A stretch of 64,000 nt of DNA from a bacterium (GTDB lineage: Bacteria > Patescibacteriota > Minisyncoccia > Phycocordibacterales > Phycocordibacteraceae). The stretch is taken from contig JAJYCP010000001.1 in NCBI GenBank assembly GCA_021778295.1, positions 66,513 to 130,512 on the forward strand. The letters run 5' to 3'. Below the pieces are notes generated by a model that was not told where the DNA came from, made no database searches, and saw only the letters and a program-made list of their open reading frames with translations. The position numbers and the translations under genes are program-made. This document shows, piece after piece, positions 1-64,000 of the stretch (positions are counted from its first letter, which is position 1; each line of letters opens with the position of its first letter).

Positions 1-180
1 AAGGCTGATGATGCGGTGGTGATACCGGAAGGCACGCGGCACAATGTCATCAACACGGGCGCGGACGATTTGAAGCTCTACACGGTCTACGCGCCGCCGG
101 AGCACAAGGACGGCACGGTGGAGGCGACCAAGGCGGACGAGCACGAGGAGCATTTCGACGGAACGACGAGTGAGGCCTAA
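1..180 (+). CDS. Cupin-domain protein, C-terminal fragment (5' end outside the window).
   Basis: Frame 1 is open from the window edge to TAA at 178-180. It translates to ...VVIPEGTRHNVINTGADDLKLYTVYAPPEHKDGTVEA, a typical cupin beta-barrel C-terminus. Confidence 0.55.
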   Translation, partial: KADDAVVIPEGTRHNVINTGADDLKLYTVYAPPEHKDGTVEATKADEHEEHFDGTTSEA

Positions 181-194
181 GAGCGTAAAGACGT

Positions 195-596
195 ATGCGG
201 AGAAAACCGGTCTATCCGGAGAGCGTAGTCGTGAAGCGTTCACGCGCCGGACTCGGGCTTTTTGCGGCGCGTCCCTTCAAAAAAAGCGAGCGCATCATCG
301 AATACTTCGGCCGGACAATAACGAATGCCGAGGCGTACACGAGCCGCAGCAAATATCTCTTTGCAGTGCATAGTCGGAAAACGATCGATGGCATGACGCG
401 CCGGAATACCGCCCGCTATATCAATCACTCGTGCCGTCCCAATTGCACGCCGGAGATAGAACGCGGGCGTATCTTCATCGACGCGAAACGGAACATACAG
501 ACGGGAGAAGAGCTCACGTACGACTACGGAAAGGAATACGTTGACACGCATATCAAGCCGCGCGGCTGCCGGTGCGCAACGTGCGATATGAAATGA
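195..596 (+). CDS. SET-domain protein (putative lysine methyltransferase).
   Basis: 133 aa. Shows the SET signatures GLGLFA, NHSCRPNC and ELTYDY, plus a post-SET Cys cluster CRCATC. Confidence 0.8.
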   Translation: MRRKPVYPESVVVKRSRAGLGLFAARPFKKSERIIEYFGRTITNAEAYTSRSKYLFAVHSRKTIDGMTRRNTARYINHSCRPNCTPEIERGRIFIDAKRNIQTGEELTYDYGKEYVDTHIKPRGCRCATCDMK

Positions 597-630
597 GAAA
601 ACGTCCCGCCGAGGCGGGACGTTTTCTCGC
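597..630. terminator. Bidirectional rho-independent terminator between the convergent SET gene and csp.
   Basis: Hairpin ACGTCCCGCC-GAG-GGCGGGACGT, flanked by an A tract and TTTTCT. Coordinates are approximate. Confidence 0.5.
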
Positions 631-644
631 ACCGATCTAATCGC

Positions 645-854
645 TTAGATCTTGCTGACGTTGAGCGCGTTCGGGCCTTTCGGGCTGTCGCCGACCTCAA
701 AGGAGACCTTGTCTCCCTCCTGGAGCTCGTCGAACGAAATGTTCTTGAGCTCGTTGGAATGGAAGAACAGGTCCTTAGAACCATCCGGTGCTCCGTCAAC
801 TTTGATGAAGCCGAAGCCCTTCTCGTTCTTTTTGATTACTGTACCATTTTGCAT
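645..854 (-). CDS. cspA: Cold-shock protein (CspA family).
   Basis: 69 aa: MQNGTVIKKNEKGFGFIKVDG...FFHSNEL...GDKVSFEV. RNP1/RNP2-like motifs present. ATG at 854. Confidence 0.9.
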   Translation of the reverse strand: MQNGTVIKKNEKGFGFIKVDGAPDGSKDLFFHSNELKNISFDELQEGDKVSFEVGDSPKGPNALNVSKI

Positions 855-1000
855 GCTGCAGATAGATAGATTGTGTGACTAAGGTATCAAATCAGTAGCC
901 GAAGATAGAAGCTCGATCCCACTTCTTTGGATCCAGCGCTGGTTGACATGCATAGAGTAGCAGCTCTCCGGTTCGCTGTCAATACATCGCGATACTGTAT

Positions 1001-1750
1001 GTGTCCAAACAGGAAACACGTGCTACACTTGCGCGTATCAAACATAGTATGGACGCAGCTCACCAGGCCCCCTTTACCTACAGGGATCTTTTGAAGAAAG
1101 ACAGGTTGTATTCGCTCCTCACCGCTTTTCTGATGCTTGCTATCGCATTTGCATTCGAGCATATCGCTTCTGTATATGCGTATGCATATCTGGCACGCCC
1201 CACCTCCGTGTATGTGGGCGATATCCTTCTCGACAATCTTCCGGTCGTCAATCTGAATTTCCTCATCATAGAGGGCGCACTGAGCTGCATCGTTCTCGGG
1301 ACGCTGTTCGTATTTTCGAAGCCGCGCTATATCCTTTTTACTCTCAAGGCCGTAGCACTCTTTATCGCGATACGGGCCTTTTTCACCTCCCTGACGCACA
1401 TAGGCATCTACCCGGGCGCCATAAATCCCGGAGCGGGATTTCTCGACAGCATTTACATGTACCTTGATTTCCAAACCGGCTTCTTTTTCTCGGGCCACAC
1501 CGGCTTGCCATTTCTCATGGCTCTTATTTTTTGGCGCGAGTCGTTCCCGCGCGCCGTACTGTTATCGCTTTCTTTCATTTTCGCCGTTGCCGTGCTTTTA
1601 GCGCATGTCCACTATTCGATTGACGTATTCGCGGCGCCGTTCATGGCCTACGGCATATTTACGATTGCAAAAAAATTCTTCCCGCGCGATTACGCGCTCA
1701 TCGAGCCGGAGCTGCAGCATCCCGCTCCGCTTCCCCCGCCCGCGCTTTAG
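1001..1750 (+). CDS. PAP2_C-like (sphingomyelin-synthase/PAP2 superfamily) multi-pass membrane protein.
   Basis: About 6 TM segments. C-terminal motifs FFSGHTG and HVHYSIDV resemble the PAP2 C2/C3 boxes. GTG start at 1001, or ATG at 1049. Confidence 0.55.
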   Translation: MSKQETRATLARIKHSMDAAHQAPFTYRDLLKKDRLYSLLTAFLMLAIAFAFEHIASVYAYAYLARPTSVYVGDILLDNLPVVNLNFLIIEGALSCIVLGTLFVFSKPRYILFTLKAVALFIAIRAFFTSLTHIGIYPGAINPGAGFLDSIYMYLDFQTGFFFSGHTGLPFLMALIFWRESFPRAVLLSLSFIFAVAVLLAHVHYSIDVFAAPFMAYGIFTIAKKFFPRDYALIEPELQHPAPLPPPAL

Positions 1751-1768
1751 GTGAAAAGATAAGAAGAA

Positions 1769-1790
1769 GCTCCCATGCATGCATGGGAGC
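1769..1790. terminator. Perfect 22-bp palindrome GCTCCCATGCATGCATGGGAGC between convergent genes (bidirectional terminator).
   Basis: Read directly from the sequence. Lies between the end of the PAP2-like gene (1750) and the end of queC (1815). Confidence 0.5.
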
Positions 1791-1814
1791 TCATAATGGT
1801 TTATACGGCGGCGG

Positions 1815-2492
1815 TTACGCGCTGCGCCGGTTTTCCAACGGAAATAATGCGGCATCTCTTGCGAGGCACTGGCCGCATTTTCCGCAGGCCTGCCCGCCCT
1901 TCGGATCCGAGCAGCTGAAAGTCTCGGCCACGTTGATCCCGTACTCGGGAGCCAGTATACGTACAATCTGCGGCTTGGTGTACCTGATGAGCGGCAGAAT
2001 AATCTGCGGGCGTACCTGCGCTTGCAGTTCCGCGAGGTCTTGATGGAGCGTGATGAGCCGAAACACCTTGCGGCGATGCGGCTCGCTCGGCAGGTCGTCC
2101 GCGTGCAACGCCCAGGCGACCTTTCCGATGTCGGCCGTGCACGCGTGCATCAACGCCATGCTAAGCATGATCGACACACTCATCGGCGCGCCCTGCGTTT
2201 TGCTACCCGGGCAGTTATTGATAGATCCGCCAAACGACAGCCGCAGGTCCGGCATGTGCCGGATCAGCTCGTCGGCCGACGTGAGATCCACTTCGATATG
2301 CCGTGTAGCGAATCGCTTCGCAAAGGCTCGCGCACACAGGACTTCAGGCATATTGTTCAGGCGAGATTCTTGCCGGAACGAAAGCGTGGTCACTTCAAAT
2401 CCTTGTCTTTGAAGCATCAAGAGGCAAACAGCCGAATCGATACCGCCGGAGAGCATGAGGAGCGCTTTCTTTAACCGCGTGACGTTTTTCAT
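1815..2492 (-). CDS. queC: 7-cyano-7-deazaguanine synthase QueC-like PP-loop ATPase.
   Basis: 225 aa. N-terminal SGGIDS PP-loop. C-terminal CSDPKGGQACGKCGQC zinc motif typical of QueC. Confidence 0.7.
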   Translation of the reverse strand: MKNVTRLKKALLMLSGGIDSAVCLLMLQRQGFEVTTLSFRQESRLNNMPEVLCARAFAKRFATRHIEVDLTSADELIRHMPDLRLSFGGSINNCPGSKTQGAPMSVSIMLSMALMHACTADIGKVAWALHADDLPSEPHRRKVFRLITLHQDLAELQAQVRPQIILPLIRYTKPQIVRILAPEYGINVAETFSCSDPKGGQACGKCGQCLARDAALFPLENRRSA

Positions 2493-2610
2493 CGGTTTTC
2501 TCCCAAAGAAAAAGAGCAGTGGGGCTTTGCGACATGCATCCCCACGAGAATGAAAGTACTCCGCGCAAGAATAATGTCAACTGCGCACGAAAGAGTCATC
2601 TGTACTGAAA

Positions 2611-2653
2611 CATACAAACACACCCGCGCTTGATTCGCGGGTGTGTTTGTTTG
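2611..2653 (-). terminator. Rho-independent terminator downstream of the secreted-protein gene.
   Basis: Hairpin ACAAACACACCCGCG-cttgatt-CGCGGGTGTGTTTGT with T-rich flanks on both strands. Confidence 0.5.
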
Positions 2654-2665
2654 ATGGCGGCTAGA

Positions 2666-3535
2666 TTAATTTCCTTCCGAATGAACCGTCGTTGTGGAAG
2701 ACCACGTAGGACCGGTAGAGCCTTCACTGTTTTGCACGCAGGTGCCACCCTCATCGACAATCGGACCGAGCTGGCAGTGGAGACCTTCGGCGCACTGCGG
2801 CGCATTTTGGATAAAGCCGCCGCAATGCGCGCCTACGCCCACTTTCGCGTTCTCTCCTCCGCTGACGTCACCGGTCGAAGAGGCTGTGGAGTCGGAAGAC
2901 GAGGAAGAAGAAGAACCGATATCACCGGTCGAAGAGGCTGTGGAGTCAGGAGACGAGGAAGATGAAGAAGAATCTCCCATCTCGCATTCCATCTCCAATT
3001 CCTTATTTATGTCTTCGCGGGTCAGCGGTCCGACATTTCCATAGCCCGTGGACTCGGAATTACCTGAAGAAACGATGCCTTGAGCGGCCTGCCAGCGTTG
3101 TACCGCCGCTAACGTCGACGAACCGAAATAGCCGGTGATGGCGTCTTCGGGGTAGATACTCTTATCCTTCCCGAGGAACGCTTGCAGACGCGAAACTTCA
3201 CCTTCCGTGGTCCGATCGGTAGAACCGATGCTCATATTAGTAGAAAGCAGGGTGCAATTACCGTTACTATTTGAGGTCGGCGTAGTATTGCTCGAAGGAT
3301 TCGAGCCATTCGATGTCGAAGTTTGCGTTGAAGTCGCCGTATTTTCGAGCGCAGCCTGCACATTTGCAATCGTTGCCGTATCGGCGCCAAATGCTTGCAG
3401 GAGATTAAGTATGGCCTGAATCTGAATCGTACTCAGGGATGCGGCTTGGGCAAAAGAAGCGCCGCCTAAAAGGCTGACGGCGAATGCCGCGCCGGCCGCT
3501 AGGGAAAGAAAACGATGATTTCTAAAGAAGTGCAT
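2666..3535 (-). CDS. Secreted protein with a peptidoglycan-binding (PG_binding_1-like) domain, an acidic Ser/Asp/Glu-rich repeat linker and a Cys-rich C-terminal domain.
   Basis: Signal peptide MHFFRNHRFLSLAAGAAFAVSLLGGASFAQAA. PG-binding-like motif LQAFLGKDKSIYPEDAITGYFGSSTLAAVQRWQAAQGI. Repeats (SSSSSS..DSTASSTGD) x2. C-terminal 8-Cys domain. Start chosen at the in-frame ATG at 3535. Confidence 0.6.
   Translation of the reverse strand: MHFFRNHRFLSLAAGAAFAVSLLGGASFAQAASLSTIQIQAILNLLQAFGADTATIANVQAALENTATSTQTSTSNGSNPSSNTTPTSNSNGNCTLLSTNMSIGSTDRTTEGEVSRLQAFLGKDKSIYPEDAITGYFGSSTLAAVQRWQAAQGIVSSGNSESTGYGNVGPLTREDINKELEMECEMGDSSSSSSSPDSTASSTGDIGSSSSSSSDSTASSTGDVSGGENAKVGVGAHCGGFIQNAPQCAEGLHCQLGPIVDEGGTCVQNSEGSTGPTWSSTTTVHSEGN
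2868..2975. repeat. Tandem 54-bp repeat x2 inside the CDS (encodes the duplicated Ser/Asp-rich segment).
   Basis: The unit tcaccggtcgaagaggctgtggagtc(g/a)g(a/g)agacgaggaagaaga... occurs twice in tandem with a few mismatches. Confidence 0.7.
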
Positions 3536-3625
3536 TGTTACATAAGCTAGCCAGTAATAACTCGAGAGACCCACCCATAATAGCACGGAACAGGAACCTG
3601 CTTCGAAGGGCTTTTGGGGAAAACT

Positions 3626-4765
3626 TTATAGCCCAAACGGGAGATTCTGCCCTTTTTTCTCGGGAGAAAGCACACGCGGAAGGTGCACTGTATCTCTTGC
3701 ATCCGCCGGAGATCCTCCAAGCGCGCCGCTGGAAGTCGTCGATGCGGAAGTCGTAGCAAAGACCTGCACTCCAAGCGTCGCGGCGGCGCGCGTGAGCACA
3801 TCGAGACGCGCCGTAGCGGAGAGGGAATCTTGGAATGCGCGCGCGGCGCCATTTTCGTCATGCCGCTTGAGCAGTACGCGCCCCTGTTCGACGAGCGCGG
3901 AAGCGCGTTGCAGTTCGCGGCGCGCATCAGCCGAACTCGAGGCATCGAGGGTGCTTGATGCCGCCCCGATGATGCCCGCGGAAACGCGCAAGGCCGTATC
4001 CGCTGCATTCTGCAGATGAAGAACATTCTGGTCGGCGATGGTCGACTGCTCTTGCGGTGGGATACCGTCCGGCAAAGTCGACGAGGCATCGCCGCTCGTC
4101 TGCGCGCTTGCGATCAAAGCAAGTTGCGTCTGGATAGCCGCCTGGAGATGCTCGGTCGCACCCTTGTTTCGCGAGTGCGCCACTACGGCGAGCACATTTT
4201 CGTAGGCCGCGAGGCGGGCCGCAAATCCCGCCGAGAGCATATCTGCGGCGGTCGGGTTGCGCATACGTTCCTGTGCCACGGCGATCGCCGCGCCGCTGGC
4301 GTTTTCGGTGAAGTTTGCGGCAAGTGCGGCCTCCGTCGTTGTACCGAGCTTCCCGTCGTTTGCCAGCAGTGCCGCTTCATCAATACGATACCCCGCAAAT
4401 GTCATCTGCAACGCCGCTTTCGCTTCGGGCGAAACCGCAAGAGCAAGTTGGACAGGCTCAATGACATTCACTTTTATCGGATACAAGATATCGCCGGGAA
4501 GTGTTCCTTCGGCGGCGTACGCAACGCCACTCGAAGAGAGCGCGAGTATAAGCACAGCAACGACGACTATGCCAATCGGCCGTCGCACATAGGCAACCCA
4601 TGCGTCAAAAAACGTCGCATGCACAGGCAAGGGCGCAACCGGTTCCCGAACAGGTTTCATCGTCGCGTACTCGCGCAGCAAAGCACGCATTTTTTCGCGC
4701 TCGGCTTCAGTGAGCGTTATATGAGCTCCCGCTTTTTTTATTCGTTTTTCAAAATCGTTTTTCAT
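3626..4765 (-). CDS. Membrane-anchored anti-sigma-factor-like protein (single TM; Ala/Thr-rich extracytoplasmic domain).
   Basis: ATG at 4765 overlaps the TGA of the upstream ECF sigma gene (ATGA overlap). N-terminal cytoplasmic segment, TM VVVAVLILALSS, and a long periplasmic low-complexity domain. Confidence 0.55.
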   Translation of the reverse strand: MKNDFEKRIKKAGAHITLTEAEREKMRALLREYATMKPVREPVAPLPVHATFFDAWVAYVRRPIGIVVVAVLILALSSSGVAYAAEGTLPGDILYPIKVNVIEPVQLALAVSPEAKAALQMTFAGYRIDEAALLANDGKLGTTTEAALAANFTENASGAAIAVAQERMRNPTAADMLSAGFAARLAAYENVLAVVAHSRNKGATEHLQAAIQTQLALIASAQTSGDASSTLPDGIPPQEQSTIADQNVLHLQNAADTALRVSAGIIGAASSTLDASSSADARRELQRASALVEQGRVLLKRHDENGAARAFQDSLSATARLDVLTRAAATLGVQVFATTSASTTSSGALGGSPADARDTVHLPRVLSPEKKGQNLPFGL

Positions 4766-5295
4766 ATATCCATAGATCCGCAAAGTTTCTTCAAATGCGC
4801 AAGCGCTCGATGAATGCGGACTGCGGCGACATTTTCCGATATGCCGAGCGCTCCGGCAATCTCTTTCGCCGAAAGTCCGTCGCTATAACGCATCGTAAGC
4901 GCCGCGCGATACGCATCCGGCATGAGAGAGATGAATGTCCGTATCTTTTCCAACATGAACTCATCGTCCAGTTTCTCTTCTTTTTCTGCGCGGCTTCCCG
5001 CGGCGACGAGCGTATTCGCCCATGCAGATGAGTCTTCAAGCAAGGAATCGAGAGATTCTTCCTTCGTTCGTCGGTACTCATCAATAATAAGGTTATTGAG
5101 CACTCGGTAGAGAAAACTCTTCCAATTGCGCACTTCATTGCCTTCGCGCACATAATCCCATGCTTTCAGAAATGTATCCTGAGTGAGATCGATCGCCCGG
5201 TCGCGGCCCTTAATGCGAAAGGAAGCATGCCGAAACAAAGCGTCGGCGTATTCGTCAAAAGCTTCAAGAAATGCGTTTTCGTAAGGGCGAGTCAT
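4762..5295 (-). CDS. RNA polymerase sigma-70 ECF-family sigma factor.
   Basis: Region 2 (DLTQDTFLKAWDYV) and region 4 HTH (LSAKEIAGALGISENVAAVRIHRALAHLKK). Start assigned to ATG at 5295; ATGs at 5328 and 5361 are also possible. Confidence 0.8.
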   Translation of the reverse strand: MTRPYENAFLEAFDEYADALFRHASFRIKGRDRAIDLTQDTFLKAWDYVREGNEVRNWKSFLYRVLNNLIIDEYRRTKEESLDSLLEDSSAWANTLVAAGSRAEKEEKLDDEFMLEKIRTFISLMPDAYRAALTMRYSDGLSAKEIAGALGISENVAAVRIHRALAHLKKLCGSMDI

Positions 5296-5623
5296 GCGAT
5301 GCGCTCTTGGGAGGGCTTCCTGCATCATACGCCAGTGCAAAGATGTTGTTATGGAGGGCATGCGTAGCTGTTCGCGTTGCTCGCTGACTTCGGGAATGTT
5401 TCCCCTCGGGCGTTCGTTCGAAATTTCCTTTCCAAACTCACTTCTGAGGACGCACCAGACCCTTTTTTCTTACCGGTCGTATAACGGTCTTGTCTCGAGC
5501 AGGGAAGCATCCCGTGCTCCTGCTATTTGTATTTTTAGACTTACGTGGTATAACCCCTAACGGTTAGCCAAAGATTTTTGGCGGCCAGGACGTTCCTTTC
5601 ACTTTGTTCTTGAGAGGTGAAGC

Positions 5624-5797
5624 ATGAACACGAATAAGAAACCGAAGTCAGACCCTTCCTCCGGACCCTACGCGGCAATCCGTGCCATGAATCGGGAAGC
5701 GGTGCAAACCTTCCTCAAAGGGGAGAGCACCGATCCCGCTCAGATTATCGAGCGGCTCGAAGAACGAGCTGAACTCGAGAAAAGGGAAGAAGGGTAA
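5624..5797 (+). CDS. Small hypothetical protein (57 aa), not in the ORF track.
   Basis: RBS GAGAGGTGA precedes ATG at 5624. Translates to MNTNKKPKSDPSSGPYAAIRAMNREAVQTFLKGESTDPAQIIERLEERAELEKREEG*. Followed by a clean terminator. Confidence 0.4.
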   Translation: MNTNKKPKSDPSSGPYAAIRAMNREAVQTFLKGESTDPAQIIERLEERAELEKREEG

Positions 5798-5813
5798 AGC
5801 AATTTCCTCTGAT

Positions 5814-5848
5814 CAAAAGGGTACCTACGGGTACCCTTTTTGTTTTTT
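5814..5848 (+). terminator. Rho-independent terminator.
   Basis: AAAAGGGTACC-TACG-GGTACCCTTTTTGTTTTTT. Confidence 0.65.
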
Positions 5849-5903
5849 CGCTGCTACTGTTGTATAGTGCCGCCCAGCACGTTCCTTAGAAAAGGATACC
5901 GAC

Positions 5904-6155
5904 ATGCGACCTGCGACCGTTCTGCAAACGCTCCAGTGGATGAAAAGAGACAATCGATTCCAGACGTCGACCCTCCTCAAGCTTTTCGATCTGGCATACT
6001 TTTACCAGCACAGGGAGCTGAACGACATGCGGATAATCCAAGACGCACGCCGTATGAGGCAGGAGGGATATGTACCGTCGTACGTCACTCACTTCCTCCG
6101 CGAACGCGTGTATCCCAAAATGCTGATCGTGAATAATGACCAGAAGGTAAAATGA
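5904..6155 (+). CDS. Hypothetical protein (83 aa).
   Basis: RBS AAAGGAT lies upstream of ATG. Followed by a strong terminator. No recognisable domain. Confidence 0.5.
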   Translation: MRPATVLQTLQWMKRDNRFQTSTLLKLFDLAYFYQHRELNDMRIIQDARRMRQEGYVPSYVTHFLRERVYPKMLIVNNDQKVK

Positions 6156-6158
6156 AAA

Positions 6159-6197
6159 GGAGCTGCTGATAGGACATCAGCAGCTCCTTTCTTTTCG
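6159..6197 (+). terminator. Rho-independent terminator.
   Basis: GGAGCTGCTGAT-AGGAC-ATCAGCAGCTCC followed by TTTCTTTTCG. Confidence 0.7.
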
Positions 6198-6219
6198 TCT
6201 CTCCCGAAGCAATTCAAGC

Positions 6220-6996
6220 CTAACCGCCGACCACGGGACTCGGTACTGCAAACGGCTGCACCGTACCGATGGCGGTTATGGTAAAACTAGCTCCTATATT
6301 TTTGTTTCCGCTTATCGCATTACTGAGACCAGCGAGCAACTGCAGCAATGCGCCGCTCTGATCCGCGATGCAAGCCGACATCGGCACGATGGTTTCAGCA
6401 CCTCCGTTGGCCCTCACGACAGTCCATACGTGGCCGGCAGTGTTGGCAAAATTACAGGTGCCGTCCTCGCGCAAACGTACTGTCGGATTCGTCGCCATTC
6501 CCCAGAATTGTTGTGCAAATCCCAGCAAAGGAGGGGTACTCCTCCCCTGCGAGGCATACCACTTCCCGAGTTTTACGTAGGTGTGGGTACCGATATACCT
6601 TTCCACCCATGGCGTAGTCGTTTCCCAATTGTCCGCACTGTACACATTGCCGGAAATCGTCATTGATCGCCCTCCGCCATGGGTAACTTCGGTGTAACTG
6701 TAGTTAGTGAGCGATTCCAATCTGGCGAGCGAAATATTACCCGGAAGAACCGCAGTGCTCGGCGCAGTGCCTGAGGATCCGTTTTGTACGCCGATCGCGC
6801 TCGTGCCGGATTGCACGGCGTTCTGTGCGTTTTTAAGAAAGAGACCCAGAAAGACGACGAATAAAATACCGAAAATGACCGATAAAGGCTGACGTACTGC
6901 CGTCCCAAATCCGGTCCCTTTCCGCATTTGGCTGACGAGCGTCGTGATGAGCAGCACCACAGATATCGTGCTCGCGGCAAGAAAAGAATATTGCAT
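6220..6996 (-). CDS. Hypothetical membrane-anchored extracytoplasmic protein.
   Basis: N-terminal TM (ISVVLLITTLV...FGILFVVFLGLFL), then a Gly/Ser/Thr-rich soluble domain. ATG at 6996 (the track ORF begins at TTG 7005). Confidence 0.5.
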   Translation of the reverse strand: MQYSFLAASTISVVLLITTLVSQMRKGTGFGTAVRQPLSVIFGILFVVFLGLFLKNAQNAVQSGTSAIGVQNGSSGTAPSTAVLPGNISLARLESLTNYSYTEVTHGGGRSMTISGNVYSADNWETTTPWVERYIGTHTYVKLGKWYASQGRSTPPLLGFAQQFWGMATNPTVRLREDGTCNFANTAGHVWTVVRANGGAETIVPMSACIADQSGALLQLLAGLSNAISGNKNIGASFTITAIGTVQPFAVPSPVVGG

Positions 6997-7133
6997 GAAT
7001 CGCAAAAAGAATACGGGTAAGCCTCCAGTATATCAAAACTCCATTCCCACTTCATGTCTGTGCACTGTCTAGTAAACCAATTCGACGCTGACGGGTGGCC
7101 ATAGTGGACAATTCGGCATACCATAGGCGACAT

Positions 7134-7385
7134 ATGAAAATCGTCATTTGGGCGGTCCTGGGCGCGCTCGTCGGGTGGGTAGCCACCATGCTCGTCGGGG
7201 GCGGGGGAGGATTATTCTGGGATGTCATCGTCGGCGTTGCCGGAGCTGTCATCGGCGGATTTGTCATGAACCTGATCGGGTATCACGGTATCGGCGGACT
7301 CGATATTCTCATAGCGCTTTCAAGTGCGCTCGTGCTCATCGCCACGGTACGAGCGGTGCGTAAGGCGGGAAGCAGACCGAATTGA
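7134..7385 (+). CDS. GlsB/YeaQ/YmgE-family small membrane protein.
   Basis: MKIVIWAVLGALVGWVATMLVGGGGGLFWDVIVGVAGAVIGGFV..., the typical family sequence. 83 aa from ATG 7134. Confidence 0.75.
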   Translation: MKIVIWAVLGALVGWVATMLVGGGGGLFWDVIVGVAGAVIGGFVMNLIGYHGIGGLDILIALSSALVLIATVRAVRKAGSRPN

Positions 7386-7574
7386 AATAATGAAGAAGCC
7401 CCGCAAGAAGCCCTGCTTTTTGCGGGCCTTCTTGCGGGGCTTGCGTTTGATTGAGTCCCAAAGGGATCTCCAACATTTTTGACAAAGGTCGTGATTTTTG
7501 TCGGGAGTGCCACGCCACCCCTTGCGTCTCGACCTCACTTTGATCCGTCGCCCGCATTCGCACCATTTGCTCAT
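7320..7574 (-). CDS. Possible small zinc-ribbon protein (84 aa) with a basic tail.
   Basis: Strong SD GGGAGG sits 7 nt before ATG 7574. Translates to MSKWCECGRRIKV...(21)...CQKCWRSL (CxC...CxxC). The 3' third is translated through the yeaQ terminator hairpin and overlaps the yeaQ 3' end, so the true extent is uncertain. Confidence 0.3.
   Translation of the reverse strand: MSKWCECGRRIKVRSRRKGWRGTPDKNHDLCQKCWRSLWDSIKRKPRKKARKKQGFLRGFFIISIRSASRLTHRSYRGDEHERT
7393..7450 (+). terminator. Long GC-rich hairpin terminator after the yeaQ-like gene.
   Basis: GCCCCGCAAGAAGCCC-tgctttttgc-GGGCCTTCTTGCGGGGC followed by TTGCGTTTG. Confidence 0.55.
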
Positions 7575-7660
7575 GAGAGCCTCCCAAGGAAGTATCCGTT
7601 TAGAACATACAACTTTCACTGCGGTAGTCAAACTCCTCAAGCGCGGCACTGCTCGTGCAG

Positions 7661-9112
7661 TCAGCCCTTGTTTGTATCGTGTGGCGGCGGTCGTTCTCTC
7701 CAGATGAAGGGTCCGAGATTCAAAAGTTCCGGCAGACGGTTCAGATAGGGGATATAGGGGAAGAGGATAAATGTGAGCATGATGAACCCGAGGATGAACG
7801 CGGCATCCCGATCGCCGTATAAGTTGTTCGGCAGATTGAAAACGCTGTTGACCACGGCAAGCGGCAGGAGCCACCACGAGCCGGGCGGAAGCTTCCATAC
7901 GCTTCCGGTCTCATCTTTAGTCATACCCCATTGGGCGGTATCCATGTTGAGTGTTGCGGCTTTCGCTTCCGGAATGCCCATATCCACCAAAAAGCGCAGA
8001 GTATACGTGTTGTTGATGCTCGGATTTTCTTGATCGAGAAGCGACTCATATAGCCCGCTTTGCGCTATCGGCATGAGCGTATCGAGCATCGCAATGACGG
8101 GGTTCGTCGTGCTTGCAGAGAAATCCATACTCGTGGCACTAACGTACTGTTGTGCCCCCTGGATATCGGCGTTTTGAAGAGCGGTTGACGCGCTGATAAA
8201 CGCGGTCCACGCGTTTGGTTTTTTGCTGTTTGCCAGGTACTGCTCGTAGGGCGTCACGACATAAACTTCTCTGGTATCGAATGTGTAGGGATCGATGGAG
8301 TCGAAATAGGTTGCGGTGTCTGATGTGTGGGTAAATTCTTGCAGAAGCGTCGTCGCGACAAGACTCGGGTCTTGCCGAGCGATATCCGCAATGCGCACTG
8401 CCGGCACGTACGGCGAATGGAAGAAGAACGCGAGTGCGAGAATGAGCGCAACGAGCGCCCCGCCGCGGATAAAGAGGATGCGATGATCCGCGGGAACCAT
8501 GGTGTAAGAAATGTCTTTGCGGTAGGGGCGCGCGATGCCGTAGGTGCGCTCAAGCACGTAGTGGGCGAGGAAGAGTGCGAGTATCGTGAGCGGAATAATA
8601 GCAATATGGATCACGAGCGTTTGCGTGTAGTTGAGCGGGTTAAGCCAGTAGCCGAGATAGGCGCCGTTCCAAAAGTCTGCTCCGGAAACTGCCCGGAATT
8701 GAGAAGAAAAATCACCGCGCAAGCCGTAGCCGAATTCAGTCTGGATAAGCACCAGACAAAAAATAATCGCTCCGAAGACCCACACCATCCTGCGCGGCGC
8801 GCGGAAGCCGCTTGTCGTAAATCCGACGAGAACGTGGAGTAGGAGGATGAATATGAAAGCCTGCACCGTCCACAGATGCACGCTCCGGAGGAAAATGCCC
8901 CATGGATTCGTAAGCCACCACGTCTGACCCATGAATGCCATCGTGATGCCGGTAACGGCGAGTAGTACCAGGCACGTAAGCGCCAGGAAGCCGAGCGAAT
9001 AGAATATCTTGTTGCCGTAGGAGGGCAGCCGGTGGAAATACACCTTGTCCCGAAGCGTTTTGAGAGCGTTGGTATGCGGACCGTATTGCGGAGACTCTGG
9101 TCCCTCGTCCAT
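7661..9112 (-). CDS. Cytochrome b/b6-like (N-terminal di-haem domain) membrane protein with a ~230-aa C-terminal extension and a terminal TM.
   Basis: Aligns with cyt b6 by eye. IFYSLGFLALTCLVLLAVTG matches IFYCLGGITLTCF. LRSVHLWTVQAFIFILLLH carries a His pair 14 residues apart, as in helix B. PRRMVWVFGAIIF... matches PRELTWVTGV. LVIHIAIIPLTILALFLAH carries the helix-D His pair. Start at ATG 9112 (the track ORF starts at GTG 9166). Confidence 0.7.
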   Translation of the reverse strand: MDEGPESPQYGPHTNALKTLRDKVYFHRLPSYGNKIFYSLGFLALTCLVLLAVTGITMAFMGQTWWLTNPWGIFLRSVHLWTVQAFIFILLLHVLVGFTTSGFRAPRRMVWVFGAIIFCLVLIQTEFGYGLRGDFSSQFRAVSGADFWNGAYLGYWLNPLNYTQTLVIHIAIIPLTILALFLAHYVLERTYGIARPYRKDISYTMVPADHRILFIRGGALVALILALAFFFHSPYVPAVRIADIARQDPSLVATTLLQEFTHTSDTATYFDSIDPYTFDTREVYVVTPYEQYLANSKKPNAWTAFISASTALQNADIQGAQQYVSATSMDFSASTTNPVIAMLDTLMPIAQSGLYESLLDQENPSINNTYTLRFLVDMGIPEAKAATLNMDTAQWGMTKDETGSVWKLPPGSWWLLPLAVVNSVFNLPNNLYGDRDAAFILGFIMLTFILFPYIPYLNRLPELLNLGPFIWRERPPPHDTNKG

Positions 9113-9200
9113 GGCTCTACCATAGCACGTGCACCAAGAGCAGGAATGATCCGTGATACACTTCACAGCTATAGCAGCTACCTAAAACGATTAGTCACCC

Positions 9201-9926
9201 ATGGTTCACTCGCATATCTACATCAAAAAACTGGATGAGCAGGACGGGTATACCGTCTGGCTCGTAAATGGCGCACTGGTTCGCAAAGAACTCGATGAGA
9301 ACTTCGTCGAATATGACTACCACGGTCACTTTCGTTTTATTCCGGAAAAAGAATTTTGGATCGATGATGAAATGTCCGGAAAAGAATACCACCTGTACAT
9401 CAAACGCCTCCTCAAGGAAGTCTCTTTTCTAAAAGAGGGAATTACTGTCGCGGAAGCCGCTCATAAGGCCGACGCTTTTGAGGAAACGCTCCGACAGAAC
9501 GGGAAACGCATGCAAAAGATTCTCACTTCTCAAAACCAAGAGATGCTCCGCCGCTCTCTCAAGAAAGAGAAGCTTAAGGAATACAGCAGCGCGGTAAGCG
9601 TGTGGCTCGTCGACGGGCCTCTCGTCAGGAGCGTATACATGCTCGGGTACGCCGAAGGGGGACACGACGTAGTGTATGCATGGATTCCAAAAAATGAGAT
9701 TTGGCTCGAAGAATCTCTCAAGACGGAGGAGCGTGCCTTTATCGTGCTGCATGAATTGCATGAGCGGTACCTCATGCTCTCGCAAAAAATGTCCTATGCG
9801 AACGCGCACCACGGAGCGACTATCATCGAAGATCATTACCGGGAGAACAGGAAAGGGCTCGAGGAACGCATCCGTGAAGAAATAAAAAAGAACGATTCGG
9901 TCTCGGGTGATGCGTTGGACAAGTAA
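9201..9926 (+). CDS. Hypothetical protein with an internal domain duplication.
   Basis: Two repeats of about 80 aa share VWLV(N/D)G(A/P)LVR...GH...IP..E.W. No assignable family. Confidence 0.5.
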   Translation: MVHSHIYIKKLDEQDGYTVWLVNGALVRKELDENFVEYDYHGHFRFIPEKEFWIDDEMSGKEYHLYIKRLLKEVSFLKEGITVAEAAHKADAFEETLRQNGKRMQKILTSQNQEMLRRSLKKEKLKEYSSAVSVWLVDGPLVRSVYMLGYAEGGHDVVYAWIPKNEIWLEESLKTEERAFIVLHELHERYLMLSQKMSYANAHHGATIIEDHYRENRKGLEERIREEIKKNDSVSGDALDK

Positions 9927-9983
9927 CACGATATAAAACAATAACGGGAGCATAAAGCTCCCGTTAGAAATGTACTCTCTTTG

Positions 9984-10205
9984 TTATTTGAACTTGAAAC
10001 TTAACTGCCGCTGCAGGTGTCGCGTTCCGCGGGATTTCCTGCCGCTCCGGAGCCCGCATTCTCGCAGCACGCTTGCGCGATGCGCGAGATACTCGCTCGT
10101 CCCAAGACTGTATTGCTTTAATACGTCATCAACGGCTTTCTGCATCGTCCCGCCGTTCTTACGGCGTCGCCTCGCAGCTTCTGTCGCAAGTGCTTTGATG
10201 TCCAT
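9984..10205 (-). CDS. Small hypothetical protein (73 aa).
   Basis: Strong SD GAGGAGG sits 5 nt upstream of ATG 10205. Co-oriented downstream of the membrane protein gene. Confidence 0.4.
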   Translation of the reverse strand: MDIKALATEAARRRRKNGGTMQKAVDDVLKQYSLGTSEYLAHRASVLRECGLRSGRKSRGTRHLQRQLSFKFK

Positions 10206-10280
10206 ACGAACCTCCTCACCAGTGGGTGCGTCGGATTATACCGCAGTAACCTGCGTTTGCCACGCGTCCTACACGAGCGT

Positions 10281-10805
10281 TTAGCAGGTGACGCAGAGTC
10301 CGGCAGCGCGGCGCGCTGAAAAGTACAAGCCGATCGCCACGATAACGAGCATGACGGCGATAATTCCGGACTGATTCGCGGCGACAAAAAGCGCGCCCCC
10401 GCCAAGGCCGAGTACGCCGAGCAGGATGCCGATACCGCATCCGCAGGAAGCGGCTGCGAGCACACCGCCGGTGAGCGAGGCGATGAGGCCGATGCCGCTT
10501 TCTCCGGCGGCACGGAGGCCTTGCGTCCGGGAGCGTCGAAATGCAAAAAGCTCAAATGACAGCAGCACGCCGGTCATAAGCGCAAGAGTGACAAGCAAAG
10601 CGTAGTTGAGCACAGTCATTCGGGAAAGTTCGAATGCGAGCGTGTTGCCGGGGACAAGCCACACAGGCACGAGAAGATACACGCCGAAAAACACGAGTGC
10701 GCCGCCCGCTGAGATAATCCCGTATGACGGGTTCCGAAACACGCTCACACTGGTGCGGAGCACCGTACGCATTTCAAGTCCGTATCTTTTGCATTTTTCT
10801 AACAT
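10281..10805 (-). CDS. Polytopic membrane protein with conserved Cys pairs (SCGCG...C-terminal CVTC).
   Basis: 4-5 TM helices. TATATAAT -10 element and GAAGGG RBS upstream. Family not assignable. Confidence 0.5.
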   Translation of the reverse strand: MLEKCKRYGLEMRTVLRTSVSVFRNPSYGIISAGGALVFFGVYLLVPVWLVPGNTLAFELSRMTVLNYALLVTLALMTGVLLSFELFAFRRSRTQGLRAAGESGIGLIASLTGGVLAAASCGCGIGILLGVLGLGGGALFVAANQSGIIAVMLVIVAIGLYFSARRAAGLCVTC

Positions 10806-10833
10806 GAAACTACGTGCCCTTCATTATATATGC

Positions 10834-11442
10834 TCACCATATAAACAAGATAAGATTCCAAGTTTTTTTAGTATATTCCGTATACGCGCTTCCAAAGCGC
10901 TTTTTCAAAGCGATTTCCTCGACGTGTATACGCCAACGATACCCGATACATACGGTCGAGAGTATGAAAAGCAGACCCATCCAATTTCCGAGCGCGAGGC
11001 CCACGCCGAGAACGGAGATCATCGATCCGGTGTAGGACGGGTGGCGAAGATACCGGTACGGTCCGGACGTGATGAGTTTGTGGTCGTCTTGGATGAGGAC
11101 AACGGTTCGAAAGTATTTCCCCAGCGTTTGAATCGACCAGAGGCGGAACAGAATACCCACCCAGATTAAGATGATTCCGGAAGTGAAAAGTAAAGAATTC
11201 AAACCACCATTATCGATACGGAATGCCGGTACCAAGAAGGCAAAAGCAAAAGCGAGGAAAATTCCTGTATACAGCATGGCCCAAAAAAATAATGCGCTAT
11301 AACCGTCCGTATTGTCGGTGGTCGTTTTTGCGCGCACGTCGCGCATGCTTACCCAGGTTTCAAAGACAAAGAACCATGAATAAAAACTAACCCAAAAAAG
11401 AATTGCCCAAATGGGATTATTCGTAATTGAGACTGCATTCAT
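10834..11442 (-). CDS. Isoprenylcysteine carboxyl methyltransferase (ICMT)/phospholipid methyltransferase-family membrane protein.
   Basis: Conserved motif YRYLRHPSYTGSMI and C-terminal EE..L...FG..Y..Y. Confidence 0.75.
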   Translation of the reverse strand: MNAVSITNNPIWAILFWVSFYSWFFVFETWVSMRDVRAKTTTDNTDGYSALFFWAMLYTGIFLAFAFAFLVPAFRIDNGGLNSLLFTSGIILIWVGILFRLWSIQTLGKYFRTVVLIQDDHKLITSGPYRYLRHPSYTGSMISVLGVGLALGNWMGLLFILSTVCIGYRWRIHVEEIALKKRFGSAYTEYTKKTWNLILFIW

Positions 11443-11458
11443 GGTGTGTCAACGGACG

Positions 11459-12130
11459 TCAGGAAAGGATCGGGACGACATACATCTTCCTGAAAAGGAT
11501 GGAATAGATACTGATGTCCGTGACCACGATACACCAGATGATGAGGGTAAGCTGAGCATATCCGAAAAATACTCCGAGAAAGGCGAATAAAGCGAGCAAT
11601 GCTTCCACAGTATTTATTTTTATCTTTCGGAAGACGGTCGCCGGGTTTTGCATGGACGGGAGCTTCAGCGTATAGGTAAGCATCTCAAACAGAAGGAATG
11701 CCAGTATAAGGATGCTGAAATACTCGGGATGGGAAAAAGAGAACACAAGAGAGAGGTGAAGGAAAAGTAAAAGCCCATGGAGCATTCTTTGGATAATGGT
11801 ATGAGCAGGTATGACTTTTGAAACGAAAGAATGAGAAGCGTACTCTTTCCACGTCAGTGTTCCATAGATGATGACCAAGGGCCATACGAGCATCAAGTGC
11901 TGTACAGCAATAACCACGCCGATAACACCGAATACAACGAACAACGCGATTTTTGCCGCCGCCCTTTTTTGGAAACTCATAAAAACGTATTTCGCCAGTG
12001 TATCATAGAGTTTGATTATGCTCGCATACCCAAGATGAAATCGAGATGAAGCAGGCGTGAAGTAAAAATGGTGGTTGTCCCCATTACGGTCACGTATAGA
12101 AAAAGCCGCCTCCCGAGGGAGGACGGCCAA
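11459..12130 (-). CDS. Hypothetical membrane protein.
   Basis: Multiple TM helices. Track ORF starts at TTG 12130; an ATG at 11980 is an alternative start. Confidence 0.45.
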   Translation of the reverse strand: MAVLPREAAFSIRDRNGDNHHFYFTPASSRFHLGYASIIKLYDTLAKYVFMSFQKRAAAKIALFVVFGVIGVVIAVQHLMLVWPLVIIYGTLTWKEYASHSFVSKVIPAHTIIQRMLHGLLLFLHLSLVFSFSHPEYFSILILAFLLFEMLTYTLKLPSMQNPATVFRKIKINTVEALLALFAFLGVFFGYAQLTLIIWCIVVTDISIYSILFRKMYVVPILS

Positions 12131-12133
12131 AGA

Positions 12134-12787
12134 TCATGATTCGCTCGTCTCTTTCCGTAGCACCGTGCGCTGCTCCTCGGTGAGTCGTGGCGGGCTTCCC
12201 GTTTCCTGGTAGGTATGCCAGGTCTGCTCCCACGCGTCGCGAAAGATCTCGAACAGGACACTGTCGACGAACGTACCATTGTAGAAATGGTGAGCCGCCC
12301 GACGACCGACTTGCCGGTAGCCGCAGGCAAGCAAGTGGCCCCAACTATTGTCGTTGAAGACCTTGACCTCCGAACAGACTTTCCGGAGGCCCCGGTTGCG
12401 AAACGCTTCATAGAGGAGTAGCAGTTTCGCTTCGGTCCCGTAGCCTTTTCCGAAACACGACTTGTCGGCGATGATGGTACCGCTCGTCGCGTGGCCGTCG
12501 GGATAGGTGATGCTGTGCAGACCAGTGTGCCCGATGTAGCGGTAGCCGGTCATCGTACCCATCTCGTCGCGCTCGTGAAGCAGAATAGCGAAGGTGACGT
12601 TGCCAGTCCTGCTCGCCATACCGTCGTACCACGCGAACTCCGCTTCGAGCGTAACGGGCGGGCGCAAGGTGACGCCGCGCATCACGTCTGGGTCGTTGGC
12701 CCCCTGCATGAAGAGGGGGATGTAATCACGGCGCATCGCGCCGAGTGAGACGTTATAGCCTTGATGAATGGGCGAATGGTCGCTCAT
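12134..12787 (-). CDS. GNAT-family N-acetyltransferase (RimJ/RimL-like).
   Basis: 217 aa. Acetyl-CoA-binding region ...DKSCFGKGYGTEAKLLLLYEAF.... Confidence 0.75.
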   Translation of the reverse strand: MSDHSPIHQGYNVSLGAMRRDYIPLFMQGANDPDVMRGVTLRPPVTLEAEFAWYDGMASRTGNVTFAILLHERDEMGTMTGYRYIGHTGLHSITYPDGHATSGTIIADKSCFGKGYGTEAKLLLLYEAFRNRGLRKVCSEVKVFNDNSWGHLLACGYRQVGRRAAHHFYNGTFVDSVLFEIFRDAWEQTWHTYQETGSPPRLTEEQRTVLRKETSES

Positions 12788-13030
12788 GATAATTTCCTTT
12801 CAATGAACATGCTCTGCTCCAGAAAACGAGAAACCTCGGCTTCCGCAGAGCCGAGGTCTTTCTTGAGGGTTTGGGAGGGGAAGAAAAATCGCGGCTATGC
12901 GCAAGCGGTAACGTCGAGATCGAAGATCTCATTCGTCATCGGTGCGACATAACCACAATTTCGATTCATACCGCTATAGTAGCGCGTTAGCGCTGTTTGT
13001 CAAGTTCATGTACTGGACTCGTACAGAACC

Positions 13031-13125
13031 TTGACAACACAATATTTTTTATTAAACTAATTACAGACTGTTCTTTGCTGCGGATTAACTGCACGCAGAG
13101 GTAACGGTTATTTTGTGATAAGGAG
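13031..13125 (+). promoter_or_regulatory. Promoter plus conserved 5' leader, module copy A.
   Basis: TTGACA(13031)-N16-TAAACT-N6-AGACTGTTCTTTG...GGTAACGGTT...AAGGAGATG. Near-identical in architecture to 19781..19876. Confidence 0.5.
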
Positions 13126-13518
13126 ATGAGACAAATGAACGACATCATGTCCTCATGTATGCAACCCGATATCATCCAATCGGATCCACTCCCTGATTTG
13201 AAGAACGTTCCTCTGTTTGGGGCAGAAGACCAGACGTGCTTAGAGGAGATTGCAACGGTGCTGAAAAAGCACGGACGGCTAGACCGATTTGGCGTCACGT
13301 TGCTGCATCAGCACTTTCCAGTCGGCGACAACGAAATACTGCTGGAAAAGAACGATCCAGCCTCGCGTACCCTCGAAATGCGTCCATGTAATCGGGCAGA
13401 GCTCGAAGGTATGGACGCCAGGATCACCAGCTGGCGGTTGGATTCGGGGAAACCGCAGATGGCCTGCGTCTGCATCAATTTCGGTGGAGGCGAGCATCAA
13501 CATCTTTCTCGTGGATAA
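13126..13518 (+). CDS. Hypothetical protein (130 aa).
   Basis: Good SD AAGGAG. Lies in a low-GC island. No recognisable domain. Confidence 0.5.
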   Translation: MRQMNDIMSSCMQPDIIQSDPLPDLKNVPLFGAEDQTCLEEIATVLKKHGRLDRFGVTLLHQHFPVGDNEILLEKNDPASRTLEMRPCNRAELEGMDARITSWRLDSGKPQMACVCINFGGGEHQHLSRG

Positions 13519-13562
13519 CTCTCCAGCTATACCTACGACCGGAGCCTTGCTCCGGTCGTTTT

Positions 13563-14051
13563 CTATAATTTAATAGTGTAGAGGTACGTAGGTGTTGGTG
13601 AATCAGGTACGGATACTTTTTTTTCAAAAACACCTCGGTTATGCTCGATGATTTTCCGCGAAGCAACATTCGTTTCATCGGAGGCAATGATAAGTTTGTC
13701 CATACCGAGATCTCGAGCCTTCTCAATGCCCAGTGCAAGTATTTTGGTCCCGTATCCTTTGCTTTGTTCAGAGGGGCGTATTTCGTAATACACATGACTT
13801 GCAATATCGGAAAACCTCCCGCTCGGGTTTTTTCTGATTTGAATTCGACCAAGATACTTTTCATTTTCTTGAAGCCAATATTCCGTGCGAGCAACTTCGC
13901 CAAGGCGTAGGTTTATTCCAAACGATGCATCTTTACTGTGTGTTATGTATTCTGAAATCTCATCATTACCTAAATAGATAGCTTGCTCTTCGAGAGCTTT
14001 TTGAAACGAAGCTGCCAACGTTTGAGAGGGTTCCACGAGGAATGCGGCCAT
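13563..14051 (-). CDS. GNAT-family acetyltransferase.
   Basis: Q/R-x-x-G-x-G/A-like motif SKGYGTKILALGIEKARDLG. ATG at 14051. Low-GC island. Confidence 0.7.
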   Translation of the reverse strand: MAAFLVEPSQTLAASFQKALEEQAIYLGNDEISEYITHSKDASFGINLRLGEVARTEYWLQENEKYLGRIQIRKNPSGRFSDIASHVYYEIRPSEQSKGYGTKILALGIEKARDLGMDKLIIASDETNVASRKIIEHNRGVFEKKVSVPDSPTPTYLYTIKL

Positions 14052-14279
14052 CAATACATATCATACTTGAGATCTCAATTACGTGGAACTGGGAGGGGAT
14101 TTCTCCAAATCAACAACCTTGTTCTGACACAAAAGAAATCCAATCTTCAGATGTATTATATTATCAACAGTAAATTCTCAATAATGTAATGCCATACTCT
14201 ATGCATGCCATGAGTCGTTCGAGAAAAATGGCGGCTGACCCCATTTCTCCCGCTAGGTTTTGCGTGCTATAGTCTTTGC

Positions 14280-15365
14280 ATGACGGCGGAAACTCGCCCG
14301 GTCATCCTCACAGGCGACAGCGAAGTCGCCAAGCTTCGGGCGTCGCATTCGGAACTCACTGAAGTCGACGCATTCTCCCGCCAGATCAAAGAGCTTTTCT
14401 TTATCGATAATCATGCGTTCATTGGTACGCCGAAAGAAGAGGCCTATGCGACCGAGGATTTCAAGAAGTATGCGTCTTCGAAAGAGGGCGCATTTGTCTA
14501 TGTATATTTCCCCTGGAACAATACGCTCGTAAAGACTGTAGATGCCGGGGATTACTACCAGCTCAAGACGAACCGCAATCAGGACCTTATCACTGCCGAA
14601 GAACAGAAGAAACTGCGCGACTACAAAGTGGCCGTGCTTGGCATGAGCGTCGGGTCAAACGTGGCCTTTGTATTGACGCAGGCGGGTATCAGCAACGACA
14701 TCATTCTCGCCGACTTCGACGAGCTCGATACCACAAATCTTAATCGCATCCTTGCGGGCGTTCATGAAGTTGGCTTGAACAAGACCGTCATTGCGGCGCA
14801 CCGCATTTATGAAGATAATCCGTTTGCGAACGTTACCTTGCTCCAGGGAGGCGTGAATGAAACCAATCTCGAAGAGCTCATCAAAGCCGGCAAGATAGAC
14901 TGTATTCTCGAAGAGATCGACGACATGCCGTTCAAGATTCACGCGCGCCTGCTCGCGATGAAATACAAGATTCCTGTTGTGATGGTGACCGACAATGGCG
15001 ACGGCGTCGTACTCCACGTCGAGCGGTATGATCTCGGCCATGACAAAATCTGGGGCAAGCCGCACGAATACTACGAGGAAAAGCTCGCCGACGGCCCAAT
15101 GACGAAAGAGAAGGCGGGCGACGTCATCATCCACGACATCGTCGGCGGCGTGCATCGGGTCGATCCGAAAATGATTGCAAGCGTGAAGCGCGTGCTTGCT
15201 AAAGAACTGGTGTCGTGGAGCCAGCTCGGTTCGGCAGCCATTCTTGGCGCAGTCGTCGCGACCTACGCGATTAAAGAAATCGCGCTCGGGAAGGGTACCG
15301 AGAAAGACATTCGCGCCTGGATCTCTCCGGAAAGCGTCGAAAAAGGTACGCATTCCCACTCATAA
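14280..15365 (+). CDS. E1-like ThiF/MoeB-family adenylyltransferase with a ~115-aa N-terminal extension.
   Basis: Rossmann motif KVAVLGMSVGSNVAFVLTQAGI...ILADFDELDTTNLNRIL has the ThiF/TcdA-like architecture. No CxxC zinc motif. TATAGT sits 6 nt before ATG. Confidence 0.7.
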   Translation: MTAETRPVILTGDSEVAKLRASHSELTEVDAFSRQIKELFFIDNHAFIGTPKEEAYATEDFKKYASSKEGAFVYVYFPWNNTLVKTVDAGDYYQLKTNRNQDLITAEEQKKLRDYKVAVLGMSVGSNVAFVLTQAGISNDIILADFDELDTTNLNRILAGVHEVGLNKTVIAAHRIYEDNPFANVTLLQGGVNETNLEELIKAGKIDCILEEIDDMPFKIHARLLAMKYKIPVVMVTDNGDGVVLHVERYDLGHDKIWGKPHEYYEEKLADGPMTKEKAGDVIIHDIVGGVHRVDPKMIASVKRVLAKELVSWSQLGSAAILGAVVATYAIKEIALGKGTEKDIRAWISPESVEKGTHSHS

Positions 15366-15371
15366 AAATCT

Positions 15372-16478
15372 ATGCTTGGCTTTTCAGATACCGGAGACAT
15401 CACAAGCATCGAAGCTTTGAAAGAGTTCGATAACCACCCGCTCGTCTCCTTTGCACACGACAAAGAATCCGGCTTGTCTGCAGTCATCGCTATCCATCGT
15501 GCCAACCCGGACGTCCCGTCTTTCGGCGCGACGCGTTTTTGGCACTACGCTTCCTCGCTTGAGGGCGTCAAAGATGCGCTTCGCCTCTCCCGACTCATGT
15601 CCTACAAAGCGGCGCTCGCAGGTCTTAATTGCGGTGGCGCAAAGGGCGTGATCATTGCGCAGAGCGATCCTCAAAAAATGGAGAACACCGTCCGTGACTC
15701 CATTTTGGGGGCGTATACAGCGCGTGTGAATCTCCTTGGCGGCCGTTTCGTGACAGGCAGCGATGTGGGCATCCGGCAGGTAGATCTTGATGCCATGCGT
15801 AAAGTTTCGCGGCATGTCATCGGCTTTAATGACAACTCAACGGAGTTTACGGCACTTGGCGTTTTCGAAGCGCTCAAAGCGGCCCTTATGGAAGTGTTTG
15901 GCTCAAGTGAACTCAAAGGCCGCGCCTTTGCGATTCAGGGCCTTGGAAAGATCGGTGAAGGGTTCCTCTCGTATATTTATGAGCCGGTTGGAACGGCGGG
16001 AAAGATTTTTGTATCAGACATTGACGCAAATCGCGTGGAAGAGATCAAACGCAAATATCCGCGTGTCATGGCGGTTGCGCCATCAGAAATTGATCGCCAG
16101 GAAGTAGACGTGTTTGCCCCCTGCGCGCTTTCAGGCGCTGTGAATAAACGCAACGCATCCCGCCTTGCGTGCAAAATTGTTGTGGGGGGCGCAAACAACC
16201 AGCTTGAAACAGAATCGGCAGGCGATGCATTGTTTGAGCGCGGCATTCTCTATGCGCCAGACTACGTGGTAAACGCAGGGGGGCTCATTGCGGTATTCGA
16301 TGAATACAAAAATCCGGCGTATGACCGTACTCGCGTCGAGCGTGCGGTACTTCACATTCCCGAGACTTTGCGAAAGATTTTTGCTGAAAGCCGCGCGGAG
16401 AAAATAGCGCCGAGCCGCATCGCAAACCGCATGGCAGAAAAGATTTTCAATGGATATGGAAATATCACATCGCGCTAA
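15372..16478 (+). CDS. Glu/Leu/Phe/Val-family amino-acid dehydrogenase (Leu/Phe/Val dehydrogenase-like).
   Basis: Catalytic Lys in GGAKGVI. NAD Rossmann motif GLGKIG. C-terminal VVNAGGLI. 368 aa. Confidence 0.8.
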   Translation: MLGFSDTGDITSIEALKEFDNHPLVSFAHDKESGLSAVIAIHRANPDVPSFGATRFWHYASSLEGVKDALRLSRLMSYKAALAGLNCGGAKGVIIAQSDPQKMENTVRDSILGAYTARVNLLGGRFVTGSDVGIRQVDLDAMRKVSRHVIGFNDNSTEFTALGVFEALKAALMEVFGSSELKGRAFAIQGLGKIGEGFLSYIYEPVGTAGKIFVSDIDANRVEEIKRKYPRVMAVAPSEIDRQEVDVFAPCALSGAVNKRNASRLACKIVVGGANNQLETESAGDALFERGILYAPDYVVNAGGLIAVFDEYKNPAYDRTRVERAVLHIPETLRKIFAESRAEKIAPSRIANRMAEKIFNGYGNITSR

Positions 16479-16502
16479 ATATTCTTTTACCCCTCCTAAA
16501 AC

Positions 16503-18044
16503 ATGAAATACCCTCTGCAAGAGATACGCACGCTCGAACTCCCGACCGCCTTGCGCAATATAGAGCACCTCGAAAAACGGCTGCGCGAGGACGCTCCGCG
16601 CCTCTGGGAACGTCGCGGCGAAATACAAGCGCTCAAACTCTTCCACGCCATGGCCGAACGAGTTCCCGCGTACAAGGATGTGCTGAAGAAAAACCGCATC
16701 CGCCCCGATTCCGTCCGCTCAATGCAAGATTTCAAACAGCTCCCACTTTTGGATAAGACCAGCTACCTGCGCGCCTATCCTCTGAAGGAGTTGTGCTGGG
16801 ACGGTGAGTTCTCCGAACGCGCATGGACCGTTTGCACGACTTCCGGCTCGACCGGCGAGCCGTTCTATTTTCCACACGGAGCGATGCAAGATGCGCAGTA
16901 TGCGCTCTTCGCCGAACTCTATCTGCGCACCAACTTTCAAATTCATAAGAAGCGCACGCTCTACGTCAACGGATTCCCAATGGGTGCGTGGATAGGCGGT
17001 GTCTTTACCTATAAAGCGATAACCATGCTCGCCGAGCGCGGCGATTATCCGCTCAGCATCATCAATCCGGGCATCAATAAAATCGAGATTATCAAAGCGA
17101 TTCGCAAGCTTGGCGACGACTTCGATCAGGTCATCATCGGCGGTTACGGTCCGTTCGTCAAAGATACGCTCGACGACGGCATTCGGGAGGGGATGGATTG
17201 GAAGAAATACAATCTCGGCTTCATCTTCTCGGCCGAAGGATTTTCCGAAGGTTTCAGGGATTACGTACTTGAGATGGCGGGGAAGAAAGACGATATCACC
17301 GCGACCCTCAATCACTACGGCACAGTTGACCTCGGGACGATGTCGTACGAAACGCCGCTTGCGGTGCTCGCGCGCCGCCGCGCGGTGGAGCATCCGGAAC
17401 TGTACCGGAAGCTGTTTGACAATTCCATCCGGCTGCCGACGCTGACGCAATTCCTCCCGAGCCTCTTTTTCTTTGAGGAAGTGGACCGGACGCTCGTGTG
17501 CTCCGCGGCGGCCGGCCTTCCGCTTGTACGATACGATTTAAAAGATGTCGGCGGCGTGTACCGGTACGACGAACTAACCGACGCGTTCCATGCGGCCGGC
17601 GTCGACCTCGAGAAGGAGCTCTCCGGCCGGGGTCTTGCGCAAACACGATGGAGCCTGCCGTTCGTATACGTCTACGAGCGGAACGATTTCTCGGTCAGTT
17701 TCTATGCATTCCAGATTTATCCGGCGACTATCCGGCGCGCGCTCGAGCAGACGTCGCTTCGCTCGAAGCTGACGGGGAAGTTCGCAATGCGCGTGGAGTA
17801 TGACCGCAACCAGAACCAGCGGTTTGAAGTCAATGTCGAACTCAAGAGCGGTGTGGTGCGTACCGATGCGCTGAAAGAGAAGGTGACGAAACTGGTGACT
17901 GAACAGTTGCTCAAAGAAAGTTCCGAGTACCGCGAGACACATCGCATGAAAGGACGTCGCGTCTTCCCACATGTAGTGTTCTGGCCATACGAGCACGAGC
18001 GCTTTTTCCGTTCGGGCATCAAGCAGAAGTGGGTAGTACGTTAG
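16503..18044 (+). CDS. PaaK/coenzyme F390 synthetase-family adenylate-forming enzyme (phenylacetate-CoA ligase-like).
   Basis: AMP-binding P-loop TSGSTGEP near residue 110. Has the size (513 aa) and layout of the PaaK/CapK family. Confidence 0.7.
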   Translation: MKYPLQEIRTLELPTALRNIEHLEKRLREDAPRLWERRGEIQALKLFHAMAERVPAYKDVLKKNRIRPDSVRSMQDFKQLPLLDKTSYLRAYPLKELCWDGEFSERAWTVCTTSGSTGEPFYFPHGAMQDAQYALFAELYLRTNFQIHKKRTLYVNGFPMGAWIGGVFTYKAITMLAERGDYPLSIINPGINKIEIIKAIRKLGDDFDQVIIGGYGPFVKDTLDDGIREGMDWKKYNLGFIFSAEGFSEGFRDYVLEMAGKKDDITATLNHYGTVDLGTMSYETPLAVLARRRAVEHPELYRKLFDNSIRLPTLTQFLPSLFFFEEVDRTLVCSAAAGLPLVRYDLKDVGGVYRYDELTDAFHAAGVDLEKELSGRGLAQTRWSLPFVYVYERNDFSVSFYAFQIYPATIRRALEQTSLRSKLTGKFAMRVEYDRNQNQRFEVNVELKSGVVRTDALKEKVTKLVTEQLLKESSEYRETHRMKGRRVFPHVVFWPYEHERFFRSGIKQKWVVR

Positions 18045-18061
18045 CCATAAGCTTAATTATC

Positions 18062-18847
18062 TTATTCTCCCTCTACTTTTTTTGTTTCGTTAGCATCGAG
18101 TCGTCCAGCTTCTTCCCATGCAAGATTGAAGAGACTCTCTATAACATCTGCAATATCCTGACTCTGAATAATCACACCGAATTCCTCGCTTGTTGAAATG
18201 AATACGATTTTGTCCGCATATATACGCAGTTCAGAAGAAAATGGGTATATATCGGCTGGTACACTTCGTACTCTTGAGGCGTCATTCGCATTTAACAGCG
18301 CGCGCTCGACAGTTTTTTCGTAAGGGAAAATAATCTTCGTTTTATACTTGCGTTGCAAATTTTGATTATCCCAAAAGGAAAATGATGATCCGAATGTAGT
18401 TTTTGATATAGGTAAAAATGTATACACTTGCGTCCCAGGCGGGTAGGCTAGTAGGTCATTACTAACAGTTTGTATTCCGCCAACTCCTTCGTAAAACAAC
18501 ACGTGTGGTTGGCTCTTTAATTTCTTCGATACTGAAAGAAGTTCGGAAAGTAATAAACTCATTTCATTTTCCTGTCGAGCCGAGTCCTGAGCCAACTTAT
18601 CAGCTCGTTCCACAAGTTTTTCTGGAGAGACAGCATGATATTTAAGAATCCCATTCTGTTGTGTTTTCTCGACAAATCCCTGTTCCACAAGCGTAGCAAG
18701 TAACATATAGGCCGACGATCGATTGAGTTTTGCTTCTCTTGCGGCCTCGTGCGCGCTTGCCGGACCCATAGTAAGTAATTCCTGATAAAGAACCGCCGCT
18801 TTTTGTGAAAGCCCAAATTCTTGGAGGTGTGACAGTAAAGTATTCAT
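18062..18847 (-). CDS. TrmB-family transcriptional regulator (paralog 1).
   Basis: N-terminal TrmB winged HTH: LQEFGLSQKAAVLYQELLTMGPASAHEAAREAKLNRSSAYMLLATLVEQGFV. Low-GC island. Confidence 0.65.
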   Translation of the reverse strand: MNTLLSHLQEFGLSQKAAVLYQELLTMGPASAHEAAREAKLNRSSAYMLLATLVEQGFVEKTQQNGILKYHAVSPEKLVERADKLAQDSARQENEMSLLLSELLSVSKKLKSQPHVLFYEGVGGIQTVSNDLLAYPPGTQVYTFLPISKTTFGSSFSFWDNQNLQRKYKTKIIFPYEKTVERALLNANDASRVRSVPADIYPFSSELRIYADKIVFISTSEEFGVIIQSQDIADVIESLFNLAWEEAGRLDANETKKVEGE

Positions 18848-19623
18848 GGAAATTCATCACCTATCCTCCGCGCTTCTCCGATCGCAAGGTCAAAAATTGT
18901 CTTCATTAATTCCGCAATTTTCTTACTTCTAATGAACGCTGTAAAAAGGAATGTGTGCGACATAAAAATCGTCTTATCATCGTAGACAGCAAAATCAGCA
19001 GGGAATCGATACCTGTCTTCTGAGATAAAAAAATGTGTATCCAAATCCTTAGACACAGGCATATTCTTAAATGCATTCATACTGTGAGGCTCTGCCGGAT
19101 GAATCCCAACCATACCGATGTTTCTTTCCATCCGTTTCTGGACATAGGGAGGTAGATAATCGGGTAAGGTTCTAAAAATTTCAGGACCGGAGGAAATAAC
19201 CCGCATATATCCCTCTTTTAGAGAAAGACTATCATCAAATCCGTCTATTAACCCCTGCCGTCCTTCAAGTATAGTAACTTTGGGCCTGTAACGTGCCCCC
19301 CGATGTTTCGAGGAAAGTGTCGGAAGCATGGTCCGCAGGTTTTTACTAAGCAGCTCATGCTTTTCAGTCTTTTCCTTTGCTAGTTGCAGAAGATGTTCGG
19401 GTGGGGCAGCCACATATTTTCTGACCCCATGAGTAGTTCCGATGCTTATGAGCCCTTGTTTAATAAGCCGTTCAATGACTACGTACATTGAGCTACGGTT
19501 GATACCTGTCTCCTTACTAGCCAACTGAGCTGTAGCTCCATCGAGGGACAAAAGTGCAAGGTAGACCTGAGCATCCTTTTCGGGAAGCCCTAGTGCAGAG
19601 AGTCGTTTTGCGAGGGGTGTCAT
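18844..19623 (-). CDS. TrmB-family transcriptional regulator (paralog 2).
   Basis: LSALGLPEKDAQVYLALLSLDGATAQLASKETGINRSSMYVVIERLIKQGLI. Overlaps paralog 1 by 4 nt. Confidence 0.65.
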   Translation of the reverse strand: MTPLAKRLSALGLPEKDAQVYLALLSLDGATAQLASKETGINRSSMYVVIERLIKQGLISIGTTHGVRKYVAAPPEHLLQLAKEKTEKHELLSKNLRTMLPTLSSKHRGARYRPKVTILEGRQGLIDGFDDSLSLKEGYMRVISSGPEIFRTLPDYLPPYVQKRMERNIGMVGIHPAEPHSMNAFKNMPVSKDLDTHFFISEDRYRFPADFAVYDDKTIFMSHTFLFTAFIRSKKIAELMKTIFDLAIGEARRIGDEFP

Positions 19624-19780
19624 ATTGGCACAACAGGCGGAAACTCACTTCGCCCATTTGTTGTCACATACTAGCAACAGTATTCAATATAAGCAAGCAA
19701 CTACGGGCTTAGAGGTGAGGCAGTCCATTCTGACATTTTTACCCTCATTTCGATCTTCTTTCGAAAATAGTTGTTAATTG

Positions 19781-19876
19781 TTGACAACATTCTCCTCTTG
19801 GACAAACTACCCATAGACTGTTCTTTGTCATGGATTGTCCGTGACCAGGGTAACAGTTGCTTTGTGGAGATGTGTG
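19781..19876 (+). promoter_or_regulatory. Promoter plus conserved 5' leader, module copy B.
   Basis: TTGACA(19781)-N16-CAAACT-N6-AGACTGTTCTTTG...GGTAACAGTT...GGAGATG. Same spacing to the ATG as copy A. Confidence 0.5.
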
Positions 19877-20461
19877 ATGAAACACATTCATCATGAATTA
19901 CCGTGGGGTAGCAATTCTTCTCCAGTCCTTGCAATCGGCGGCGGTGATGGCGGTTGTTATCAGAAAATCCAGGCGCTCGATTTGGAACCCATCATGGTCA
20001 AACTCATGGATCCGGTCGAGGGTGAAGGATGGACCCTTGAGCAGGTGCGCGAGACGGAGGTCTGGTACAAGCGGTTTCTGTACCTCAACGCCGTCTATCC
20101 AGATCGCTCAATCGTGCCGACTCATGCTATTGACTCGTTCTGGCACTACCACATCCTCGACACGCTGAAGTATGCTGAGGACTGCCAGATCGCGTTCGGC
20201 TACTTCCTGCACCATTTCCCGTACTTCGGTATGCGCGGTGACGAAGACCAACAGAACCTCCTGGATGCGAGCGAGCAGACTTGGGATCTGTTTCGCGAAC
20301 ACTTCAACGAAGAACCGGTAATCCTGCACGGAGATGTGAGCAAATGCGTTAAATCGTGCACTGGCAAAACATGTTCTCATTGCAAGGCTCCAACCTGTTC
20401 CAGTGGTCCGAAGGTGCGGAGCAACGAACGTCCGCGACTGGCTGTTGCGGTGGCCGTGTAG
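19877..20461 (+). CDS. Glycine-rich-domain-protein-like (DUF1399-like) protein with a Cys-rich C-terminal tail.
   Basis: Motif AIDSFWHYHILDTLKYAEDCQIAFGYFLHHFP. Tail CVKSCTGKTCSHCKAPTCSS. SD GGAG lies before ATG 19877. Confidence 0.45.
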   Translation: MKHIHHELPWGSNSSPVLAIGGGDGGCYQKIQALDLEPIMVKLMDPVEGEGWTLEQVRETEVWYKRFLYLNAVYPDRSIVPTHAIDSFWHYHILDTLKYAEDCQIAFGYFLHHFPYFGMRGDEDQQNLLDASEQTWDLFREHFNEEPVILHGDVSKCVKSCTGKTCSHCKAPTCSSGPKVRSNERPRLAVAVAV

Positions 20462-20522
20462 CTATACCGCTAAGTGGCGCGGCAAGACTCAATGAGAGGC
20501 CGGAGATTTTTCCGGCCTCTTT

Positions 20523-21404
20523 TTATTTTAGAAAAGCATCGAACCAGTTAACAATTTCTTGATCCACTTGTGTCTCGTATTCTTCTAATGCATGTGTACC
20601 CCGTGGATATGCTATGAGCTTGAAATCACGGAAATGTCCAGCTGCTTTTTCTGCAAACCGAAATGCTTCGCGTGAGTCAACGCGCCAATCTGCCATTCCA
20701 CACAACACTAAAAGTGGCACAGCACGCGGAATCTCTTTATACCAATAGATGACTGAACGTTTTTTCTTTTCTTCACGTGAACCACCAAACATTTTCTGAA
20801 AATGTTTTCTCATTTCTGGACGGTATGTCTCCTGGAAAAACAAATCGGTAGGGCCAGATACAACAACCGCAGCGCGTACCCATCTTGTTTTCTGAAGCGT
20901 GCGATACGTCATAATACCTCCGCGGCTAAAGCCATACATGCCGATTTTCTTTGTATCGCAAAAAGATAGTCCTGCGATAATTTTTTTTAGATTTATCACA
21001 TCATGAAGATCCAAACCACCCATCTCATCAACGCCTTCACCTCCAGCAACACCAGAATATTGAGATGCGATAACGACATAGCCAGCGCGCGCGAGCGCGG
21101 CAATAGTGCCAGTAAATAACCATCCGATTCGAATTGCGCCAAATTCACCACTACCGCCACGGTTGTACACTACAGTCGGTGCGCGAGCAGTATGTTTCTT
21201 TGGTACAACTATATAGCCCACAACCGCATGGCCTTGAGAAGTGTAAGTGAATCGGTAAGCGGTCATATACTTCTGGTTCTTTTTCACTTCAACGGAAAAG
21301 TCTTGACCGAATCGAGCCCGGAGTTCTCTGGTTATAACGATTTTTCTTACCTCGCGCACGATTGGGACTTTCATAAGATCGCGCAACACAAGATCATCTT
21401 TCAT
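20523..21404 (-). CDS. Alpha/beta-hydrolase of the S9 peptidase/dienelactone-hydrolase type.
   Basis: Nucleophile elbow GFSRGG with downstream Asp and His. 293 aa. TATAGT sits 6 nt before ATG. Low GC. Confidence 0.65.
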   Translation of the reverse strand: MKDDLVLRDLMKVPIVREVRKIVITRELRARFGQDFSVEVKKNQKYMTAYRFTYTSQGHAVVGYIVVPKKHTARAPTVVYNRGGSGEFGAIRIGWLFTGTIAALARAGYVVIASQYSGVAGGEGVDEMGGLDLHDVINLKKIIAGLSFCDTKKIGMYGFSRGGIMTYRTLQKTRWVRAAVVVSGPTDLFFQETYRPEMRKHFQKMFGGSREEKKKRSVIYWYKEIPRAVPLLVLCGMADWRVDSREAFRFAEKAAGHFRDFKLIAYPRGTHALEEYETQVDQEIVNWFDAFLK

Positions 21405-21449
21405 AATAACTATATGCTAGCAGGGTATAAAATCAGTGTCTATCTCCGG

Positions 21450-21480
21450 TAATTACTACTACTAATAGTAGTAGTAATTA
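21450..21480. promoter_or_regulatory. Perfect 31-bp palindrome TAATTACTACTACTA-A-TAGTAGTAGTAATTA (candidate operator).
   Basis: Read directly from the sequence. Lies about 45 bp upstream of the hydrolase start, in a 400-bp AT-rich intergenic region. Confidence 0.35.
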
Positions 21481-21803
21481 ATAGGAACAGGAGTCCAAAA
21501 ATGGATCCGCCAAGCTGTATTCTCCAAGGACTAGGGAGTTTGAGAATCATTGAGAAAAGTTTTAACCGTATACTACACAGGTAGCAGTATCCGACGATCA
21601 GTGTAGTGGTCACGAAGGTTCAACAGGCGGCGGTAACGGAACAAGGGGCAAATAATCTGATGTTCCCATTAGGCTGGTAGTTGAAAAATCAACTACTCAT
21701 ACCCCGAGTGTTTCCGAATAATGAAACACCTGAGGATTAACGAGGTTAGCATTTCTTAAATCAGTTATAATGGAACTATGGGGGTTTTCTTAACCCAACG
21801 AAT

Positions 21804-22865
21804 ATGGTTCCCGATAACACAATTCTTCTTGAAATTCTGCGAGATGCTTGTCGAGCTCCCTCTGGTGATAATGTTCAGCCGTGGCGTTTCCGGTGGGACG
21901 GCTTGACACTATCCCTCTACAACATCCCTGGCATCCATAACTCATACCTTGATTTTGAAGAACGTGGCGCATATATCGCACATGGTGCGCTCCTCGAGAA
22001 CCTCGCGATTGCCGCCCCACATTACGGCTACAACGTCTCGATAATGCTCTTCCCGGATCAGGGGATGCCCGACCTTGTCGCACGCGTCGCCTTTGCGCCT
22101 AGCGCTACATATGACGACCCGCTGTATGCGAGCATTCAGAGACGCGCAACAAACCGTCGACCGTATGCATCACGCGCACTTGCGTCCGATGCACGTGCCG
22201 CGCTCAAGGACGTTGCGATGCCTGAGGGTATGACGCTCGTTCTCATTGAAGATGCTGCAAAAAGAGAGACGCTCGCGCCGCATATAAGCGCAATCGAGCA
22301 GCTCTTGCTCGGCCATGCGGCTCTGTCGAGCGCATTTTTCGCTCATATCGTGTGGACGAAGCGTGAAGAACGTGCGAGACGTAGCGGATTCTACGTAAAA
22401 ACCATGGAGTTCAATCCAGTGCAGGCATTCGTATTCAAGCTCGCGAGTAAGCCCTGGCTTATGCGCGCGTTCCGCAAACTTGGGCTCCCCGCACTCATTG
22501 CGAGTGAAGATGCTAAGATATATGGGGGAGGCTCGGCACTCGGGGGACTGTATGCGCCAGACTTTTCCAAAACCAGCGCACTTGCGCTCGGACGTGCACT
22601 TGAGCGCGTATGGCTTACTGCGACGACGCACGGACTCGCGTTCCAACCACTCTTCGGTACCACCATGATGGGGTACAAGTCGCGCCGCGGCGAAGCGATG
22701 TTCCTCTCGGATGCGGAACGTGCCGCCATTGAAGTAAGCGCGCTCTCTCTTGAGACGGCATTCAGAAATACGCGCGATACACCGACGCTCATCTTCCGTG
22801 TCGGCTATGCCCAGGAACCGAGTGCGTATACGTCTCGGAAGGAACCGAACATAGTTTATAATTAG
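21804..22865 (+). CDS. Nitroreductase-family protein (tandem/large form).
   Basis: N-terminal SGDNVQPWRF nitroreductase motif. A second nitroreductase-like half gives 353 aa in total. Confidence 0.65.
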   Translation: MVPDNTILLEILRDACRAPSGDNVQPWRFRWDGLTLSLYNIPGIHNSYLDFEERGAYIAHGALLENLAIAAPHYGYNVSIMLFPDQGMPDLVARVAFAPSATYDDPLYASIQRRATNRRPYASRALASDARAALKDVAMPEGMTLVLIEDAAKRETLAPHISAIEQLLLGHAALSSAFFAHIVWTKREERARRSGFYVKTMEFNPVQAFVFKLASKPWLMRAFRKLGLPALIASEDAKIYGGGSALGGLYAPDFSKTSALALGRALERVWLTATTHGLAFQPLFGTTMMGYKSRRGEAMFLSDAERAAIEVSALSLETAFRNTRDTPTLIFRVGYAQEPSAYTSRKEPNIVYN

Positions 22866-22872
22866 GGCACCC

Positions 22873-24471
22873 ATGGGTGCCCTTGCGAATTTTGATCTCT
22901 TGTCGGTGGGCGTTGCCATCGCGGGCACGCTTGTGCTCGGGTTCGTCATTTATTTCACAGACCAGAAGAGCAGTACGAACCGCATTTTCTTCGCGTTCGC
23001 ATTCGTCACCGCAATATGGGGCTTGCTCAACTATCTCAGTTATCGCGTCGAAGATCTATCCATCGCGTTCGCACTCCTACGCTTCGAACTCGCGCTCGCC
23101 GTGTGGCAAACGTTCATAATTTTTCGACTCCTGCTCATCTTTCCGGATCACAACGACACGCTTCCACGGCGCTATCTGCTCGCGCTTGTCGTGTACACGG
23201 GCGTCATATCCGTGCTGTGCCTTACGCCGTTCGTCTTCGAGCGTATCACTGCAGTTACCGCCACTGGGTATATCAAAGACATAGCCGTCGGGCCGGCAAT
23301 CGCGCTCTTCGGCGTCACAAGTATAGGGTTCGTCCTTGCAGGATGGGTAGTGTGCGCCCGAAAGACGTTCCGCCTCATGGGCACACAGCGTGCGCAAACG
23401 GGATTCTTCCTGCTCGGAGCGATTACGATGTTCTTGCCAATCATCATCCTGAACTTCATCTTCCCAGCATTCTTGCGGGATTCGAGGTTCGTTCCGTACG
23501 GTGCGGTCTCGATATTCCCGTTCGTACTGTTCACGTCCTACGCAATCCTGCGTTTCCATTTGTTCAACATCAAGGTCATCACGACTTCCATACTCGTATT
23601 CGTGCTTTCCGTCGTTTCATTTGGCCAGGTCCTTTTCTCGGATACGTTGCCTACGATGCTGTTCCAGACAAGCGTTTTCGTCCTCGTCCTCGTCTTCGGC
23701 ATCAATCTGATACGGAGCGTCATACGCGAAGTAGAGCAACGAGAGAAAATACAGAAGCTCGCCGAGGAGCTCGCGGCGACCAACGAGCGACAGGAGACGC
23801 TGATTCACTTCATCGGGCACGAAGTCAAAGGGTTCCTGGCCAAGGACGCAGGCGCGTTCACTTCGCTTGTTGACGGCGATTTTGGCGTATTGCCCGGGGA
23901 ATTGAAACCGCTTGTGGAACGCGCGCTCGTTGAGACGCGGCAGGGCGTTGCGTCGGTGGAGGCTCTCCTAAAGGCGGCAAACTTGAAGAAAGGGACCGTA
24001 ACGTATACAAAAGCGCCGTTTGACCTCAAAGAGCTCGTTGCGGGGGCCGTAGAGAAAGAGAGGCCTGCGGCTGAGAACAAAGGGCTCGCGCTCTCGTTTA
24101 CAGCCGACGACGCGTCGTACCAAATGACGGGGGATAAGGGGCAAATCAACGACCACGTCCTGCGCAACCTCATAGATAACGCTGTCAATTACACGCCATC
24201 GGGCTCGATTGCAGTATCGCTCAGGCGCGAGGGCGACAAGCTCGTGTTCGCAGTGAAAGACAGTGGCGTCGGCATCACCGACGAAGACAAGCAGCGTCTT
24301 TTCACCGAGGGCGGCCACGGCAAGGATTCGCAGAAGGTGAATGTCCATTCCACCGGCTATGGTCTTTACATCGCAAAGCAGATAGTCGAGGCGCACGGCG
24401 GCACCATCCGCGCCGAGTCTGAAGGGCAGGGCAAGGGCTCGACGTTTATCGCAGAATTTCCGGCCCAGTAA
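22873..24471 (+). CDS. Sensor histidine kinase with a multi-TM N-terminal sensor.
   Basis: About 7 TM helices. H-box HFIGHEVKG. N box NLIDNAVNYT. G1 DSGVGI. G2 GYGLYIAKQIVEAHGG. No response regulator adjacent. Confidence 0.8.
   Translation: MGALANFDLLSVGVAIAGTLVLGFVIYFTDQKSSTNRIFFAFAFVTAIWGLLNYLSYRVEDLSIAFALLRFELALAVWQTFIIFRLLLIFPDHNDTLPRRYLLALVVYTGVISVLCLTPFVFERITAVTATGYIKDIAVGPAIALFGVTSIGFVLAGWVVCARKTFRLMGTQRAQTGFFLLGAITMFLPIIILNFIFPAFLRDSRFVPYGAVSIFPFVLFTSYAILRFHLFNIKVITTSILVFVLSVVSFGQVLFSDTLPTMLFQTSVFVLVLVFGINLIRSVIREVEQREKIQKLAEELAATNERQETLIHFIGHEVKGFLAKDAGAFTSLVDGDFGVLPGELKPLVERALVETRQGVASVEALLKAANLKKGTVTYTKAPFDLKELVAGAVEKERPAAENKGLALSFTADDASYQMTGDKGQINDHVLRNLIDNAVNYTPSGSIAVSLRREGDKLVFAVKDSGVGITDEDKQRLFTEGGHGKDSQKVNVHSTGYGLYIAKQIVEAHGGTIRAESEGQGKGSTFIAEFPAQ
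24398..24461. repeat. 64-bp direct repeat, copy 1 (last 21 codons of the HK gene).
   Basis: Identical to 26573..26636 (gcggcaccatccgcgccgagtctgaagggcagggcaagggctcgacgtttatcgcagaatttcc). Confidence 0.85.
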
Positions 24472-24568
24472 ACGACCCATCTTGATATTTTTTAATTTTG
24501 TGATATACAAAGGTCAGAAATGACTTTCGAAAGTAGTTCTTTTCCACCCAGCCTGTGGGAGTCAAGTC

Positions 24569-25495
24569 ATGTCTCAGAAAAACGTTTTGATCGTTAGTAA
24601 CACTGACGATGCACATGCTACGGCAGTCCAGGATCGACTTAGGGAACGCTCAATACTGGTGGGCCGTTTGGACAGCGACACGTTCACTTTTGGACAGCAT
24701 GTATGGCGCATCCGCTCAGACACAAACCTGGAATCAAGCTCCTCCTGGTATGTTCCAGATGTGAATGTCATCTGGTATCGGAAAGTGAGGTTCCCAGAAC
24801 CAACTAATGCAGTCCGATCCTTTCTAAATCAGGAAGCTCAAGGGTTGTTTGACTGTATCCTCGCCGATTATCACGACTGTAGATGGGTCAACCCGCGTGA
24901 TCGACTTGCTGAAGCAAGGTCCAAGATCGTGCAGTTGCAACGCGCTAAAGGTGCAGGACTGCGTATTCCCGATACAATCGTCACCACCAGCGTGGAAGCA
25001 TTAGGAGAATTTTCGGCTCGCCACAATGGTCAAATCGTTGCAAAACCAATCCAAGCACAAATTGTGGGTTCAGGCGACGATGCCCTAGTCATTGGGACCA
25101 GGCAGTTAAGCTTGGGGCATTTCGAATCAGCGGTCAGATTCTCTCCCTGTTATGCGCAAGAGCGGTTGTCATTGAAGTCAGAGATCAGGGTCGTTGCTTT
25201 CGGAGACCGGCTCCATTCTTTTCGGCTTACTGCGAAAGAAAAAGCCGATGATCTCAAGCAGCTCAAGTTGAGCAAAATTGATCATGAGCGATGCGAATTG
25301 GATGAAAGCACCTCACGAAAGATTCGCTCAGTCATGTCGCTCTACGGTTTGGAGTTCGCTGCAATTGATCTCGCCGTCATCGACGATGAGGAGCCCGTGT
25401 TTTTAGAGCTCAATCCGAACGGTCAGTGGCTGTGGCTGCAGTATATGACCGGTGAGAACCTAATCGACCCGTTCATAGACCTGCTATGTCCTTAA
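24569..25495 (+). CDS. MdnC/MvdD-like graspetide (microviridin-type) ATP-grasp macrocyclase.
   Basis: SD GGGAG. Matches MdnC block by block: VLIVS..DD, VIWYRKVRF (compare VWYRRMRY), and the C-terminal FAAIDLAVIDDEEPVFLELNPNGQWLWLQ (compare YGAIDMIVTPDERYIFLEINPVGEFFWLE). Confidence 0.8.
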   Translation: MSQKNVLIVSNTDDAHATAVQDRLRERSILVGRLDSDTFTFGQHVWRIRSDTNLESSSSWYVPDVNVIWYRKVRFPEPTNAVRSFLNQEAQGLFDCILADYHDCRWVNPRDRLAEARSKIVQLQRAKGAGLRIPDTIVTTSVEALGEFSARHNGQIVAKPIQAQIVGSGDDALVIGTRQLSLGHFESAVRFSPCYAQERLSLKSEIRVVAFGDRLHSFRLTAKEKADDLKQLKLSKIDHERCELDESTSRKIRSVMSLYGLEFAAIDLAVIDDEEPVFLELNPNGQWLWLQYMTGENLIDPFIDLLCP

Positions 25496-25559
25496 CGTGT
25501 TGCTTCCGAGCCCATTACCCCAGCGGGTAGTGGGCTCCTCTGTTAGTATAATCAGACGC

Positions 25560-26303
25560 ATGATAAAAGTTGCATCTAACAAATTGACAGCATTGACCAA
25601 AGTATTGCCACAACCGCTTGATTTTATAGTCGTTGGAGAAATGCACGGTTCCAGACAAAATGCGCCTCTCGTACAAGAATTGTTATTGACCGTTCTTACA
25701 GAACAGAAACCAGTAACCGTCGCTTTTGAATGGCTGCTCACCGATCCCGAACTCGATGCGTTGCGAAGATATGTATGTGGTGGCGAGACACCAGCGCAAC
25801 TATCAACTTTCTTTCTGGACTCCGATGGACGTTTTACTTTGGAACACATCGCCTTATTGAAGTGGATTCGCGCCTATAATGCTACGCACCATAATCTTAT
25901 TGATCTATACGCATTCGATAAGCCAAGCAAGAGCGGGGCATCAGATCAAGTCATGGCTGACTCATTACGTACTTATAAAAAGCGCCACCCCGAGTCACTA
26001 ATTCTGATTGAGACTGGCAATATGCACGCAAGAAATTCAATCGATATGTCTATAGGCGCCGGGCAGGTATCAATGGCTACGATATTGAAAAAAGACTATC
26101 TTGTGTTTTCCATTTTCTTGCACTATATACAGGGCAAGATATTGGTAGAAGGAGAAAATAGAGATGTAATGGAGGCGACGTCACAACAAGAGGGTCCGAG
26201 AACTTATTTTGATGCCATGATTGAGATACCTGTTTCGGAGCCAGCTCGAAATCCTAATGACTTGACGGAGATTTTTCAATTGCTACAATCCCGGCCAGCG
26301 TGA
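25560..26303 (+). CDS. ChaN/TraB/Tiki-superfamily protein (putative metalloprotease-like).
   Basis: Motif FIVVGEMHGSRQNAPLVQELL resembles the GxxH core of PF04187. TATAAT sits 7 nt before ATG 25560 (the track ORF begins at GTG 25497). Confidence 0.45.
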   Translation: MIKVASNKLTALTKVLPQPLDFIVVGEMHGSRQNAPLVQELLLTVLTEQKPVTVAFEWLLTDPELDALRRYVCGGETPAQLSTFFLDSDGRFTLEHIALLKWIRAYNATHHNLIDLYAFDKPSKSGASDQVMADSLRTYKKRHPESLILIETGNMHARNSIDMSIGAGQVSMATILKKDYLVFSIFLHYIQGKILVEGENRDVMEATSQQEGPRTYFDAMIEIPVSEPARNPNDLTEIFQLLQSRPA

Positions 26304-26333
26304 ATCCCACGCTGCCTTGATACGGAGAAACGT

Positions 26334-26477
26334 ATGTTGCCATTCCTTTTGGAGTTTGCCAACAAACCAGATCTCGAGCCGGAGCTTCTCCAGCGAAAGG
26401 ATCTTTCCCACGAAGAGGTGGTCGATATGAGCACCTTCCACACCCGTTGCGGTCACCCTCGCCACATCGACGACTGA
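26334..26477 (+). CDS. Candidate graspetide precursor peptide (47 aa), not in the ORF track.
   Basis: GGAG lies 6 nt before ATG. Translates to MLPFLLEFANKPDLEPELLQRKDLSHEEVVDMSTFHTRCGHPRHIDD*. The LPFLLEFA leader resembles the PFFARFL recognition helix of microviridin precursors. The C-terminus is rich in Ser/Thr and Asp/Glu. Followed by a terminator. Confidence 0.55.
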   Translation: MLPFLLEFANKPDLEPELLQRKDLSHEEVVDMSTFHTRCGHPRHIDD

Positions 26478-26495
26478 TTGTATTCGGCCGCGCCA

Positions 26496-26532
26496 GAACC
26501 CTCGCAATCAAATGCGAGGGTTTTCTTTTTAT
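26496..26532 (+). terminator. Rho-independent terminator after the precursor gene.
   Basis: AACCCTCGCA-atcaaa-TGCGAGGGTT followed by TTCTTTTT. Confidence 0.65.
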
Positions 26533-26572
26533 GCGTAACCGAGGAAGTGTCGGTCCTGATGTGGAACACACA

Positions 26573-26636
26573 GCGGCACCATCCGCGCCGAGTCTGAAGG
26601 GCAGGGCAAGGGCTCGACGTTTATCGCAGAATTTCC
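26573..26636. repeat. 64-bp direct repeat, copy 2 (orphan HK 3'-end fragment).
   Basis: Identical to 24398..24461. In the HK frame it encodes GTIRAESEGQGKGSTFIAEFP followed by AG*. Confidence 0.85.
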
Positions 26637-26732
26637 TGCGGGATAGATTCAAAGAATCTCGTGCCCCGGCCTGATTCAGGCGCTTTTGATTTGCAAAACA
26701 AAATAGTGCTACAGTATGGGAATTAGCAGATA

Positions 26733-27023
26733 ATGATTGAGAATACGCACATGGAAAAGGCACTTGTGGGCGTCGCGGCAGGAGTAGCGCTCTTTGCCGC
26801 CACAGCGGTTCCGGCATTTGCAGCAGCGAATCAAGGATATGCGTCCGGTTATCCTCACGCAATCGCGAATACTATCTGTGCAAACCATGGGGCTTTCGCA
26901 GCATTTGCAGGGAGTCCGGGAATTATAGAGGAATACGTTGATGCCGATCAGGCAGCCGGCATTTCGCTCGGCTCGGAGACGGGTCCGGCAAACAGCGGAC
27001 TTTGCGGCAATCCGCAAAACTGA
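26733..27023 (+). CDS. Small secreted hypothetical protein.
   Basis: Signal peptide VGVAAGVALFAATAVPAFAAA. TTGATT-N18-TACAGT promoter upstream. Strong terminator downstream. Confidence 0.5.
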   Translation: MIENTHMEKALVGVAAGVALFAATAVPAFAAANQGYASGYPHAIANTICANHGAFAAFAGSPGIIEEYVDADQAAGISLGSETGPANSGLCGNPQN

Positions 27024-27030
27024 TTCTGTT

Positions 27031-27078
27031 TCTTTAAAGCACAACACCCGCCAAGTGGCGGGTGTTGTGCTTTAAAGC
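27031..27078. terminator. Bidirectional rho-independent terminator.
   Basis: AAAGCACAACACCCGCC-AAGT-GGCGGGTGTTGTGCTTT. Confidence 0.7.
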
Positions 27079-27116
27079 CATCTACCAAGTGCGCCTTTCG
27101 GCGTTATACTTTGTGC

Positions 27117-27341
27117 ATGAATCGAGTGAAATATCGAGGTTCTACAGGTCTCACCCTGCTCATTATCGGGGCGATTATCGTTCTTGCGTTTATCTTCTTC
27201 GGCCCTGGTTCCGGGTCCAGCTCGTCCTCAGGCGTAAGCAGCGTCTCAACGTCGACTCAACTGGTAGGCACGAGCACCGTTTCGCAGGCGCTCCAATTTA
27301 GCAGCTGGCTCGCAAAAGAGTACGCACCAGCGAAGCACTAA
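27117..27341 (+). CDS. Small membrane protein with a Ser-rich tail (74 aa).
   Basis: TATACT sits 6 nt before ATG 27117. N-terminal TM LTLLIIGAIIVLAFIFF. Confidence 0.4.
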   Translation: MNRVKYRGSTGLTLLIIGAIIVLAFIFFGPGSGSSSSSGVSSVSTSTQLVGTSTVSQALQFSSWLAKEYAPAKH

Positions 27342-27539
27342 AGGAGGATGCATCTGCTCCGGGAGCAGGACCATGAGTACATTCCTCGAAGCTTACAGCT
27401 TCAGTACACCTTGCGGATATTTTGCTCCAAATCTTCGCAAAATATGCTCGCAAGGTCTTCGAGTCCTGCACGGAAGCGCCCTGCGCTTCCTTCCCGTCGC
27501 AGTAACAAAAAACACCCGAAGGGGTGTTTTCTCGTTCTG

Positions 27540-27611
27540 CTCCGGGAGCAGGACTCGAACCTGCAACCAACGCCTTAACAGGGCGCTGCTCTACCATTGA
27601 GCTATCCCGGA
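27540..27611 (-). tRNA. tRNA-Asn (anticodon GTT).
   Basis: Cloverleaf folded by hand: acceptor TCCGGGA/TCCCGGA, D-arm GCTC-AATGGTA-GAGC, anticodon arm GCGCC-CTGTTAA-GGCGT, T-arm GCAGG-TTCGAGT-CCTGC, discriminator G. No encoded CCA. Terminator hairpin AAACACCCCTTCGGGTGTTTTTT lies downstream. Confidence 0.85.
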
Positions 27612-27686
27612 ATGTGTCTCTAACGAACCTTCGCATTCTATCGTAAACATCCTGCGTCGCAAAGTAGCATGAGGTATACTCTCCCT

Positions 27687-28169
27687 ATGGCACTAACCCT
27701 TACAAGCACTGCATTTGCGGATAATGAGAAGATTCCTGCGAAATATACCTGCGATGGCGAGCGTTTCCTCGCGCCGCCGCTCGCCATTTCCGGCATACCG
27801 GCGGGGACAAAATCGCTCGCGCTCATCATGGATGATCCCGATATCCCCACGGTGGTGAAAGAGGCGCGTGGCATCGAAGAACTCAATCATTGGGTGCTCT
27901 ATAACATTCCCGCTACTGCGACGGAAATTCCGGAAGGCGGTGCTGTAGAAGGCGACACCGGTATCAACGGCATCGGGACCGCCATGTACATAGGCCCTTG
28001 TCCGCCGCCCGAACACGAACCGTCCGAGCATCGCTATGTTTTTACGCTTTATGCGCTTTCGGGAACGGTTAATTTTGCCACGCCGCCGGCGAAAGCAGAG
28101 CTCGTCACGGCAATTACGCCGCTCCTGATTGAAAAAACAACGCTCATCGGCCGTTACTCCCGCAAATAA
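27687..28169 (+). CDS. YbhB/YbcL-family PEBP (Raf-kinase-inhibitor-like) protein.
   Basis: Conserved motif CPPPEHEPSEHRYVFTLYAL. TATACT sits 6 nt before ATG 27687. Confidence 0.8.
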   Translation: MALTLTSTAFADNEKIPAKYTCDGERFLAPPLAISGIPAGTKSLALIMDDPDIPTVVKEARGIEELNHWVLYNIPATATEIPEGGAVEGDTGINGIGTAMYIGPCPPPEHEPSEHRYVFTLYALSGTVNFATPPAKAELVTAITPLLIEKTTLIGRYSRK

Positions 28170-28171
28170 CC

Positions 28172-28411
28172 ATGCTGATCCTCTACTGGCGACCGACGTG
28201 TCCCTTTTGCCACAGAGTGCTCGACACAGCCGGGGAACTCGGGCTTACCTTTGAGAAAAAAGATATTGCCGACCCGGTAGTCGCCGCCGAACTTGTCAAA
28301 CGAGGCGGTAGGCAGCAGGTGCCGTATCTCGTTGATACGGAGCGCGGCGTGGAAATGTATGAATCGATGGATATCGACGCCTATCTGCGCGCACAGTATG
28401 CGAAATCCTGA
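28172..28411 (+). CDS. Glutaredoxin-family protein.
   Basis: Active site CPFC. C-terminal QVPYLVD...G. 79 aa. Confidence 0.75.
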   Translation: MLILYWRPTCPFCHRVLDTAGELGLTFEKKDIADPVVAAELVKRGGRQQVPYLVDTERGVEMYESMDIDAYLRAQYAKS

Positions 28412-28629
28412 TGTACCTTAAGGTATTCGTCACACCGGGTGCCAAACGCGAGCGCGTCGAAGAAAAAGGCGAAATACTCGCAATCTCGGTGCGGGAACCG
28501 GCGCAAGGGAATCAGGCGAACACGCGTGTGCGCGCGATCGTCGCTTTGCGATTTAGCGTACCGTTCGGGAAAGTACGAATTCTCGCCGGGCACCGTTCGC
28601 GTTCGAAGATGCTCAGCATTGACCGATAA
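28411..28629 (+). CDS. YggU/DUF167-family protein.
   Basis: Family pattern VFVTPGAKRERV...LAISVREPAQGNQANTRV...VRILAGHRSRSK. ATGA overlap with the grx-like gene. Confidence 0.65.
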   Translation: MYLKVFVTPGAKRERVEEKGEILAISVREPAQGNQANTRVRAIVALRFSVPFGKVRILAGHRSRSKMLSIDR

Positions 28630-28630
28630 A

Positions 28631-28662
28631 GAAATCGCCGCAGCTCCGCTGCGGCGATTGTC
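28631..28662. terminator. Bidirectional terminator between convergent genes.
   Basis: AATCGCCGCAG-ctccg-CTGCGGCGATT. Confidence 0.55.
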
Positions 28663-28678
28663 TCATACTTTCTTTCCG

Positions 28679-29227
28679 CTACCGCGCGCCCTTGAGGTAC
28701 GCGAGCATCGTATCCGCATCCGATACCTCAAAAGGATCATCAGGACAGTCATCGGAGAATCCCGGCTCGATGAAAAGTTTTTTGATGAGGCCGTCCTCCA
28801 CAAACATGCTGTAGCGCCAGGAGCGCTCGCCGAAACCGAGATTTTCTTTTTTCACGAGCATACCCATGCCGCGCGCGAATTCGCCATTGCCGTCGGGAAG
28901 CATCTTCACTTTCTTCACGCCGAGCTTGTCAGCCCACTGCTTCATGACGAACGCGTCATTTACCGAGAGGCAATAGACCTCGTCGATGCCGAGCGCTTTA
29001 AATTCGTCATATCTCGCTTCAAAGCCGGGAAGATGCGTCGACGAGCAGGTCGGCGTAAAGGCGCCCGGGAGCCCGAAGACGACGATTTTCTTGCCATTAA
29101 ATATTTCGCCCGCGGAAACATCCTGCCAGCGATAGGGATTATCGCCACCGACAGACTCGTCGCGCACGCGGGTCTTGAAAGTCACTTCCGGCACTCGCGC
29201 CCCTTCTTTCTGTGGTTCATGAGCCAT
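28679..29227 (-). CDS. Peroxiredoxin (Prx5-like, AhpC/TSA family).
   Basis: Peroxidatic Cys motif GAFTPTCS. 182 aa. Confidence 0.85.
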   Translation of the reverse strand: MAHEPQKEGARVPEVTFKTRVRDESVGGDNPYRWQDVSAGEIFNGKKIVVFGLPGAFTPTCSSTHLPGFEARYDEFKALGIDEVYCLSVNDAFVMKQWADKLGVKKVKMLPDGNGEFARGMGMLVKKENLGFGERSWRYSMFVEDGLIKKLFIEPGFSDDCPDDPFEVSDADTMLAYLKGAR

Positions 29228-29361
29228 AGTTATGTGAGGTTACATCGATTGCAATTAGTAATAGTGTGCAAACAGCATAGCAAAAGCCTCGGGTGAGGCA
29301 AGATTCTTTCTCTGAGCGGCGTACTAATGCGTGATACCATTGAGCTGTAATAGAATATGCT

Positions 29362-29724
29362 ATGAACATCATCATCAAATCGGCCAAGTATGAGCTCACA
29401 CCCGAGACCGAAACTCTTCTGAAAGAAAAGCTTGCGGCGCCGCTACGGCTTCTCGGAGAAGAAGCCGATGGAGCATTGCTCGAAATAGAAATAGAACATG
29501 CGCCGCCGGAAGGGCGTTCGGCCGAGCCGGCGCGCCTTGTCGCACGGCTGAGCGCCGGCGGTAAAGTCTTCCACGCCGAAGCGGTGAAGCCGACGCCCGA
29601 AAGCGCGGCCGACAGAGTGCGGAGCGAGCTCGAAGCGGAAATACGCCGCTCGCGCGGCCGCACGCGCCGCCTGATGCGCGCGGGAAGCGCAAAGATAAAA
29701 AAGATGCTGCGCTTTGAACGCTAA
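29362..29724 (+). CDS. hpf: Ribosome hibernation-promoting factor (HPF/RaiA).
   Basis: Family pattern MNIIIKSAKYELTPETETLLKEKL...EIEIEH. TAGAAT sits 6 nt before ATG. Confidence 0.75.
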   Translation: MNIIIKSAKYELTPETETLLKEKLAAPLRLLGEEADGALLEIEIEHAPPEGRSAEPARLVARLSAGGKVFHAEAVKPTPESAADRVRSELEAEIRRSRGRTRRLMRAGSAKIKKMLRFER

Positions 29725-30551
29725 GTGCTCTGCCGGTAGGGCATCTCGCGTTTACCCTCGGGGATAATGCGTTCGATGATGAATCGTCCATCCTTGAAAG
29801 ATGCTTGCGTTATTTTTATGCGTTTCTCATGCTCAAAGAAATACGTGCCGATGGTGTCGGCGTAGGCGCGATACTTGTTCCAATTCTCTTCCGCCGGAGC
29901 ATCGAGCGAAAGCAATCCATCCTCTTTCTTCCGTTTCGGCGCGCGCGTGGCGCGCGACGCGTCCTGCGGGGTGAGCGTGATCTCGCCGCGTAGAAATGCG
30001 GGGAGAATATCGGCGAGCATCTGCGCGCCCAGGGCGATAAGCCGGGGACGAAGCTCGCGCGCCGTTTCCTCGGGCGCTATGGCCGTCTCTTTTTGCGCGA
30101 GGATGGCACCGGCATCGAGTTCGTACGCCATCTTTTGAATGGTGACGCCGGTCACTGCGTCGCCTGCAAGAAGCGCCGCCTCAAGCGGCGCCGCGCCGCG
30201 GTATTTCGGCAAAAGCGAATAATGGATATTCAGTACGCCCTTGGGGAAAGCGGCTATGAGCGATTCGGGAAATATTTTGCCGTACGCAACAACAACCGCA
30301 TAGTCGCATGCGAGGGCGCGTATCGCCGCAACCGCCGTATCATCAAGTTTCTCCGGCGTCATCACACTGATGTCCCGCTTAAGCGCCGTCGTCTTTACCG
30401 GCGAGGGCGTAAGCGTGAGGCCGCGCCCTTGCGGCGCGTCCGGAGAAGTCACTACGGCACGGGGAATGAAGCCGCGCTCGATGAGAATCGCGAGCGTGTC
30501 GCGCGCGACTTCCGGCGTGCCGAAATAGACAAAATTATGCGTCGGGTTCAT
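29721..30551 (-). CDS. fmt: Methionyl-tRNA formyltransferase.
   Basis: FVYFGTPEVA, HYSLLPKYRGAAP, and a C-terminal domain. ATG at 30551. Confidence 0.85.
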   Translation of the reverse strand: MNPTHNFVYFGTPEVARDTLAILIERGFIPRAVVTSPDAPQGRGLTLTPSPVKTTALKRDISVMTPEKLDDTAVAAIRALACDYAVVVAYGKIFPESLIAAFPKGVLNIHYSLLPKYRGAAPLEAALLAGDAVTGVTIQKMAYELDAGAILAQKETAIAPEETARELRPRLIALGAQMLADILPAFLRGEITLTPQDASRATRAPKRKKEDGLLSLDAPAEENWNKYRAYADTIGTYFFEHEKRIKITQASFKDGRFIIERIIPEGKREMPYRQST

Positions 30552-31065
30552 GGGGGATACGGACGAGGTTCTCGGCATGGTCAATAAAGAGCGTACCATT
30601 CAAATGATCCATTTCGTGCTCGAATATCTGCGCCAGGAGGCCGCTTGCGCCGCGTTCAAACGAGGAACCGTCCGGGCGCCGTGCGCGCACGGTGACCCGC
30701 TCATGCCGCAGTGCTGTGCCGTACACCCCGCGGACCGAGAGACATCCTTCCTCAGCATGCGCGCGTTTGCGCGAAGTCTTTACGATTTTAGGATTGATGT
30801 ACACCGCTACCTCTGCGGCAGGGCGGGGAGAAGATTCGCTCGGTTGAACGGGGGAGGGAAGCGTGCGGTCGTTGCGTACGATAAAAAGACGATAGGAAAC
30901 GCCAATTTGCGGGGCGGCGAGCGCAACGCCCTCAGGCTCGCGGTCGAGAGATTCCTCCATGTCGGCGATAAGGCGTGTGAGTTCTGCGCTGCCGAACAGC
31001 TCCTCTGGCACCGGCGCGGCCGTTTCGCGCAGCACCGGCGCTCCGTCCTGTACGATTTCTTTCAT
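30535..31065 (-). CDS. def: Peptide deformylase.
   Basis: Motifs GVALAAPQIG, EGCLS, QIFEHEMDHLNG. ATG at 31065. Overlaps the fmt start (def-fmt operon). Confidence 0.85.
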   Translation of the reverse strand: MKEIVQDGAPVLRETAAPVPEELFGSAELTRLIADMEESLDREPEGVALAAPQIGVSYRLFIVRNDRTLPSPVQPSESSPRPAAEVAVYINPKIVKTSRKRAHAEEGCLSVRGVYGTALRHERVTVRARRPDGSSFERGASGLLAQIFEHEMDHLNGTLFIDHAENLVRIPHEPDA

Positions 31066-31169
31066 ACGACTGCGCAGAATCGTGCCGCGCAATTGTCCAT
31101 TGAACGGCTCCCTTCTGAATTATTCATCATGCGTACATCATACACTCCGAGACGGATTTCGTGCGATTA

Positions 31170-31320
31170 GAACCCGTTTCAAACCCCCGCCTCCCCTGCG
31201 AAGGGTGTGCGGCGGAAAGAGGCTTACGGAGCCCGACGGGGCGAGTACGAGCCGCTTTTCGAGCACGAAAAGACGGCGTACTCCTTTCCGTTGCATACCC
31301 TTCGCAGGGGCTTGATGTGG
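31170..31320. repeat. MITE/REP-like palindromic element, copy A.
   Basis: Starts GAACCCGTTTCAAACCCCC. Has the internal imperfect palindrome GAGTACGAGCCGCTTTTCGAGCACGAAAAGACGGCGTACTC shared with the copies at 41527, 53103 and 62789. Abuts the stop of the 31322 gene. Confidence 0.7.
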
Positions 31321-31321
31321 C

Positions 31322-31615
31322 CTAGTGTTTTTTCGGGTCAAGCTCCCACCAGAATTTTTTGCTGAAATTTTTTGCCTGGCTACACACGCTCTTGAGGTAA
31401 TAAAGATCCGCAGTCGGGATGCCCTCAATTTCGGCGCCGAGGCGCGCCATCGTAAGCGGAGCCAGGCCGTCCTGCTTGCGGGAATAATTCAAATGACGAA
31501 GAAAAAAACGCATCAATTCTCCACGCTCTGTCTCGCGTTTCCGTCCTTTCGGCGCCGCCGCCGCTTTTTTCTCGATGTCGGGGAGAATATCGCGGATGGG
31601 TTTCATCCCGTTCAT
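31322..31615 (-). CDS. Hypothetical protein (97 aa), co-oriented between murA and def.
   Basis: ORF with codon usage like its neighbours. No recognisable domain. Confidence 0.4.
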   Translation of the reverse strand: MNGMKPIRDILPDIEKKAAAAPKGRKRETERGELMRFFLRHLNYSRKQDGLAPLTMARLGAEIEGIPTADLYYLKSVCSQAKNFSKKFWWELDPKKH

Positions 31616-31645
31616 TCTAAACCAGGCGCGCCACTACCGCGACGG

Positions 31646-32956
31646 TCAGTCCGTATGCGCTTCGATAGACGCGCCGAGATGTTGAAGGCGCAGGACGATG
31701 TCCTCATATCCTCGGTTGATGCTGTAGACATTCCGGAGCGTCGAGCGGCCTTTTGCGGCGAGCATCGCGACGAGGATGATGGTTGCGGGCCGCAGCGCCG
31801 GCGGACAGATGACCTCAGCGGCTTTGAGCCGGGACGGGCCTTCAATTGAGATGCGGTGCGGATCATGGAGGATGGTCGTCGCGCCCAGCCGGTCAAGCTC
31901 GGTGTAATAAATCGCGCGTTTTTCGTATACCCAGTCGTGGATGAGCGTCGTGCCTTTGGCTTGCGTGGCAATGACCGCAAAGAAGGGGAGATTATCGATA
32001 TTGAGGCCCGGGTACGGTCGCGCATGAATCTTTTCGGGGAACGCGATGAGCACGGATGCTAGAACAGTTATGTCGACGAGCTTCGTAATGCCGTTTTCTG
32101 AAACGCGCTGATTGGAAAGCGAGAACACAAGACCCATTTTTTCAAGCACGAGCAATTCTACTTCGAGAAATTCAATCGGAGCGGCAGCAATGGTGATGGC
32201 GGAACCGGTTACCGCCGCCGCCGCAAGAAAGAACATTGCATCAGTCGGGTCCTCGGCAACGCTGTAGGAGACATCCCGGTTGATATCAGCGATACCCTCG
32301 ATGCGAAGCGTTGTCGAACCGACGCCCTCGACTTTGACGCCGAGCGCGCGTAAAAAGCCGCACACTTCCTGCACCTGGTAATTCGCCGAGGCGTATTTAA
32401 TGACGCTCGCGCCCTCGATGCGCGCGGCGGCAAAAATCGCATTGATAGTCGCCGTGTCGCTCGATTCATACAGGATGACTTCTGCCGGACGGAGCGTCGC
32501 GTACGTGACATGGTAGTTATCCGAGCGCGCTTCTATTGCGACGCCGAATTTCTCAAGCGCCATGAGGTGCGGGCGCACGGAACGCAGTCCTAATGTGCAG
32601 CCGCCCGATTGCGGCAACTCAAACTCTTTCAGAGCGTGGAGCAGGGGACCGATGAACATCAAGATGCTGCGCGTCTTAGTCGCGGCGGCGCGGTCGATCG
32701 TCTCGAGCGAAAATTTCTGCAGAGGTTGTAGGGAGACGCTCGTTCCCTGCCACTCGACCGCGACGCCGATTGAACGAAGAACTTCGATGAGGCGGTTGAC
32801 TTCTTCGATTTTCGGCACGTGATTGAGAATCGTTCGTCCACGATTGAGGAGGGAAGCGGCCAGAAGCGCGACCGCGCCGTTTTTCGAGCGGCTCGTCTCG
32901 ACGCGGCCGTGCAGTTTCCCTCCGCCCTCGATGATAAAGTTCATTCCTTCCTGCAT
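31646..32956 (-). CDS. murA: UDP-N-acetylglucosamine 1-carboxyvinyltransferase.
   Basis: MNFIIEGGGKLHGRVETSRSKNGAVALLAASLL... is a MurA N-terminus; full length about 430 aa. Candidate ATGs at 32965, 32956 and 32944. Confidence 0.85.
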   Translation of the reverse strand: MQEGMNFIIEGGGKLHGRVETSRSKNGAVALLAASLLNRGRTILNHVPKIEEVNRLIEVLRSIGVAVEWQGTSVSLQPLQKFSLETIDRAAATKTRSILMFIGPLLHALKEFELPQSGGCTLGLRSVRPHLMALEKFGVAIEARSDNYHVTYATLRPAEVILYESSDTATINAIFAAARIEGASVIKYASANYQVQEVCGFLRALGVKVEGVGSTTLRIEGIADINRDVSYSVAEDPTDAMFFLAAAAVTGSAITIAAAPIEFLEVELLVLEKMGLVFSLSNQRVSENGITKLVDITVLASVLIAFPEKIHARPYPGLNIDNLPFFAVIATQAKGTTLIHDWVYEKRAIYYTELDRLGATTILHDPHRISIEGPSRLKAAEVICPPALRPATIILVAMLAAKGRSTLRNVYSINRGYEDIVLRLQHLGASIEAHTD

Positions 32957-33022
32957 GCGGGACATAGTACCACTCGCGCCAGGGCTTTGCGCGAGTACGG
33001 AGAGCGCGATACTATACGCGCA

Positions 33023-34048
33023 ATGCCTCTCTTTTCTCCAAAGCTCGGTATCGACCTCGGGACGACCAATGTCCTCGTGTTCGTGCCGGGCAAGGGCGTC
33101 GTGATAAACGAGCCTTCGGTTGTCGCGGTGAGCAAGGCACATGGCAAGCACGGTGGCAACAAGATCCTTGCCATCGGTGCGGAAGCGAAACGGATGGTGG
33201 GCCGCACGCCCGACGACATCATCGCGTATCGTCCCATGAAAGACGGCGTCATCGCCGATTACCGCGTGACTGAAGCGATGCTGCGCTATTTCATGCGCAA
33301 AGCGCTCGGCAAAAACCCGTTCAAACCGACCGTGCTCGTTTCGGTTCCGGCGGGCGTGTCTTCAACCGAGAAACGCGCCGTCATCGAAGCGGCGATGAAA
33401 GCGGGCGCAAAAAACGCATTCGTGGTGAAAGAGCCGATACTCGCGGCTATCGGCGCGGGCATCCCCATTCATGAACCTATGGGGCGGATGGTGGTGGATA
33501 TCGGCGGCGGTACGATAGACGTCGCGGTGATCTCGCTTGGCGGCATCGTCGCTTCGACGTCCGTGAAATGCGCCGGCGATCGCCTCGACCGTGCGATTAC
33601 CGATCACGTCAAGAAGCAATACAATCTCGCCATCGGCGATAAAACTGCGGAAGAGATGAAGATAAAAATCGGCGCGGCGGTGCCGCTGAACGAAGAACTC
33701 ACGCTTGCGGTCAAGGGGCGTGACCTTATTTCCGGCTTGCCGCGCACCGTCGATGTCTCAACCAATGATCTCGTGCAGGCGATGGCGCGGGAATTGCGCG
33801 AAATGACGCAAGCGATACGCAAGGTCCTCCAGGATACGCCGCCGGAACTCGCCGCCGACATCATCGATAACGGCATCATCCTTACCGGCGGCTCCTCGCA
33901 GCTGCGCCAGATGCCGGAACTTGTGTACCGCCGCACGGGCGTCGTCGCCAAACTCGCGCAGGATCCTTACTACTGCGTCGCGCGCGGCACTGGTATCGCG
34001 CTCAAACATTTGAATACGTATCAGAAAAGCATTTTGGCAAAAAAATAG
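33023..34048 (+). CDS. mreB: Rod-shape protein MreB (copy 1).
   Basis: Actin-fold motifs LGIDLGTTN, VVDIGGGTIDVAV, ILTGGSSQL. Divergent from murA. Confidence 0.85.
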   Translation: MPLFSPKLGIDLGTTNVLVFVPGKGVVINEPSVVAVSKAHGKHGGNKILAIGAEAKRMVGRTPDDIIAYRPMKDGVIADYRVTEAMLRYFMRKALGKNPFKPTVLVSVPAGVSSTEKRAVIEAAMKAGAKNAFVVKEPILAAIGAGIPIHEPMGRMVVDIGGGTIDVAVISLGGIVASTSVKCAGDRLDRAITDHVKKQYNLAIGDKTAEEMKIKIGAAVPLNEELTLAVKGRDLISGLPRTVDVSTNDLVQAMARELREMTQAIRKVLQDTPPELAADIIDNGIILTGGSSQLRQMPELVYRRTGVVAKLAQDPYYCVARGTGIALKHLNTYQKSILAKK

Positions 34049-34071
34049 GCGCGCCGCGGTATACTCACCTC

Positions 34072-34767
34072 ATGCGGCATCATGCATTCGTTGTCGAAGC
34101 GGAGGCGGAAGAGGGGATTAAGATCGCGCAGGAATGGGCGGCGCGAGAGCTTGGGATGCAGGTACCGGGGAATCCGGACATCATCACGCTGCGCCACAGT
34201 CTTTTTTCGGTTGAAGACGCGCGGCGCGTCACGGAGCTTGCCGCGTCTGCGCCGTTTTTAGGCGAGTCCAAAGTCCTCATCGTAAGCGCACACCGCGCCT
34301 ATCACGAGGCGCAGAACGCGCTCCTGAAGCTTTTTGAAGAACCGCCGGAGGGCGTCTATCTTTTTCTCATTCTGCCGAGTCTGGGCGGGCTTCTGCCGAC
34401 GTTGCGTTCTCGCGTGCATGTCCTCGGCACCCCTGCGGCATTTCCGGCGGCCCGCAAAGCGGCCCGCAAAGCGGAAGGTGCCGCTGCGTTTATGACAGCG
34501 GGGAAAGAAGCGCGCAGCGCGCTCATCAAGAAACTTGCAAGCGGGAAAGACGAAGAGGCGCGGCGCGAGAATCGTGAAGAGGCCCTGCGCATCATAAATG
34601 GCATGGAGGCCGCCGCCTATGCCGCATTGAAAAAGTCCGGCGACGCGTCCGTCACCGCGTTTCTCTCGGATATTGCGACAGTACGCGGGTACCTCTACGA
34701 TCGGAGCGCCCCCGTGCGCATGATCCTGGAACACCTTTCGCTCGTCCTGCCGAAGAATTTGCTATGA
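34072..34767 (+). CDS. holB: DNA polymerase III delta'-like subunit (short form).
   Basis: Motifs LLKLFEEPPEG and LPTLRSR. Only 231 aa. TATACT sits 6 nt before ATG. Confidence 0.6.
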   Translation: MRHHAFVVEAEAEEGIKIAQEWAARELGMQVPGNPDIITLRHSLFSVEDARRVTELAASAPFLGESKVLIVSAHRAYHEAQNALLKLFEEPPEGVYLFLILPSLGGLLPTLRSRVHVLGTPAAFPAARKAARKAEGAAAFMTAGKEARSALIKKLASGKDEEARRENREEALRIINGMEAAAYAALKKSGDASVTAFLSDIATVRGYLYDRSAPVRMILEHLSLVLPKNLL

Positions 34768-34774
34768 TGCGCGT

Positions 34775-35326
34775 ATGGCATACGATTTCTCCGCGCTGAA
34801 AAAGAACATTAAAGAAACCGAAGAATGGCTCCTGCGTGAGCTGTCGGGAGTCCGCACCGGCCGCGCGGCGCCGGCCCTGCTCGATGGCGTGAAAGTCGAA
34901 GCATATGGCGCGCGCACGCCGCTTGCGCAACTCGCTTCCGTTTCTATCGAGGACGCGCGCACGCTCCGCGTCATTCCCTGGGACAGCGCGCTTCTGAAAG
35001 CGATCGAGAAAGGCATTACGGAAGCGGATCTCGGCGTCGGCGTTGCGACCGATGATCAAGGCCTGCGGATATCATTCCCCGAGCTCACGAGCGAGCGGCG
35101 CACGCAGCTTTTGAAGATTGCGGGCGATAAAACCGAACAAGCGAAAGTGACACTTCGCTTACACCGCACCGATGCGCTGCATGCGCTCGATGCGCTTTCG
35201 AAAGACGGGGGGACCGGCAAGGACGAAATCGCGCGGCTGCGGAACGAGGTTCAAAAACTCATCGACGCAGGCACCGATACACTTGGCGAAGCCCTCAAGA
35301 AAAAAGAGGCCGAAATCGCCCGCTAG
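34775..35326 (+). CDS. frr: Ribosome recycling factor.
   Basis: 183 aa: ...LSGVRTGRAAPALLDGVKVEAYGARTPL... A canonical RRF. Confidence 0.9.
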   Translation: MAYDFSALKKNIKETEEWLLRELSGVRTGRAAPALLDGVKVEAYGARTPLAQLASVSIEDARTLRVIPWDSALLKAIEKGITEADLGVGVATDDQGLRISFPELTSERRTQLLKIAGDKTEQAKVTLRLHRTDALHALDALSKDGGTGKDEIARLRNEVQKLIDAGTDTLGEALKKKEAEIAR

Positions 35327-35330
35327 CCCG

Positions 35331-36419
35331 ATGGAGGTACTTATTTTTATCGCCGTTATCGTTGCACTCATCGTGGTGCACGAATTCGGACATTTCATCG
35401 TCGCGAAACTTTCAGGGATGCGCGTCGATGAATTCGGACTCGGCTACCCTCCGCGCGCCGCGGTCATCGGGAAGATAGGCGAGACCGTATACACGCTCAA
35501 CTGGCTTCCGTTTGGCGGTTTTGTAAAAATTTACGGCGAAGACGGCGGCGGGAGCGGTTCGCGCGCATTCTCCGCGCGGCCGCGCGTGCTGCAGGCATTG
35601 GTGCTTATCGCCGGCATCGCAATGAACCTCCTTTTCGCGTATGTGCTTATCACCGGCGCTCTCGTGTCCGGGACTCCTCGTGCACTCTCCGCAAGCGAAG
35701 TCGCGCATGCGCGGGACGTCTCGCTCGCAGTGGCGGATGTGCTTCCCGGCACGCCTGCCGCACGTGCGGGGCTTCTCCCCGGCGATTCCATTTTAAGCGC
35801 GAAAGACGCGGCGGGAGAATGGCACGCCACGGATCCTGCGAGCTTCTCGGCGTTTATTGCCGCGAGTGGCGGGGGAAAAGTCGCATTGTCCATAAACCGC
35901 GCTGGCAGCGATCTCTCAGTTTTAGCGACGCCCTCAAACGGTATCGTCCCCAACGATCCCGCACGCTACGCGCTCGGCATCGAAGTCGCCACCATCGGTA
36001 CGGTACCGCTTTCTTTTGGTGCGGCGGTCACGCAAGGCGCTTCGCTTACCTGGGGTGCGACCGTTCTCACTGCGCAAGGACTGTGGCATTTTTTCTACGG
36101 CATCTTTACGTTCCGGGCGAATCTCTCGCAGGTGGCGGGCCCTATCGGCATCGCGAGCGCGGTCGGTTCCGCATCGGCGCAAGGACTCGGCGACCTCCTT
36201 TCGCTCATGGCGATTATCTCGATCAATCTCGCGCTCATAAATCTCATTCCCATTCCCGCTCTTGACGGCGGACGGCTGCTTTTCGTTCTCATCGAAAGCG
36301 TCATCCGCCGGCCCATCAAACCGAGCGTTGCGCGCACGGTGAATGCGATCGGTTTCGTATTTCTCATCCTGCTCATGGTCGTTGTGAGCGCTCACGATAT
36401 CTTCAGGATCGTCGGCTAG
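35331..36419 (+). CDS. rseP: RIP metalloprotease RseP (site-2 protease).
   Basis: HEFGH zinc motif in TM1. PDZ-like segment. LDGG motif near the C-terminus. Confidence 0.85.
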   Translation: MEVLIFIAVIVALIVVHEFGHFIVAKLSGMRVDEFGLGYPPRAAVIGKIGETVYTLNWLPFGGFVKIYGEDGGGSGSRAFSARPRVLQALVLIAGIAMNLLFAYVLITGALVSGTPRALSASEVAHARDVSLAVADVLPGTPAARAGLLPGDSILSAKDAAGEWHATDPASFSAFIAASGGGKVALSINRAGSDLSVLATPSNGIVPNDPARYALGIEVATIGTVPLSFGAAVTQGASLTWGATVLTAQGLWHFFYGIFTFRANLSQVAGPIGIASAVGSASAQGLGDLLSLMAIISINLALINLIPIPALDGGRLLFVLIESVIRRPIKPSVARTVNAIGFVFLILLMVVVSAHDIFRIVG

Positions 36420-36468
36420 CGAGGGCTCTTTTGCGCTTACTGCACGGGCAGCATATACTGCGTTGCAT

Positions 36469-37719
36469 ATGCGCCAATCGAAACTCTTCACCAAAACGCG
36501 CCGCGAGGCGCCCGCGGGCGAGGTCGCGAAGAATGCGCAGCTTCTCGTGCGTGCGGGCTACATCCATAAGGAGATGGCGGGCGTGTATTCCTATCTCCCG
36601 CTCGGCCGTCGGGTCCTCACGCGTATCGAGAACATCGTGCGCGAAGAAATGGATGCCATCGGCGGACAAGAAATCCGCATGGCGACATTGCACCCTTCAG
36701 AAAATTGGAAAACGACCGGCGGGTGGGATGGCGTGGATGTGCTCTTCAAGATCCAGAGCCGTACCGAAAAAGAGTACGCGCTCGGCCAGAGCGAGGAAGA
36801 GATCGTGACGCCTATCGCGCAAGAATTCGTTACTTCCTATAAAGATCTGCCCGTCGCGTTGTATCAGATAGGGCAGAAGTATCGCGACGAATTGCGTGCG
36901 AAGTCCGGCATCATGCGCGGTCGGGAGTTCGGTATGAAAGATATGTACAGTTTCCACCAGACGCAGGAGGACTTCGAGCGTTTCTACCAGATCGTAAAAG
37001 ATGCGTATTTCAGGATTTATAAACGCTGCGGACTGACCGCGAAAGTGACCGAGGCCTCCGGAGGAAATTTCAGCGAAAAAATCTCATACGAGTTCATGGT
37101 GCTTACGGATGCGGGCGAGGACGATATTGTCTTTTGCAATGCATGCGAGTTCTGTGCGAATGCCGAAGTCGCGCAGGTGAAGGCAGGCGACGTATGTCCT
37201 CGGTGCGGGAAAGAGAACGTACAAGCGGCGCGCGCAGTTGAAGCGGGCAACGTGTTCGATCTCGGGCAGAAATATCCGAAAGCGTTCGGATTTACGTATA
37301 AAGACAAAGAAGGGAAGGCCCAAACGCCTATCATGGGCTGTTACGGGATTGGCACTACGCGGCTTATGGGCACTCTCGTGGAGGTCTTTGCGGACGAGAA
37401 GGGTATCGTATGGCCGGAGAACGTAGCGCCATTTGCGGTGCACCTGGTCTCTTTGGGCCAGTCGGGAGATGAAGTAGCAAAGACAGCCGATGCGCTCTAT
37501 GAGGATCTGACGAAAGCCGGAGTTGAGGTCCTGTACGATGATCGCGACGTGCGCGCCGGAGAAAAGTTCGCGGAGAGCGACTTGCTCGGCATCCCGCAGC
37601 GCATCGTCGTGGGGAAAGACGCGGCGACAACCGGAGTTTTTGAAGTGGTATCTCGTGCGACCGGGGTAGCGACGAACATGCCACGCGCAGAGCTCCTCGC
37701 TTCGTATATAAAAAAATAA
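36469..37719 (+). CDS. proS: Proline--tRNA ligase, short form lacking the INS editing domain.
   Basis: MRQSKLFTKTRREAP... class II motifs. Zn-ribbon insertion CNACEFC...CPRCGK. C-terminal anticodon-binding domain. 416 aa from ATG 36469. Confidence 0.85.
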   Translation: MRQSKLFTKTRREAPAGEVAKNAQLLVRAGYIHKEMAGVYSYLPLGRRVLTRIENIVREEMDAIGGQEIRMATLHPSENWKTTGGWDGVDVLFKIQSRTEKEYALGQSEEEIVTPIAQEFVTSYKDLPVALYQIGQKYRDELRAKSGIMRGREFGMKDMYSFHQTQEDFERFYQIVKDAYFRIYKRCGLTAKVTEASGGNFSEKISYEFMVLTDAGEDDIVFCNACEFCANAEVAQVKAGDVCPRCGKENVQAARAVEAGNVFDLGQKYPKAFGFTYKDKEGKAQTPIMGCYGIGTTRLMGTLVEVFADEKGIVWPENVAPFAVHLVSLGQSGDEVAKTADALYEDLTKAGVEVLYDDRDVRAGEKFAESDLLGIPQRIVVGKDAATTGVFEVVSRATGVATNMPRAELLASYIKK

Positions 37720-37720
37720 T

Positions 37721-38773
37721 ATGGCACGATTTTCAAAAAATTCGCTCTTCAGCAGTGATATCGCGATCGATCTCGGAACGGCGAATACGCTTGTGTACGT
37801 ACGCGGGCGCGGCGTGGTCATAAACGAGCCCTCGGTGGTTGCGGTCAACGATAAGACCAATCAGGTCGTCGCAGTGGGGAAGGAGGCGAAAACGATGCTC
37901 GGCAAAACGCCCGCGCACATCCGTACCGTGCGTCCGTTGCTGCACGGGGTCATCTCCGACTTTGAAGTCACCGAGGAACTTCTCACATACTTCATCAATA
38001 AAGCGCATGGCGGCCACGCGCGGCTATTTGGCCCACGGGTCGTTATCGGCGTACCGACCGGAGTGACCAATGTGCAAAGCCGCGCCGTACGTGATGCGGC
38101 ACGGAATGCCGGCGCGCGCGAAGCGATTATCATTGAAGAAACGGTTGCTGGGGCTATCGGCGCAAAGCTGCCGGTCGCCGAGGCGACCGGCACGATGGTG
38201 CTCGACATCGGCGGCGGCACCACCGATATCGCCGTCATCGCGCTCGGCGGTACGGTTGCAAGCAAGAGTTCGCAGGTTGCCGGTGACAAGCTGAATGAGA
38301 ATATCATCGATTTTGTGCGCAGCGAGTTCAAGCTCGGCATCGGCGAACGGACCGCCGAGGATATAAAAATAGCCATCGGCGCAGTCACGCCGCTTACGGA
38401 AACCCTCACCAAAAGCGTGCGCGGGCGCGACTACGCGACGGGACTTCCGCGCGAAGTGACGCTCACCGACGTACATATCCGCGAAGCCATCGCGCCCTCT
38501 CTTGATGCGCTCATGGACACGATAAAAGAGGTGATAGAAGCAACGCCGCCCGAGCTCCTCTCCGATGTCCTTCAGCATGGCGTCACCGTCTTTGGCGGCG
38601 GAGCGCTCCTGCGCGGTCTGCCGCAGATACTCGCAAAAATGCTCGGTGTGCCGGTAAAAGTGACCCCCGATCCTTTGACTACGGTCGTGCGCGGGGCAGG
38701 CATCGTGACCGAAAATCCGATGCCCTATGTAGATTTTTTCATCGATGAAGAAGATATTCTCAGCGAAGCGTAA
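37721..38773 (+). CDS. mreB: Rod-shape protein MreB (copy 2).
   Basis: Motifs IDLGTANTLVYV, MVLDIGGGTTDIAV, VFGGGALLRGL. Immediately upstream of mreC. Confidence 0.85.
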   Translation: MARFSKNSLFSSDIAIDLGTANTLVYVRGRGVVINEPSVVAVNDKTNQVVAVGKEAKTMLGKTPAHIRTVRPLLHGVISDFEVTEELLTYFINKAHGGHARLFGPRVVIGVPTGVTNVQSRAVRDAARNAGAREAIIIEETVAGAIGAKLPVAEATGTMVLDIGGGTTDIAVIALGGTVASKSSQVAGDKLNENIIDFVRSEFKLGIGERTAEDIKIAIGAVTPLTETLTKSVRGRDYATGLPREVTLTDVHIREAIAPSLDALMDTIKEVIEATPPELLSDVLQHGVTVFGGGALLRGLPQILAKMLGVPVKVTPDPLTTVVRGAGIVTENPMPYVDFFIDEEDILSEA

Positions 38774-39584
38774 CGCGCTCCTATCGTCCGCGACGATTTC
38801 ATGGGGCGGGGGCGCGCTCGCGCTCGTTCTCATCATCCTTTTGGTGCGATTCGCCGCACCAAATATCTTTTGGCGCGCCTTCGCGCCGGTATTCCATGCG
38901 GCGGATACGCTCGCTCTCGCGAGCCATACCTTTGCCGCAAGTTTCGGTACTGCCGCGGCACTTACCCTCCAGAACGAACGACTAACGAGCGAAAACAGCG
39001 CTCTTGCGAGCGAGAATCAAGCGCTTTCCCAGAAAATAGTGAACATTTCCGCGCTTTCCGGTTTTTCCGTACCGCAACAGCATGCTTCCGGAATTTTAGC
39101 CGGCGTTCTCGCTCATCCGCCCGTGAGCCCGTACGACACACTCGTGCTTTCCGCCGGCTCGACTGCGGGAGTGCGCAAAGGCATGGAAGTATTCGGAGCC
39201 GGCGGTGTGCCGCTTGGCGTCGTCGAAACGGTCCTCGCCGACTTTTCGCGTGCGGTGCTTTTTTCAGCGCCCGGCATGTCGACGTACGGCTGGGTCGGGA
39301 AGGCAAGCAGCCCGGTGACGCTTGTGGGCGAAGGAGCGGGTACCATGAGCGCATTGATGCCACGATCCGCAAACATCATTGTCGGCGACAGCGTTTTTGT
39401 CCCCGGGCCGGGCATGCTCCCCATCGGAAGCGTCGTGCGCATCGACGACGAGCCCTCGTCGCCTTCGGTAACGCTGCGCATCATGCTTTCGCAAAATATT
39501 TTTTCAATTCCTTGGGTACTCGTGCGCGATAGCGGTACGGCACTTCAGGGTCCGCTCTTTTCGGCGACTTCGACACTGCCATGA
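38745..39584 (+). CDS. mreC: Rod-shape protein MreC.
   Basis: N-terminal TM and coiled coil (LTSENSALASENQALSQK), then a beta-rich domain. Sits between mreB and mreD/PBP2. The start overlaps mreB by 29 nt, so the exact start is uncertain. Confidence 0.65.
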   Translation: MKKIFSAKRNALLSSATISWGGGALALVLIILLVRFAAPNIFWRAFAPVFHAADTLALASHTFAASFGTAAALTLQNERLTSENSALASENQALSQKIVNISALSGFSVPQQHASGILAGVLAHPPVSPYDTLVLSAGSTAGVRKGMEVFGAGGVPLGVVETVLADFSRAVLFSAPGMSTYGWVGKASSPVTLVGEGAGTMSALMPRSANIIVGDSVFVPGPGMLPIGSVVRIDDEPSSPSVTLRIMLSQNIFSIPWVLVRDSGTALQGPLFSATSTLP

Positions 39585-39835
39585 TGCGCGGCGCGTTCAC
39601 ACTCGCCACGCTCGCTTCGGTCATATTTTTCCCCTGGCCGCTTACCGCCGTCCTCATGCTTGTCTCTTCCCTCGTCGAGCCGCTCGTACCGCTCGCTGCC
39701 GGAATTTTTACCGATACGCTTTATTACACGCCGAAAGCCGGAGTACTACCGTTCTTCACCCTTTTCGGGGCATTGGTAACCGTTGTGGCGCTTCTCGTGC
39801 GTAGTCGGCTTCGAACGGGTATCATCAGAGGATGA
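39581..39835 (+). CDS. mreD: MreD-like small membrane protein.
   Basis: 84 aa, 3 TM helices. ATGA overlaps with mreC and PBP2. Assignment rests on position. Confidence 0.45.
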   Translation: MMRGAFTLATLASVIFFPWPLTAVLMLVSSLVEPLVPLAAGIFTDTLYYTPKAGVLPFFTLFGALVTVVALLVRSRLRTGIIRG

Positions 39836-41526
39836 AATGGCGGCGTACGCGGCGGCGAGATCCTGAGATCGCTCCCGATGAAATATTTCTTGATGCGTCG
39901 AATGCGCCGGATTTTGACCGCGCGCGATTCGAGGGGCGGCTCGAGAAACCGCTTTCGCGCGGAACGTTTCTGACGCTCTCGCTCACGCTCGCGTTTCTGC
40001 TTGGCATCCTCATCATCCGTTCATGGAATCTTGAAATTACCAATGGCGCCGCTTTTGCCGCCGAGAGCGCCCATAACAGCCTCGAAGTGACGACATTGTT
40101 CGCGTCGCGTGGCGTCATCACCGATCGTTACGGAAATATACTTGCCAACAATGTTGCCAAAGCGGACGGCAGCACGATACGCAATTACCCGGTACCTTCT
40201 CTCGGTCAGATCATCGGGTATGTCTCGTATCCGAAGAAAGATTCGCATGGTGTGTATTACGATACGCGCGAAACCGGCATTGCCGGACTTGAAGCGGAGT
40301 ACGATTCATTCCTCGCCGGCACAAACGGCCACATTCTCACCGAGCGGGACGCGTTCGGTAATATCCGTTCAGAAGGAGGTATCATTCCCGCAAAAGACGG
40401 AGGGACGCTCAAACTGTCGATCGACGCGCCGCTTGAACAGCTTTTCGCGCGCGCCATTACGGATGTCGCGCGCAAACAGCACTTTATGGCCGGCGCCGGC
40501 GTCATCATGGACGTACACTCCGGCGCGATACGCGCTATTTTTTCCTATCCGAGCTATGACCCGAACGTCATGGCGAACGGGGGTCCCGCGGCCACCATCA
40601 ACGCCTACAACACCGATCAAGGCTATCCTTTCCTCGACCATGCGGTGCAGGGCGTGTACGCGCCCGGTTCCATTGTGAAGCCGTTTATCGCTTCCGGAGC
40701 GCTCACCGACGGAATCATTACGCCGAGTACCACTATTGACGATCCCGGCTTCCTTTCGCTGCCTGACCCTTATCATCCCGGCAAGACGTTTATCTACAAA
40801 GGGTGGAAAGCGCTCGGCATAGTCGATGTGAGAAAAGCAATCGCCTGGTCCTCGGATGTTTTCTTCTACACGGTCGGCGGCGGCTTCGGAAAACAAAAAG
40901 GCCTTGGCATCGACCGGCTCGACTACTGGTATCGGCAATTCGGTTTCGGGCGGCCGACCGGCATTGATTTGCCGGAAGAGGCAAGCGGACTGGTCCCCAG
41001 TCCCGCATGGAAGGAAAAAACGCTCGGCGAACCGTGGTATCTCGGCGATACATACTTCACGGCAATCGGACAATACTCAATGCAGGTAACGCCACTCCAG
41101 ATAGCGCGCGCCACCGCTGCGATAGCCAACGACGGGAAGCTCTATACTCCGACCTTGCTCGCGGGGCAGACGCCCTCGTATGTGACCGTACCGGTAGCCA
41201 CTTCGACGTTTGCCGTTGTGCGCGAGGGGATGCGCGAAGGTGTGACCGGTGCGCTCGCGCAGGCGATCAACCTCCCGTACGTGAGCGTGGCGGCAAAGAC
41301 CGGTACCGCGCAAACAGGCGTACACAACCAGTATGACAATGCGTGGGTTGAAGGATTTTTCCCATACCATAATCCGCAATACGCCTTTTCGGTCGTACTT
41401 GAACGGGGGCCAAACGGCGCAGGCGAACAGGCGGTGAATGTCATGCGTGAACTTTTCGACTCCCTTCACGCTGCCAACTCGCCCTACGTCGGCGGAACTG
41501 CCACCACCACAGCGCTCGCGCCCTAA
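39832..41526 (+). CDS. mrdA: Penicillin-binding protein 2 (elongation transpeptidase).
   Basis: SxxK GSIVKP, SxN SSD, KTG AKTGTA. N-terminal TM and dimerisation domain. 564 aa. Confidence 0.85.
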   Translation: MKWRRTRRRDPEIAPDEIFLDASNAPDFDRARFEGRLEKPLSRGTFLTLSLTLAFLLGILIIRSWNLEITNGAAFAAESAHNSLEVTTLFASRGVITDRYGNILANNVAKADGSTIRNYPVPSLGQIIGYVSYPKKDSHGVYYDTRETGIAGLEAEYDSFLAGTNGHILTERDAFGNIRSEGGIIPAKDGGTLKLSIDAPLEQLFARAITDVARKQHFMAGAGVIMDVHSGAIRAIFSYPSYDPNVMANGGPAATINAYNTDQGYPFLDHAVQGVYAPGSIVKPFIASGALTDGIITPSTTIDDPGFLSLPDPYHPGKTFIYKGWKALGIVDVRKAIAWSSDVFFYTVGGGFGKQKGLGIDRLDYWYRQFGFGRPTGIDLPEEASGLVPSPAWKEKTLGEPWYLGDTYFTAIGQYSMQVTPLQIARATAAIANDGKLYTPTLLAGQTPSYVTVPVATSTFAVVREGMREGVTGALAQAINLPYVSVAAKTGTAQTGVHNQYDNAWVEGFFPYHNPQYAFSVVLERGPNGAGEQAVNVMRELFDSLHAANSPYVGGTATTTALAP

Positions 41527-41736
41527 AACCCATTTCAAACCCCCGCTCGGGTATGCGACAGAAAGGAGTACGCCGTCTTTTTCTGCTGAAAAAGCGGCTC
41601 GTACTCGTCCCCGTTACCACAGAGAGTACTTCCACGTTTCTAACTCGCTCCGCTCGTAAGAAACGTGTAGTCGCGGGCTCCGAGAGCCTCTTTCTGCCGC
41701 ATACGCCTCGCGGGGAGGTTGGGGTTTGAAATGGGC
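41527..41736. repeat. MITE/REP-like palindromic element, copy B (longest, with terminal inverted repeats).
   Basis: AACCCATTTCAAACCCCC...GGGGTTTGAAATGGGCC termini are reverse complements. The interior carries the family hairpin. Starts at the nucleotide after the mrdA stop. Confidence 0.75.
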
Positions 41737-41801
41737 CTTACCACATTGGCTTGCGCTTCGGACGCCCTCGCGTACAATGTGCGCACCGAGCCCACCTACT
41801 T

Positions 41802-42275
41802 ATGGCAGATGTACAAGATTCCGTCGTCTCACGGGAGAAATTCGATGAGATGGTAAAAGAACTCGAACACCTCAAGACGGTGCGTCGTACCGAGATCGCA
41901 AAAAATCTGGAGTATGCTCGCGCGCTTGGCGACCTTTCGGAAAACGCGGAGTATCAAGAAGCGCGCGACCTGCAGGCCGCAACCGAGGAGCGCATCAAAA
42001 AGCTTGAGGAACTGGTGAAGTACACGAAGATCGTCACTGAAGGCAAAAAGAAAAGCGAAGTCAGTTTCGGTTCGAAAGTGGCGATTAAAAAAGAAGGAAG
42101 TACGGAAATACATGAATACACCATCGTCGGCAGCGAAGAAGTCGACATGCGCGTAAAAAAGCTCTCGCATATTTCACCGCTCGGCGCCGCTCTGATGGGA
42201 AAGAAAAAAGGCGATGTATTCACATTCCAAACCCCCGCCGGCAAGCAGACCTACATCATTGAGAAAGTGAGCTAA
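41802..42275 (+). CDS. greA: Transcription elongation factor GreA.
   Basis: N-terminal coiled coil (LGDLSENAEYQEARD) and a C-terminal FKBP-like domain. ATG at 41802. Confidence 0.85.
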   Translation: MADVQDSVVSREKFDEMVKELEHLKTVRRTEIAKNLEYARALGDLSENAEYQEARDLQAATEERIKKLEELVKYTKIVTEGKKKSEVSFGSKVAIKKEGSTEIHEYTIVGSEEVDMRVKKLSHISPLGAALMGKKKGDVFTFQTPAGKQTYIIEKVS

Positions 42276-42313
42276 GATTTTTCGCCGGCAGGCCGGATGC
42301 TATAGTGATGCGT

Positions 42314-43765
42314 ATGACTTTGCTTGAAACGGTGCGCGCCGAAAGGATCGCAAAAATAGGCCGCCTTAAGGCGGCAGGTATGGATGCGTATCCGGCTCGC
42401 ACGCTCCGCTCGCATGCGATACAGCAGTTTCTCGGGCAGCACGGAACTCTGGAGAAGAATGGCGAGCAGGTTACGCTTGCTGGGCGCGTGCTCTCAATGC
42501 GCGAGCACGGAGGGTCGCTCTTCATTGATCTTTTTGACGGAACAAAAGGGCAGTGTTACGTACAGCGCGATAAGCTCGGGGATTCTGCCTACGACCTTTT
42601 CGGTGGTACGGTCGATATTGGCGACATAATCGAGTGCACGGGAGTTGCATTCACGACAAAACGCGGCATGCCGTCGTTGGACGCGACCGGATGGCGCATG
42701 CTCGCGAAATCGCTTCGGCCTCTGCCGGACGAGTGGTACGGCATCAAGGACGAAGATGAGCGCTATCGAAAACGCTATCTCGATATTTTGCTTTCGAAAG
42801 ATTTGGCAGACCGCTTCCGCCGGCGTTCCGCGTTCTGGAATACCATCCGTTCGTACCTTCTCGAGAAGGATTTTATCGAAGTGGAAACGCCGGTGCTCGA
42901 AACGACGACCGGCGGCGCTGAAGCGCGTCCGTTTGTCACGCACCACAATGCACTCGCTCTGGACGCGTACTTGCGCATTTCGGTCGGCGAACTGTGGCAG
43001 AAACGGCTCATGGTTGCCGGCCTTCCGAAGACCTTCGAGATAGGTCGCGTGTTCCGCAATGAAGGCATGTCGGCCGAACACGCTCAGGATTACACCGCGG
43101 TCGAGTTCTATGAAGCATTCAAAGACTATGAAGCGGGTATGGCCATGATCGTTGATCTGTATCGCACCATTGCCGATACGGTGTACGGCACGCAGGTTTT
43201 TTCGATCAAGGATTTTACTATCGATTTAAGCAAGGAATGGGAGAAATATGATTTCTGCGCGCTCCTGCAGAAAGAATACGGCCTCGACCCGCTCGATGAA
43301 GATGCGGACTGGGCGCCGGTTCTTACGCAGAGAAATATTTCATTTGAGAGTGGCGCCGAGAGAGGGCGTTTGGTTGATACCGCATGGAAGCAGATCCGGA
43401 GGACTCTCGCGGGGCCCGGATTTCTTGTAAACGTACCGGTCTATATGGAGCCGCTCGCGAAAAGGAGCTCGAAAGACTCGCGCGTCGTTGAGCGTTTCCA
43501 GGTCGTGCTTGCCGGAAGCGAGAACGGCAAGGGTTTCAGCGAATTAAACGATCCGATCGATCAGGCGGAACGTTTTGCGCGCCAGCAGAGACTGCGCGAA
43601 GCGGGAGATGAGGAGGCGCAAATGCCGGATGCCGAATTCGTCGAGGCCCTCGAATACGGTATGCCGCCGGCATTCGGCTTCGGCGTATCCGAACGCCTCT
43701 TCAGTTTCCTCGAAGGGGTGTCAATACGGGAAGGGCAGCTTTTCCCCCTTTTGCGGCCCCGATAA
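42314..43765 (+). CDS. lysS: Lysine--tRNA ligase (class II).
   Basis: OB-fold N-terminal domain. Class II motifs FEIGRVFRNEG and GFGVSERL. TATAGT sits 7 nt before ATG 42314. Confidence 0.9.
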   Translation: MTLLETVRAERIAKIGRLKAAGMDAYPARTLRSHAIQQFLGQHGTLEKNGEQVTLAGRVLSMREHGGSLFIDLFDGTKGQCYVQRDKLGDSAYDLFGGTVDIGDIIECTGVAFTTKRGMPSLDATGWRMLAKSLRPLPDEWYGIKDEDERYRKRYLDILLSKDLADRFRRRSAFWNTIRSYLLEKDFIEVETPVLETTTGGAEARPFVTHHNALALDAYLRISVGELWQKRLMVAGLPKTFEIGRVFRNEGMSAEHAQDYTAVEFYEAFKDYEAGMAMIVDLYRTIADTVYGTQVFSIKDFTIDLSKEWEKYDFCALLQKEYGLDPLDEDADWAPVLTQRNISFESGAERGRLVDTAWKQIRRTLAGPGFLVNVPVYMEPLAKRSSKDSRVVERFQVVLAGSENGKGFSELNDPIDQAERFARQQRLREAGDEEAQMPDAEFVEALEYGMPPAFGFGVSERLFSFLEGVSIREGQLFPLLRPR

Positions 43766-43786
43766 CAAGCGATTCTCTCATTGCGA

Positions 43787-43812
43787 CGCGGGCTTTGCCC
43801 GCGCCATTTTTG
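43787..43812 (+). terminator. Terminator after lysS.
   Basis: CGCGGG-ctttg-CCCGCG followed by CCATTTTTG. Confidence 0.45.
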
Positions 43813-43859
43813 CATAAAAGCGAGACTTGACCTCCAGGGTCGTTGCGCGGCGATGTGGG

Positions 43860-43900
43860 GATAACTCAAATATGAGAAGTGGGGGAAAGTGGTATATAAT
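43860..43900 (+). promoter_or_regulatory. Putative mraZ/dcw promoter.
   Basis: Strong -10 element GGTATATAAT ending near 43900, about 70 nt upstream of mraZ. Confidence 0.4.
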
Positions 43901-43971
43901 CCAGTAATGGTTAGCAGAGTGGGAAACGGGAGTGGTGGCCTTTTTCTCTCTCGCGCAGCCTGACCCGCACT

Positions 43972-44406
43972 ATGTTTCTCGGAGAATACCTACATACTTT
44001 CGATTCCAAGAATAGGATTTCGATCCCTTCGAAATTCCGAAAGGATTTGGGCCGCGTCGTCGTCGTGACGCGCGGCCTCGATCATTGTCTGTACGTCTAT
44101 TCCCGAAAGGCATGGGAGAAAGAGGCGCGGACGTATGCGGAGGCGGTGAATGGAAGCGCGGCGCGCCGCGGCCTCGCGCGTCTTTTCCTCGCCGGTTCTT
44201 CCGAAGCTGAGGTCGATAAGTCGGGCCGCGTGCTGATCCCCGAACACCTGAAATCATTCGCGTCCATACGGGAGATGGCAGTCATCGCCGGCGTTGCCGA
44301 CCGGGTCGAGATCTGGGAAGAGGGCGCGTGGAAAAAATACACGGCCGCTATTGAACGAGATGCCGATGCTTTTGCGGAAACGCTTGGCGCGGGTGTTCGA
44401 AACTGA
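43972..44406 (+). CDS. mraZ: Transcriptional regulator MraZ.
   Basis: MFLGEYLHTFDSKNRISIPSKFRKDL plus a second MraZ repeat. Confidence 0.85.
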   Translation: MFLGEYLHTFDSKNRISIPSKFRKDLGRVVVVTRGLDHCLYVYSRKAWEKEARTYAEAVNGSAARRGLARLFLAGSSEAEVDKSGRVLIPEHLKSFASIREMAVIAGVADRVEIWEEGAWKKYTAAIERDADAFAETLGAGVRN

Positions 44407-44407
44407 T

Positions 44408-45353
<946 letters not shown>

Positions 45354-45364
<11 letters not shown>

Positions 45365-45698
45365 TACGATCGCACACAAGCATCCTCTTCACGCGCGCCG
45401 CGCCGCTCGAGCGTTTCATTTCCATCTCCCGTTTTCTCCCGTATCGCTTTGTTTCGGGACGGTTGCGGTCCTTGCCATCACTTATATCGGTCTCATCGCG
45501 GTCGTCATGAGCTATGCGGTGCTCACCGTTGAATTTTCCCAATCGGTCAGAAATGACGAGGCAACGGTTGCCACGCTTGAGTCGCAGTATCTCGCGGCCG
45601 TTGCGCAGATTACGGATACGAACTACGTTGCAGCGGGTTACGCGAAGCCGATCGCGAAAATCTTCGTACCGACGCAGAGTGCGACCGCGTTGCGCTAG
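45354..45698 (+). CDS. ftsL: FtsL-like cell-division protein (single TM).
   Basis: Sits between rsmH and ftsI. TM VAVLAITYIGLIAVVM followed by a short coiled coil. Confidence 0.45.
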
Positions 45699-45704
45699 TA
45701 CGTC

Positions 45705-47456
45705 ATGCGAGCACAGTTCCGTATTCGCATTCGCATTGTCCTCGCTTTTGTCGTTTTCATCGCTTTTCTCATACTCGCGCGTCTTTATTTCATTCAGATA
45801 CTGCAAGGGCAGGATTATGCGCAAAAAGCAGACCAGCAATTCGCTTCAAACAGTAGCGGGCTTTTCGATAGAGGCTCGATCTATTTTACACGCAAGGACG
45901 GCACGCTCATTTCCGCGGCAACGCTCGCAAGCGGTTATCTCGTGGCGATAAATCCGCAAACGCTCGTCGATCCTGAAGCCGCCTATGCCGCAATAACTTC
46001 CGTCGCCTCGTCATCGCTTACTCATGCGGCATTTCTTGCCGCCGCCGCAAGGAAGACTCAGGTCTACATTGAAGTCGCGCAGCATCTTTCGGATGCGGAA
46101 GGGACGGCGCTCACCGCCATGGGAATTCCCGGCGTACAGGTACTGCGCGAACGCTGGCGTTACTACCCCGGCAATACGCTTGCCGCGCAGACCATTGGCA
46201 TCGTTTCGTACGGTTCCGGGGCCACCCTTACCGGCCAAACCGGTCTCGAGGCGACCTATGACAGCACGCTCTCACGTTCAGGGGATGTATTGTATAAAAA
46301 CTTTTTTGCCGAACTTTTCTCGAACGTCGGCCGGCTACTGGTAAATACGCAAGACGCGCACCAGGGCGATATCGTAACAACGATCGAACCGGAGGTGGAG
46401 ATGCGACTCGCCGCCGATCTCGCAAAAGTGAACACGAAGTATTCGAGCATAGGTTCCGGCGGCATCATCATGGATACGAAAACCGGCGCCATACTGGCGC
46501 TCGCAAGCTACCCGACTTTTAATGAGAACGATCTCCAGAACATCAATCCGCAAATCCTCAGCAATCCGTTAGTTGAGCACGTCTTTGAATACGGTTCGAT
46601 TATGAAGCCAATAACGATGGCCTCGGCGCTTACTGCCGGCGTCGTAACGCCGCAGACGACGTATAACGACACCGGCTGTATTCACGTCGATGGAAATCGC
46701 ATTTGCAATTGGAATTACAGATCGCACGGAGCGTATGGCATCATCCCCATGCAAACGATCATCGAACAGTCGCTCAATGTGGGCGCTTCGTGGGTAGCGG
46801 AGCAGCTCGGCCAAGAAAAATTTAGAGCATATTTCACGAAAATCTTCGGACAAAAGACCGGTATCGATCTCCCGAATGAGACCGATGCACTCATTGGGAA
46901 CCTTTATAAACCTCAGCAGATTTATTACGACACGGCTGCATTCGGAGAAGGGATTGCGGTGACGCCGATACAAATGATCCGCGCACTCGGCGCAATCGCC
47001 AATCATGGCGTGATGGTGAACCCGCACCTTGTGAGTGCGATACGGCTCAATTCAGGCGTCGTTCAACAGTTGAACTGGGGTCAGGGCACTCGGATTTTTT
47101 CCGCCGCGGCCGCGCGTGAGACAACCGTCATGATGGATGCGCTTTGGGACAAGGCGCTCATCGTCGATGGCGTATCAGCGCGGATCCCGACTATGTCCGT
47201 TGCGGCAAAAACCGGTACGGCGCAATTGCCGACACCCACCGGCGGGTATTATAACGATAAGTTTTTTAACTCCGAGGTTGCTTTTTTCCCGTCGTTTGAT
47301 CCGCGGTTCATCATTCTCCTCTACACCGATGATCCCCAGCACGTCATCTATGCGGAGCAATCGCTCTCAACGTCGCTGCTTGACCTCGTGCATTTTCTTA
47401 TAAATTATTATAACGTGCCACCTGATCGCGGCTTTGCGACCACGACATCTTCATGA
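45705..47456 (+). CDS. ftsI: Penicillin-binding protein FtsI-like (class B transpeptidase).
   Basis: SxxK SIMKPIT, SxN SLN, KTG AKTGTAQ. N-terminal TM. Confidence 0.8.
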   Translation: MRAQFRIRIRIVLAFVVFIAFLILARLYFIQILQGQDYAQKADQQFASNSSGLFDRGSIYFTRKDGTLISAATLASGYLVAINPQTLVDPEAAYAAITSVASSSLTHAAFLAAAARKTQVYIEVAQHLSDAEGTALTAMGIPGVQVLRERWRYYPGNTLAAQTIGIVSYGSGATLTGQTGLEATYDSTLSRSGDVLYKNFFAELFSNVGRLLVNTQDAHQGDIVTTIEPEVEMRLAADLAKVNTKYSSIGSGGIIMDTKTGAILALASYPTFNENDLQNINPQILSNPLVEHVFEYGSIMKPITMASALTAGVVTPQTTYNDTGCIHVDGNRICNWNYRSHGAYGIIPMQTIIEQSLNVGASWVAEQLGQEKFRAYFTKIFGQKTGIDLPNETDALIGNLYKPQQIYYDTAAFGEGIAVTPIQMIRALGAIANHGVMVNPHLVSAIRLNSGVVQQLNWGQGTRIFSAAAARETTVMMDALWDKALIVDGVSARIPTMSVAAKTGTAQLPTPTGGYYNDKFFNSEVAFFPSFDPRFIILLYTDDPQHVIYAEQSLSTSLLDLVHFLINYYNVPPDRGFATTTSS

Positions 47457-48727
47457 AAAATTTCTTAAAATCAATCGTTGCGATCGTACTCTGGCTTTTC
47501 GCACGCGCCGTGGTGCGCCGCTACCGGCCGCATATCGTAATGGTTACCGGCTCGGTGGGGAAGACGTCGACGAAAGACGCCGTTGCGGCGGTCCTCGCCG
47601 CGCGCTTTTTTGTCCGCAAGAGCGAAAAGAGTTTCAATAGCGAATTCGGCGTTCCATTCACCATTCTCGGGGTAGGGAACCCATGGGGTAATCCTCTGGC
47701 GTGGATAGCGCTTGTGAAGAGCGCTATCGCGCTTCTCATTTTGCCGAATCATTACCCGAACATGCTTGTACTTGAAACGGGCGCGGACCGGTCCGGCGAT
47801 CTCGCCCGAATATTGCGTATCGCAACGCCGGACACGGTCGTGGTAACGCGCCTACCCGAGATACCGGTGCACGTCGAGGCGTATGCTTCGCCCGAAGCCG
47901 TTCGAGAAGAAGAGTTTTCTCCCGCATACGCGCTCCCTCCCACGGCGCCGCTCATCATCCCAGCCGATGATCCCTATGCACCCGATATGGCGATGCGCAC
48001 CCAGGCGCACGTCATCTCCTACGGCGTCGCGGATGATGCCGCCGTGCGCATCAGCAACGCTGATTTCTATGAATATGAAGGAAATGTCGTCGGCATGCGC
48101 GCGGACGTCTTCGTGGGAGACGAACAGGGCAGCCTGTGCGTACGCGGCTCAGTCGGAAAAACACAGCTTCTTCCGGCCGCCGCCGCGCTCGCGGTCGCGC
48201 GCGCATTCCTCATCCCGCTTCCAGAGGCATTAGGAGCACTTGAGAACTACGAACCCCCACCGGGCCGCGGTCGGCTTCTTGCGGGGAAAAACAATTCCAT
48301 CATCATCGATGATTCCTACAACGCATCACCAGCGGCGGTTGAGGAAGCGCTCGCTACCTTGAGAGCGTTTCCGCGTGCGCGCCGACGCATCGCTGTGCTC
48401 GGCGACATGCTTGAACTCGGACGCTATTCGGTGATGGAACACGAACATATCGGCACAGTGGCGGATGCCGCAGCCGACCTGATCGTTGCAGTGGGTATTC
48501 GCGCTCGCGCGTTCGCGCACGCTTCCGGAGATTCGAACGTATTATCATTTGATAACTCCCGCGCCGCCTCGCTTGCTCTTGCTGATATCGTACGCGCCGG
48601 CGATGTCATTCTCGTAAAAGGTTCTCAATCCATCCGCACCGAACGAATCGTAGAGGCGCTTCTCGCCAATTCCGCTGATGCCTCACGTCTCGTCCGTCAG
48701 GAGAAAAAATGGAAACAAAAAGCATAA
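47453..48727 (+). CDS. murF: UDP-N-acetylmuramoyl-tripeptide--D-alanyl-D-alanine ligase.
   Basis: Mur ligase P-loop VTGSVGKTSTKD, DDSYNASP motif. ATGA overlap with ftsI. Confidence 0.75.
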   Translation: MKNFLKSIVAIVLWLFARAVVRRYRPHIVMVTGSVGKTSTKDAVAAVLAARFFVRKSEKSFNSEFGVPFTILGVGNPWGNPLAWIALVKSAIALLILPNHYPNMLVLETGADRSGDLARILRIATPDTVVVTRLPEIPVHVEAYASPEAVREEEFSPAYALPPTAPLIIPADDPYAPDMAMRTQAHVISYGVADDAAVRISNADFYEYEGNVVGMRADVFVGDEQGSLCVRGSVGKTQLLPAAAALAVARAFLIPLPEALGALENYEPPPGRGRLLAGKNNSIIIDDSYNASPAAVEEALATLRAFPRARRRIAVLGDMLELGRYSVMEHEHIGTVADAAADLIVAVGIRARAFAHASGDSNVLSFDNSRAASLALADIVRAGDVILVKGSQSIRTERIVEALLANSADASRLVRQEKKWKQKA

Positions 48728-48766
48728 TCCGTTTACGGGCAGGTATCCTATTTTATGCGAAGTGTG

Positions 48767-48838
48767 TGACCCTACAGAGAATCGAACTCTGATTTGATCC
48801 TTGAGAAGGATCCGTCCTAGCCGTTAGACGATAGGGCC
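48767..48838 (-). tRNA. tRNA-Glu (anticodon CTC).
   Basis: Hand-folded: acceptor GGCCCTA/TAGGGTC (G-U at 2-71), 3-bp D-stem GTC/GAC typical of tRNA-Glu, anticodon arm GATCC-TTCTCAA-GGATC, T-arm CAGAG-TTCGATT-CTCTG, discriminator A. No encoded CCA. Confidence 0.8.
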
Positions 48839-48941
48839 CAGGTGCACGATCGTTACAGAGTGTGCCTGTATGTGTTTTATAACAAAAAAAGACAGGGGAG
48901 GAAAGTATGAAGATGCGCGAGCGGTTTTAGCCGTTCGCGCA

Positions 48942-49229
48942 TCAGTGCCGTGCATGTGGATCAGGCGGGAGGATGTCACCCTCTTCCGATTCGGTATACA
49001 AGTCCGCAGTCTCAACGGCGACTTTCTTTGCATCTTCTGTAAGTATCTCCGCCCGCAACGCGTTCTCTTGCTCCTGCTGTTCCCGTTTGAGGCGGTTTGA
49101 TTCTGCTGCCGCCTTGCCGCCCTTGCGGGACATGTTCCGGTGTCGTTGTATGGCATCGGGGTTGTCTCTCGCCGCTTCCTGTATAAGTCTCCGTACCGCT
49201 GACGGTCTTCCTTCTGCTGGATTTTTCAT
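48942..49229 (-). CDS. Hypothetical charged protein (95 aa).
   Basis: ATG at 49229. Lys/Arg/Glu-rich. No recognisable domain. Confidence 0.35.
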   Translation of the reverse strand: MKNPAEGRPSAVRRLIQEAARDNPDAIQRHRNMSRKGGKAAAESNRLKREQQEQENALRAEILTEDAKKVAVETADLYTESEEGDILPPDPHARH

Positions 49230-49275
49230 ACGGGTTCTCTGCGTTTAAGTCCGTCTCCATTACACACTAATTCTG

Positions 49276-49731
49276 CTAAGAAAGCAAGCTATCCACAACG
49301 GCTTTCACTTCGCTGCCCTCGGCCTTGCCCTTAAGTTCTTTCATGAGAGCGCCGGTGAATGCACCCGCATCGGCTTTCGACGTGACGCCACGCTCTGCCA
49401 TTTTTGCCCGTGCGAACGCCGTAATCTCTTCGCGACTCATCTGGACGGGAAGATAGGTTTCAAGCAGGGCGAGCTCGGCTTTTTCCGGTTCAGCAAGATC
49501 GGTACGTCCTGCGTTCTCGAATTGCTCGATAGAGTCTTTACGCTGGTTTGCCGCGCGCTTGATGACGACGATCGCTTCTTCATCGGTCAGGACTTCTTCG
49601 GGTTTGCGTTTTTTGGCGACCACTTCATTGGTCATCGCGGTAACAAGCGAACGAAGCGTCCTCAGGCGCACTTCGTCCCGGGCGCGAAGCGCTTCGGGAA
49701 TCGACTGTTTTAAATTTTCGTGGATAGTCAT
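49276..49731 (-). CDS. GatB/YqeY-domain protein.
   Basis: 151 aa. Family pattern ...LRARDEVRLRTLRSLVTAM...EEAIVVIKRAANQRKDSIEQF.... ATG at 49731. Confidence 0.75.
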   Translation of the reverse strand: MTIHENLKQSIPEALRARDEVRLRTLRSLVTAMTNEVVAKKRKPEEVLTDEEAIVVIKRAANQRKDSIEQFENAGRTDLAEPEKAELALLETYLPVQMSREEITAFARAKMAERGVTSKADAGAFTGALMKELKGKAEGSEVKAVVDSLLS

Positions 49732-49752
49732 ACGGCAGAGTATACTATACGC

Positions 49753-50811
49753 ATGAATCCGCTTGCGATAGCCCTCGCCGTCCTCGCTCTGCTGTTTATG
49801 CAGGGCATCGGCCTGTATGTGATACTGCGCCGCCGCGAGTCCCCGCAGGATGCGGGCGGCATGGTGCTTCTCCAGCAACAGATGCAGGAGCTTGCGCGTA
49901 CCCTCGATGCGCGCGTTTCGGAATCTTCGAGAGCTATGCAGGAGAATTCCCACCGCCAATTCTCCGAGTCCGCGCGGCTCATCAAAGAAATTACTCAGGA
50001 AGTAACTTCCGTGAAAGAAATCGGCCGGCAGACGCAGGGGTTCGCCGAACAACTGCAGAATCTCCAGGACATCCTGAAGAACCCGAAACAGCGCGGCATC
50101 CTCGGCGAGTACTACCTCGAGACCGTACTGAAGAACGTCTTGCCGCCCGGCATGTACCGGATGCAATACCCGTTCAAAAATGGCGAGATCGTCGATGCGG
50201 CGGTTTTCGTGAACGATAAGATTGTCCCCATTGACTCCAAGTTCTCGCTCGACAATTACAATCGCATGGTGCATGCGTCCGAAGCCGAGCGGCCCGTTCT
50301 CGAAAAAGCGTTCATAAACGATCTCAAGCTGCGCATCCAGGAAACCGCAAAATATATCCGTCCGGAAGAAGGGACGATGGATTTCGCCTTCATGTTCATC
50401 CCCTCTGAAGGAATTTACTACGATCTTCTGACCAACCAGGTCGGCGGCGCACAGGGATCAGACGGCGAGGAGAACCTCATTCAGAGAGCGGCAGGCAAGC
50501 ACAAGGTCATCATCGTCTCGCCCACGTCGTTTCTCGCATACCTCCAGACGGTCATGCAAGGCTTAAAGGCGCTTCAGATAGAACAAAAAGCGGTTGAGAT
50601 CGGGCAGCGGGTCGGGGAACTCGGGAAGCACATAGGAGCGTATGAAGAACTCTATCGCAAGCTTGGTACTTCGCTTACAACTTCCATAAACCACTACAAC
50701 AATGGCTATAAAGAGCTTGGGAAGATAGACAAAGACGTCTACCGCATCACCCAAACAAAAGCGGGCATCGAGCCGGAACTTCTTGAAAAGCCGCTCGCAG
50801 GTATTGACTAA
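49753..50811 (+). CDS. rmuC: DNA recombination protein RmuC.
   Basis: N-terminal TM, a long coiled coil, and a C-terminal RmuC nuclease-like domain (IVDAAVFVNDKIVPIDSKF). Confidence 0.75.
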   Translation: MNPLAIALAVLALLFMQGIGLYVILRRRESPQDAGGMVLLQQQMQELARTLDARVSESSRAMQENSHRQFSESARLIKEITQEVTSVKEIGRQTQGFAEQLQNLQDILKNPKQRGILGEYYLETVLKNVLPPGMYRMQYPFKNGEIVDAAVFVNDKIVPIDSKFSLDNYNRMVHASEAERPVLEKAFINDLKLRIQETAKYIRPEEGTMDFAFMFIPSEGIYYDLLTNQVGGAQGSDGEENLIQRAAGKHKVIIVSPTSFLAYLQTVMQGLKALQIEQKAVEIGQRVGELGKHIGAYEELYRKLGTSLTTSINHYNNGYKELGKIDKDVYRITQTKAGIEPELLEKPLAGID

Positions 50812-50886
50812 AATAGCTTCTCATGCTATAAGAGACGAGGAAAGGATCTCGTGGTGAGATCTTTGTCAATCGCGGGAGAACGTGAA

Positions 50887-51312
50887 ATGAATCTGAGTTT
50901 CCACAACATCATTGCCCTCGTCGGGCTTCCAATCCTCGGATTGGTTTGCTTGTGGGTATCCGCTTCGAAAGATCGCGACAAAGAGGAGAGAGTGGCGAGT
51001 TTCGTCATCGCTCTATTTTGTTTCGGAGCCTTCGCGTTCATCTGCGTGTACGCAGGGCACGGGTATGCCCAGGACAGAGTCGAGACCCTTTCGGGCCTAC
51101 TCTCGAATGGACATGCCTACGAAGTCGTCGCGGTCCGCCAGGATGGGAAAGACAAAGTGCTGACCATCATGGGTGAAAAGAAAAGCGCCCGTGGCACCCA
51201 TAACTTCTACATCCTGCGCGTGCAAGGACCGGTGCCGCCAAGGTATTTTCAGATGGACCGCGGGGAACCGGTAGCCTATCTACCCAGTACCCAATCGCAA
51301 TTGACATACTGA
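50887..51312 (+). CDS. Hypothetical membrane protein.
   Basis: SD GGGAG lies 9 nt before ATG 50887. Two TM helices. Terminator follows. Confidence 0.45.
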   Translation: MNLSFHNIIALVGLPILGLVCLWVSASKDRDKEERVASFVIALFCFGAFAFICVYAGHGYAQDRVETLSGLLSNGHAYEVVAVRQDGKDKVLTIMGEKKSARGTHNFYILRVQGPVPPRYFQMDRGEPVAYLPSTQSQLTY

Positions 51313-51326
51313 ATTGCACTGTACTT

Positions 51327-51362
51327 TCAGGCCGCGCTCTCGTAGCGCGGCCTTGTCTTTTA
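51327..51362 (+). terminator. Rho-independent terminator.
   Basis: AGGCCGCGCT-ctcgta-GCGCGGCCT followed by TGTCTTTT. Confidence 0.6.
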
Positions 51363-51390
51363 CGGCCACAAATGCTACAGTGAAAAGACT

Positions 51391-51708
51391 ATGGAAGTGG
51401 CCGTAATCAAGACCGGCGGGAAGCAGTATGTCGTCTCAAAAGGCGACACTATTTCGATAGAAAAGCTCCCGGGAGATTTGAAAAAAGGCGACACAGTTGT
51501 CTTCGGCGAGGTGCTCCTCGTTGACAACGGCTCGGACACGACCATCGGTGCGCCCTTTATCACGGGCGCAGAGGTCAAGGGCACCGTTGTTCTCGCCGGG
51601 AAGGGGAAGAAAGTCGAAGTAGTGAAGTACAAACCGAAGAGCCGCTACTATAAACGCCGCGGACATCGTCAGCCGCTTCTCAAGGTGAAAATCGACTCGA
51701 TTTCTTAA
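51391..51708 (+). CDS. rplU: 50S ribosomal protein L21.
   Basis: MEVAVIKTGGKQYVVSKGDTI...KYKPKSRYYKRRGHRQ. Confidence 0.9.
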   Translation: MEVAVIKTGGKQYVVSKGDTISIEKLPGDLKKGDTVVFGEVLLVDNGSDTTIGAPFITGAEVKGTVVLAGKGKKVEVVKYKPKSRYYKRRGHRQPLLKVKIDSIS

Positions 51709-51755
51709 GCCTCTCATTCCCCGGAGCGAGCTTCTTTGAGAGCTTTCGCTCTCAT

Positions 51756-53102
51756 TTGTCTTATTTATTTGTCCTAGCAAATTACTCTATGCAAGTAGGG
51801 CGTTGGAATCATCAATCGACAGGCGCGCATTCGCCAAGCGGCGGACGCCCATATTCGCCGCGTCCCTCAAGGCGCGACGGGCCGAGCGGCTCTGGGCGTT
51901 TTGACAATCACGGCGGTTCCGGTCGCGGCGGCTACGGTCGTCGTGGCCGTGCTCCGGTGCGGCGCAAGGGTTTCGGCTCTTTCGGCGAGACGGAGTCTGA
52001 AATCTCAAAGTTCATGAATAAAACGGTCGTCACGACCGAAGAGCCGGTGTTCGTCCCCGAACACAAATTCTCAGATTTTGCGGTACATGAAAGGTTGCAG
52101 AAGAACATAGCCGCAAAGGGCTACGATCTCCCGACGCCTATCCAGGATAAAGCCATCCCGCACGCTCTTTTGGGCCAGGATGTCGTCGGTCTTGCAGAAA
52201 CGGGAACCGGGAAGACGGCTGCCTTCCTCATTCCGCTTATCGATAAGGTTATGAGGCAAAAAGGGGAGCGCATTCTCATTATGGCACCCACCCGCGAGCT
52301 TGCGGTGCAGATTGAAAAAGAGCTTGCCGGTTTCGCAAAAGGTCTCGGGTTCCGCGGCATGGTCGCGGTCGGCGGCGCGAATATCGGACCTCAAATCTCG
52401 ATGCTTCGATATGAACCGGCGTTCGTCATCGGTACCCCCGGGCGCTTGAAGGATCTCATGGAACGCCGTGCGCTCGATCTTTCCGGTTTCGGCACGGTTG
52501 TCCTCGACGAAGCGGATCGCATGCTCGATATGGGTTTCATCGACGATATGCGCGCTATCCTCGGGATGATGCGCAAAGAACGCCACACGCTCTTTTTCTC
52601 CGCAACGATGTCGAAAGATATCGAACGGCTTATCGGCGATTTTCTTTCAAGTCCGGTCATCATCTCGGTAAAAAGACGTGATACTCCTTCAAGCGTCGAT
52701 CAAGATGTCGTCCGCATCCCGCGTGGGAAAGACAAGTTCGATGTGCTTGTCGAACTTCTTAAAAATTCCGACTTCAGCCGCGTGCTTGTCTTCGGCCGTA
52801 CCAAGTTCGGCGTGGAGAAGCTCGCCAAGGCGCTCTCGCGCCTCCACATCCACGCGGAGAGCATCCACGGCAATAAGACGCAGGGCGCGCGCCAGAGAGC
52901 ATTGGAGGCCTTCAAGGCAGGGAAGGTGAGCGTGCTCGTCGCGACCGACGTCGCGGCACGCGGCATTGATATCCCTGCCGTCTCGCACGTCATCAACTAC
53001 GACCTTCCGTCCACCTACGAGGACTACGTGCACCGCATCGGCCGCACCGGCCGCGCGGACAAGAAAGGGAAGGCTCTGACCTTCGTCCAGGAGCGCTACT
53101 AA
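51756..53102 (+). CDS. DEAD-box ATP-dependent RNA helicase with an N-terminal Arg/Gly-rich extension.
   Basis: Q-motif PTPIQ, motif I AETGTGKT, DEAD, SAT, HRIGRTGR. The in-frame upstream RGG-rich region spans 51789-52013. Alternative start at ATG 52014. Confidence 0.85.
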   Translation: MSYLFVLANYSMQVGRWNHQSTGAHSPSGGRPYSPRPSRRDGPSGSGRFDNHGGSGRGGYGRRGRAPVRRKGFGSFGETESEISKFMNKTVVTTEEPVFVPEHKFSDFAVHERLQKNIAAKGYDLPTPIQDKAIPHALLGQDVVGLAETGTGKTAAFLIPLIDKVMRQKGERILIMAPTRELAVQIEKELAGFAKGLGFRGMVAVGGANIGPQISMLRYEPAFVIGTPGRLKDLMERRALDLSGFGTVVLDEADRMLDMGFIDDMRAILGMMRKERHTLFFSATMSKDIERLIGDFLSSPVIISVKRRDTPSSVDQDVVRIPRGKDKFDVLVELLKNSDFSRVLVFGRTKFGVEKLAKALSRLHIHAESIHGNKTQGARQRALEAFKAGKVSVLVATDVAARGIDIPAVSHVINYDLPSTYEDYVHRIGRTGRADKKGKALTFVQERY

Positions 53103-53196
53103 AACCCACCTCAAACCCCCGCTCGGGTATGCGACAGGAAGGAGTACGCCGTCTTTTTCTGCCGCATACGCCTCGCGGGGAAATGTGGGTTTGAGA
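53103..53196. repeat. MITE/REP-like element, copy C (short, internally deleted form).
   Basis: AACCCACCTCAAACCCCCGCTCGGGTATGCGACAG...CTGCCGCATACGCCTCGCGGGGAAATGTGGGTTTGAG. It is copy B with the middle removed. Begins right after the helicase stop. Confidence 0.7.
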
Positions 53197-53209
53197 TGAG
53201 TTCTAGTCT

Positions 53210-53252
53210 ATTTCGCAAAAAAACAACAAGCACCCCGCAGAGGTGCTTTTTG
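53210..53252 (-). terminator. Rho-independent terminator for recR.
   Basis: On the minus strand: AAGCACC-tctgcgg-GGTGCTT followed by GTTGTTTTTTTG. Confidence 0.6.
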
Positions 53253-53267
53253 CGTATCGTACGGCGG

Positions 53268-53870
53268 TTAGGTTTCTTTACGATTCGTGAGCGCGGCGCG
53301 GAGTGTCTCGGCATCGGAGTATTCCAGCTCACTGCCGGTCGCAAGACCGCGGCCGAGCTCTGAGACCTTCACATGATCGCGATAGGACTGGAGGAGTTCT
53401 CGCACACGATCAGTCGTGTGCTCGCCCTCGCTCGTTGCTGAAAGCGCGAGCACGACTTCTTTCAATCCTGTTTTCAAACGTTTCTCAATGCTCCGTAGAA
53501 GCTCTTTTTCCCTGATGACGCCCCTCCCGGAGAGGGTGAGTACGCCGCCGAGCACGAAGTAACGGCCCTTATAAGTTCCGGCGCGCTCTACGGCCGCGAG
53601 GTCCTGATCTTTTTCTACGAGCATCAGAAGCGAATCATCCCGCTTCCCCTCGGAACAATAGTCACAGACAGTCGCCGTCGTGCCATTGTAGAAACGCAAA
53701 CACTCGGGGCACTGTCGTACGTTTTTACCCAGTGACACGATCAATTCCGCGAGTTTCGCGCGCTCCGCAGGAGGAGCCGCAAGAAGGTAAAAAACGAAAC
53801 GCTTGCCCTGGCGCGGCCCGATGCCGGGAAGGCGGGAAAGTGCCTGTGCGAGTTCATCAATTTTGTCCAT
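53268..53870 (-). CDS. recR: Recombination protein RecR.
   Basis: HhH LPGIGPRQGKRF, C4 zinc finger CPECLRFYNGTTATVCDYC, Toprim domain. ATG at 53870. Confidence 0.85.
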   Translation of the reverse strand: MDKIDELAQALSRLPGIGPRQGKRFVFYLLAAPPAERAKLAELIVSLGKNVRQCPECLRFYNGTTATVCDYCSEGKRDDSLLMLVEKDQDLAAVERAGTYKGRYFVLGGVLTLSGRGVIREKELLRSIEKRLKTGLKEVVLALSATSEGEHTTDRVRELLQSYRDHVKVSELGRGLATGSELEYSDAETLRAALTNRKET

Positions 53871-53896
53871 ACGTATAGACCACACGCGCCATATAG

Positions 53897-55255
53897 TTAG
53901 AACTCTGCCGCGAGTTCGCCGTATCCCGACTTATCAACCGGTTGGAAGGTGGCGCGCTTCTCGTCGAAATAAAGCTCGGTCATGCCGGTCGGCCCGTTTC
54001 GGTGCTTCTCGATGAGGATCTCCGCAATGTTCGGACGGTCACTTTCAGGATTGCGCTTGTCTTCGCGATGAATAAAAAGTACGACGTCCGCGTCCTGTTC
54101 GATGGAACCGGAGTCGCGTAAATCGCTCAAGCGCGGCTTTCCGCCGCGCTGCTCCACCGCGCGGGAGAGTTGCGAGAGCGCGATGACCGGTACGGAAAGC
54201 TCGCGCGCAAGCGATTTGAGCGAACGGGAAATCTCGGTTACCTGCTGGACAAGCGAGTCGGAAGCCTTGGTCGACGTCGGAGCCATGAGTTGGAGGTAAT
54301 CGACAATGATAAGCCCGATGCCGCGCTCCCGTTTGAGCCTCCGCGCGACCGCGCGCATCGAGAGGATATTATTCCCCGGCTTGTCATCGATAAAAATAGG
54401 CGCTTTTGAAAGCGATTCGAGCGCGTCGCGGATACGGCCAAAATCTTCTTCTTCTTTCACCTGTCCGGTGCGCAATTTCCACGAGTTGACGAAGGATTCC
54501 GCGGCGAGCATACGGTCGATGAGTTGTTCGGAACTCATTTCGAGCGAGAAGATGCCGACGGGGACGTTGTGGCGTACGGCGGCGTTTCGTGCGATATCAA
54601 GAGCGAGCGATGTTTTCCCCATCGAGGGCCGGGCGGCGATGATGACGAGATCGGAAGGGTGGAAGCCCGAAAGGAGGTTGTCGAGAGCGGGGAAACCCGA
54701 GGGAACGCCGCGTATACCGTCCTCTTTCTTCGAAAGCGCCTCGATGCGATCCCATGCTTCGTGAATTTTATCGCCGATCGCGGTGAATTTATGTGCGGCG
54801 GACGCATTGCCGATGGCGTATATGCTTTTTTCAGCTTCATCGAGAACTTCCATCGTCTCGCGCGCATCGTCATACGCGGATTCGGTAATACCGTATGCCG
54901 CATCGATCAAGGAACGCATCAGGAACTTGCGCGAGACAAGTTCGGCGTAGTAAGAGAAATTTCCCGGTGCGGGCGCGGAGCCGGCAAGCTCGGCAAGATA
55001 ACTGCGCCCTCCGGCGCGCTCCAAAGTACCCTGGCCCTGCATACGCTCGGAAAGCGACAAGAGATCGATTGGTTCGCCGCGTTCCGCAAGCTCACGCATA
55101 GAGCCGAATATGAGGCGATGTTTTTCCGCATAGAAAGAATCGGGACGGATAAGATCTGAAATATCATGAATAGCCTCGGGTTTCAGGAGCAGGGCGCCTA
55201 AAAGCGCGCGCTCGGACTCGAGAGACTGGGGCGGGATGCGGTCAGCGGCAGCCAT
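53897..55255 (-). CDS. dnaB: Replicative DNA helicase DnaB.
   Basis: N-terminal PPQSLESERALLGALL. Walker A GFHPSDLVIIAARPSMGKT. RecA-like C-terminal domain. Confidence 0.85.
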   Translation of the reverse strand: MAAADRIPPQSLESERALLGALLLKPEAIHDISDLIRPDSFYAEKHRLIFGSMRELAERGEPIDLLSLSERMQGQGTLERAGGRSYLAELAGSAPAPGNFSYYAELVSRKFLMRSLIDAAYGITESAYDDARETMEVLDEAEKSIYAIGNASAAHKFTAIGDKIHEAWDRIEALSKKEDGIRGVPSGFPALDNLLSGFHPSDLVIIAARPSMGKTSLALDIARNAAVRHNVPVGIFSLEMSSEQLIDRMLAAESFVNSWKLRTGQVKEEEDFGRIRDALESLSKAPIFIDDKPGNNILSMRAVARRLKRERGIGLIIVDYLQLMAPTSTKASDSLVQQVTEISRSLKSLARELSVPVIALSQLSRAVEQRGGKPRLSDLRDSGSIEQDADVVLFIHREDKRNPESDRPNIAEILIEKHRNGPTGMTELYFDEKRATFQPVDKSGYGELAAEF

Positions 55256-55269
55256 TACGGCCAATTGTA

Positions 55270-56703
55270 TCAAAAAGAAGCTCGAGTCAACACCGGCCCC
55301 TGCGGCCCGTCATCCACACGATATCCCCTGTGCAAAATAGCATCTCGGATGCGGTCAGCTTCTGCGAAGTTTCCGGATACACGCGACGCCTCGCGCTGAG
55401 CGAGCATTTTCAGAATATCTTCCGGCGCATCCTTCGTTGATACGTCCAGTGGAGGCGGTGCAAGAAGCGAGAGGCCGAAGTGTGCGTCAGCATCCTCAAG
55501 GAGCCCCCATTTTTCCTCCGGCGCGTATTCTTCGCTCCGGAGCGTGTCCCAAAGGATGCTGAGAGCCTGAGGTGTCGCGAGATCGTCACGCATTGCGGCC
55601 AGAAAACGTTCACGCGCCTCCGATCGCGCGCTGTGGCGCTTTGATTCATGTGCGATATCGTTTGCGAGTCTCCACAGTCGTTCAAGCGCGCTCGAAGCGC
55701 CCGCAAGCGCCTCGAAGGAAAAGGAGAGGGGCGTCCGATAATGCGCCTGGAGGAAAAAGTAACGCACGGCAAGCGGGGAGAATCCTTTTTCAATGACCTC
55801 CGACAGGTAGACGACATTTCCCAATGACTTCGAGGCTTTATCGCCTCCCATCGTAAGGAAAGCGCCATGCATCCAATAGCGGACGAACGGCCGTCCGTTT
55901 GCCGCCTCTGATTGTGCGATTTCATTATTGTGATGAATAGCGATATGGTCTTCACCACCGGTGTGGATGTCTATTTCTTGTCCAAGGAGAGCGCGAATCA
56001 TGGCCGAGCATTCGATATGCCAACCGGGATTGCCGCGGCCCCACGGGCTATCCCATTGCTGGAGATCTCCCGGTCGCGCGGTACGCCAGAGGACAAAATC
56101 GGCAGGGGAGCGCTTTCCGGCCGCCACCGCGACGCGCGCGCCCGCCTCAAGTCGGGCATGCGCCAGGCCGCCGAGCTTTCCATACCCGGGAAATTTCTGC
56201 ACATCGAAATAGAGGCCATCGGGCAGGCGGTAGGCGAAACCTTTTTCTTCGATCGTCTTCGCCAATGCTATCTGTTCCTTGATGTAGCCGGTTGCTCGCG
56301 GGAAAAGGATGTCGTCGGTGGCGATATTCAGTTCAACGAGATCATCCATGAAGAGCTTCGTATAGCGAGCCGCAAGCGCGTCAGGCGTCGTGTGTTCGCG
56401 CAACGCCCCCACCGTCATCTTGTCCTCGCCTCCATCGGCATCGTTCACGAGATGGCCGACGTCGGTGATATTGATGACGCGCCGTACGCGATAGCCGGCG
56501 GCCTCCAACACGCGCGCGATCGTATCGGAGAAGACATAGGCGCGCAGATTTCCTATATGGGCGCGGTTGTAGACCGTCGGGCCGCAGGAGTAGATCAGCG
56601 CGATGCCGGGTTTGAGCGGTACGAAAAGCTCTTTCGAGCCCGAAAGAGTGTTCGTAAAAAACACGCGCGCCAACGAACGGTCGTCTAAAGCGGCGGCATG
56701 CAT
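55270..56703 (-). CDS. cysS: Cysteine--tRNA ligase.
   Basis: HIGN (HIGH-type) motif CGPTVYNRAHIGN. KMSKS-type KASKSLGN. Candidate ATGs at 56703 and 56736. Confidence 0.85.
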   Translation of the reverse strand: MHAAALDDRSLARVFFTNTLSGSKELFVPLKPGIALIYSCGPTVYNRAHIGNLRAYVFSDTIARVLEAAGYRVRRVINITDVGHLVNDADGGEDKMTVGALREHTTPDALAARYTKLFMDDLVELNIATDDILFPRATGYIKEQIALAKTIEEKGFAYRLPDGLYFDVQKFPGYGKLGGLAHARLEAGARVAVAAGKRSPADFVLWRTARPGDLQQWDSPWGRGNPGWHIECSAMIRALLGQEIDIHTGGEDHIAIHHNNEIAQSEAANGRPFVRYWMHGAFLTMGGDKASKSLGNVVYLSEVIEKGFSPLAVRYFFLQAHYRTPLSFSFEALAGASSALERLWRLANDIAHESKRHSARSEARERFLAAMRDDLATPQALSILWDTLRSEEYAPEEKWGLLEDADAHFGLSLLAPPPLDVSTKDAPEDILKMLAQREASRVSGNFAEADRIRDAILHRGYRVDDGPQGPVLTRASF

Positions 56704-56739
56704 CTGCTTTTTAAGGATACGCCGGAGCCATTCCATGGG

Positions 56740-57660
56740 CTAGAAAATCCAACGCTTCCGCGCAAAGAAGAGCATCATAATGCCCACGATGGCGAACATA
56801 AGCGCAATAATGATCCCAAACGCATCCGGATTCTGCTCGAGCGGCGTCCCGGGAACGTGCATACCAAAAACAAGCGCGATAAGCTCGAGAGGAAGAACGC
56901 TGAACGTTATTACGGTAAGCGTTTTCATTATTTCATTTTGGCGCGCTTCAAGCAGCGTGCTATTGGTCTCGCGCAGTTCGGTCGCGACCGCACGGTTTGT
57001 ATTGACAAGGCGTGCGACTTGCGTGCGTTCGGCCAGGATGCGTGCTACGCGCTCGGCGAACGAACTGTCGAAAAAGTTACGTTCCGCGAGCGTCTGCAGG
57101 AAACGGTCGAGCGGTTCTTCTTGGTTTGCAAGCATTGCTTCCAGGTGCAAGAATTCGCGGCTGATATTTGAAATCAAGCGCACGGTCGTGCGCTCACGAC
57201 CGTCGAACATGTCTTGCTCTACGCGAGCGAGGCGGCCTGCAACGTGATTAGCGTGGTCGCGCACCGATGCGTACAGGTGAGCGAAAAGAATCTCAAGCAG
57301 GACGTCGGTGGTGATGGCGGCATGTCCGTTAACGAGCTTTTGCGCCTCAAGGATTTTTTTTAGGTGATGCAAAGGTGCGACAACTTCATAGCGTACGGTC
57401 AAGATGAATTGATTGCCAATGACAAAATCGATTTCCTGGTTTTTTGTCTCGCCTTCTGTCGCGCCTTGAGCCGGGAAATGGAGTACCAGGAAGGTGGCAC
57501 CAGCATCGCTTGCGACAAGCGGCGCGGGGGTGGGATAGAGCAGCTCCGTCTCGATACGTTCGCTGATTGAAAATTCATGCGCCAGGTCCCGTATCTCGCT
57601 TTCGTTCGGTTGTTCGAGGTCCACCCAGACGCCACCTCGGTACTCATGCCGGGATATCAT
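56740..57660 (-). CDS. corA: CorA-family divalent-cation transporter with a GMH variant of the GMN motif.
   Basis: Cytoplasmic N-terminal domain plus two C-terminal TM helices. The signature reads ALVFGMHVPG. Confidence 0.7.
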   Translation of the reverse strand: MISRHEYRGGVWVDLEQPNESEIRDLAHEFSISERIETELLYPTPAPLVASDAGATFLVLHFPAQGATEGETKNQEIDFVIGNQFILTVRYEVVAPLHHLKKILEAQKLVNGHAAITTDVLLEILFAHLYASVRDHANHVAGRLARVEQDMFDGRERTTVRLISNISREFLHLEAMLANQEEPLDRFLQTLAERNFFDSSFAERVARILAERTQVARLVNTNRAVATELRETNSTLLEARQNEIMKTLTVITFSVLPLELIALVFGMHVPGTPLEQNPDAFGIIIALMFAIVGIMMLFFARKRWIF

Positions 57661-57722
57661 GCATGTAGGATACCATGCGTGCTGTACACCGCTCCACTTG
57701 CAGTGCTACACTGTGCGCTACG

Positions 57723-58976
57723 ATGGAACCCTCGAAAACCTATAGCCGCGGGCGCAGTATCGCAGTGCGCGGCATCTCGTTCGCGCTTGTCGCCGCTGTC
57801 GCTTTCGGTGCGGGGATCTTTATGGGCGCAAACGGTTCCGCAGCGTCCGTCGTTACGCACATCCCGCTTCTCGGCGATGGGCTCGATCCGACACCGGCCC
57901 CAGGGGTCGATCTCACTGATTTTTGGGAGGCATGGAACGCGCTGCAAGCGAACTATGTCGTTACCCATGCTTCTTCAACGCTCCCTTCGGTTCAAGACAG
58001 AATCTTCGGCGCAATCCAAGGTCTTGCCGCCTCCTATGGCGACCCGTACACGGTCTTCTTTCCCCCTGCGCAAGCGAAGGCGTTCGCCGAAAATATTTCA
58101 GGAAGTTTTGCAGGTGTCGGTATGGAAATTGATATAAAAAATAATGTTCTGACCGTTATCGCACCGCTGAAAGGAACGCCCGCTGAAAGAGCCGGCATCA
58201 AAGCGGGGGATATCATCGCAGCCATTGACGGCGCATCAACCAATGGTCTTTCAATCGATGCGGCAGTGAACGAAATCCGCGGTCCTGTCGGTACGACGGT
58301 CGATTTCACCATCATCCGCGGCAGCGAAACGCTTGATATCAAAGTGGTTCGCGCCATCATTCAGGTGCCCGAGATCGAAGACGGTTACGATGCAAAGACC
58401 GGCGTGTATCATATCGCGCTCTATGAATTTACCGCCAATTCCGCAAGTCTCTTTGACCAGGCTTTCGCGCGCTTCAAGGCCTCAGGCTCACGGAAGCTCG
58501 TCATCGACTTGCGCGGCAATCCGGGCGGCTATTTGGATGCCGCAGTCGATATCGCAAGTCATTTTCTCCCCAAAGGCGCGACCGTCGTGACCGAAGATTT
58601 CGGCGGCAAGGAACCGAACCGCGTGCATACCAGTCTCGGCTATAACGACTTGCCTGCGGGCACAAAAGTCGTGGTGCTCATCGACGGCGGATCCGCCTCC
58701 GCCTCCGAAATACTCGCCGGCGCCCTGCAAGATACGCATAGAGCGACACTGATCGGTACGCGTTCTTTCGGCAAGGGTTCCGTGCAGACGCTGATGAATC
58801 TCGATGGTGGTTCGCTCAAAATAACAGTTGCACGCTGGATTACTCCCGCCGGGCATTGGATTATGGGCAACGGTATCACGCCGGACATTGTCGTACCGAT
58901 TACAAAGGCGGACATCGCCGCAAAAAAAGATCCGCAAATGGCGCGTGCGGTCCAGTTTTTGACTACGGGTTCCTGA
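57723..58976 (+). CDS. ctpA: Carboxyl-terminal processing protease (S41 family, PDZ-containing).
   Basis: N-terminal TM. PDZ (GIKAGDIIAAIDG). Catalytic GGSASASEI...SFGKGS. Confidence 0.8.
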   Translation: MEPSKTYSRGRSIAVRGISFALVAAVAFGAGIFMGANGSAASVVTHIPLLGDGLDPTPAPGVDLTDFWEAWNALQANYVVTHASSTLPSVQDRIFGAIQGLAASYGDPYTVFFPPAQAKAFAENISGSFAGVGMEIDIKNNVLTVIAPLKGTPAERAGIKAGDIIAAIDGASTNGLSIDAAVNEIRGPVGTTVDFTIIRGSETLDIKVVRAIIQVPEIEDGYDAKTGVYHIALYEFTANSASLFDQAFARFKASGSRKLVIDLRGNPGGYLDAAVDIASHFLPKGATVVTEDFGGKEPNRVHTSLGYNDLPAGTKVVVLIDGGSASASEILAGALQDTHRATLIGTRSFGKGSVQTLMNLDGGSLKITVARWITPAGHWIMGNGITPDIVVPITKADIAAKKDPQMARAVQFLTTGS

Positions 58977-58995
58977 TAGCGTAGGATGGTCCTCT

Positions 58996-59442
58996 ATGAA
59001 AGTCATCCTGACGAAAGATGTAAAAGGCATCGGGCGCGCTCACGAAACGGTTGAAGTTTTGGGCGGTTACGCGCTCAACTACCTCATCCCGAAAAAACTT
59101 GCGGTTTCCGCGACAAAAAGTGCTGCAAAAGAGGCACACGAAAGGGAGAAACAATCGTTGGCCCGTAAGGAACTTACGGCGAAGCTCATCGAACAGAATC
59201 TTGCGGCGCTTGCCGCGGCGCGTGTCGTTATCAAAGCAAAAGCGAACGAAAAAGGCCACCTCTACGATGCAGTAGGGGAGTCTGAAATCATACAAGCGAT
59301 AAAAGAACAGGTGCGCGTGGAACTTCCCGAACATGCTCTGAAGCTCGAGAAGCCGATCAAGGAGCTTGGCACGTTCGCCGTTCCCGTTGCCACCGGGGAT
59401 TCATTCGGTACGTTTTCCATCCTCATCGAGGCTGACGCGTAA
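58996..59442 (+). CDS. rplI: 50S ribosomal protein L9.
   Basis: MKVILTKDVKGIGRAHETVEV..GYALNYLIPKKLAV. Confidence 0.85.
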   Translation: MKVILTKDVKGIGRAHETVEVLGGYALNYLIPKKLAVSATKSAAKEAHEREKQSLARKELTAKLIEQNLAALAAARVVIKAKANEKGHLYDAVGESEIIQAIKEQVRVELPEHALKLEKPIKELGTFAVPVATGDSFGTFSILIEADA

Positions 59443-59485
59443 CGTATGGGCATCGTGCTCGTTTCCGGTACCGTACGCACTGAGC

Positions 59486-59998
59486 ATGAGTCTTGACGAG
59501 GCCCTCGCCGGGAAAGAAATCCCGGATAAAATCAGAGAGACGCTCGTACTCGTAAGCGTCCCCTATCTCTCTTTCGAGAAAGAAATTCGTGAAGGGCAGT
59601 TAGTCGTGCACGCGGAAGTCGCCGCGGAAGTGCAACAGCTCTTCATGAGATTGCTCGAGATACGTTTTCAAATCGAACAGGTTATTCCCATCGTCGCCTA
59701 CGGATGGGACGATGCGGTTTCCATGGCCGCAAACAATACGTCGGCATTCAATTACCGGCTCATACACGGAACAAATCGCCTCTCAAATCATTCGTATGGG
59801 TTGGCGCTTGATATCAATCCCGCCCTCAATCCATATACCCAATACGATGGGGAAGTCGTTCCTCCCGGCGCCCGCTACGATGTCGGAAGACCGGGAACGA
59901 TAACCGAGGAAATTGCTGCACTTTTCAAATCGCGCGGCTGGCAGTGGGGCGGCGACTGGCTCCGTAAGGACTGGCAGCATTTTCAGAAGCCGATGTAA
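59486..59998 (+). CDS. M15-family peptidase (VanY/D-Ala-D-Ala carboxypeptidase-like).
   Basis: Zinc-ligand motif SNHSYGLALDINP. ATG at 59486. Confidence 0.65.
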   Translation: MSLDEALAGKEIPDKIRETLVLVSVPYLSFEKEIREGQLVVHAEVAAEVQQLFMRLLEIRFQIEQVIPIVAYGWDDAVSMAANNTSAFNYRLIHGTNRLSNHSYGLALDINPALNPYTQYDGEVVPPGARYDVGRPGTITEEIAALFKSRGWQWGGDWLRKDWQHFQKPM

Positions 59999-60053
59999 AC
60001 CGGTCGTGCTGCCATCAGCCCGAAGCGGGCGGTTCTGAACGATTCCAGTAACG

Positions 60054-60329
60054 CTACGAGACGACGTCAGCTACTTTTTTGCTGATGAGACGGCCGTCAA
60101 AGCATCTTTTACGGCGCGTGCGGAAAGCAACGGTGCCGGCGGTGAGCGCAAAGAGGGTATGATCGCGGCCGACCTTTACGTTTTTGCCCGCCTCAATCTT
60201 TGTGCCGCGTTGGCGGACGATGACCATGCCGGGACGGGCAGCGGCACCGTCAGCAAGCTTCACTCCGAGATATTTCGGGTTTGAATCGTTGAGGTTTTTC
60301 GCCGATCCGCCAGCTTTGGTTGATGCCAT
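60054..60329 (-). CDS. rpmA: 50S ribosomal protein L27.
   Basis: [28 protein letters not shown]...[13 protein letters not shown]. Confidence 0.9.
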
Positions 60330-60349
60330 AATGGTATAGTTAAGACCCG

Positions 60350-60703
60350 ATGACTATAGCAGAAACACGCCAGATATGCAAAGGCCTCCTTGCACGCATA
60401 CCGCGAGATGTGCTCATTATCGTTATTCTCATACTTGCTTCGCTTTTGAGTTTCGGTCTTGGATATCTGACCGGCGTGGACGCGGCTGCGCAAAGGAGCA
60501 GCGCGACGCTTCAGGCATCCTCGTTCGTTGCTTCGACCACGTCCGGACAACAAGTGATCGCTTCGAAAAACGGGACAAAATATTATTTCCCTTGGTGCGC
60601 GGGCGCGGAGCGTATCGCGGAAACGCATAAAGTCTGGTTCGCCTCCGCCGCATCCGCACGCTCAGCGGGTTATACGCCTTCGGCAAATTGCGCCGGTCTT
60701 TAA
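60350..60703 (+). CDS. Membrane-anchored protein with an Ada-like metal-binding (Ada_Zn_binding-like) domain.
   Basis: N-terminal TM, then [37 protein letters not shown]. Confidence 0.45.
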
Positions 60704-60721
60704 TTTGTTACACTACGACAT

Positions 60722-61489
60722 ATGAACGAGGATCTTACGCGCGATACGCCCGTCGTGCACACTTCCGGGCAACAACACCGGGAGACGGCCGAACGGCTTA
60801 CGAAAGCGATACATGAGGGACAGCGTACGATGCCCGAAGATCGTCCGCTGCTCGTCTGTAAGCCGAATAAAATAGAATCGTGGCGCGTCTTTAAAATAAT
60901 GTCAGAATTCGTTGAAGGATTCGACGTTATCAGCCGTTGCGGACTCGCTGCGTCTTTTTTCGGCAGCGCCCGCGCCTCTTTTGAAGACGAGGTTTATAAA
61001 GATGCGACCGAGCTGGCCGGCCGCCTTGCGAAAAAAGGTTTCGCTGTCGTTACCGGCGGAAGCGCCGGGGTCATGCAGGCCGCAAATAAAGGAGCTTTTG
61101 AAGCGGGGGGAACTTCAGTCGGGCTCAATATCAATCTGCCGGACGCGCAGACCTACAACCCCTATCTCACCACCCGATTCAGTTTCGACCATTTTTTCGT
61201 GCGCAAAGTCATGCTCGCATACGCTTCCGAGGTTTACGTCTATTTCCCGGGAGGTTTCGGTACCCTTGATGAATTTTTTGAGATCGTAACACTCGTGCAA
61301 ACAAAAAAAATCCGCAAAGTACCCATCATCCTTTTCGGGAAGCACTATTGGGAACCGCTTCTCGCATTCATTGCCGAGACGCTCTATCGGCAGCATAAGG
61401 CAATCAATAAGGAGGATATGGAACTGTACCGGCTCGTTGATTCGGTCGACGAAGCGTACGATTACATTATTGCGAACGTTTCCTGCTAA
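60722..61489 (+). CDS. LOG-family protein (cytokinin riboside 5'-monophosphate phosphoribohydrolase-like).
   Basis: Motifs VVTGGSAGVMQAANKGA and PGGFGTLDEFFE. Confidence 0.8.
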   Translation: MNEDLTRDTPVVHTSGQQHRETAERLTKAIHEGQRTMPEDRPLLVCKPNKIESWRVFKIMSEFVEGFDVISRCGLAASFFGSARASFEDEVYKDATELAGRLAKKGFAVVTGGSAGVMQAANKGAFEAGGTSVGLNINLPDAQTYNPYLTTRFSFDHFFVRKVMLAYASEVYVYFPGGFGTLDEFFEIVTLVQTKKIRKVPIILFGKHYWEPLLAFIAETLYRQHKAINKEDMELYRLVDSVDEAYDYIIANVSC

Positions 61490-61493
61490 GGAC

Positions 61494-61655
61494 ATGTCCG
61501 GTCTTGATTACAGCCAAAAGCGCCTTCTTGGGAAGGCGTTGAAAAGCAGAAAGCGCGATGCGCGCACTCGGCAGCTCCAGATTTACGCAGTCTTAACCGG
61601 TTTTCTTTCCATGCTTATTTCTTTTGCGACGTTAGTTGTTTGGATATTGAAATAA
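61494..61655 (+). CDS. Small membrane peptide (53 aa), paralog 1.
   Basis: C-terminal TM IYAVLTGFLSMLISFATLVVWILK. AAGGA lies before the ATG. Confidence 0.35.
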   Translation: MSGLDYSQKRLLGKALKSRKRDARTRQLQIYAVLTGFLSMLISFATLVVWILK

Positions 61656-61724
61656 GCAGGGAAGTGAGGAAGAAAGCGGGCAAAACTTTTCCATAGGCCG
61701 GTTCCTCGTGATACCCTATTTTAT

Positions 61725-61838
61725 ATGAAAAGGAACAAACATTTTGTCGAACGTCTTGAAATCTACGCATTCTGGACCGGATTCATGAGCACAATCATCA
61801 GCCTTCTTCAGGTTATCATTATCGCGCTCAAGAAATAG
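61725..61838 (+). CDS. Small membrane peptide (37 aa), paralog 2 (not in track).
   Basis: MKRNKHFVERLEIYAFWTGFMSTIISLLQVIIIALKK*. Shares IYA..TGF.S.IS with paralog 1. Confidence 0.3.
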   Translation: MKRNKHFVERLEIYAFWTGFMSTIISLLQVIIIALKK

Positions 61839-61909
61839 GGAATATCTCTTTTGTTGGATATATGTATGTCGCACAATGTATCTTTTGCGACTTCCTCCCT
61901 CTATCCTAT

Positions 61910-62101
61910 TCATATACTGCGCACGGCAGAGGTAAGACGCTGGAGGTATACGGCAAGCCACTGCCAGGCCTGGGTGAGTATCTGCACAATGTAAGCAAGA
62001 TTCGCCTGTCCGGCGGGTGAATCGATTATCTTCTGAATGGAGATACCGAAAAATGATAGAGCGAGGAACAATACGAACATCCAGAAAATGAGTTTGAACA
62101 T
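61910..62101 (-). CDS. Small membrane protein (63 aa).
   Basis: ATG at 62101 with TATAAT about 10 nt upstream. TM FKLIFWMFVLFLALSFFGI. Confidence 0.35.
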   Translation of the reverse strand: MFKLIFWMFVLFLALSFFGISIQKIIDSPAGQANLAYIVQILTQAWQWLAVYLQRLTSAVRSI

Positions 62102-62149
62102 GGACGGTTCTATTATACAGCGGGTTACGTCCGGTGCTAGTATCTCGGC

Positions 62150-62773
62150 ATGACGAGAAAAGCCGCCGCGCTCCGGCACTTAAAGCAAGCCGATCCTTAT
62201 TTCTACAGGGTGACGAGGTTCCACCATCGTTCCCTCCCGGCGCGTCTTCCTGAGAAGCGTACTCGTGCCGCGCTGTTTGCAGCGCTTGTCTCGATCGTCA
62301 TCGCACAACAGTTGGGGACCGCCGCCGCCGACACTATCCTTGCACGCGTACGGGCGGCATGTCGGGGTCGCCTGACTTCCCTTTCGATCCTCAAAATGAA
62401 GCCCTCGCTTTTTCGTCAAGCCGGGCTTTCGGGTGCGAAGACGAAAACGCTCAAAGCAATCGCCAGCGCAATTGAAAGTGGCACGCTTGATTTACTCGCA
62501 TTGAAAGCACTTCCCGAAACGGAAGCGGCGCGTACGCTTATGAACCTATGGGGTCTCGGTCCGTGGTCAGTTGATATGTTTATGATGTTTGCGCTCGGTC
62601 GCGAAGATGTCTTTTCATCGGGCGATCTCGGCCTCGTCCGCGCGATGGAGGCGATCTATCACCTGCCAAAAGATTCCCCGCGCGGCACGCTCCTTGCAAT
62701 CGCGGGGAAATGGTCCCCGTACCGAACCTACGCGTGCCTCCTCCTTTGGAGAACTCGGGATACGAAGTTTTGA
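62150..62773 (+). CDS. HhH-GPD-family DNA glycosylase (AlkA/3-methyladenine glycosylase II-like).
   Basis: Helix-hairpin-helix LWGLGPWSVDMFMMFALGREDVFSSGDLGL, with the catalytic Asp region. Confidence 0.75.
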   Translation: MTRKAAALRHLKQADPYFYRVTRFHHRSLPARLPEKRTRAALFAALVSIVIAQQLGTAAADTILARVRAACRGRLTSLSILKMKPSLFRQAGLSGAKTKTLKAIASAIESGTLDLLALKALPETEAARTLMNLWGLGPWSVDMFMMFALGREDVFSSGDLGLVRAMEAIYHLPKDSPRGTLLAIAGKWSPYRTYACLLLWRTRDTKF

Positions 62774-62788
62774 TATGAATTTATTAGA

Positions 62789-62938
62789 GAACCCCTCTCA
62801 AAACTCCAGACGACGCGAGGGGTATGCCGCAGGAAAGGGCTCTCGGAGCCTGACGAGGCGAGAGCGAGACGCTTTTTCAGCAGAAAAAGACGGCGTACCT
62901 TTCCTGCGGCATACCCGAGCGGCGTTTTGAAATGGGTT
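62789..62938. repeat. MITE/REP-like element, copy D (inverted orientation relative to copy B).
   Basis: Ends ...GGCGTTTTGAAATGGGTTC, the reverse complement of the GAACCCATTTCAAA terminus. Its interior is the reverse complement of copy B's left half. Fills the gap between the alkA-like stop and the C39-like gene stop. Confidence 0.7.
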
Positions 62939-63952
62939 CTAACGAATAATCACTTTCTCGACTGCATAAATGTTTCTGACGGCATAGTGGCTTGAAAAAC
63001 TGATGTCGTTGCCGTTTGCGACGTACGGATCGCGCATAATGTAATTGCCTCTTTGGCCGCTGACTAAGACCACAAAATGAGTGCCGCCATATGCTCGGAG
63101 TCCGACGATGACCGGATTACCGGTTGAAAGCGTCGCGTCGATCGTCGAGGCTATGCGAGTTGCGGAAATACCGTCCACATACGTCGTGAAAAGGAGGAGT
63201 GCCGGATAATAGGCCGCAAAATTGCTGGGATTTGAATTTATCGTAAGAGGCGTCACATTGCGATACCCATAGTGCGTCAAGACCATTGCCATGGCGGTCA
63301 CAAGACACCCGTCGCTCGCAAAGCGGTATTTCGTACCGTTGATAGGAATATTGCCCCAGAGCGCATCGCGCTGGTTGTAGTAACATCCCCACGCATCGCA
63401 CACGGTTTGATTCGTGAGAAGTTTCGAACCGCCGGCGGCCGTGACGAAAGTCGAAAAGCTTTCCAGTTCCGCTTGCGCTGCTGCAAGAAGTCTTTGGTAA
63501 TTTGATTCGCTGTTTTTTGTCTGCGCGAGCAATTGCTGCTGCGCAATTTTGCTTTCGGTAAGCGATCTGTTTTGGGCGGTCAATTGCGATTGCAAGGACA
63601 GGAGGTTCGTTTTCATCGCGGTTATTTGGCTGCGATTCGCCGCAAGCGTCGTGCGTACGGCGCGTAAATTGCTGATGTTGTTTGCAAGCGCTCTATTGAA
63701 CTGGACGGCGTCATCAACGGCCTGCCACGCATCGCGCAAGGAATTCGAGGAAATGATCATGGCGATGAAAGAAGATTGGTCGTTCTCCGCGACGTTCTGG
63801 AGCGCCTTCCCGATCGCGATCTGATCGGCGGCGATGGACGTTTCCTTGTCGCCCATAGAAAGCGTAAGTTCCCGTATCCGTAAATTAGCGGAATCGATTT
63901 CGTTCTGGGTCATCCTGATTTTTATGGCGAGCTGTTTTTGAGAGAGGGCCAT
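62939..63952 (-). CDS. Coiled-coil protein with a C-terminal C39-like (Peptidase_C39_2) cysteine-peptidase domain.
   Basis: N-terminal 200-aa coiled coil. The C-terminal domain carries the candidate catalytic Cys in DGCLVTAMAMVLTHYGY. The true N-terminus may lie beyond the window end. Confidence 0.6.
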   Translation of the reverse strand: MALSQKQLAIKIRMTQNEIDSANLRIRELTLSMGDKETSIAADQIAIGKALQNVAENDQSSFIAMIISSNSLRDAWQAVDDAVQFNRALANNISNLRAVRTTLAANRSQITAMKTNLLSLQSQLTAQNRSLTESKIAQQQLLAQTKNSESNYQRLLAAAQAELESFSTFVTAAGGSKLLTNQTVCDAWGCYYNQRDALWGNIPINGTKYRFASDGCLVTAMAMVLTHYGYRNVTPLTINSNPSNFAAYYPALLLFTTYVDGISATRIASTIDATLSTGNPVIVGLRAYGGTHFVVLVSGQRGNYIMRDPYVANGNDISFSSHYAVRNIYAVEKVIIR

Positions 63953-64000
63953 CGAGCTGATAGTCGATTGCAGTGTATTTTTCTTCGCAGCGAGTATGTT

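What the first reader, a model, noticed from the sequence alone, without database searches (positions are those of the whole stretch)
7661..9112. Cytochrome b6-like di-haem membrane protein with a long unique C-terminal extension in an otherwise respiration-poor neighbourhood
The N-terminal 200 aa align convincingly with cytochrome b6/QcrB, including both bis-His haem-ligand pairs on helices B and D. A ~230-aa hydrophilic extension and a terminal TM follow. No Rieske, cytochrome c or quinol-oxidase genes are adjacent. The neighbours are a YeaQ-like protein and hypothetical genes. If this genome is from a CPR-like organism, as gene sizes suggest, a cytochrome b homolog would be noteworthy. Such lineages generally lack electron-transport chains.
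Basis: partly seen in the sequence, partly recalled or inferred. Interest (0 to 1): 0.55.

Follow-up and report, generated by a model that had tools for sequence, protein, structure and literature searches.

The report
Orphan capped cytochrome b in CPR
This gene encodes a genuine two-haem cytochrome b with no Rieske partner and a conserved, previously undescribed outward-facing domain; the same protein occurs in ultra-small CPR bacteria, DPANN archaea and some Propionibacteriaceae, and sometimes lies next to quinol oxidase genes.

Summary
Window 7661-9112 (-) encodes a 483-aa membrane protein. Residues 31-192 are a cytochrome b/b6 four-helix core that passes Pfam's cut-offs, and all four haem-ligand His are in place.

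The extension is not unique. After a fifth TM helix comes a ~200-aa acidic, all-alpha, outward-facing domain and a last TM. This layout is conserved full-length in hundreds of proteins and is under selection as strong as the core's (dN/dS ~0.05). It matches no Pfam family or PDB fold.

The window is from a CPR (Minisyncoccota) MAG. The family also forms a DPANN clade that includes cultured Nanobdella aerobiophila. A Propionibacteriaceae clade, including cultured Raineyella fluvialis, nests inside the Saccharimonadia sequences.

It is not a bc1/b6f subunit:
- No Rieske or cyt c gene is linked in the window or in 78 related loci.
- No Cytochrom_B_C domain or PEWY motif is detectable.
- 'LPW(D/G)Q' is replaced by an invariant 'LRGDF'.

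The only recurrent linkage is to quinol oxidases: cyo 0.6-3.4 kb away in 3 loci and cydAB adjacent in 1.

Best reading: a Rieske-independent, quinone-pool-linked transmembrane electron conduit with a new extracytoplasmic cap. Its substrate and the direction of electron flow are unknown. Cyt b in CPR and Rieske-less PetB in DPANN were already noted in the literature, so this is a new variant of a known kind.

The parts
7661..9112 (-). Complete CDS, 483 aa plus TGA stop: orphan cytochrome b with an extracytoplasmic cap domain
   Evidence: ORF list and translation. An identical protein is found on 14 public contigs. The N-termini of family members support the ATG at 9112.
8537..9022 (-). Cytochrome b/b6 four-helix core (helices A-D, residues 31-192)
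   Evidence: PF13631 43.8 bits and PF00033 33.1 bits. Cytochrome b6 chains at E 1.9e-10 for the single sequence and 3.7e-22 for the family profile. The AF2 model has pLDDT 80.8 and its Foldseek top hits are cyt b chains at E 3.6e-7.
8876..8878 (-). H79, predicted haem bL ligand on helix B (p side)
   Evidence: Aligns with b6 H86. Invariant in 78/78 sequences.
8834..8836 (-). H93, predicted haem bH ligand on helix B (n side)
   Evidence: Aligns with b6 H100. Invariant; spacing of 14 from H79 in 78/78.
8606..8608 (-). H169, predicted haem bL ligand on helix D
   Evidence: Aligns with b6 H187. Invariant.
8561..8563 (-). H184, predicted haem bH ligand on helix D
   Evidence: Aligns with b6 H202. 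Invariant; b6-type spacing of 15 from H169 in 78/78.
8708..8737 (-). End of helix C and start of the cd segment: invariant E126 and 'LRGDF' (131-135), a polar replacement of the canonical Qo-site 'LPW(D/G)Q'
   Evidence: 'LRGDF' is present in 78/78 sequences. Alignments to b6 and QcrB place R132-G133-D134 on P-W-D, and E126 three residues before the conserved GY Tyr. E126, R132, D134, Q138, R140, D146 and N149 are at least 97% conserved.
8417..8485 (-). Fifth TM helix (helix E equivalent, residues 210-232), starting with the invariant H210
   Evidence: Hydropathy and the AF2 helix 210-230. The yeast cyt b alignment extends to residue 234. H210 is present in 78/78 sequences.
7817..8416 (-). Family-specific extracytoplasmic all-alpha 'cap' domain (residues 233-432); conserved motifs TSDTATYxDSIDPY, SGLYE, LRFL, QWGM and PPG(S/A)WW
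   Evidence: Net charge is -12, while the BC loop, DE loop and C-tail are net positive, which places the domain outside. Mean column identity is 0.60-0.66 against 0.70 for the core. dN/dS is 0.04-0.06 without the variable insert. No Pfam hit. No PDB sequence hit. No PDB fold hit: best E 1.2, from a model with pLDDT 67.8.
   Evidence: Gapped, low-identity columns (0.37) in the family alignment. dN/dS is 0.25-0.37.
7871..7888 (-). 'PPGSWW' motif (409-414) preceding an amphipathic helix; positional analogue of the PEWY/ef-loop element, with homology not demonstrated
   Evidence: W413 and W414 are invariant and the motif variants are listed. PF00032 was not detected in 31 C-terminal fragments. The hhalign score is 16.6 against 13.0 for the reversed control.
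7760..7816 (-). Last TM helix (residues 433-451)
   Evidence: Hydropathy and the AF2 helix 433-449. Its best local hhalign placement in a canonical cyt b profile is helix F, but this is not significant.
7664..7759 (-). Cytoplasmic C-tail with the conserved 'PYIPYLNRLPE' motif
   Evidence: P452, P455 and P461 are invariant. Net charge is positive.
7396..7445 (.). Terminator-like hairpins on both strands between the convergent YeaQ-like gene (7137-7385 +) and the cyt b gene
   Evidence: Consensus scan only. 7 sites were found in the 3-kb region against 3.1 expected.

Best explanation
The gene encodes a stand-alone, Rieske-independent di-haem cytochrome b that most likely carries electrons across the cytoplasmic membrane.

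Shown:
- It has a b6-type four-helix core with both bis-His haem sites, plus a fifth TM helix.
- It then has a ~200-aa acidic all-alpha domain on the outer (haem bL) face and a final TM.
- The whole architecture is under strong purifying selection in CPR bacteria, DPANN archaea and a Propionibacteriaceae clade.

Inferred:
- The canonical hydrophobic Qo pocket and Rieske docking surface have been replaced. In their place is a polar, invariant p-side site (E126, LRGDF, Q138, R140, D146, N149) covered by the new cap domain.
- Electrons therefore move between haem bL and an extracytoplasmic substrate or partner. On the n side they move between haem bH and membrane quinone at a Qi-like site (invariant (D/N)209-H210 and R216).
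- Several CPR lineages place the gene beside bo3 or bd quinol oxidase clusters, and these organisms cannot make quinone. I therefore propose that the protein feeds or drains the same scavenged quinone pool, acting as a one-subunit redox-loop module.

The direction of electron flow and the outer substrate remain unknown.
For: Cyt b identity and haem ligands. Fold: the AF2 model has pLDDT 80.8 and pTM 0.78, and its Foldseek top hits are all cyt b chains at probability 1.0. Topology places the cap outside.

Constraint on the cap equals that on the core: column identity 0.60-0.66 against 0.70, and dN/dS about 0.05 for both.

No conserved operon partner was found. Across 78 loci no neighbour family recurs, 147 immediate neighbours hit 138 different Pfam families, and none of 1,318 called neighbour genes has a Rieske motif.

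bc-type hallmarks are absent: no PF00032, 'LRGDF' in place of 'LPW(D/G)Q' in 78/78, no haem-ci Cys, and NCBIfam scores of 35-48 bits against cut-offs of 290-740.

Quinone link: a cyo cluster lies 0.6-3.4 kb away in L022, L015 and L027, and cydAB lies 27 nt downstream in L029. These four loci fall in at least three subclades. The literature reports terminal oxidases in only a few percent of CPR genomes (7 and 5 of 282 MAGs in PMC9166423; 3 of 492 SAGs in PMC7507113). By my own rough estimate, chance co-location within +-10 kb would then give well under one case. Pyr_redox_2 flavoproteins sit directly upstream in two DPANN loci.

CPR with cyo lack quinone and haem synthesis and are thought to scavenge both (PMC6031116, PMC8407418).
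Against: The oxidase linkage is seen in only 4 of about 84 loci and not in this window. No quinone-binding site has been demonstrated. The invariant p-side residues are charged or polar, unlike any known quinol pocket. Whole-genome content (oxidases, NDH-2, a Rieske gene elsewhere) could not be examined. My chance estimate for the linkage rests on literature prevalence figures, not on a matched control. The flavoprotein neighbours may be TrxR/FNR-like rather than NDH-2. Haem binding is predicted, not measured.
Confidence: 0.5

Rival explanations
1. It is the cytochrome b subunit of a conventional Rieske/cyt b (bc1, b6f or bcc-type) complex, and its Rieske and cytochrome c partners are encoded elsewhere in the genome.
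For: The core is clearly homologous to cyt b6 and QcrB. Only 64 kb of the genome is visible. One Parcubacterium with a full PetAB complex has been described (PMC5220378).
Against: No Rieske or cyt c gene is linked in the window or within +-10 kb in 78 loci. No Cytochrom_B_C domain or PEWY motif is detectable. The 'LPW(D/G)Q' cd motif is replaced by 'LRGDF' in all members. A 200-aa cap occupies the face where the Rieske head docks in canonical complexes. In DPANN the iron-sulfur subunit is absent from most genomes that have PetB (PMC5864196). NCBIfam scores are far below the equivalog cut-offs.
Confidence: 0.08
2. It is a quinone-independent transmembrane reductase, working like cytochrome b561 or ferric-reductase-type proteins. 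A cytoplasmic reductant or flavoprotein donates electrons at the n side, and the cap binds an extracellular acceptor such as Fe(III), another metal or an oxidised surface molecule.
For: These organisms cannot make quinone (PMC8407418, PMC6031116). The p-side site and cap are polar and acidic, with invariant Tyr, Asp and Met residues (Y269, Y276, Y289, Y355, D271, M397) and no His or Cys. Pyr_redox_2 flavoproteins lie directly upstream in two DPANN loci. Judging by their isolate names, many source MAGs appear to come from mine-drainage settings; that reading is mine and was not checked.
Against: No known member of the cyt b/b6 family works without quinone (background knowledge, not tested here). 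The linkage to quinol oxidases points to the quinone pool. No metal-binding motif was recognised. The flavoprotein adjacency is seen in only 2 loci.
Confidence: 0.17
3. It is an oxygen-stress device. It takes electrons from extracytoplasmic superoxide or another reactive species into the quinone pool, as E. coli CybB (cytochrome b561) does, and so complements bo3/bd oxidases used for O2 detoxification.
For: The gene co-locates with bo3/bd oxidases in four CPR loci. Invariant Arg residues lie on the p side (R76, R132, R140). The family occurs in oxic soils and groundwater and in the aerobic co-culture organism N. aerobiophila. The oxidases in CPR and DPANN have been proposed to serve O2 tolerance (PMC8407392).
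Against: There is no sequence or fold relation to CybB. The cap is strongly acidic (net -12), which would repel superoxide. Nothing here tests it.
Confidence: 0.1
4. It is not a redox enzyme. The protein is a haem-scavenging, haem-storage or structural membrane protein, or a decaying relic of a lost respiratory chain.
For: CPR and DPANN are haem auxotrophs that must handle scavenged haem (PMC6031116). No partner genes were found.
Against: A relic is excluded by dN/dS of about 0.05 over the whole length and by 45-100% identity across two domains of life. Retention of both bis-His pairs with exact spacing in 78/78 sequences is what electron transfer across the membrane requires, not what storage requires.
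Confidence: 0.05

Closest known systems
Cytochrome b6 (PetB) of b6f complexes and the b6-type QcrB of Bacillota
   Same: Four-helix core with two bis-His haem sites. 13 residues lie between the His on helix B and 14 between those on helix D, which is the b6-type spacing. These are the best sequence matches (E 3.7e-22 with the family profile).
   Different: There is no Cys for covalent haem ci (Ser, Gly or Ala at that position). 'LRGDF' replaces 'LPWDQ'. Helix E is fused on. There is no subunit IV or PEWY element. There is no Rieske or cyt f/c partner. It adds a 200-aa cap. It scores 47 bits against the 325-bit NCBIfam cut-off.
Actinobacterial QcrB of the bcc complex, and Rieske-less plasmid-borne QcrB-like or 'cytochrome b N-terminal domain' genes of Streptomyces, Rhodococcus and Pseudarthrobacter
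   Same: Top Foldseek hits are 7q21_B, 9ftz_H and 7e1v_B (E about 4e-7). Helices B-D align at 28-35% identity. Some of these genes are also orphan, with no Rieske gene nearby.
   Different: QcrB keeps PDWY/PDFY and helices F-H. Its long extension is C-terminal and cytoplasmic. No homolog of the cap domain is present.
Rieske-less b6-like quinol dehydrogenase subunits such as ExtP (NF040969) and the Cbc-type cytochromes of Geobacter
   Same: A cyt b6-like module used outside a Rieske/cyt b complex. ExtP is the best NCBIfam hit (47.7 bits).
   Different: The score is far below the 290-bit cut-off. Those proteins sit in operons with multihaem c-type cytochromes or FeS proteins (background knowledge), whereas none is linked here. 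They have no cap domain.
Cyt b 'subfamily G' of Dibrova et al. 2017 (PMC5600118), and the Rieske-less 'PetB' reported in Micrarchaeota and Parvarchaeota (PMC5864196, PMC8407392)
   Same: These are probably the same or overlapping sequences: cyt b homologs from Saccharibacteria, Patescibacteria and DPANN, noted as lacking the iron-sulfur subunit and as laterally transferred.
   Different: Those papers list or count the genes. They do not describe the cap domain, the altered p-side motifs, the distribution across CPR, DPANN and Propionibacteriaceae, or the linkage to quinol oxidases. I could not verify sequence identity with their datasets.

Membership tests
Cytochrome b/b6 superfamily (PF00033 / PF13631) | Profile match above the curated threshold | tested here: met
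   PF13631 43.8 bits (cut-off 27) and PF00033 33.1 bits (cut-off 27.2).
Cytochrome b/b6 superfamily (PF00033 / PF13631) | Two His on helix B and two on helix D at the haem-ligand positions with the correct spacing | tested here: met
   H79, H93, H169 and H184 align with b6 H86, H100, H187 and H202. Spacing is 14/15 and all four His are present in 78/78 sequences.
Cytochrome b/b6 superfamily (PF00033 / PF13631) | Cyt b fold | tested here: met
   The AF2 model has pLDDT 80.8. All 50 listed Foldseek PDB hits are cyt b chains, with E down to 3.6e-7 and probability 1.0. TM-scores of about 0.4 reflect a match to the N-terminal half only.
Cytochrome b/b6 superfamily (PF00033 / PF13631) | Actual binding of two b-type haems | not testable with these tools
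   Requires spectroscopy of purified protein.
Rieske/cytochrome b complexes (bc1, b6f, bcc) | Rieske iron-sulfur subunit gene linked or present | tested here: not met
   No CxH...CxxH motif occurs in any window ORF of 50 aa or more or in 1,318 neighbour genes of 78 loci. tblastn with two Rieske proteins over 1.29 Mb hits only small soluble Rieske proteins in two actinobacterial loci. The rest of the genome could not be examined.
Rieske/cytochrome b complexes (bc1, b6f, bcc) | Cyt b C-terminal domain or subunit IV with the P(E/D/V)WY Qo motif (PF00032) | tested here: not met
   PF00032 is absent at E<=1 for the full protein and at E<=10 for 31 C-terminal fragments. No cyt b or subunit IV chain is hit by the C-terminal profile. 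The hhalign placement on helix F scores 16.6 against 13.0 for the reversed control. 'PPGSWW' is only a positional analogue.
Rieske/cytochrome b complexes (bc1, b6f, bcc) | cd-loop Qo motif 'LPW(G/D)Q' | tested here: not met
   It is replaced by 'LRGDF' in 78/78 sequences.
Rieske/cytochrome b complexes (bc1, b6f, bcc) | c-type cytochrome (or other high-potential acceptor) subunit linked | tested here: not met
   Only 2 small window ORFs carry CxxCH, as do 9 of 1,318 neighbour genes with no recurrence. No cytochrome c family appears among the neighbour Pfam hits listed.
Cytochrome b6 sensu stricto (NF002990) / QcrB (NF050120) / SoxC (NF041076) / ExtP (NF040969) | NCBIfam curated score cut-off | tested here: not met
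   Scores are 47.4/325, 41.2/500, 35.4/740 and 47.7/290 bits.
Cytochrome b6 sensu stricto | Cys35 for covalent haem ci/cn (CxGG) | tested here: not met
   That column holds Ser 61, Gly 15 and Ala 2 of 78 sequences.
Quinone-reactive redox-loop cytochromes b (functional class) | Functional or genomic association with quinone-pool enzymes | tested here: inconclusive
   cyo or cyd clusters lie within 3.4 kb in 4 of about 84 loci, in at least 3 subclades. None is present in this window. Genome-level co-occurrence was not testable.

The most novel reading that the evidence does not exclude
The capped cytochrome b is an anciently shared device of ultra-small episymbionts. It appears vertically inherited within CPR classes and within DPANN, and was passed from Saccharimonadia to Propionibacteriaceae, a family within the Actinomycetota from which known Saccharibacteria hosts come. 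Its outward-facing cap would let the symbiont exchange electrons with something outside its own membrane, such as the host's surface or quinone pool. That would give organisms described as ancestrally lacking electron-transport chains a minimal respiratory or redox-balancing link that depends on the host.
Probability: 0.12. Interest if true: 0.85.

Novelty: new variant of a known kind. Interest (0 to 1): 0.58.

Why it matters
CPR bacteria and DPANN archaea are usually described as fermenters without electron-transport chains. A minority carry quinol oxidases, and the source of electrons and quinone for those oxidases is unexplained. A single-subunit, strongly conserved cytochrome b that has lost the Rieske/Qo machinery and gained an outward-facing domain is a candidate for the missing second component of such minimal chains, or for redox exchange with the host. 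It recurs in both radiations and sometimes sits beside those oxidases. The family also exists in two cultured organisms: Raineyella fluvialis (free-living) and Nanobdella aerobiophila (in co-culture with its host, with a complete 0.67-Mb genome). The question can therefore be tested experimentally. The cap domain has no detectable relative in Pfam or PDB, so it may be a new fold or a new type of p-side site on a very well studied protein scaffold.

Tried and rejected
1. 'The extension is unique': rejected. It is conserved in hundreds of proteins.

2. 'The C-terminus is a relic PEWY plus helix F': my own idea, from the resemblance of 'PPGSWW...NLPNN...TM...FPYIPY' to 'PEWY...SIPNK...helix F...PF(L/V)D'. 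Pfam PF00032 was not found in 31 fragments. The PDB profile search found no cyt b or subunit IV chain. hhalign places the region on helix F but barely above a reversed control. A colinear BLASTP HSP to a Pseudarthrobacter orphan cyt b has E 0.37. I keep it only as a positional analogy.

3. Conserved operon partner: all-vs-all clustering of ORFs from 80 loci gave only shadow ORFs and generic ABC ATPases. The immediate neighbours show no theme.

4. ICMT methyltransferase link (window 10834-11442 against a similar arrangement on a Pseudarthrobacter plasmid): the similarity is only generic, at 31% identity, and the intervening ~170-aa proteins are unrelated.

5. Known fold for the cap: the C-terminal-only AF2 model (pLDDT 67.8) gave no Foldseek PDB hit at E<=0.001.

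6. Fusion clue: P0301 carries an extra TM and a weak PQQ/BamB-like propeller. It is a single 4.5-kb contig, the domain scores below the Pfam cut-off, and no homolog lies near other family members.

7. Haem-uptake clue: the ChaN-like hit at window 25497-26300 is below the cut-off and covers only ~30 aa.

8. 'DPANN and Actinomycetota labels are mis-binning': rejected. The DPANN copies form their own clade, and their flanks carry A/V-ATPase subunits, deoxyhypusine synthase and CDC48. The actinobacterial copies lie on 66-67% GC contigs with sugar-transporter and sulfatase genes, and one is in a cultured isolate.

9. Two exact-protein look-ups gave nothing or too little to help: one meant to annotate the rest of the window and one for the Raineyella locus. 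A third returned only a 2.8-kb contig.
Full report
**1. What is in the sequence**

Window 7661-9112 on the minus strand is an intact ORF with ATG start and TGA stop, encoding 483 aa. A GTG at 9166 would add 18 residues, but the N-termini of relatives support the ATG. The identical protein is found on 14 public contigs.

Pfam assigns residues 35-234 to Cytochrom_B_N_2 (43.8 bits, cut-off 27) and Cytochrome_B (33.1 bits, cut-off 27.2). The best PDB sequence matches are cytochrome b6 chains (1vf5_A, E 1.9e-10). H79 and H93 on helix B, and H169 and H184 on helix D, align with the b6 haem ligands H86, H100, H187 and H202. A profile of 39 relatives raises the b6 match to E 3.7e-22. Against yeast cyt b the alignment extends to residue 234, which is through helix E.

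An AlphaFold2 model built on the family alignment has pLDDT 80.8 and pTM 0.78. All of its listed Foldseek hits in PDB are cytochrome b chains (E down to 3.6e-7, probability 1.0). TM-scores are about 0.4 because only the N-terminal half matches.

**2. Anatomy**

Hydropathy and the model give six TM helices: A (33-61), B (70-99), C (108-131), D (162-191), E (210-232) and a last one (433-451).

The BC loop, DE loop and C-tail are net positive across the family (+2.4, +1.7, +2.5). The 200-residue segment 233-432 is net -12. With the canonical cyt b orientation, this segment lies outside the cell, on the haem bL side. It is predicted to be all-alpha.

**3. The extension is not unique**

A search of 5.8 billion proteins returned 439 hits. 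The 120 best are 424-547 aa long, cover 92-100% of the query and share 50-100% identity with it. A scan of one genome per species found 116 relatives.

In a 78-sequence alignment spanning all clades, mean column identity is:
- 0.70 for the core;
- 0.60-0.66 for the two conserved parts of the extension;
- 0.71 for the last TM plus the start of the tail;
- 0.37 for a length-variable insert (residues 294-338).

Against three close relatives, dN/dS is 0.04-0.09 for the core and 0.04-0.06 for the extension without the insert. The extension is thus a functional domain.

It matches no Pfam family and no PDB sequence. When modelled alone (pLDDT 67.8) it matches no PDB fold; the best hit has E 1.2. An exhaustive phmmer search of 1.84 billion cluster representatives with the extension alone found only 18 clusters. 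All that I inspected are this family or fragments of it.

**4. How it differs from bc-type cytochromes b**

All 78 sequences share these features:
- The b6-type His spacing of 14 on helix B and 15 on helix D.
- No Cys at the haem-ci position (Ser 61, Gly 15, Ala 2).
- 'LRGDF' in place of the Qo-site cd motif 'LPW(D/G)Q'.

The alignments place an invariant Glu (E126) three residues before the conserved Gly-Tyr of helix C. From background knowledge, that is the position of yeast F129, a residue lining the Qo pocket. Further invariant polar residues follow: Q138, R140, D146 and N149.

The only universally conserved cofactor-capable residues outside the four ligands are H210, at the cytoplasmic start of helix E, and M397 in the cap. 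The cap therefore carries no obvious extra haem or metal-cluster site.

NCBIfam scores for ExtP, cytochrome b6, QcrB and SoxC are 35-48 bits against cut-offs of 290-740.

I suspected that 'PPGSWW', an amphipathic helix, 'NLPNN', the last TM and 'FPYIPY' were a relic of PEWY, the ef helix and helix F. The tests did not support this:
- PF00032 is not detected in 31 C-terminal fragments even at E<=10.
- The C-terminal profile finds no cyt b or subunit IV chain in PDB.
- hhalign places the region on helix F of a canonical profile with a score of 16.6, against 13.0 for the reversed control.

This remains a positional analogy only.

**5. Partners and context**

In the window, the gene is convergent with a weakly YeaQ/GlsB-like gene (22.3 bits, below the cut-off). 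It is divergent from a 241-aa protein with no family assignment.

The 64 kb contains housekeeping genes: MreB/C, PBPs, Mur ligase, MraW, DnaB, tRNA synthetases and EPSP synthase. It contains no respiratory, haem or quinone genes. No ORF has a Rieske motif, and only two small ORFs have CxxCH.

Across 78-80 related loci with up to +-10 kb of flank:
- No neighbour family recurs apart from generic ABC ATPases.
- 147 immediate neighbours hit 138 different Pfam families.
- None of 1,318 called neighbour genes has a Rieske motif.

The gene is also stand-alone in an actinobacterial MAG. In cultured N. aerobiophila it follows two T2SSF genes.

The one recurrent association came from a tblastn of E. coli CyoB/C/E, CydA/B and Ndh against 1.29 Mb of family loci:
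- A cyo (bo3) cluster lies 0.6-3.4 kb from the gene in L022, L015 and L027.
- cydAB begins 27 nt downstream, convergent, in L029.

These four loci lie in at least three subclades. Terminal oxidases are reported in only a few percent of CPR genomes: 7 and 5 of 282 MAGs in PMC9166423, and 3 of 492 SAGs in PMC7507113. My rough estimate of chance co-location within +-10 kb of a ~1-Mb genome is therefore well below one case. Even if every genome had an oxidase, the expectation would be about 1.5 cases. This is an estimate, not a controlled test.

Pyr_redox_2 flavoproteins, which may be NDH-2-like or TrxR-like, sit directly upstream in two DPANN loci.

**6. Who has it**

The window is CPR. Its housekeeping proteins lie on a 132-kb NCBI contig, and their cluster mates at 90% identity or more are named '[Minisyncoccota bacterium]'. 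The closest named homologs are Paceibacterota and Kaiserbacteria.

The family also occurs in Adlerbacteria, Saccharimonadia and Doudnabacteria.

Five DPANN-labelled contigs from five independent bins carry copies that are each other's nearest relatives. Their flanks encode A/V-type ATPase subunits, deoxyhypusine synthase and KaiC-type ATPases. A further DPANN-type MAG locus (P0306) has CDC48 in its flank. A deeper branch includes 'cytochrome b6 [Nanobdella aerobiophila]', from a cultured ectosymbiotic archaeon with a complete 669-kb genome.

Three contigs with 66-67% GC, carrying sugar-transporter and sulfatase genes, hold copies that are about 76% identical to each other. A follow-up search found Propionibacteriaceae MAGs and cultured Raineyella fluvialis.

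In a midpoint-rooted NJ tree, the DPANN sequences form one clade, the CPR sequences fall into class-like clades, and the Propionibacteriaceae sequences nest inside Saccharimonadia. This suggests long residence in both radiations, plus a transfer from Saccharibacteria into an actinobacterial lineage. An NJ tree without an outgroup is weak evidence for either point.

**7. What is already known**

- Dibrova et al. 2017 (PMC5600118) listed Saccharibacteria and Patescibacteria sequences in cyt b 'subfamily G'.
- Chen et al. 2018 (PMC5864196) noted a 'bc1 complex' in Micrarchaeota and Parvarchaeota whose iron-sulfur subunit is missing from most genomes.
- Li et al. 2021 (PMC8407392) called PetB in these phyla LGT-derived.
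- Papers on CPR aerobic components discuss cyo and bd oxidases, scavenged quinone and scavenged haem, but not this protein (PMC8407418, PMC9166423, PMC6031116).

In the searchable literature I found no description of the cap domain, the altered p-side motifs, the distribution across CPR, DPANN and Propionibacteriaceae, or the oxidase linkage.

**8. Interpretation**

Shown: a strongly constrained, stand-alone di-haem cytochrome b with a new outward-facing domain, lacking every tested hallmark of a Rieske/cyt b complex.

Inferred: it moves electrons across the membrane between an n-side site near haem bH and a remodelled, polar p-side site under the cap. The n-side site is possibly Qi-like, given the invariant (D/N)209-H210 and R216. 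The oxidase linkage suggests that the n-side partner is the scavenged quinone pool.

The direction of flow and the outer substrate are open. Alternatives are:
- a conventional complex with partners encoded elsewhere (unlikely);
- a quinone-independent b561-like reductase;
- a superoxide-scavenging role;
- a non-redox role (unlikely given the selection pattern).

**9. Verdict**

It is wrong on uniqueness and overstates how unprecedented the finding is.

This is a new variant of a known kind. Interest is moderate to fairly high, because the protein recurs in both ultra-small radiations, has an uncharacterised domain on a textbook scaffold, and can be tested in two cultured organisms.

Noticed in passing
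window 25497-26300 (+), next to 24569-25492 (+): A 268-aa protein has a sub-threshold hit to the ChaN/Tiki 'haem-binding uptake' family (27.1 bits against a 27.7-bit cut-off, over a ~30-aa stretch). It lies directly after an ATP-grasp-like gene. If real, it could bear on haem scavenging.
   Followed up: partly
window 10834-11442 (-); L092 831-1493: An ICMT/PEMT-family methyltransferase lies ~1.7 kb upstream of the cyt b. An ICMT also lies two genes upstream of an orphan cyt b on a Pseudarthrobacter plasmid. The similarity is only generic (31% identity) and the genes in between are unrelated.
   Followed up: yes
L087 2174-3883; L088 2141-3805 (Streptomyces and Rhodococcus plasmids): Full-length QcrB-like cytochrome b genes sit alone on actinobacterial plasmids beside FAD-dependent monooxygenases, with no Rieske or cyt c gene nearby. 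This is a second kind of orphan cyt b.
   Followed up: no
P0301 (ENA ERZ1426827, 4.5-kb contig): One family member is fused to an extra TM helix and a ~500-aa domain with weak PQQ/BamB-type beta-propeller similarity (20.9 bits, below the cut-off). By topology this domain would be extracytoplasmic. No homolog is found near other family members.
   Followed up: yes
L081, L083, L085, L093; P0147: A Propionibacteriaceae clade of the family, including cultured Raineyella fluvialis, nests inside the Saccharimonadia sequences in an NJ tree. This hints at gene transfer from Saccharibacteria into Actinomycetota, the phylum from which known Saccharibacteria hosts come.
   Followed up: partly
L095 7756-11497 (Nanobdella aerobiophila AP019769.1): In this cultured DPANN archaeon the cyt b homolog directly follows two T2SSF (type IV pilus/archaellum platform) genes on the same strand, 50 nt after the second. 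A T2SSE ATPase gene lies upstream on the opposite strand.
   Followed up: no
L096 8841-12835; L077 8898-9926: In two DPANN loci, Pyr_redox_2 flavoproteins (NDH-2-like or TrxR-like) directly flank the cyt b. In L096 the downstream one adjoins a pyruvate dehydrogenase E1/E2/lipoate-ligase cluster.
   Followed up: partly
window 9201-9926 (+): A 241-aa protein, divergent from the cyt b with an 88-bp intergenic region, has no Pfam match. It appears to consist of two similar halves (a repeated 'VWLV[ND]G.LVR...' motif).
   Followed up: no
window 7396-7445: Terminator-like hairpins on both strands lie between the convergent YeaQ-like gene and the cyt b gene. This comes from a consensus scan only.
   Followed up: no
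L077 13567-13654: A tRNA-Lys call of 88 nt with the anticodon at position 37 may contain an intron. That would be consistent with an archaeal origin of this contig.
   Followed up: no
window residues 264-275 of the protein (nt 8288-8323): The most conserved motif of the cap (TSDTATYxDSIDPY) is the only internal segment that AlphaFold models with pLDDT below 50. That would fit a flexible ligand- or partner-binding loop.
   Followed up: no

Follow-up and report, generated by a model that had tools for sequence, protein, structure and literature searches.

The window analysed here, a 64-kb stretch of DNA taken as a whole, comes from an ultrasmall bacterium of the Minisyncoccota (CPR). It carries two copies of a promoter and 5'-leader module, copy A and copy B, each upstream of a monocistronic gene closed by a strong terminator; it is the terminator following the copy A gene that marks the latter as a monocistronic unit. 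The features of the two loci are as follows:

13031-13036, plus strand: -35 hexamer TTGACA of copy A (promoter scan TTGACA-N16-TAAACT, 10 of 12 matches); the conserved stretch continues to 13039 and reads TTGACAACA
13053-13058, plus strand: -10 hexamer TAAACT of copy A (promoter scan), with 7 nt to the first paired base of the hairpin
13065-13077, plus strand: conserved 13-mer AGACTGTTCTTTG of copy A, N6 after the -10 hexamer
13066-13109, plus strand: leader hairpin of copy A (fold; covariance model R2), with lower stem P1 formed by 13066-13072 and 13103-13109 and upper stem P2 by 13077-13083 and 13089-13095
13082-13086, plus strand: invariant GGATT (GGAUU in RNA) of copy A
13100-13109, plus strand: GGTAAC(G/A)GTT block GGTAACGGTT of copy A
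13120-13125, plus strand: Shine-Dalgarno sequence AAGGAG of copy A (from sequence reading)
13135-13518, plus strand: coding sequence of the copy A gene, His/Cys-rich hypothetical protein, 127 aa from ATG 13135
13535-13559, plus strand: intrinsic terminator of the copy A gene (scan: 11-bp stem, 8 GC pairs, T tract)
19781-19786, plus strand: -35 hexamer TTGACA of copy B, inside the 11-nt palindrome TGTTGACAACA (19779-19789)
19803-19808, plus strand: -10 hexamer CAAACT of copy B, N16 spacer, with 7 nt to the first paired base
19815-19827, plus strand: conserved 13-mer AGACTGTTCTTTG of copy B, N6 after the -10 hexamer
19816-19858, plus strand: leader hairpin of copy B (fold; covariance model R2), with P1 formed by 19816-19822 and 19852-19858 and P2 by 19827-19833 and 19839-19845
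19832-19836, plus strand: GGATT (GGAUU) of copy B
19849-19858, plus strand: GGTAAC(G/A)GTT block GGTAACAGTT of copy B
19866-19869, plus strand: Shine-Dalgarno sequence GGAG of copy B, 7 nt before the start codon (from sequence reading)
19877-20461, plus strand: coding sequence of the copy B gene, UCP032817-like protein (PF27765 / weak GRDP-like), 194 aa
20494-20521, plus strand: intrinsic terminator of the copy B gene, common to the convergent S9 peptidase gene
20523-21404, minus strand: S9 peptidase gene, convergent with the copy B gene

The two copies have in common the -35 and -10 hexamers, the 13-nt block, GGATT, the GGTAAC(G/A)GTT block, TTTGTG and the GGAG Shine-Dalgarno sequence, and every block described in the first-pass annotation was found where it had been placed. 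The -10 hexamer of copy B is too weak to be reached by a generic promoter scan. Taken alone, the 13-mer repeat is unremarkable, at least two matches being present in 27 of 100 shuffles when up to two mismatches are allowed. The collinear similarity of the two copies is nevertheless non-random: the local alignment of 13031-13125 with 19781-19876 scores 30.5, while a background of 3181 further stretches, taken from both strands of the window, gives a mean of 7.8 (sd 1.3) and a maximum of 14.5. The copies are thus homologous, and their similarity is not confined to the promoter boxes, as it extends well past them into the hairpin. The low GC content noted earlier around both copies is also evident (0.41-0.49 against about 0.55). 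No third copy was detected in the 64-kb window by the covariance model.

The open reading frame of the copy A gene opens at 13126, the database gene call starts at 13147, and the orthologues align from ATG 13159. The first-pass annotation read the end of the leaders as (A)GGAGATG, with the adjoining ATG as the start codon of the copy A gene; the stretch is rather made up of the Shine-Dalgarno sequence GGAG and a spacer. ATG 13126 abuts GGAG without spacing and is therefore probably not the start codon of the copy A gene, which is likely ATG 13135, located 9 nt after GGAG. The copy B gene starts at ATG 19877 rather than at ATG 19870.

The products of the two genes are unrelated, with a profile-profile (hhalign) homology probability of 0.13%, so that the module does stand before unrelated genes, as proposed. 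The copy A product (the 130-aa protein) has no match in Pfam, NCBIfam or PDB, and its family comprises 27 homologues only, with invariant His and Cys residues in the motifs LLHxHF, CxC, and HxH (alignment A5). The exact sequence of the 194-aa copy B protein is present in a public protein collection, and proteins of the same cluster are annotated in Minisyncoccota MAGs (Patescibacteria/CPR); it has no match in NCBIfam and only the weak GRDP-like match in Pfam. Invariant motifs of this family are WHxH and LHHFPY, accompanied by nearly invariant C-terminal cysteines (alignment A6). The invariant His and Cys residues of both families hint at metal binding by the two window proteins. A PDB sequence search and a Foldseek comparison of their AlphaFold models (pLDDT 78 and 76) gave nothing significant, and the literature search revealed nothing on bacterial DUF1399/UCP032817.

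Both copies adjoin a cluster of accessory genes (14280-18044 and 21804-24471) coding for ThiF-like/Rv1355c-type, ScyB-like and PaaK-like proteins, an Acg-type oxidoreductase and a 7TM sensor kinase. The ThiF-like protein corresponds to the N-terminal half of the Rv1355c family, and the Acg-family FMN oxidoreductase to its C-terminal half; the mycobacterial Acg/Rv3131 family is a member of the dormancy regulon. The ScyB-like protein is a Trp/Glu-type dehydrogenase, the PaaK-like one has 513 aa, and the sensor kinase is of the HisKA_7TM type and lacks a response regulator in its vicinity. No similar leader is present in two further intergenic regions of the cluster, 14055-14279 and 21405-21803. 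The same accessory set is located beside motif-led genes at three loci of relatives, L001, L004, and L013.

Two tandem TrmB-like genes (18062-19623, minus strand), encoding proteins of 261 and 259 aa and overlapping by 4 nt, are located in the lowest-GC kilobase of the region (0.41). This pair is missing from L004-L006, the closest relative, where synteny is otherwise kept, and looks like a strain-specific insertion between the gene of the 513-aa protein and copy B. The copy A gene is flanked by two GNAT genes (12134-12787 and 13563-14054, minus strand). The GNAT/130-aa/GNAT block is missing at the syntenic position in L004-L006, where a 186-aa gene, adjacent to an ICMT-like gene, is located directly upstream of the ThiF-like gene.

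Each motif-led gene is convergent with an enzyme gene and has a common terminator with it: the 130-aa gene (13135-13518) is paired with the GNAT Acetyltransf_3 gene (13563-14054), and the UCP032817-like gene (19877-20461) with the S9 peptidase gene (20523-21404). The first pairing recurs in L001, L002, L010, and L011, and the second in L004, L012, L013, L014, L016, and L018, with L017 as an exception. Recurrence of these convergent arrangements in most close relatives suggests two-gene functional modules.

Distribution and conservation of the leader motif

Nine distinct instances of the motif were identified, all in sense orientation and with a start codon 59-90 nt further downstream. Included are copies A and B, L004 (identical in L005-L009), L154, L013, L014/L015, L016, and two instances of a diverged type (L001-L003 and L213). 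The motif thus has further copies in related genomes. In Minisyncoccota MAGs and in metagenomes, the genes behind these instances belong to three families unrelated to one another. Orthologues of the UCP032817-like gene are led by the motif in L004-L009 (90% protein identity), L013, L014/L015, and L016; it persists before orthologues that are only 69-82% identical in protein and whose flanking intergenic DNA is unalignable. Upstream of the orthologues in L012, L214, L017, and L018, several of which are close, the motif is wholly absent. In L154 it heads a third, unrelated ORF of 232 aa with no match in Pfam or NCBIfam.

Orthologues of the 130-aa gene (L001-L003 and L213) carry at the same place a more diverged version (GCUCAUUGUUAGRG...), in which GGAUU is replaced by GAGGUU or GGGACU (L001 and L213), and which is followed by a second hairpin. 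This hairpin is located between the motif and the Shine-Dalgarno sequence of the 118-aa orthologues (9956-9985 in L001 and 866-895 in L213), and its arms are wholly different in sequence, ACAAGG/CCUUGU in L001 versus GAAUUCAUGAGG/CCUCGUGAAUUC in L213. Since the second hairpins differ so completely, the comparison suggests that a two-hairpin leader is conserved in the orthologues and has been lost by copy A.

A metagenome scan with AGACTGTTCTTTGNNNNGGATT returned 115 loci, of which one, L154, is a true instance. About 100 of the 115 matches represent one recurring coding sequence, many of them on human gut metagenome contigs, and the others, L154 excepted, are unrelated single matches. The UCP032817-like protein was used to scan a collection of genome contigs, from which the lineage of the window is apparently absent; the relatives retrieved, from many phyla and at most 65% identical in the best segment, all lack the motif. 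Nor did the covariance model detect a copy at 79 loci with genes for distant UCP032817-like proteins in other phyla, and the motif was not found in scans of viral contigs. Because the module is carried by relatives too, the element is probably an undescribed, lineage-restricted regulatory leader. A repeat of MITE or REP type was rejected, given two copies per 64 kb, sense orientation in nine of nine instances and a fixed distance to the promoter and the Shine-Dalgarno sequence.

The promoter geometry is fixed. All nine instances have a TTGAC(A/T/G)-like -35 box, a spacer of 16-17 nt and a TAnnnT-like -10 box, the weak -10 box of L014 (TACCAA) having been assigned by eye after the automatic scan did not find it. 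Base pairing of the hairpin begins in every instance 7-8 nt downstream of a plausible -10 box, that is, in the predicted start region of transcription. Conservation along the leader is patchy. Across the seven copy-B-type leaders the -35 hexamers are 95% identical, and mean pairwise identity among the same leaders is 25% in the upstream 30 nt, 35% in the spacer, 55% in the -10 box, 33% in the discriminator, 78% in the 5' half of the hairpin and 49% in its 3' half. L004, L154, and L013 agree fully in the contiguous block TCTTTGTCACGGATT. A spacer and discriminator that are near random, next to a hairpin 5' half conserved at 78%, are a sign of selection, to judge from these sequences. The difference between the two halves suggests sequence-specific recognition. 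Part of the asymmetry follows from RNA pairing rules, under which A/G transitions opposite U are neutral; the 3' strands of L013 and L016 pair poorly, and a sequence-specific constraint is therefore present as well. A DNA site at +1 to +25 would be expected to produce the same bias towards the 5' half.

The 11-nt perfect palindrome TGTTGACAACA overlaps the -35 box not only in copy B but also in L154 (about 444-454); copy A and L004 carry it only in part. The palindrome might serve as a DNA operator in its own right, which would account for the conservation past the -35 box as TTGACAACA.

Copy A differs in its affinities from the leaders of its own orthologues. Its hairpin is 65-68% identical to those of copy B, L004, and L154, and 45-49% identical to those of L001 and L213; it is not accompanied by the second hairpin of the orthologous leaders, and the protein encoded in the window is longer at its N terminus than its orthologues. 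At L004, the locus of the closest relative, both the 130-aa/GNAT module and the TrmB pair are missing. The greater similarity of copy A to the copy-B type indicates that the module was probably grafted onto the 130-aa gene, in line with the mobile promoter cassette that the first-pass annotation offered as an alternative. A copy-B-type module, or a close relative of it, would have been recombined to a position in front of the acquired 130-aa gene, replacing the native two-hairpin leader and adding a short N-terminal extension. The grafting would not be recent, since the spacers have been randomised in the meantime. Such an origin fits the reuse of promoters described in prokaryotes (PMC3575422).

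Hairpin structure and covariation

The shared core of the leader is an imperfect hairpin of about 44 nt, which starts 7-8 nt after the -10 box, at about the predicted +1/+2, and is separated at its end from the Shine-Dalgarno sequence by 5-12 nt. It has about 19 bp, arranged as the lower stem P1, a U·G-rich middle region, the upper stem P2 and an apical loop opening with GGAUU. The folds of copy A (-19.6 kcal/mol, z = -4.4) and copy B (-20.2 kcal/mol, z = -3.8) are more stable than dinucleotide shuffles, z ranging from -3.5 to -4.4 for the hairpin folds of both copies. Covariance model R2 recognizes copy A with 49 bits (E = 3e-10) and copy B with 57.8 bits (E = 1.6e-12). In Rfam 15 at the gathering threshold, the whole window matches only two tRNAs (27540-27611 and 48767-48838, minus strand), with no leader family, rRNA or other known RNA family. 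With E values up to 10, copy A remained unmatched, and copy B gave only sub-threshold antisense matches (RT-6, 18 bits versus a gathering score of 46.7).

The nine sequences of alignment A4 were used to evaluate base pairing in a hairpin of two helices, P1 and P2, with 14 pairs in all. Standard pairs occupy 83.3% of the cells, versus 29.5-51.6% in controls with the 3' partners slid by 1-3 columns. Both sides have changed at 6 of the 14 pairs, for example from U-A to C-G (columns 10/43) and from C-G to G-C or U-A (columns 20/30). The covariation score of 0.438 compares with at most 0.157 in the slid controls and was reached by none of 500 shuffles. The arms of P2 may be wholly different between leaders and still complementary (GUCAUGG/CCGUGAC, GUCUUGG/CCAAGAC, CUGCGG/CUGCA); the compensatory changes between the apical stems of copies A and B, first noticed in the window itself, are thus confirmed. 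With nine distinct sequences and a structure derived from these same sequences, the covariation statistics are suggestive, not decisive. The closest orthologues differ by three pair-breaking versus four pair-preserving substitutions, and P2 of L016 is down to three pairs.

The two strands are not equivalent. G·U combinations fill 19 cells of the alignment and A·C combinations 6, and the mean fold energy is -17.5 kcal/mol for the sense and -11.2 kcal/mol for the antisense strand. This excess of G·U pairs and the poorer folding of the antisense strand speak for an element of RNA rather than for a site in double-stranded DNA, and it is quite likely that the hairpin has been selected as RNA.

No alternative fold sequestering the Shine-Dalgarno sequence was found consistently across the leaders when the 3' strand was blocked from pairing. 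In L016 (5862-5880), the P1 3' strand (CUGCUCC) shares nucleotides with a CUCC...GGAG hairpin in which the Shine-Dalgarno sequence would be sequestered, so that P1 formation and masking would be mutually exclusive there; the other leaders have no such overlap. Pairing of UUCUUU with the Shine-Dalgarno sequence upon opening of the hairpin was discarded, as inspection of the sequences allows only 4-6 weak pairs, some of them G·U, with no consistent alternative fold. A leader peptide or uORF was discarded as well, inspection having revealed no reading frame conserved between the copies.

Possible functions of the leader

The reading that we favour, with a probability of about one in two and by analogy with known leader hairpins, has the hairpin protect the mRNA as a stem-loop at its 5' terminus, where a trans-acting factor would recognise it beside the Shine-Dalgarno sequence. 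A sigma-70-type promoter, TTGACA-N16-TAnnnT, would start transcription 7-8 nt after the -10 box, and the first ~44 nt of the mRNA would fold into the irregular hairpin. The latter would act on RNA rather than on DNA, its position at the terminus shielding the mRNA 5' end. The conserved 5' strand and loop may form a sequence-specific docking site for a factor encoded elsewhere, such as an RNA-binding protein or a double-strand-specific RNase. Once docked, this putative factor would set mRNA lifetime and/or ribosome access to the adjacent Shine-Dalgarno sequence, in either direction of regulation. The presumed outcome is co-regulation of a few unrelated accessory genes in this Minisyncoccota lineage. 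Stem-loops at the 5' terminus are established mRNA stabilisers, as in ompA and aprE, and leader hairpins, as in rne, are known docking sites for autoregulatory RNases (reviewed in PMC3997798). A far-reaching form of this reading seems rather doubtful: the element would be the operator of an undescribed Minisyncoccota post-transcriptional regulon, a leader RNA of a new class, responsive to a protein, an RNase or an ion, that spread by promoter-leader grafting between accessory genes for His/Cys-rich proteins, with the dormancy-like cluster adjoining.

The conserved segment could instead be a DNA operator. A transcription factor, for example one of the adjacent TrmB-like proteins, would block RNA polymerase by binding to double-stranded DNA, either in the region from about +1 to +45 or at the -35 box with its palindrome TGTTGACAACA, the hairpin being a mere footprint of a palindromic site. 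This would suit the contiguous TCTTTGTCACGGATT block identical in three loci, the stronger conservation of the hairpin 5' half (78% versus 49%), the presence of the 11-nt palindrome in copy B and L154, and the operator-like geometry of P2, which at the DNA level is a 7-bp inverted repeat with a spacer of 3-5 bp. Two TrmB-family genes are, moreover, divergent from copy B. The link to these regulators suggested by the first-pass annotation is not supported, however, because no TrmB genes are present beside the motif in L004, L013, L014, and L016; copy A is located 5 kb from the pair. The half-sites are not conserved either, P2 arms being fully different between copies and still complementary, and an apical stem that varies on both arms is not expected of a fixed operator. 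The arms of P1, about 30 bp apart, are too distant for a dimer site, and a symmetric site would show neither the predominance of G·U over A·C cells (19 versus 6) nor an antisense fold worse by 6 kcal/mol. We consider this explanation unlikely.

Two further explanations keep the RNA but assign it another task, and both appear quite improbable. In one of them, the U·G-rich internal region and the GGAUU loop would bind a metabolite or metal as a small riboswitch or ion sensor and thereby control the downstream genes, two of which code for His/Cys-rich proteins. The conserved nucleotides do cluster in the middle region and the loop, the tandem U·G pairs are of a type that constitutes classical metal sites, His and Cys residues are invariant in the two window proteins, and such a sensor, having no Rfam match, would be a new class. 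The distribution is, however, very narrow and the evolution fast, as illustrated by the replacement of GGAUU in L001 and L213, while close orthologues manage without the element. No expression platform is apparent, neither a competing terminator/anti-terminator nor a consistent fold sequestering the Shine-Dalgarno sequence, and a hairpin that starts at +1 leaves no upstream strand for switching. The pairing is supported on nine sequences only, and the fold is a simple stem-loop. In the other explanation, the hairpin and its U-rich tail (UUAUUUUGUG in copy A) would terminate transcription or pause it at about +50. TTNTTT is the consensus of NusG-dependent pausing in Bacillus, and TTCTTT at +7 to +12, which matches it, could act on the non-template strand as a pause signal of this type. 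U-rich tracts follow the hairpin in copies A and B, L004, L154, and L016, but the tails of L013 and L014 are not U-rich, and TTNTTT is missing in L016, L001, and L213. Neither leader hairpin is called by the terminator scan, which does detect strong GC-rich terminators behind both genes, and no anti-terminator partner is possible upstream of +1.

Finally, the module might be a neutral relic, a duplicated promoter and ribosome-binding-site fragment with a functionless leader. Reuse of promoters before unrelated genes is indeed common in prokaryotes, more than 4000 groups having been reported (PMC3575422). Neutral decay would hardly produce the patchy similarity described above (35% in the spacer and 33% in the discriminator against 78% in the hairpin 5' half), the retention of the motif before 69-82%-identical orthologues with unalignable flanks, or complementarity kept through two-sided changes, and we regard such a relic as very improbable.

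Genomes of Patescibacteria/CPR are tiny, little has been reported on their gene regulation, and their regulatory RNAs are essentially uncharted; the literature search returned no natural regulatory RNA described for this group. A leader hairpin before three accessory gene families would give a handle on post-transcriptional control in CPR bacteria and an example of rewiring in which a promoter has moved along with a regulatory leader. The motif, at about 45 nt, is small enough for direct testing. Were the hairpin only a 5' stabiliser, it would be an ordinary device, and the result would mainly document promoter-leader reuse.

Comparison with known systems

Among leader hairpins read by proteins, CsrA/RsmA sites present GGA in a hairpin loop and a second GGA in the Shine-Dalgarno sequence, with the SELEX consensus RUACARGGAUGU. 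The leaders described here resemble them in having CA(C/U)GGAUU atop the hairpin and another GGA in the Shine-Dalgarno sequence about 35 nt downstream, the pattern in the window being GGAUU at 13082 and 19832 and GGAG at 13122 and 19866. They differ in that the GGA is partly base-paired and the motif is degenerate in L001 and L213. A tblastn search of the window and ~100 related loci with the CsrA proteins of E. coli and B. subtilis found no homologue.

Leaders of rnc and pnp are cut by RNase III, and the thrS operator is a protein-bound leader hairpin; the present hairpin could likewise be a docking or cleavage site. Hairpin hp2 of the rne 5'-UTR, bound by RNase E (PMC3997798), is similar in being an irregular hairpin of ~20 bp next to the Shine-Dalgarno sequence, in which nucleotides of the loop and bulges are conserved. 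Autoregulation is common to the known cases, which are located before the gene of the binder itself, whereas here unrelated proteins are encoded downstream.

The 5' stem-loop stabilisers of E. coli ompA and papA and of B. subtilis aprE (PMC3997798) are comparable in position, the hairpin being at most 1-2 nt from the predicted 5' end and upstream of a strong Shine-Dalgarno sequence. A stem at the mRNA 5' end upstream of the Shine-Dalgarno sequence has the geometry that blocks 5'-end-dependent decay (PMC3997798). Classical stabilisers need structure only, while the present element also keeps a block of 13-22 nt and the GGAUU loop, and their retention across genes and genomes implies specific recognition.

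Short conserved elements at the 5' end of several mRNAs of one organism are also known from stress regulons. Shared 5'-UTR elements of this kind include the 'cold box' of the cspA family and the ROSE and fourU thermometers. The resemblance suggests, by analogy, a post-transcriptional regulon behind the shared 5'-end element. There is no sequence similarity to these elements, the downstream genes are not known stress genes, and the location of the Shine-Dalgarno sequence outside the hairpin does not correspond to a thermometer design.

A further parallel is provided by putative mobile promoters (PMC3575422; Matus-Garcia, Nijveen & van Passel), in which highly similar promoter-to-RBS regions precede non-homologous genes of one genome. 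The copies described here agree with this pattern in their alignment score (30.5 against a maximum of 14.5), their unrelated proteins and the third gene type behind the motif in L154; the same type of leader occurs in related genomes, and the native leader of copy A has apparently been swapped. They differ in that the reused unit includes a structured, covarying 5'-leader and in that the copies are old, with randomised spacers and no visible transposon or insertion-sequence vehicle. Overall, the leader motif is real, apparently undescribed and lineage-restricted, and it combines known kinds of element rather than representing a new kind.

Follow-up and report, generated by a model that had tools for sequence, protein, structure and literature searches.

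The DNA analysed here (the window; 64,000 nt, GenBank assembly GCA_021778295.1, contig JAJYCP010000001.1, positions 66,513 to 130,512 of the forward strand) comes from a member of the Patescibacteriota (Minisyncoccia; Phycocordibacterales; Phycocordibacteraceae). Here, we report that the genes at 14280 to 18044 are the 5′ part of a five-gene Patescibacteria module, split in the window by an insertion carrying TrmB-family regulators. The order of the module is dehydrogenase (DH) or aminotransferase, PaaK-like ligase (PaaKL), ThiF-like cyclase, flavin-dependent oxidase (FDO) and 7TM histidine kinase (HK). The features of the locus are as follows:

12134-12787 and 13563-14054: two GNAT genes
14280-15365, + strand: ThiF-like adenylating enzyme (E1; predicted cyclase), 361 aa, homologous to the N-terminal half of Rv1355c/TrzS, N-terminal extension included
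15372-16478, + strand: Leu/Phe/Trp-type NAD(P)-dependent amino-acid dehydrogenase with an aromatic-type pocket (DH), 368 aa (Pfam)
16503-18044, + strand: PaaK-fold adenylate-forming enzyme of the ANL superfamily (PaaKL; predicted N-acylating ligase), 513 aa (AF2/Foldseek)
18045-21803: low-GC insertion of 3.76 kb, splitting the ancestral operon
18062-18847 and 18844-19623, - strand: two TrmB-family regulators (Pfam TrmB)
19835-20461, + strand: GRDP-like protein inside the insertion (Pfam)
20523-21404, - strand: S9-family peptidase inside the insertion (Pfam)
21804-22865, + strand: FDO of the nitroreductase superfamily, predicted desaturase (NCBIfam, BLASTP)
22873-24471, + strand: HisKA_7TM membrane sensor histidine kinase (Pfam)

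A preliminary description of this DNA had named a tightly coupled operon of three genes. All three are intact and tightly packed on the + strand (gaps of 6 and 24 bp in the list of open reading frames), and their GC content (0.50 to 0.60) exceeds that of the flanks (0.39 to 0.42 at 13600-14200; 0.40 to 0.44 at 18000-19400), as described. A consensus scan placed no + strand promoter-like site inside 14280-18044, but was uninformative overall, because its site counts equalled those of shuffled sequence.

Linkage was counted in 61 well-flanked Patescibacteria loci, and conserved-neighbour families were taken from 83 loci. The PaaK-like gene had ThiF as a neighbour in 60 of the 61, FDO or a ThiF-FDO fusion in 47 and HK in 57; medians of the gaps between core genes were at most 34 bp, mostly at most 6 bp. 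The original three genes are syntenic in dozens of relatives and even fused (PaaKL-ThiF, ThiF-PaaKL, DH-PaaKL and DH-PaaKL-ThiF, besides ThiF-FDO in seven loci). The three-gene operon stands as a real functional unit, but it was incomplete, as the FDO and HK genes at 21804-22865 and 22873-24471 had been overlooked. Other conserved neighbours were, by profile search, a response regulator, an aminotransferase and an alpha/beta hydrolase; the remainder (MurD-like, tRNA-synthetase-like) were judged to be housekeeping genes by reading representative sequences.

The two TrmB regulators (Pfam E values of ~1e-13 for both) and the 3′ low-GC island had been taken to flank the operon. Synteny in relatives shows instead that this block is an insertion parting the operon from FDO and HK, because the FDO gene lies directly 3′ of the PaaK-like gene in loci L001, L005, L006, L007 and L008. 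GC content is 0.40 to 0.47 across most of the block, and one further locus (L031, JAKBHL010000006.1) has the TrmB pair in common with the window, with other cargo replacing 19789-21741.

The DH carries both domains of the Leu/Phe/Val-type amino-acid dehydrogenases above cut-offs (ELFV_dehydrog_N PF02812, 53 bits; ELFV_dehydrog PF00208, 69 bits), bearing out the family named earlier. Its best PDB matches were a LeuDH (6acf; E, 1.5e-67) and the TrpDH NpTrpDH/ScyB (5b37; 2.9e-66), i.e., full-length homology at about 1e-66, and the catalytic residues (Lys K91 and Asp D131) are kept along with the Rossmann motif (G190xGxxG195), all invariant in 36 family members; the closest NCBIfam model was ScyB TrpDH (275 bits; cut-off, 600). 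Its pocket (FGA / TG / GGL) resembles that of TrpDH 5b37 (MGA / TG / GGL) and not that of LeuDH 6acf (LGG / TA / GGV), in line with the Tyr, Phe or Trp origin of known oxazolones. Unlike its ELFV relatives, the DH sits in a ThiF/ligase operon rather than in scytonemin or branched-chain catabolism, and it is replaceable: DH was found in 29 of the 61 loci, a class I aminotransferase took its place in 25, and the two never occurred together.

For the PaaK-like protein there was no Pfam match, and its weak sequence matches were all to CoA-ligase families. The PaaK fold proposed earlier was nevertheless confirmed with an AF2 model (pLDDT, 83), which matched PaaK1/2 and BT_0428 by Foldseek (E, ~1e-21; TM to BT_0428, 0.62/0.73), with further matches to HCL and the amide ligase ClxA (1e-12). 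Invariant ANL motifs (alignment A1) include T113-SGSTG-118, Y272-GTVD-276, R343/D348, E392-R393-D395 and K507. The protein belongs to a Patescibacteria-specific family (535 representatives at E values of at most 1e-30). PaaK is a phenylacetate-CoA ligase, and ClxA a PaaK-type amide/ester ligase of closoxazole biosynthesis (PMC9400959, PMC12519233). PaaKL shares their fold and three ANL motifs (P-loop, hinge and C-terminal Lys) but differs in identity (15 to 18%), in length (about 80 residues longer) and in context, its gene being nearly always beside ThiF and never beside paa or benzoxazole genes. A role as PaaK of the phenylacetate catabolon, the fate that would have dissolved the earlier grouping, was rejected (TIGR02155, 30.6 bits; cut-off, 646; no paa genes among the conserved neighbours). 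No feature of the protein tells amide from CoA ligation.

The N-terminal extension of the E1, put earlier at ~115 aa, is real (~100 to 115 aa), because the Pfam ThiF domain covers only residues 100 to 235 (E, 4e-21). Also as described, the protein lacks a CxxC zinc site (a single Cys in the protein; CxxC in 0 of 73 family members), and no GG-ended, ThiS/MoaD-like partner was found among open reading frames of 25 to 130 aa in 9000-25000. By far the best NCBIfam model was NF005901, the Rv1355c family (211 bits; E, 2e-62; query 15 to 340 on model 26 to 326 of 722), with ThiF as the runner-up (65 bits), and a Mycobacterium dioxanotrophicus Rv1355c-family protein was matched at 33% identity (BLASTP; E, 7e-44). 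Residues invariant in 81 sequences, the Asp of the adenylation motif and those binding ATP among them, are R99, G121/S123/G125, D145/D147, N153/N155/R156, K168 and D214, the last being, by offset, the counterpart of D127 in Escherichia coli ThiF. Two other assignments were rejected: the tRNA ct6A dehydratase TcdA, raised earlier as a possible grouping (NF011696, 47 bits; cut-off, 304), and a ThiF/MoeB sulfur-carrier E1 (36 to 65 bits; cut-offs, 152 to 449; neither a CxxC site nor a GG-ended open reading frame).

The FDO matched the Acg family (172 bits) and NF005901 (165 bits, on model 374 to 715 of 722), with 28% identity to the Rv1355c-family protein (BLASTP; E, 2e-15). Its invariant residues are the APSxxNxQPW motif (18 to 27), R114, W184, R332 and R345; the comparisons placed neither R540 nor Q651, the FDO residues mutated in TrzS, on the FDO of the window. 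The HK (Pfam HisKA_7TM at residues 16 to 233, plus HATPase_c) starts 7 bp past the FDO in the window, and the median gap across relatives is 6 bp. In 57 of 61 loci a kinase of the same family closes the cluster on its 3′ side, read in the same direction, as the conserved last gene of the module, and a receiver-only response regulator often stands beside the cluster.

Between them, the ThiF-like enzyme and FDO match both halves of the Rv1355c/TrzS family by profile. The enzyme TrzS is an ATP-dependent cyclase and desaturase that converts small N-acyl amino acids to oxazolones (PMC12856293). We give about even odds to the reading that the five-gene module makes an oxazolone-like product with a ligase in place of the acyltransferase. 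The DH, of assigned family and with an intact active site, would act between an L-amino acid, either aromatic or large and hydrophobic, and the matching 2-oxo acid, although direction and substrate are what we infer. The PaaK-fold enzyme, given its fold, motifs and linkage, might adenylate a carboxylic acid and join the acyl group to the amino group of the amino acid, a putative amide-ligase chemistry with a precedent in PaaK-type ClxA; the N-acyl amino acid would then be formed by a ligase replacing the acyl-CoA-dependent N-acyltransferase (OxzA/TyzA/TrzA). By homology to TrzS and TyzB, the ThiF-like enzyme would adenylate the free carboxylate, after which ring closure by the amide oxygen would yield a 5(4H)-oxazolone, and the FDO, likewise by homology, would introduce the C-alpha-C-beta double bond of an alkylidene- or arylidene-oxazolone. 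Gene linkage suggests that the co-transcribed 7TM kinase may couple the pathway to signalling, often together with the receiver-only response regulator. The general idea of the preliminary description, that an amino acid or its 2-oxo acid leads on to a species activated by ATP, agrees with this evidence.

Several observations count against an oxazolone product. FDO was absent within 6.5 kb in 14 of the 61 loci, and the FDO of the window matches the Acg family model as well as it does the TrzS model. The summed score of the ThiF-like enzyme and FDO of the window, which stays under the Rv1355c cut-off, and the high sequence conservation of the module (both given below) count the same way. The known oxazolone pathway does not account for a DH or aminotransferase. 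Furthermore, the known FDOs of these pathways use O2, and many Patescibacteria are anaerobes.

The same oxazolone-type end chemistry would also result if the PaaK-like enzyme were an ordinary acyl- or aryl-CoA ligase whose acyl-CoA product (e.g., arylacetyl- or 2-oxoacyl-CoA) served an N-acyltransferase from another part of the genome. We consider this unlikely. An acyl-CoA-dependent acyltransferase is part of every characterised oxazolone pathway, and CoA ligases account for the closest solved structures (PaaK1/2, BT_0428 and HCL) as well as for all the weak sequence matches; however, no acyltransferase family was among the conserved neighbours (83 loci) or conserved within about 5 to 6.5 kb in any of the 61 loci, and the two GNATs of the window had no syntenic counterpart in any relative. 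The DH-PaaKL-ThiF and PaaKL-ThiF fusions, moreover, suggest direct passage of the ligase product to ThiF, and many Patescibacteria are without CoA and fatty-acid biosynthesis, which would further argue against a CoA ligase. A catabolic or salvage route from an aromatic amino acid via the arylpyruvate to an activated aryl acid, with no oxazolone and with ThiF and FDO in an unrelated redox or adenylation role, would suit the aromatic-type pocket of the DH, its interchange with an aminotransferase and the BT_0428-type PaaK homologues among the structural neighbours. Sequence conservation (at least 50% identity across CPR classes) is unusually high for secondary metabolism and could point to a housekeeping role in core metabolism. 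Several points speak against such a route. The conserved neighbours included no gene for a 2-oxoacid:ferredoxin oxidoreductase or a decarboxylase and no paa gene, and ligases that form AMP conserve no energy. ThiF, a neighbour of the ligase gene in 60 of 61 loci, is its tightest-linked partner and also occurs fused to it, and the direct characterised homologue of the ThiF-FDO pair has biosynthetic chemistry; we regard the route as quite improbable.

Least credible, at a slim chance, is the MccB/PaaA-like system raised in the preliminary description, in which a ribosomal peptide or small protein, held by an N-terminal "peptide clamp", would be adenylated by the E1 at its C-terminus and tailored by the other enzymes. 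AclA, MccB, ThiF and MoeB are among the PDB fold matches of the E1 model (pLDDT, 85), MccB and PaaA are among its PDB sequence matches, AclA (9egb), the solved structure closest to it, comes from crystals "with substrate", and its N-terminal domain folds well in the model (pLDDT, about 90). This domain may or may not have an RRE-like fold; Foldseek aligned the model to MccB at a TM of about 0.45 and an rmsd of about 12 Å. The sequence matches are, however, far below that to the Rv1355c model (MccB, 1e-7; PaaA, 8e-3; Rv1355c, 2e-62), and the extension itself aligns to the TrzS family model, from model position 26, and to the mycobacterial homologue, which acts on small molecules. Core genes abut or overlap, leaving no room for a precursor gene; GG-ended candidates were absent from 9000-25000, as stated above, and a clustering of ORFs of at least 70 aa gave no small-ORF family conserved near the cluster. 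The peptide-tailoring idea finds no support in these results. A TOMM azoline/azole synthetase (E1-like C protein, YcaO, FMN dehydrogenase) was rejected, with no YcaO seen among the conserved neighbour families and no GG-ended precursor ORF in 9000-25000.

The predicted oxazolone module can be set beside three characterised pathways: TrzAS (Rv1356c/Rv1355c), the N-acyl tryptazolone pathway of mycobacteria and Rhodococcus, which uses Trp (Kleetz et al. 2025, PMC12856293); and, for N-acyl tyrazolones/phenazolones, TyzACB (Rv2336-Rv2338c) and OxzAB of Pseudoalteromonas rubra (Grigg et al. 2023, PMC10404671; de Rond et al., bioRxiv 10.1101/2020.06.11.147165). TyzA and OxzA are AHL-synthase/FeeM-like acyltransferases using acyl-CoA (PMC10404671; bioRxiv 10.1101/2020.06.11.147165), and neither has a linked counterpart in the module. 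Otherwise the module is predicted to follow the scheme of TyzACB and OxzAB, in which an ATP-dependent cyclisation precedes a flavin-dependent desaturation, and in its ancestral arrangement ThiF and FDO are encoded apart but side by side, a likeness to TyzB/TyzC in gene arrangement.

The likeness to TrzS is one of sequence. The ThiF-like cyclase and FDO are homologous over their full length to its two domains, extension and adenylation Asp included, and some CPR members carry the same fusion, one of which (L048; 738 aa) matches NF005901 end to end (452 bits; cut-off, 476). In the window, each domain has a gene of its own, the two lying 6.4 kb apart; their scores sum to 376 bits (211 plus 165) and fall short of the 476 bits required for an Rv1355c equivalog. 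The aromatic-type pocket of the DH is a further likeness to the Trp-using TrzAS pathway. The module differs from TrzAS in having no TrzA-type N-acyltransferase, in place of which stand the PaaK-fold ligase and a DH or aminotransferase, and the CoA-independence of the amide/ester ligase ClxA supports the proposed CoA-free amide ligation. It also differs in its co-transcribed 7TM histidine kinase and in its host, Patescibacteria rather than mycolic-acid Actinomycetota. Compared with the known mycobacterial oxazolone-lipid enzymes, the novelty of the module would lie in a ligase taking the place of the acyltransferase and in an attached sensor kinase, in the tiny-celled Patescibacteria.

The three plus-strand open reading frames (ORFs) of the preliminary description were recovered by ORF calling, with gaps of 6 bp and 24 bp. 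Their tight packing is real, but the operon is larger than described, and genes for a flavin-dependent oxidase (FDO; nitroreductase superfamily) and a histidine kinase (HK) also belong to it.

Genes of the operon (window coordinates)
14280-15365, plus strand: ThiF-like E1 enzyme (ThiF), 361 aa
15372-16478, plus strand: ELFV dehydrogenase (DH), 368 aa
16503-18044, plus strand: PaaK-like ligase (PaaKL), 513 aa
21804-22865, plus strand: FDO (nitroreductase-like), 3.76 kb downstream of the PaaKL gene
22873-24471, plus strand: HK (HisKA_7TM), 7 bp after FDO, same strand

Two relatives with long contigs have the order ThiF, DH, a 510-aa protein, a nitroreductase-like protein (342-353 aa), and a HisKA_7TM HK (532 aa). 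Low-GC flanks were present as described (0.39-0.42 at 13600-14200 and 0.40-0.44 at 18000-19400; three genes, 0.50-0.60). Site counts in a promoter and terminator scan (13900-24700) equaled those of shuffled sequence, and no tRNA or Rfam features were detected in or near the operon.

Both minus-strand ORFs downstream of PaaKL were TrmB family members (Pfam), as described; the placement of these regulators and their low-GC island as a 3' flank, however, was not upheld by comparison with relatives. The low-GC block between PaaKL and FDO, which encodes the TrmB pair, a GRDP-like protein, and an S9 peptidase, was missing in four relatives' loci (L005, L006, L007, and L008), in which the PaaKL and FDO genes are directly adjacent, and the closest relative (L031, JAKBHL010000006.1) shares the TrmB pair with the window and carries other cargo instead of 19789-21741. 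Because the block is absent in the four loci and its cargo differs in L031, the TrmB island is, by sequence comparison, an insertion within an ancestral five-gene operon. An upstream island with two GNAT genes (12054-14264) was likewise missing in L031. Protein identity between the window (14264-24464) and L031 (7798-17957) was mosaic (ThiF, 94%; TrmB2, 96%; TrmB1, 88%; FDO, 86%; HK, 87%; but DH, 72%, and PaaKL, 76%), which suggests recombination inside the operon.

Within the insertion, a strong hairpin (20494-20521; 12-bp stem flanked on either side by T tracts) that separates the convergent GRDP-like and S9 peptidase genes is likely a bidirectional terminator. A different Paceibacterota genome encodes, two genes upstream of ThiF, a homologue (32% identity) of the GRDP-like/UCP032817-like protein (19835-20461, plus strand; homologue coordinates: L001, 6778-7293; L002, 113-628), and TrmB-like regulators recur beside the module in three loci (L031, L042, and L080); both may be loosely associated accessory genes. 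Directly after HK lie a 308-aa ATP-grasp protein (24569-25495, plus strand), with weak, subthreshold matches to ATPgrasp_ST and the MvdD pre-ATP-grasp domain of microviridin/graspetide ligases, and a ChaN/Tiki-like protein (25497-26303, plus strand). The former could be a graspetide-type maturase, as judged from these matches; the pair is not conserved beside the module in relatives. The last ~71 bp of the HK gene (24394-24464) is repeated 2.1 kb downstream (26569-26639; 97% identity), with further copies in L031 (17891-17970, 18476-18562, and 20714-20805), which could mark a recombination hotspot or be leftover ends of kinase genes. A dispersed ~60-140-bp repeat (both orientations, 80-96% identity; 31173-31315, 41523-41735, 53099-53162, and 62815-62941; L031, 1960-2107), with no tRNA or Rfam family match, looks like a MITE- or REP-like element.

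For neighborhood comparison, 80 loci were fetched and combined with the earlier relatives' loci and the window (83 in total), ORFs were called and clustered by all-against-all BLASTP, and neighbor families (regulator, aminotransferase [AT], and related) were assigned by profile search. Neighbors were counted in the 61 loci with adequate flanks.

Genes found near PaaKL (61 loci)
ThiF or ThiF-FDO fusion: 60/61
HisKA_7TM kinase: 57/61
FDO or fusion: 47/61
Receiver-only response regulator: 33/61
ELFV dehydrogenase: 29/61
Class I aminotransferase: 25/61
Both DH and AT: 0/61
Neither DH nor AT: 7/61

Synteny of the described genes thus extends to relatives, with PaaKL and ThiF linked in all but one locus and also fused; 14 of the 61 had no FDO within 6.5 kb. 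Genes were ordered either ThiF-DH-PaaKL-FDO-HK, as in the window, or DH-PaaKL-ThiF-FDO-HK, the latter with a variant in which a divergent AT precedes PaaKL-ThiF-FDO-HK. Gaps between core genes were short (medians, ≤34 bp; mostly ≤6 bp), the codirectional HK nearly abuts the last biosynthetic gene, and the receiver-only regulator is often divergent upstream. The module is kept at ≥50% protein identity across Paceibacteria-type, Saccharimonadia, Microgenomates-type, Magasanikbacteria, and Doudnabacteria genomes. No acyltransferase, YcaO, 2-oxoacid oxidoreductase, or paa genes were among the conserved neighbors. As candidates for the missing acyltransferase, the upstream GNAT genes were rejected: no relative, not even the closest, has them in a syntenic position. 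An FDO hidden in the longer (~720-aa) kinases was also rejected; only HisKA_7TM, HisKA, and HATPase_c domains were found there.

An alpha/beta-hydrolase (~296 aa, Abhydrolase_1; family fam11) lies between ThiF/FDO and HK in 11 of the 83 clustered loci (L011, L013, L017, L018, L021, L028, L036, L037, L042, L050, and L082), 7 of them among the 61 well-flanked ones, and could hydrolyze or transfer a reactive oxazolone; the window has no copy. Modules of the Patescibacteria (CPR) type (53-61% identity) also occur in records titled "uncultured Gammaproteobacteria" (L009, L010, L013, L021, L024, L025, L028, L036, and L055), "Polyangiaceae" (L045), and "Jordarchaeaceae archaeon" (P0134). Some of these records are sub-megabase chromosomes (e.g., OZ246401.1, 938 kb). 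Because this size and the gene content are CPR-like, the records are probably mislabeled CPR genomes.

The first protein carries the ThiF domain attributed to it (Pfam, residues 100-235), and its best NCBIfam match by far was NF005901, the "Rv1355c family" model (211 bits; residues 15-340 on model positions 26-326 of 722); ThiF, MoeB, and TcdA models reached only 36-65 bits, and assignment of the E1 to these families was rejected. FDO matched the second half of NF005901 (model 374-715, 165 bits) and also the Acg family of FMN oxidoreductases (172 bits). According to Kleetz et al. 2025 (PMC12856293), Rv1355c is TrzS, which performs ATP-dependent cyclization and then O2-dependent desaturation of N-acyl-tryptophan to N-acyl tryptazolone. 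Two separate enzymes, TyzB (ThiF) and TyzC (FDO), perform the same chemistry (Grigg et al. 2023, PMC10404671), in work that followed OxzAB of Pseudoalteromonas rubra. With a bona fide Rv1355c family protein from a Mycobacterium dioxanotrophicus plasmid, the window ThiF aligned over residues 61-318 of that protein (33% identity; E value, 7e-44) and the window FDO over its residues 370-637 (28% identity; E value, 2e-15). Seven CPR loci encode a ThiF-FDO fusion as in TrzS, all continuous ORFs in independent assemblies; one (L048, 738 aa) matched NF005901 end to end (452 bits; curated cutoff, 476).

An alignment of 81 ThiF sequences, which covered the two CPR gene orders, the fusions, and the mycobacterial homologue, showed R99, G121/S123/G125 (G-loop), D145/D147, N153/N155/R156, K168, and D214 to be invariant. 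In the PDB alignment, D214 lines up by ungapped offset with E. coli ThiF D127, the counterpart of which was mutated in TrzS (D217A). FDO retains the APSxxNxQPW motif and several invariant Arg residues; no conserved Arg was seen at plausible TrzS R540/Q651 positions (M. smegmatis numbering) in the M. dioxanotrophicus alignment. The family alignment bore out the lack of a CxxC zinc site in the E1. The N-terminal extension of the E1, likened to the MccB clamp in the preliminary description, exists; it falls within the stretch that aligns with the TrzS model and partly aligns to the mycobacterial protein. More than 120 cluster-level homologues (60-96% identity) were all from Parcubacteria/Paceibacterota-type metagenome-assembled genomes, and the closest solved structure was AclA (9egb), for which no description was found in the literature. 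A Streptomyces sp. NBC_01426 plasmid locus (L087, NZ_CP109501.1, 5923-7697) encodes a 390-aa stand-alone ThiF matching window residues 6-338, N-terminal extension included, followed with a 4-bp overlap by a GNAT family gene and with no FDO annotated nearby; the locus could represent an N-acyl amino acid pathway that has only the cyclase.

The third protein was confirmed as PaaK-like. It had no Pfam match and weak N-terminal similarity to PaaK, F390-synthetase, and FlxY models, and its AlphaFold2 model (pLDDT, 83) matched PaaK1/2, BT_0428, and 2-hydroxyisobutyryl-CoA ligase over the whole length (Foldseek E values, 1e-21 to 1e-15). ANL motifs were invariant in 15 homologues (TSGSTG 113-118 [P-loop], YGTVD 272-276, R343/D348, E392-R393-D395, and C-terminal K507). 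The family, for which Pfam has no model, gave >1,000 matches; the best 120, all ≥54% identical, represent Paceibacterota, Saccharimonadia, Microgenomates-type, and Magasanikbacteria genomes, among other lineages. Exhaustive searching yielded 535 representatives (50% identity; E value, ≤1e-30). Predicted metagenome proteins, known at the protein level, include fusions PaaKL-ThiF (863 aa), ThiF-PaaKL (880 aa), DH-PaaKL (847 aa), and DH-PaaKL-ThiF (1,242 aa). Among the Foldseek neighbors was ClxA, deposited as "phenylacetate-CoA ligase"; this PaaK-type, CoA-independent amide/ester ligase of closoxazole biosynthesis provides a precedent (PMC9400959, PMC12519233). Hundreds of genes of the module are probably misannotated as "phenylacetate-CoA ligase" or "molybdopterin/thiamine biosynthesis adenylyltransferase."

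Both Pfam domains of an ELFV dehydrogenase matched the second protein, as described, and 36 family members all share the catalytic K91 and D131 and the GxGxxG motif. At three pocket positions the CPR enzyme (FGA/TG/GGL) resembles Nostoc tryptophan dehydrogenase 5b37 (MGA/TG/GGL) and differs from leucine dehydrogenase 6acf (LGG/TA/GGV). The Gly/Leu pair is also a signature of phenylalanine dehydrogenase (G124/L307), versus Ala/Val in leucine dehydrogenase (A113/V291). Because of this pocket, the predicted substrate is likely aromatic or bulky and hydrophobic; an aromatic type fits the Tyr/Phe/Trp origin of all known oxazolones.

We propose that the PaaK-fold enzyme would ligate a carboxylic acid and an amino acid in an ATP-dependent reaction, giving an N-acyl amino acid. 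DH or AT would supply one partner (either a 2-oxo acid serving as the acyl donor or an amino acid formed from a 2-oxo acid), ThiF would adenylate the carboxylate and close the oxazolone ring, and FDO would desaturate the product. The perfect exclusivity of DH and AT says only that interconversion of amino acid and 2-oxo acid is required. As their linkage suggests, HK and its regulator might sense the product or a precursor, or might place the pathway under two-component control.

PaaKL could instead be an ordinary CoA ligase supplying an unlinked acyltransferase, and nothing in its sequence speaks against this, yet the fusions and the lack of a linked acyltransferase make it unlikely. Aromatic amino acid catabolism or salvage would account for DH/AT and the very high conservation, but leaves the near-obligatory ThiF and FDO partners and the missing 2-oxoacid oxidoreductase unexplained; we consider it distinctly improbable. 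The peptide or protein adenylation (MccB/PaaA-like) suggested in the preliminary description is hardly credible, as it runs contrary to the TrzS-type homology of the E1 and no precursor was found; an ORF search agreed with that description in locating no small GG-ended ORF within about 5 kb. TcdA, ThiF/MoeB, and TOMM readings were rejected, each failing defining features.

Patescibacteria have tiny genomes and are thought to own almost no biosynthetic or signaling chemistry, and a tightly linked biosynthetic module kept across several classes bears on that capacity. Its core is homologous to the only known oxazolone synthetases, so that a specific chemical prediction can now be attached to a conserved "hypothetical" operon; if this is confirmed, oxazolone biosynthesis would reach well beyond Actinomycetota and Proteobacteria. 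Making N-acyl amino acids by ligation would be well suited to organisms whose acyl-CoA metabolism is limited. The 7TM kinase link (57 of 61 loci) offers a way into the physiological role of oxazolones, for which the authors of the mycobacterial work suspect signaling. Speculatively, and with low confidence, the module could be a lineage-wide small-molecule signaling system, in which an oxazolone-like autoinducer or host-directed signal would be made without acyl-CoA by DH/AT, PaaKL, ThiF, and FDO and sensed in the membrane by the 7TM HK with the receiver-only regulator. If true, these episymbiotic bacteria would have their first defined synthase/receptor pair, and a ligase-dependent pathway would join those known for N-acyl amino acids and oxazolones.

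A full-text literature search found nothing tying CPR to oxazolones or to this gene set ("oxazolone" with "Patescibacteria" returned only colitis-model papers). Patescibacteria, CoA ligases, aminotransferases, and kinases are not mentioned in the de Rond et al. preprint or Grigg et al. 2023, nor are Patescibacteria, ligases, aminotransferases, or kinases in the available text of Kleetz et al. 2025. Known FDOs of oxazolone pathways require O2, a caveat for the FDO of this module. The gene set, its conservation, the fusions, the intact active-site motifs, the fact that ThiF and FDO are homologous to a cyclase/desaturase of defined biochemistry, and the absence of the usual acyltransferase among conserved neighbors are established. 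Because of that absence and a score below the curated cutoff, the module falls outside the OxzAB/TyzACB/TrzAS family in the strict sense. Compared with those systems, it combines an oxazolone-synthetase-like core with an attached sensor kinase and a different front end, which probably does not depend on CoA, and its conservation spans a whole superphylum.
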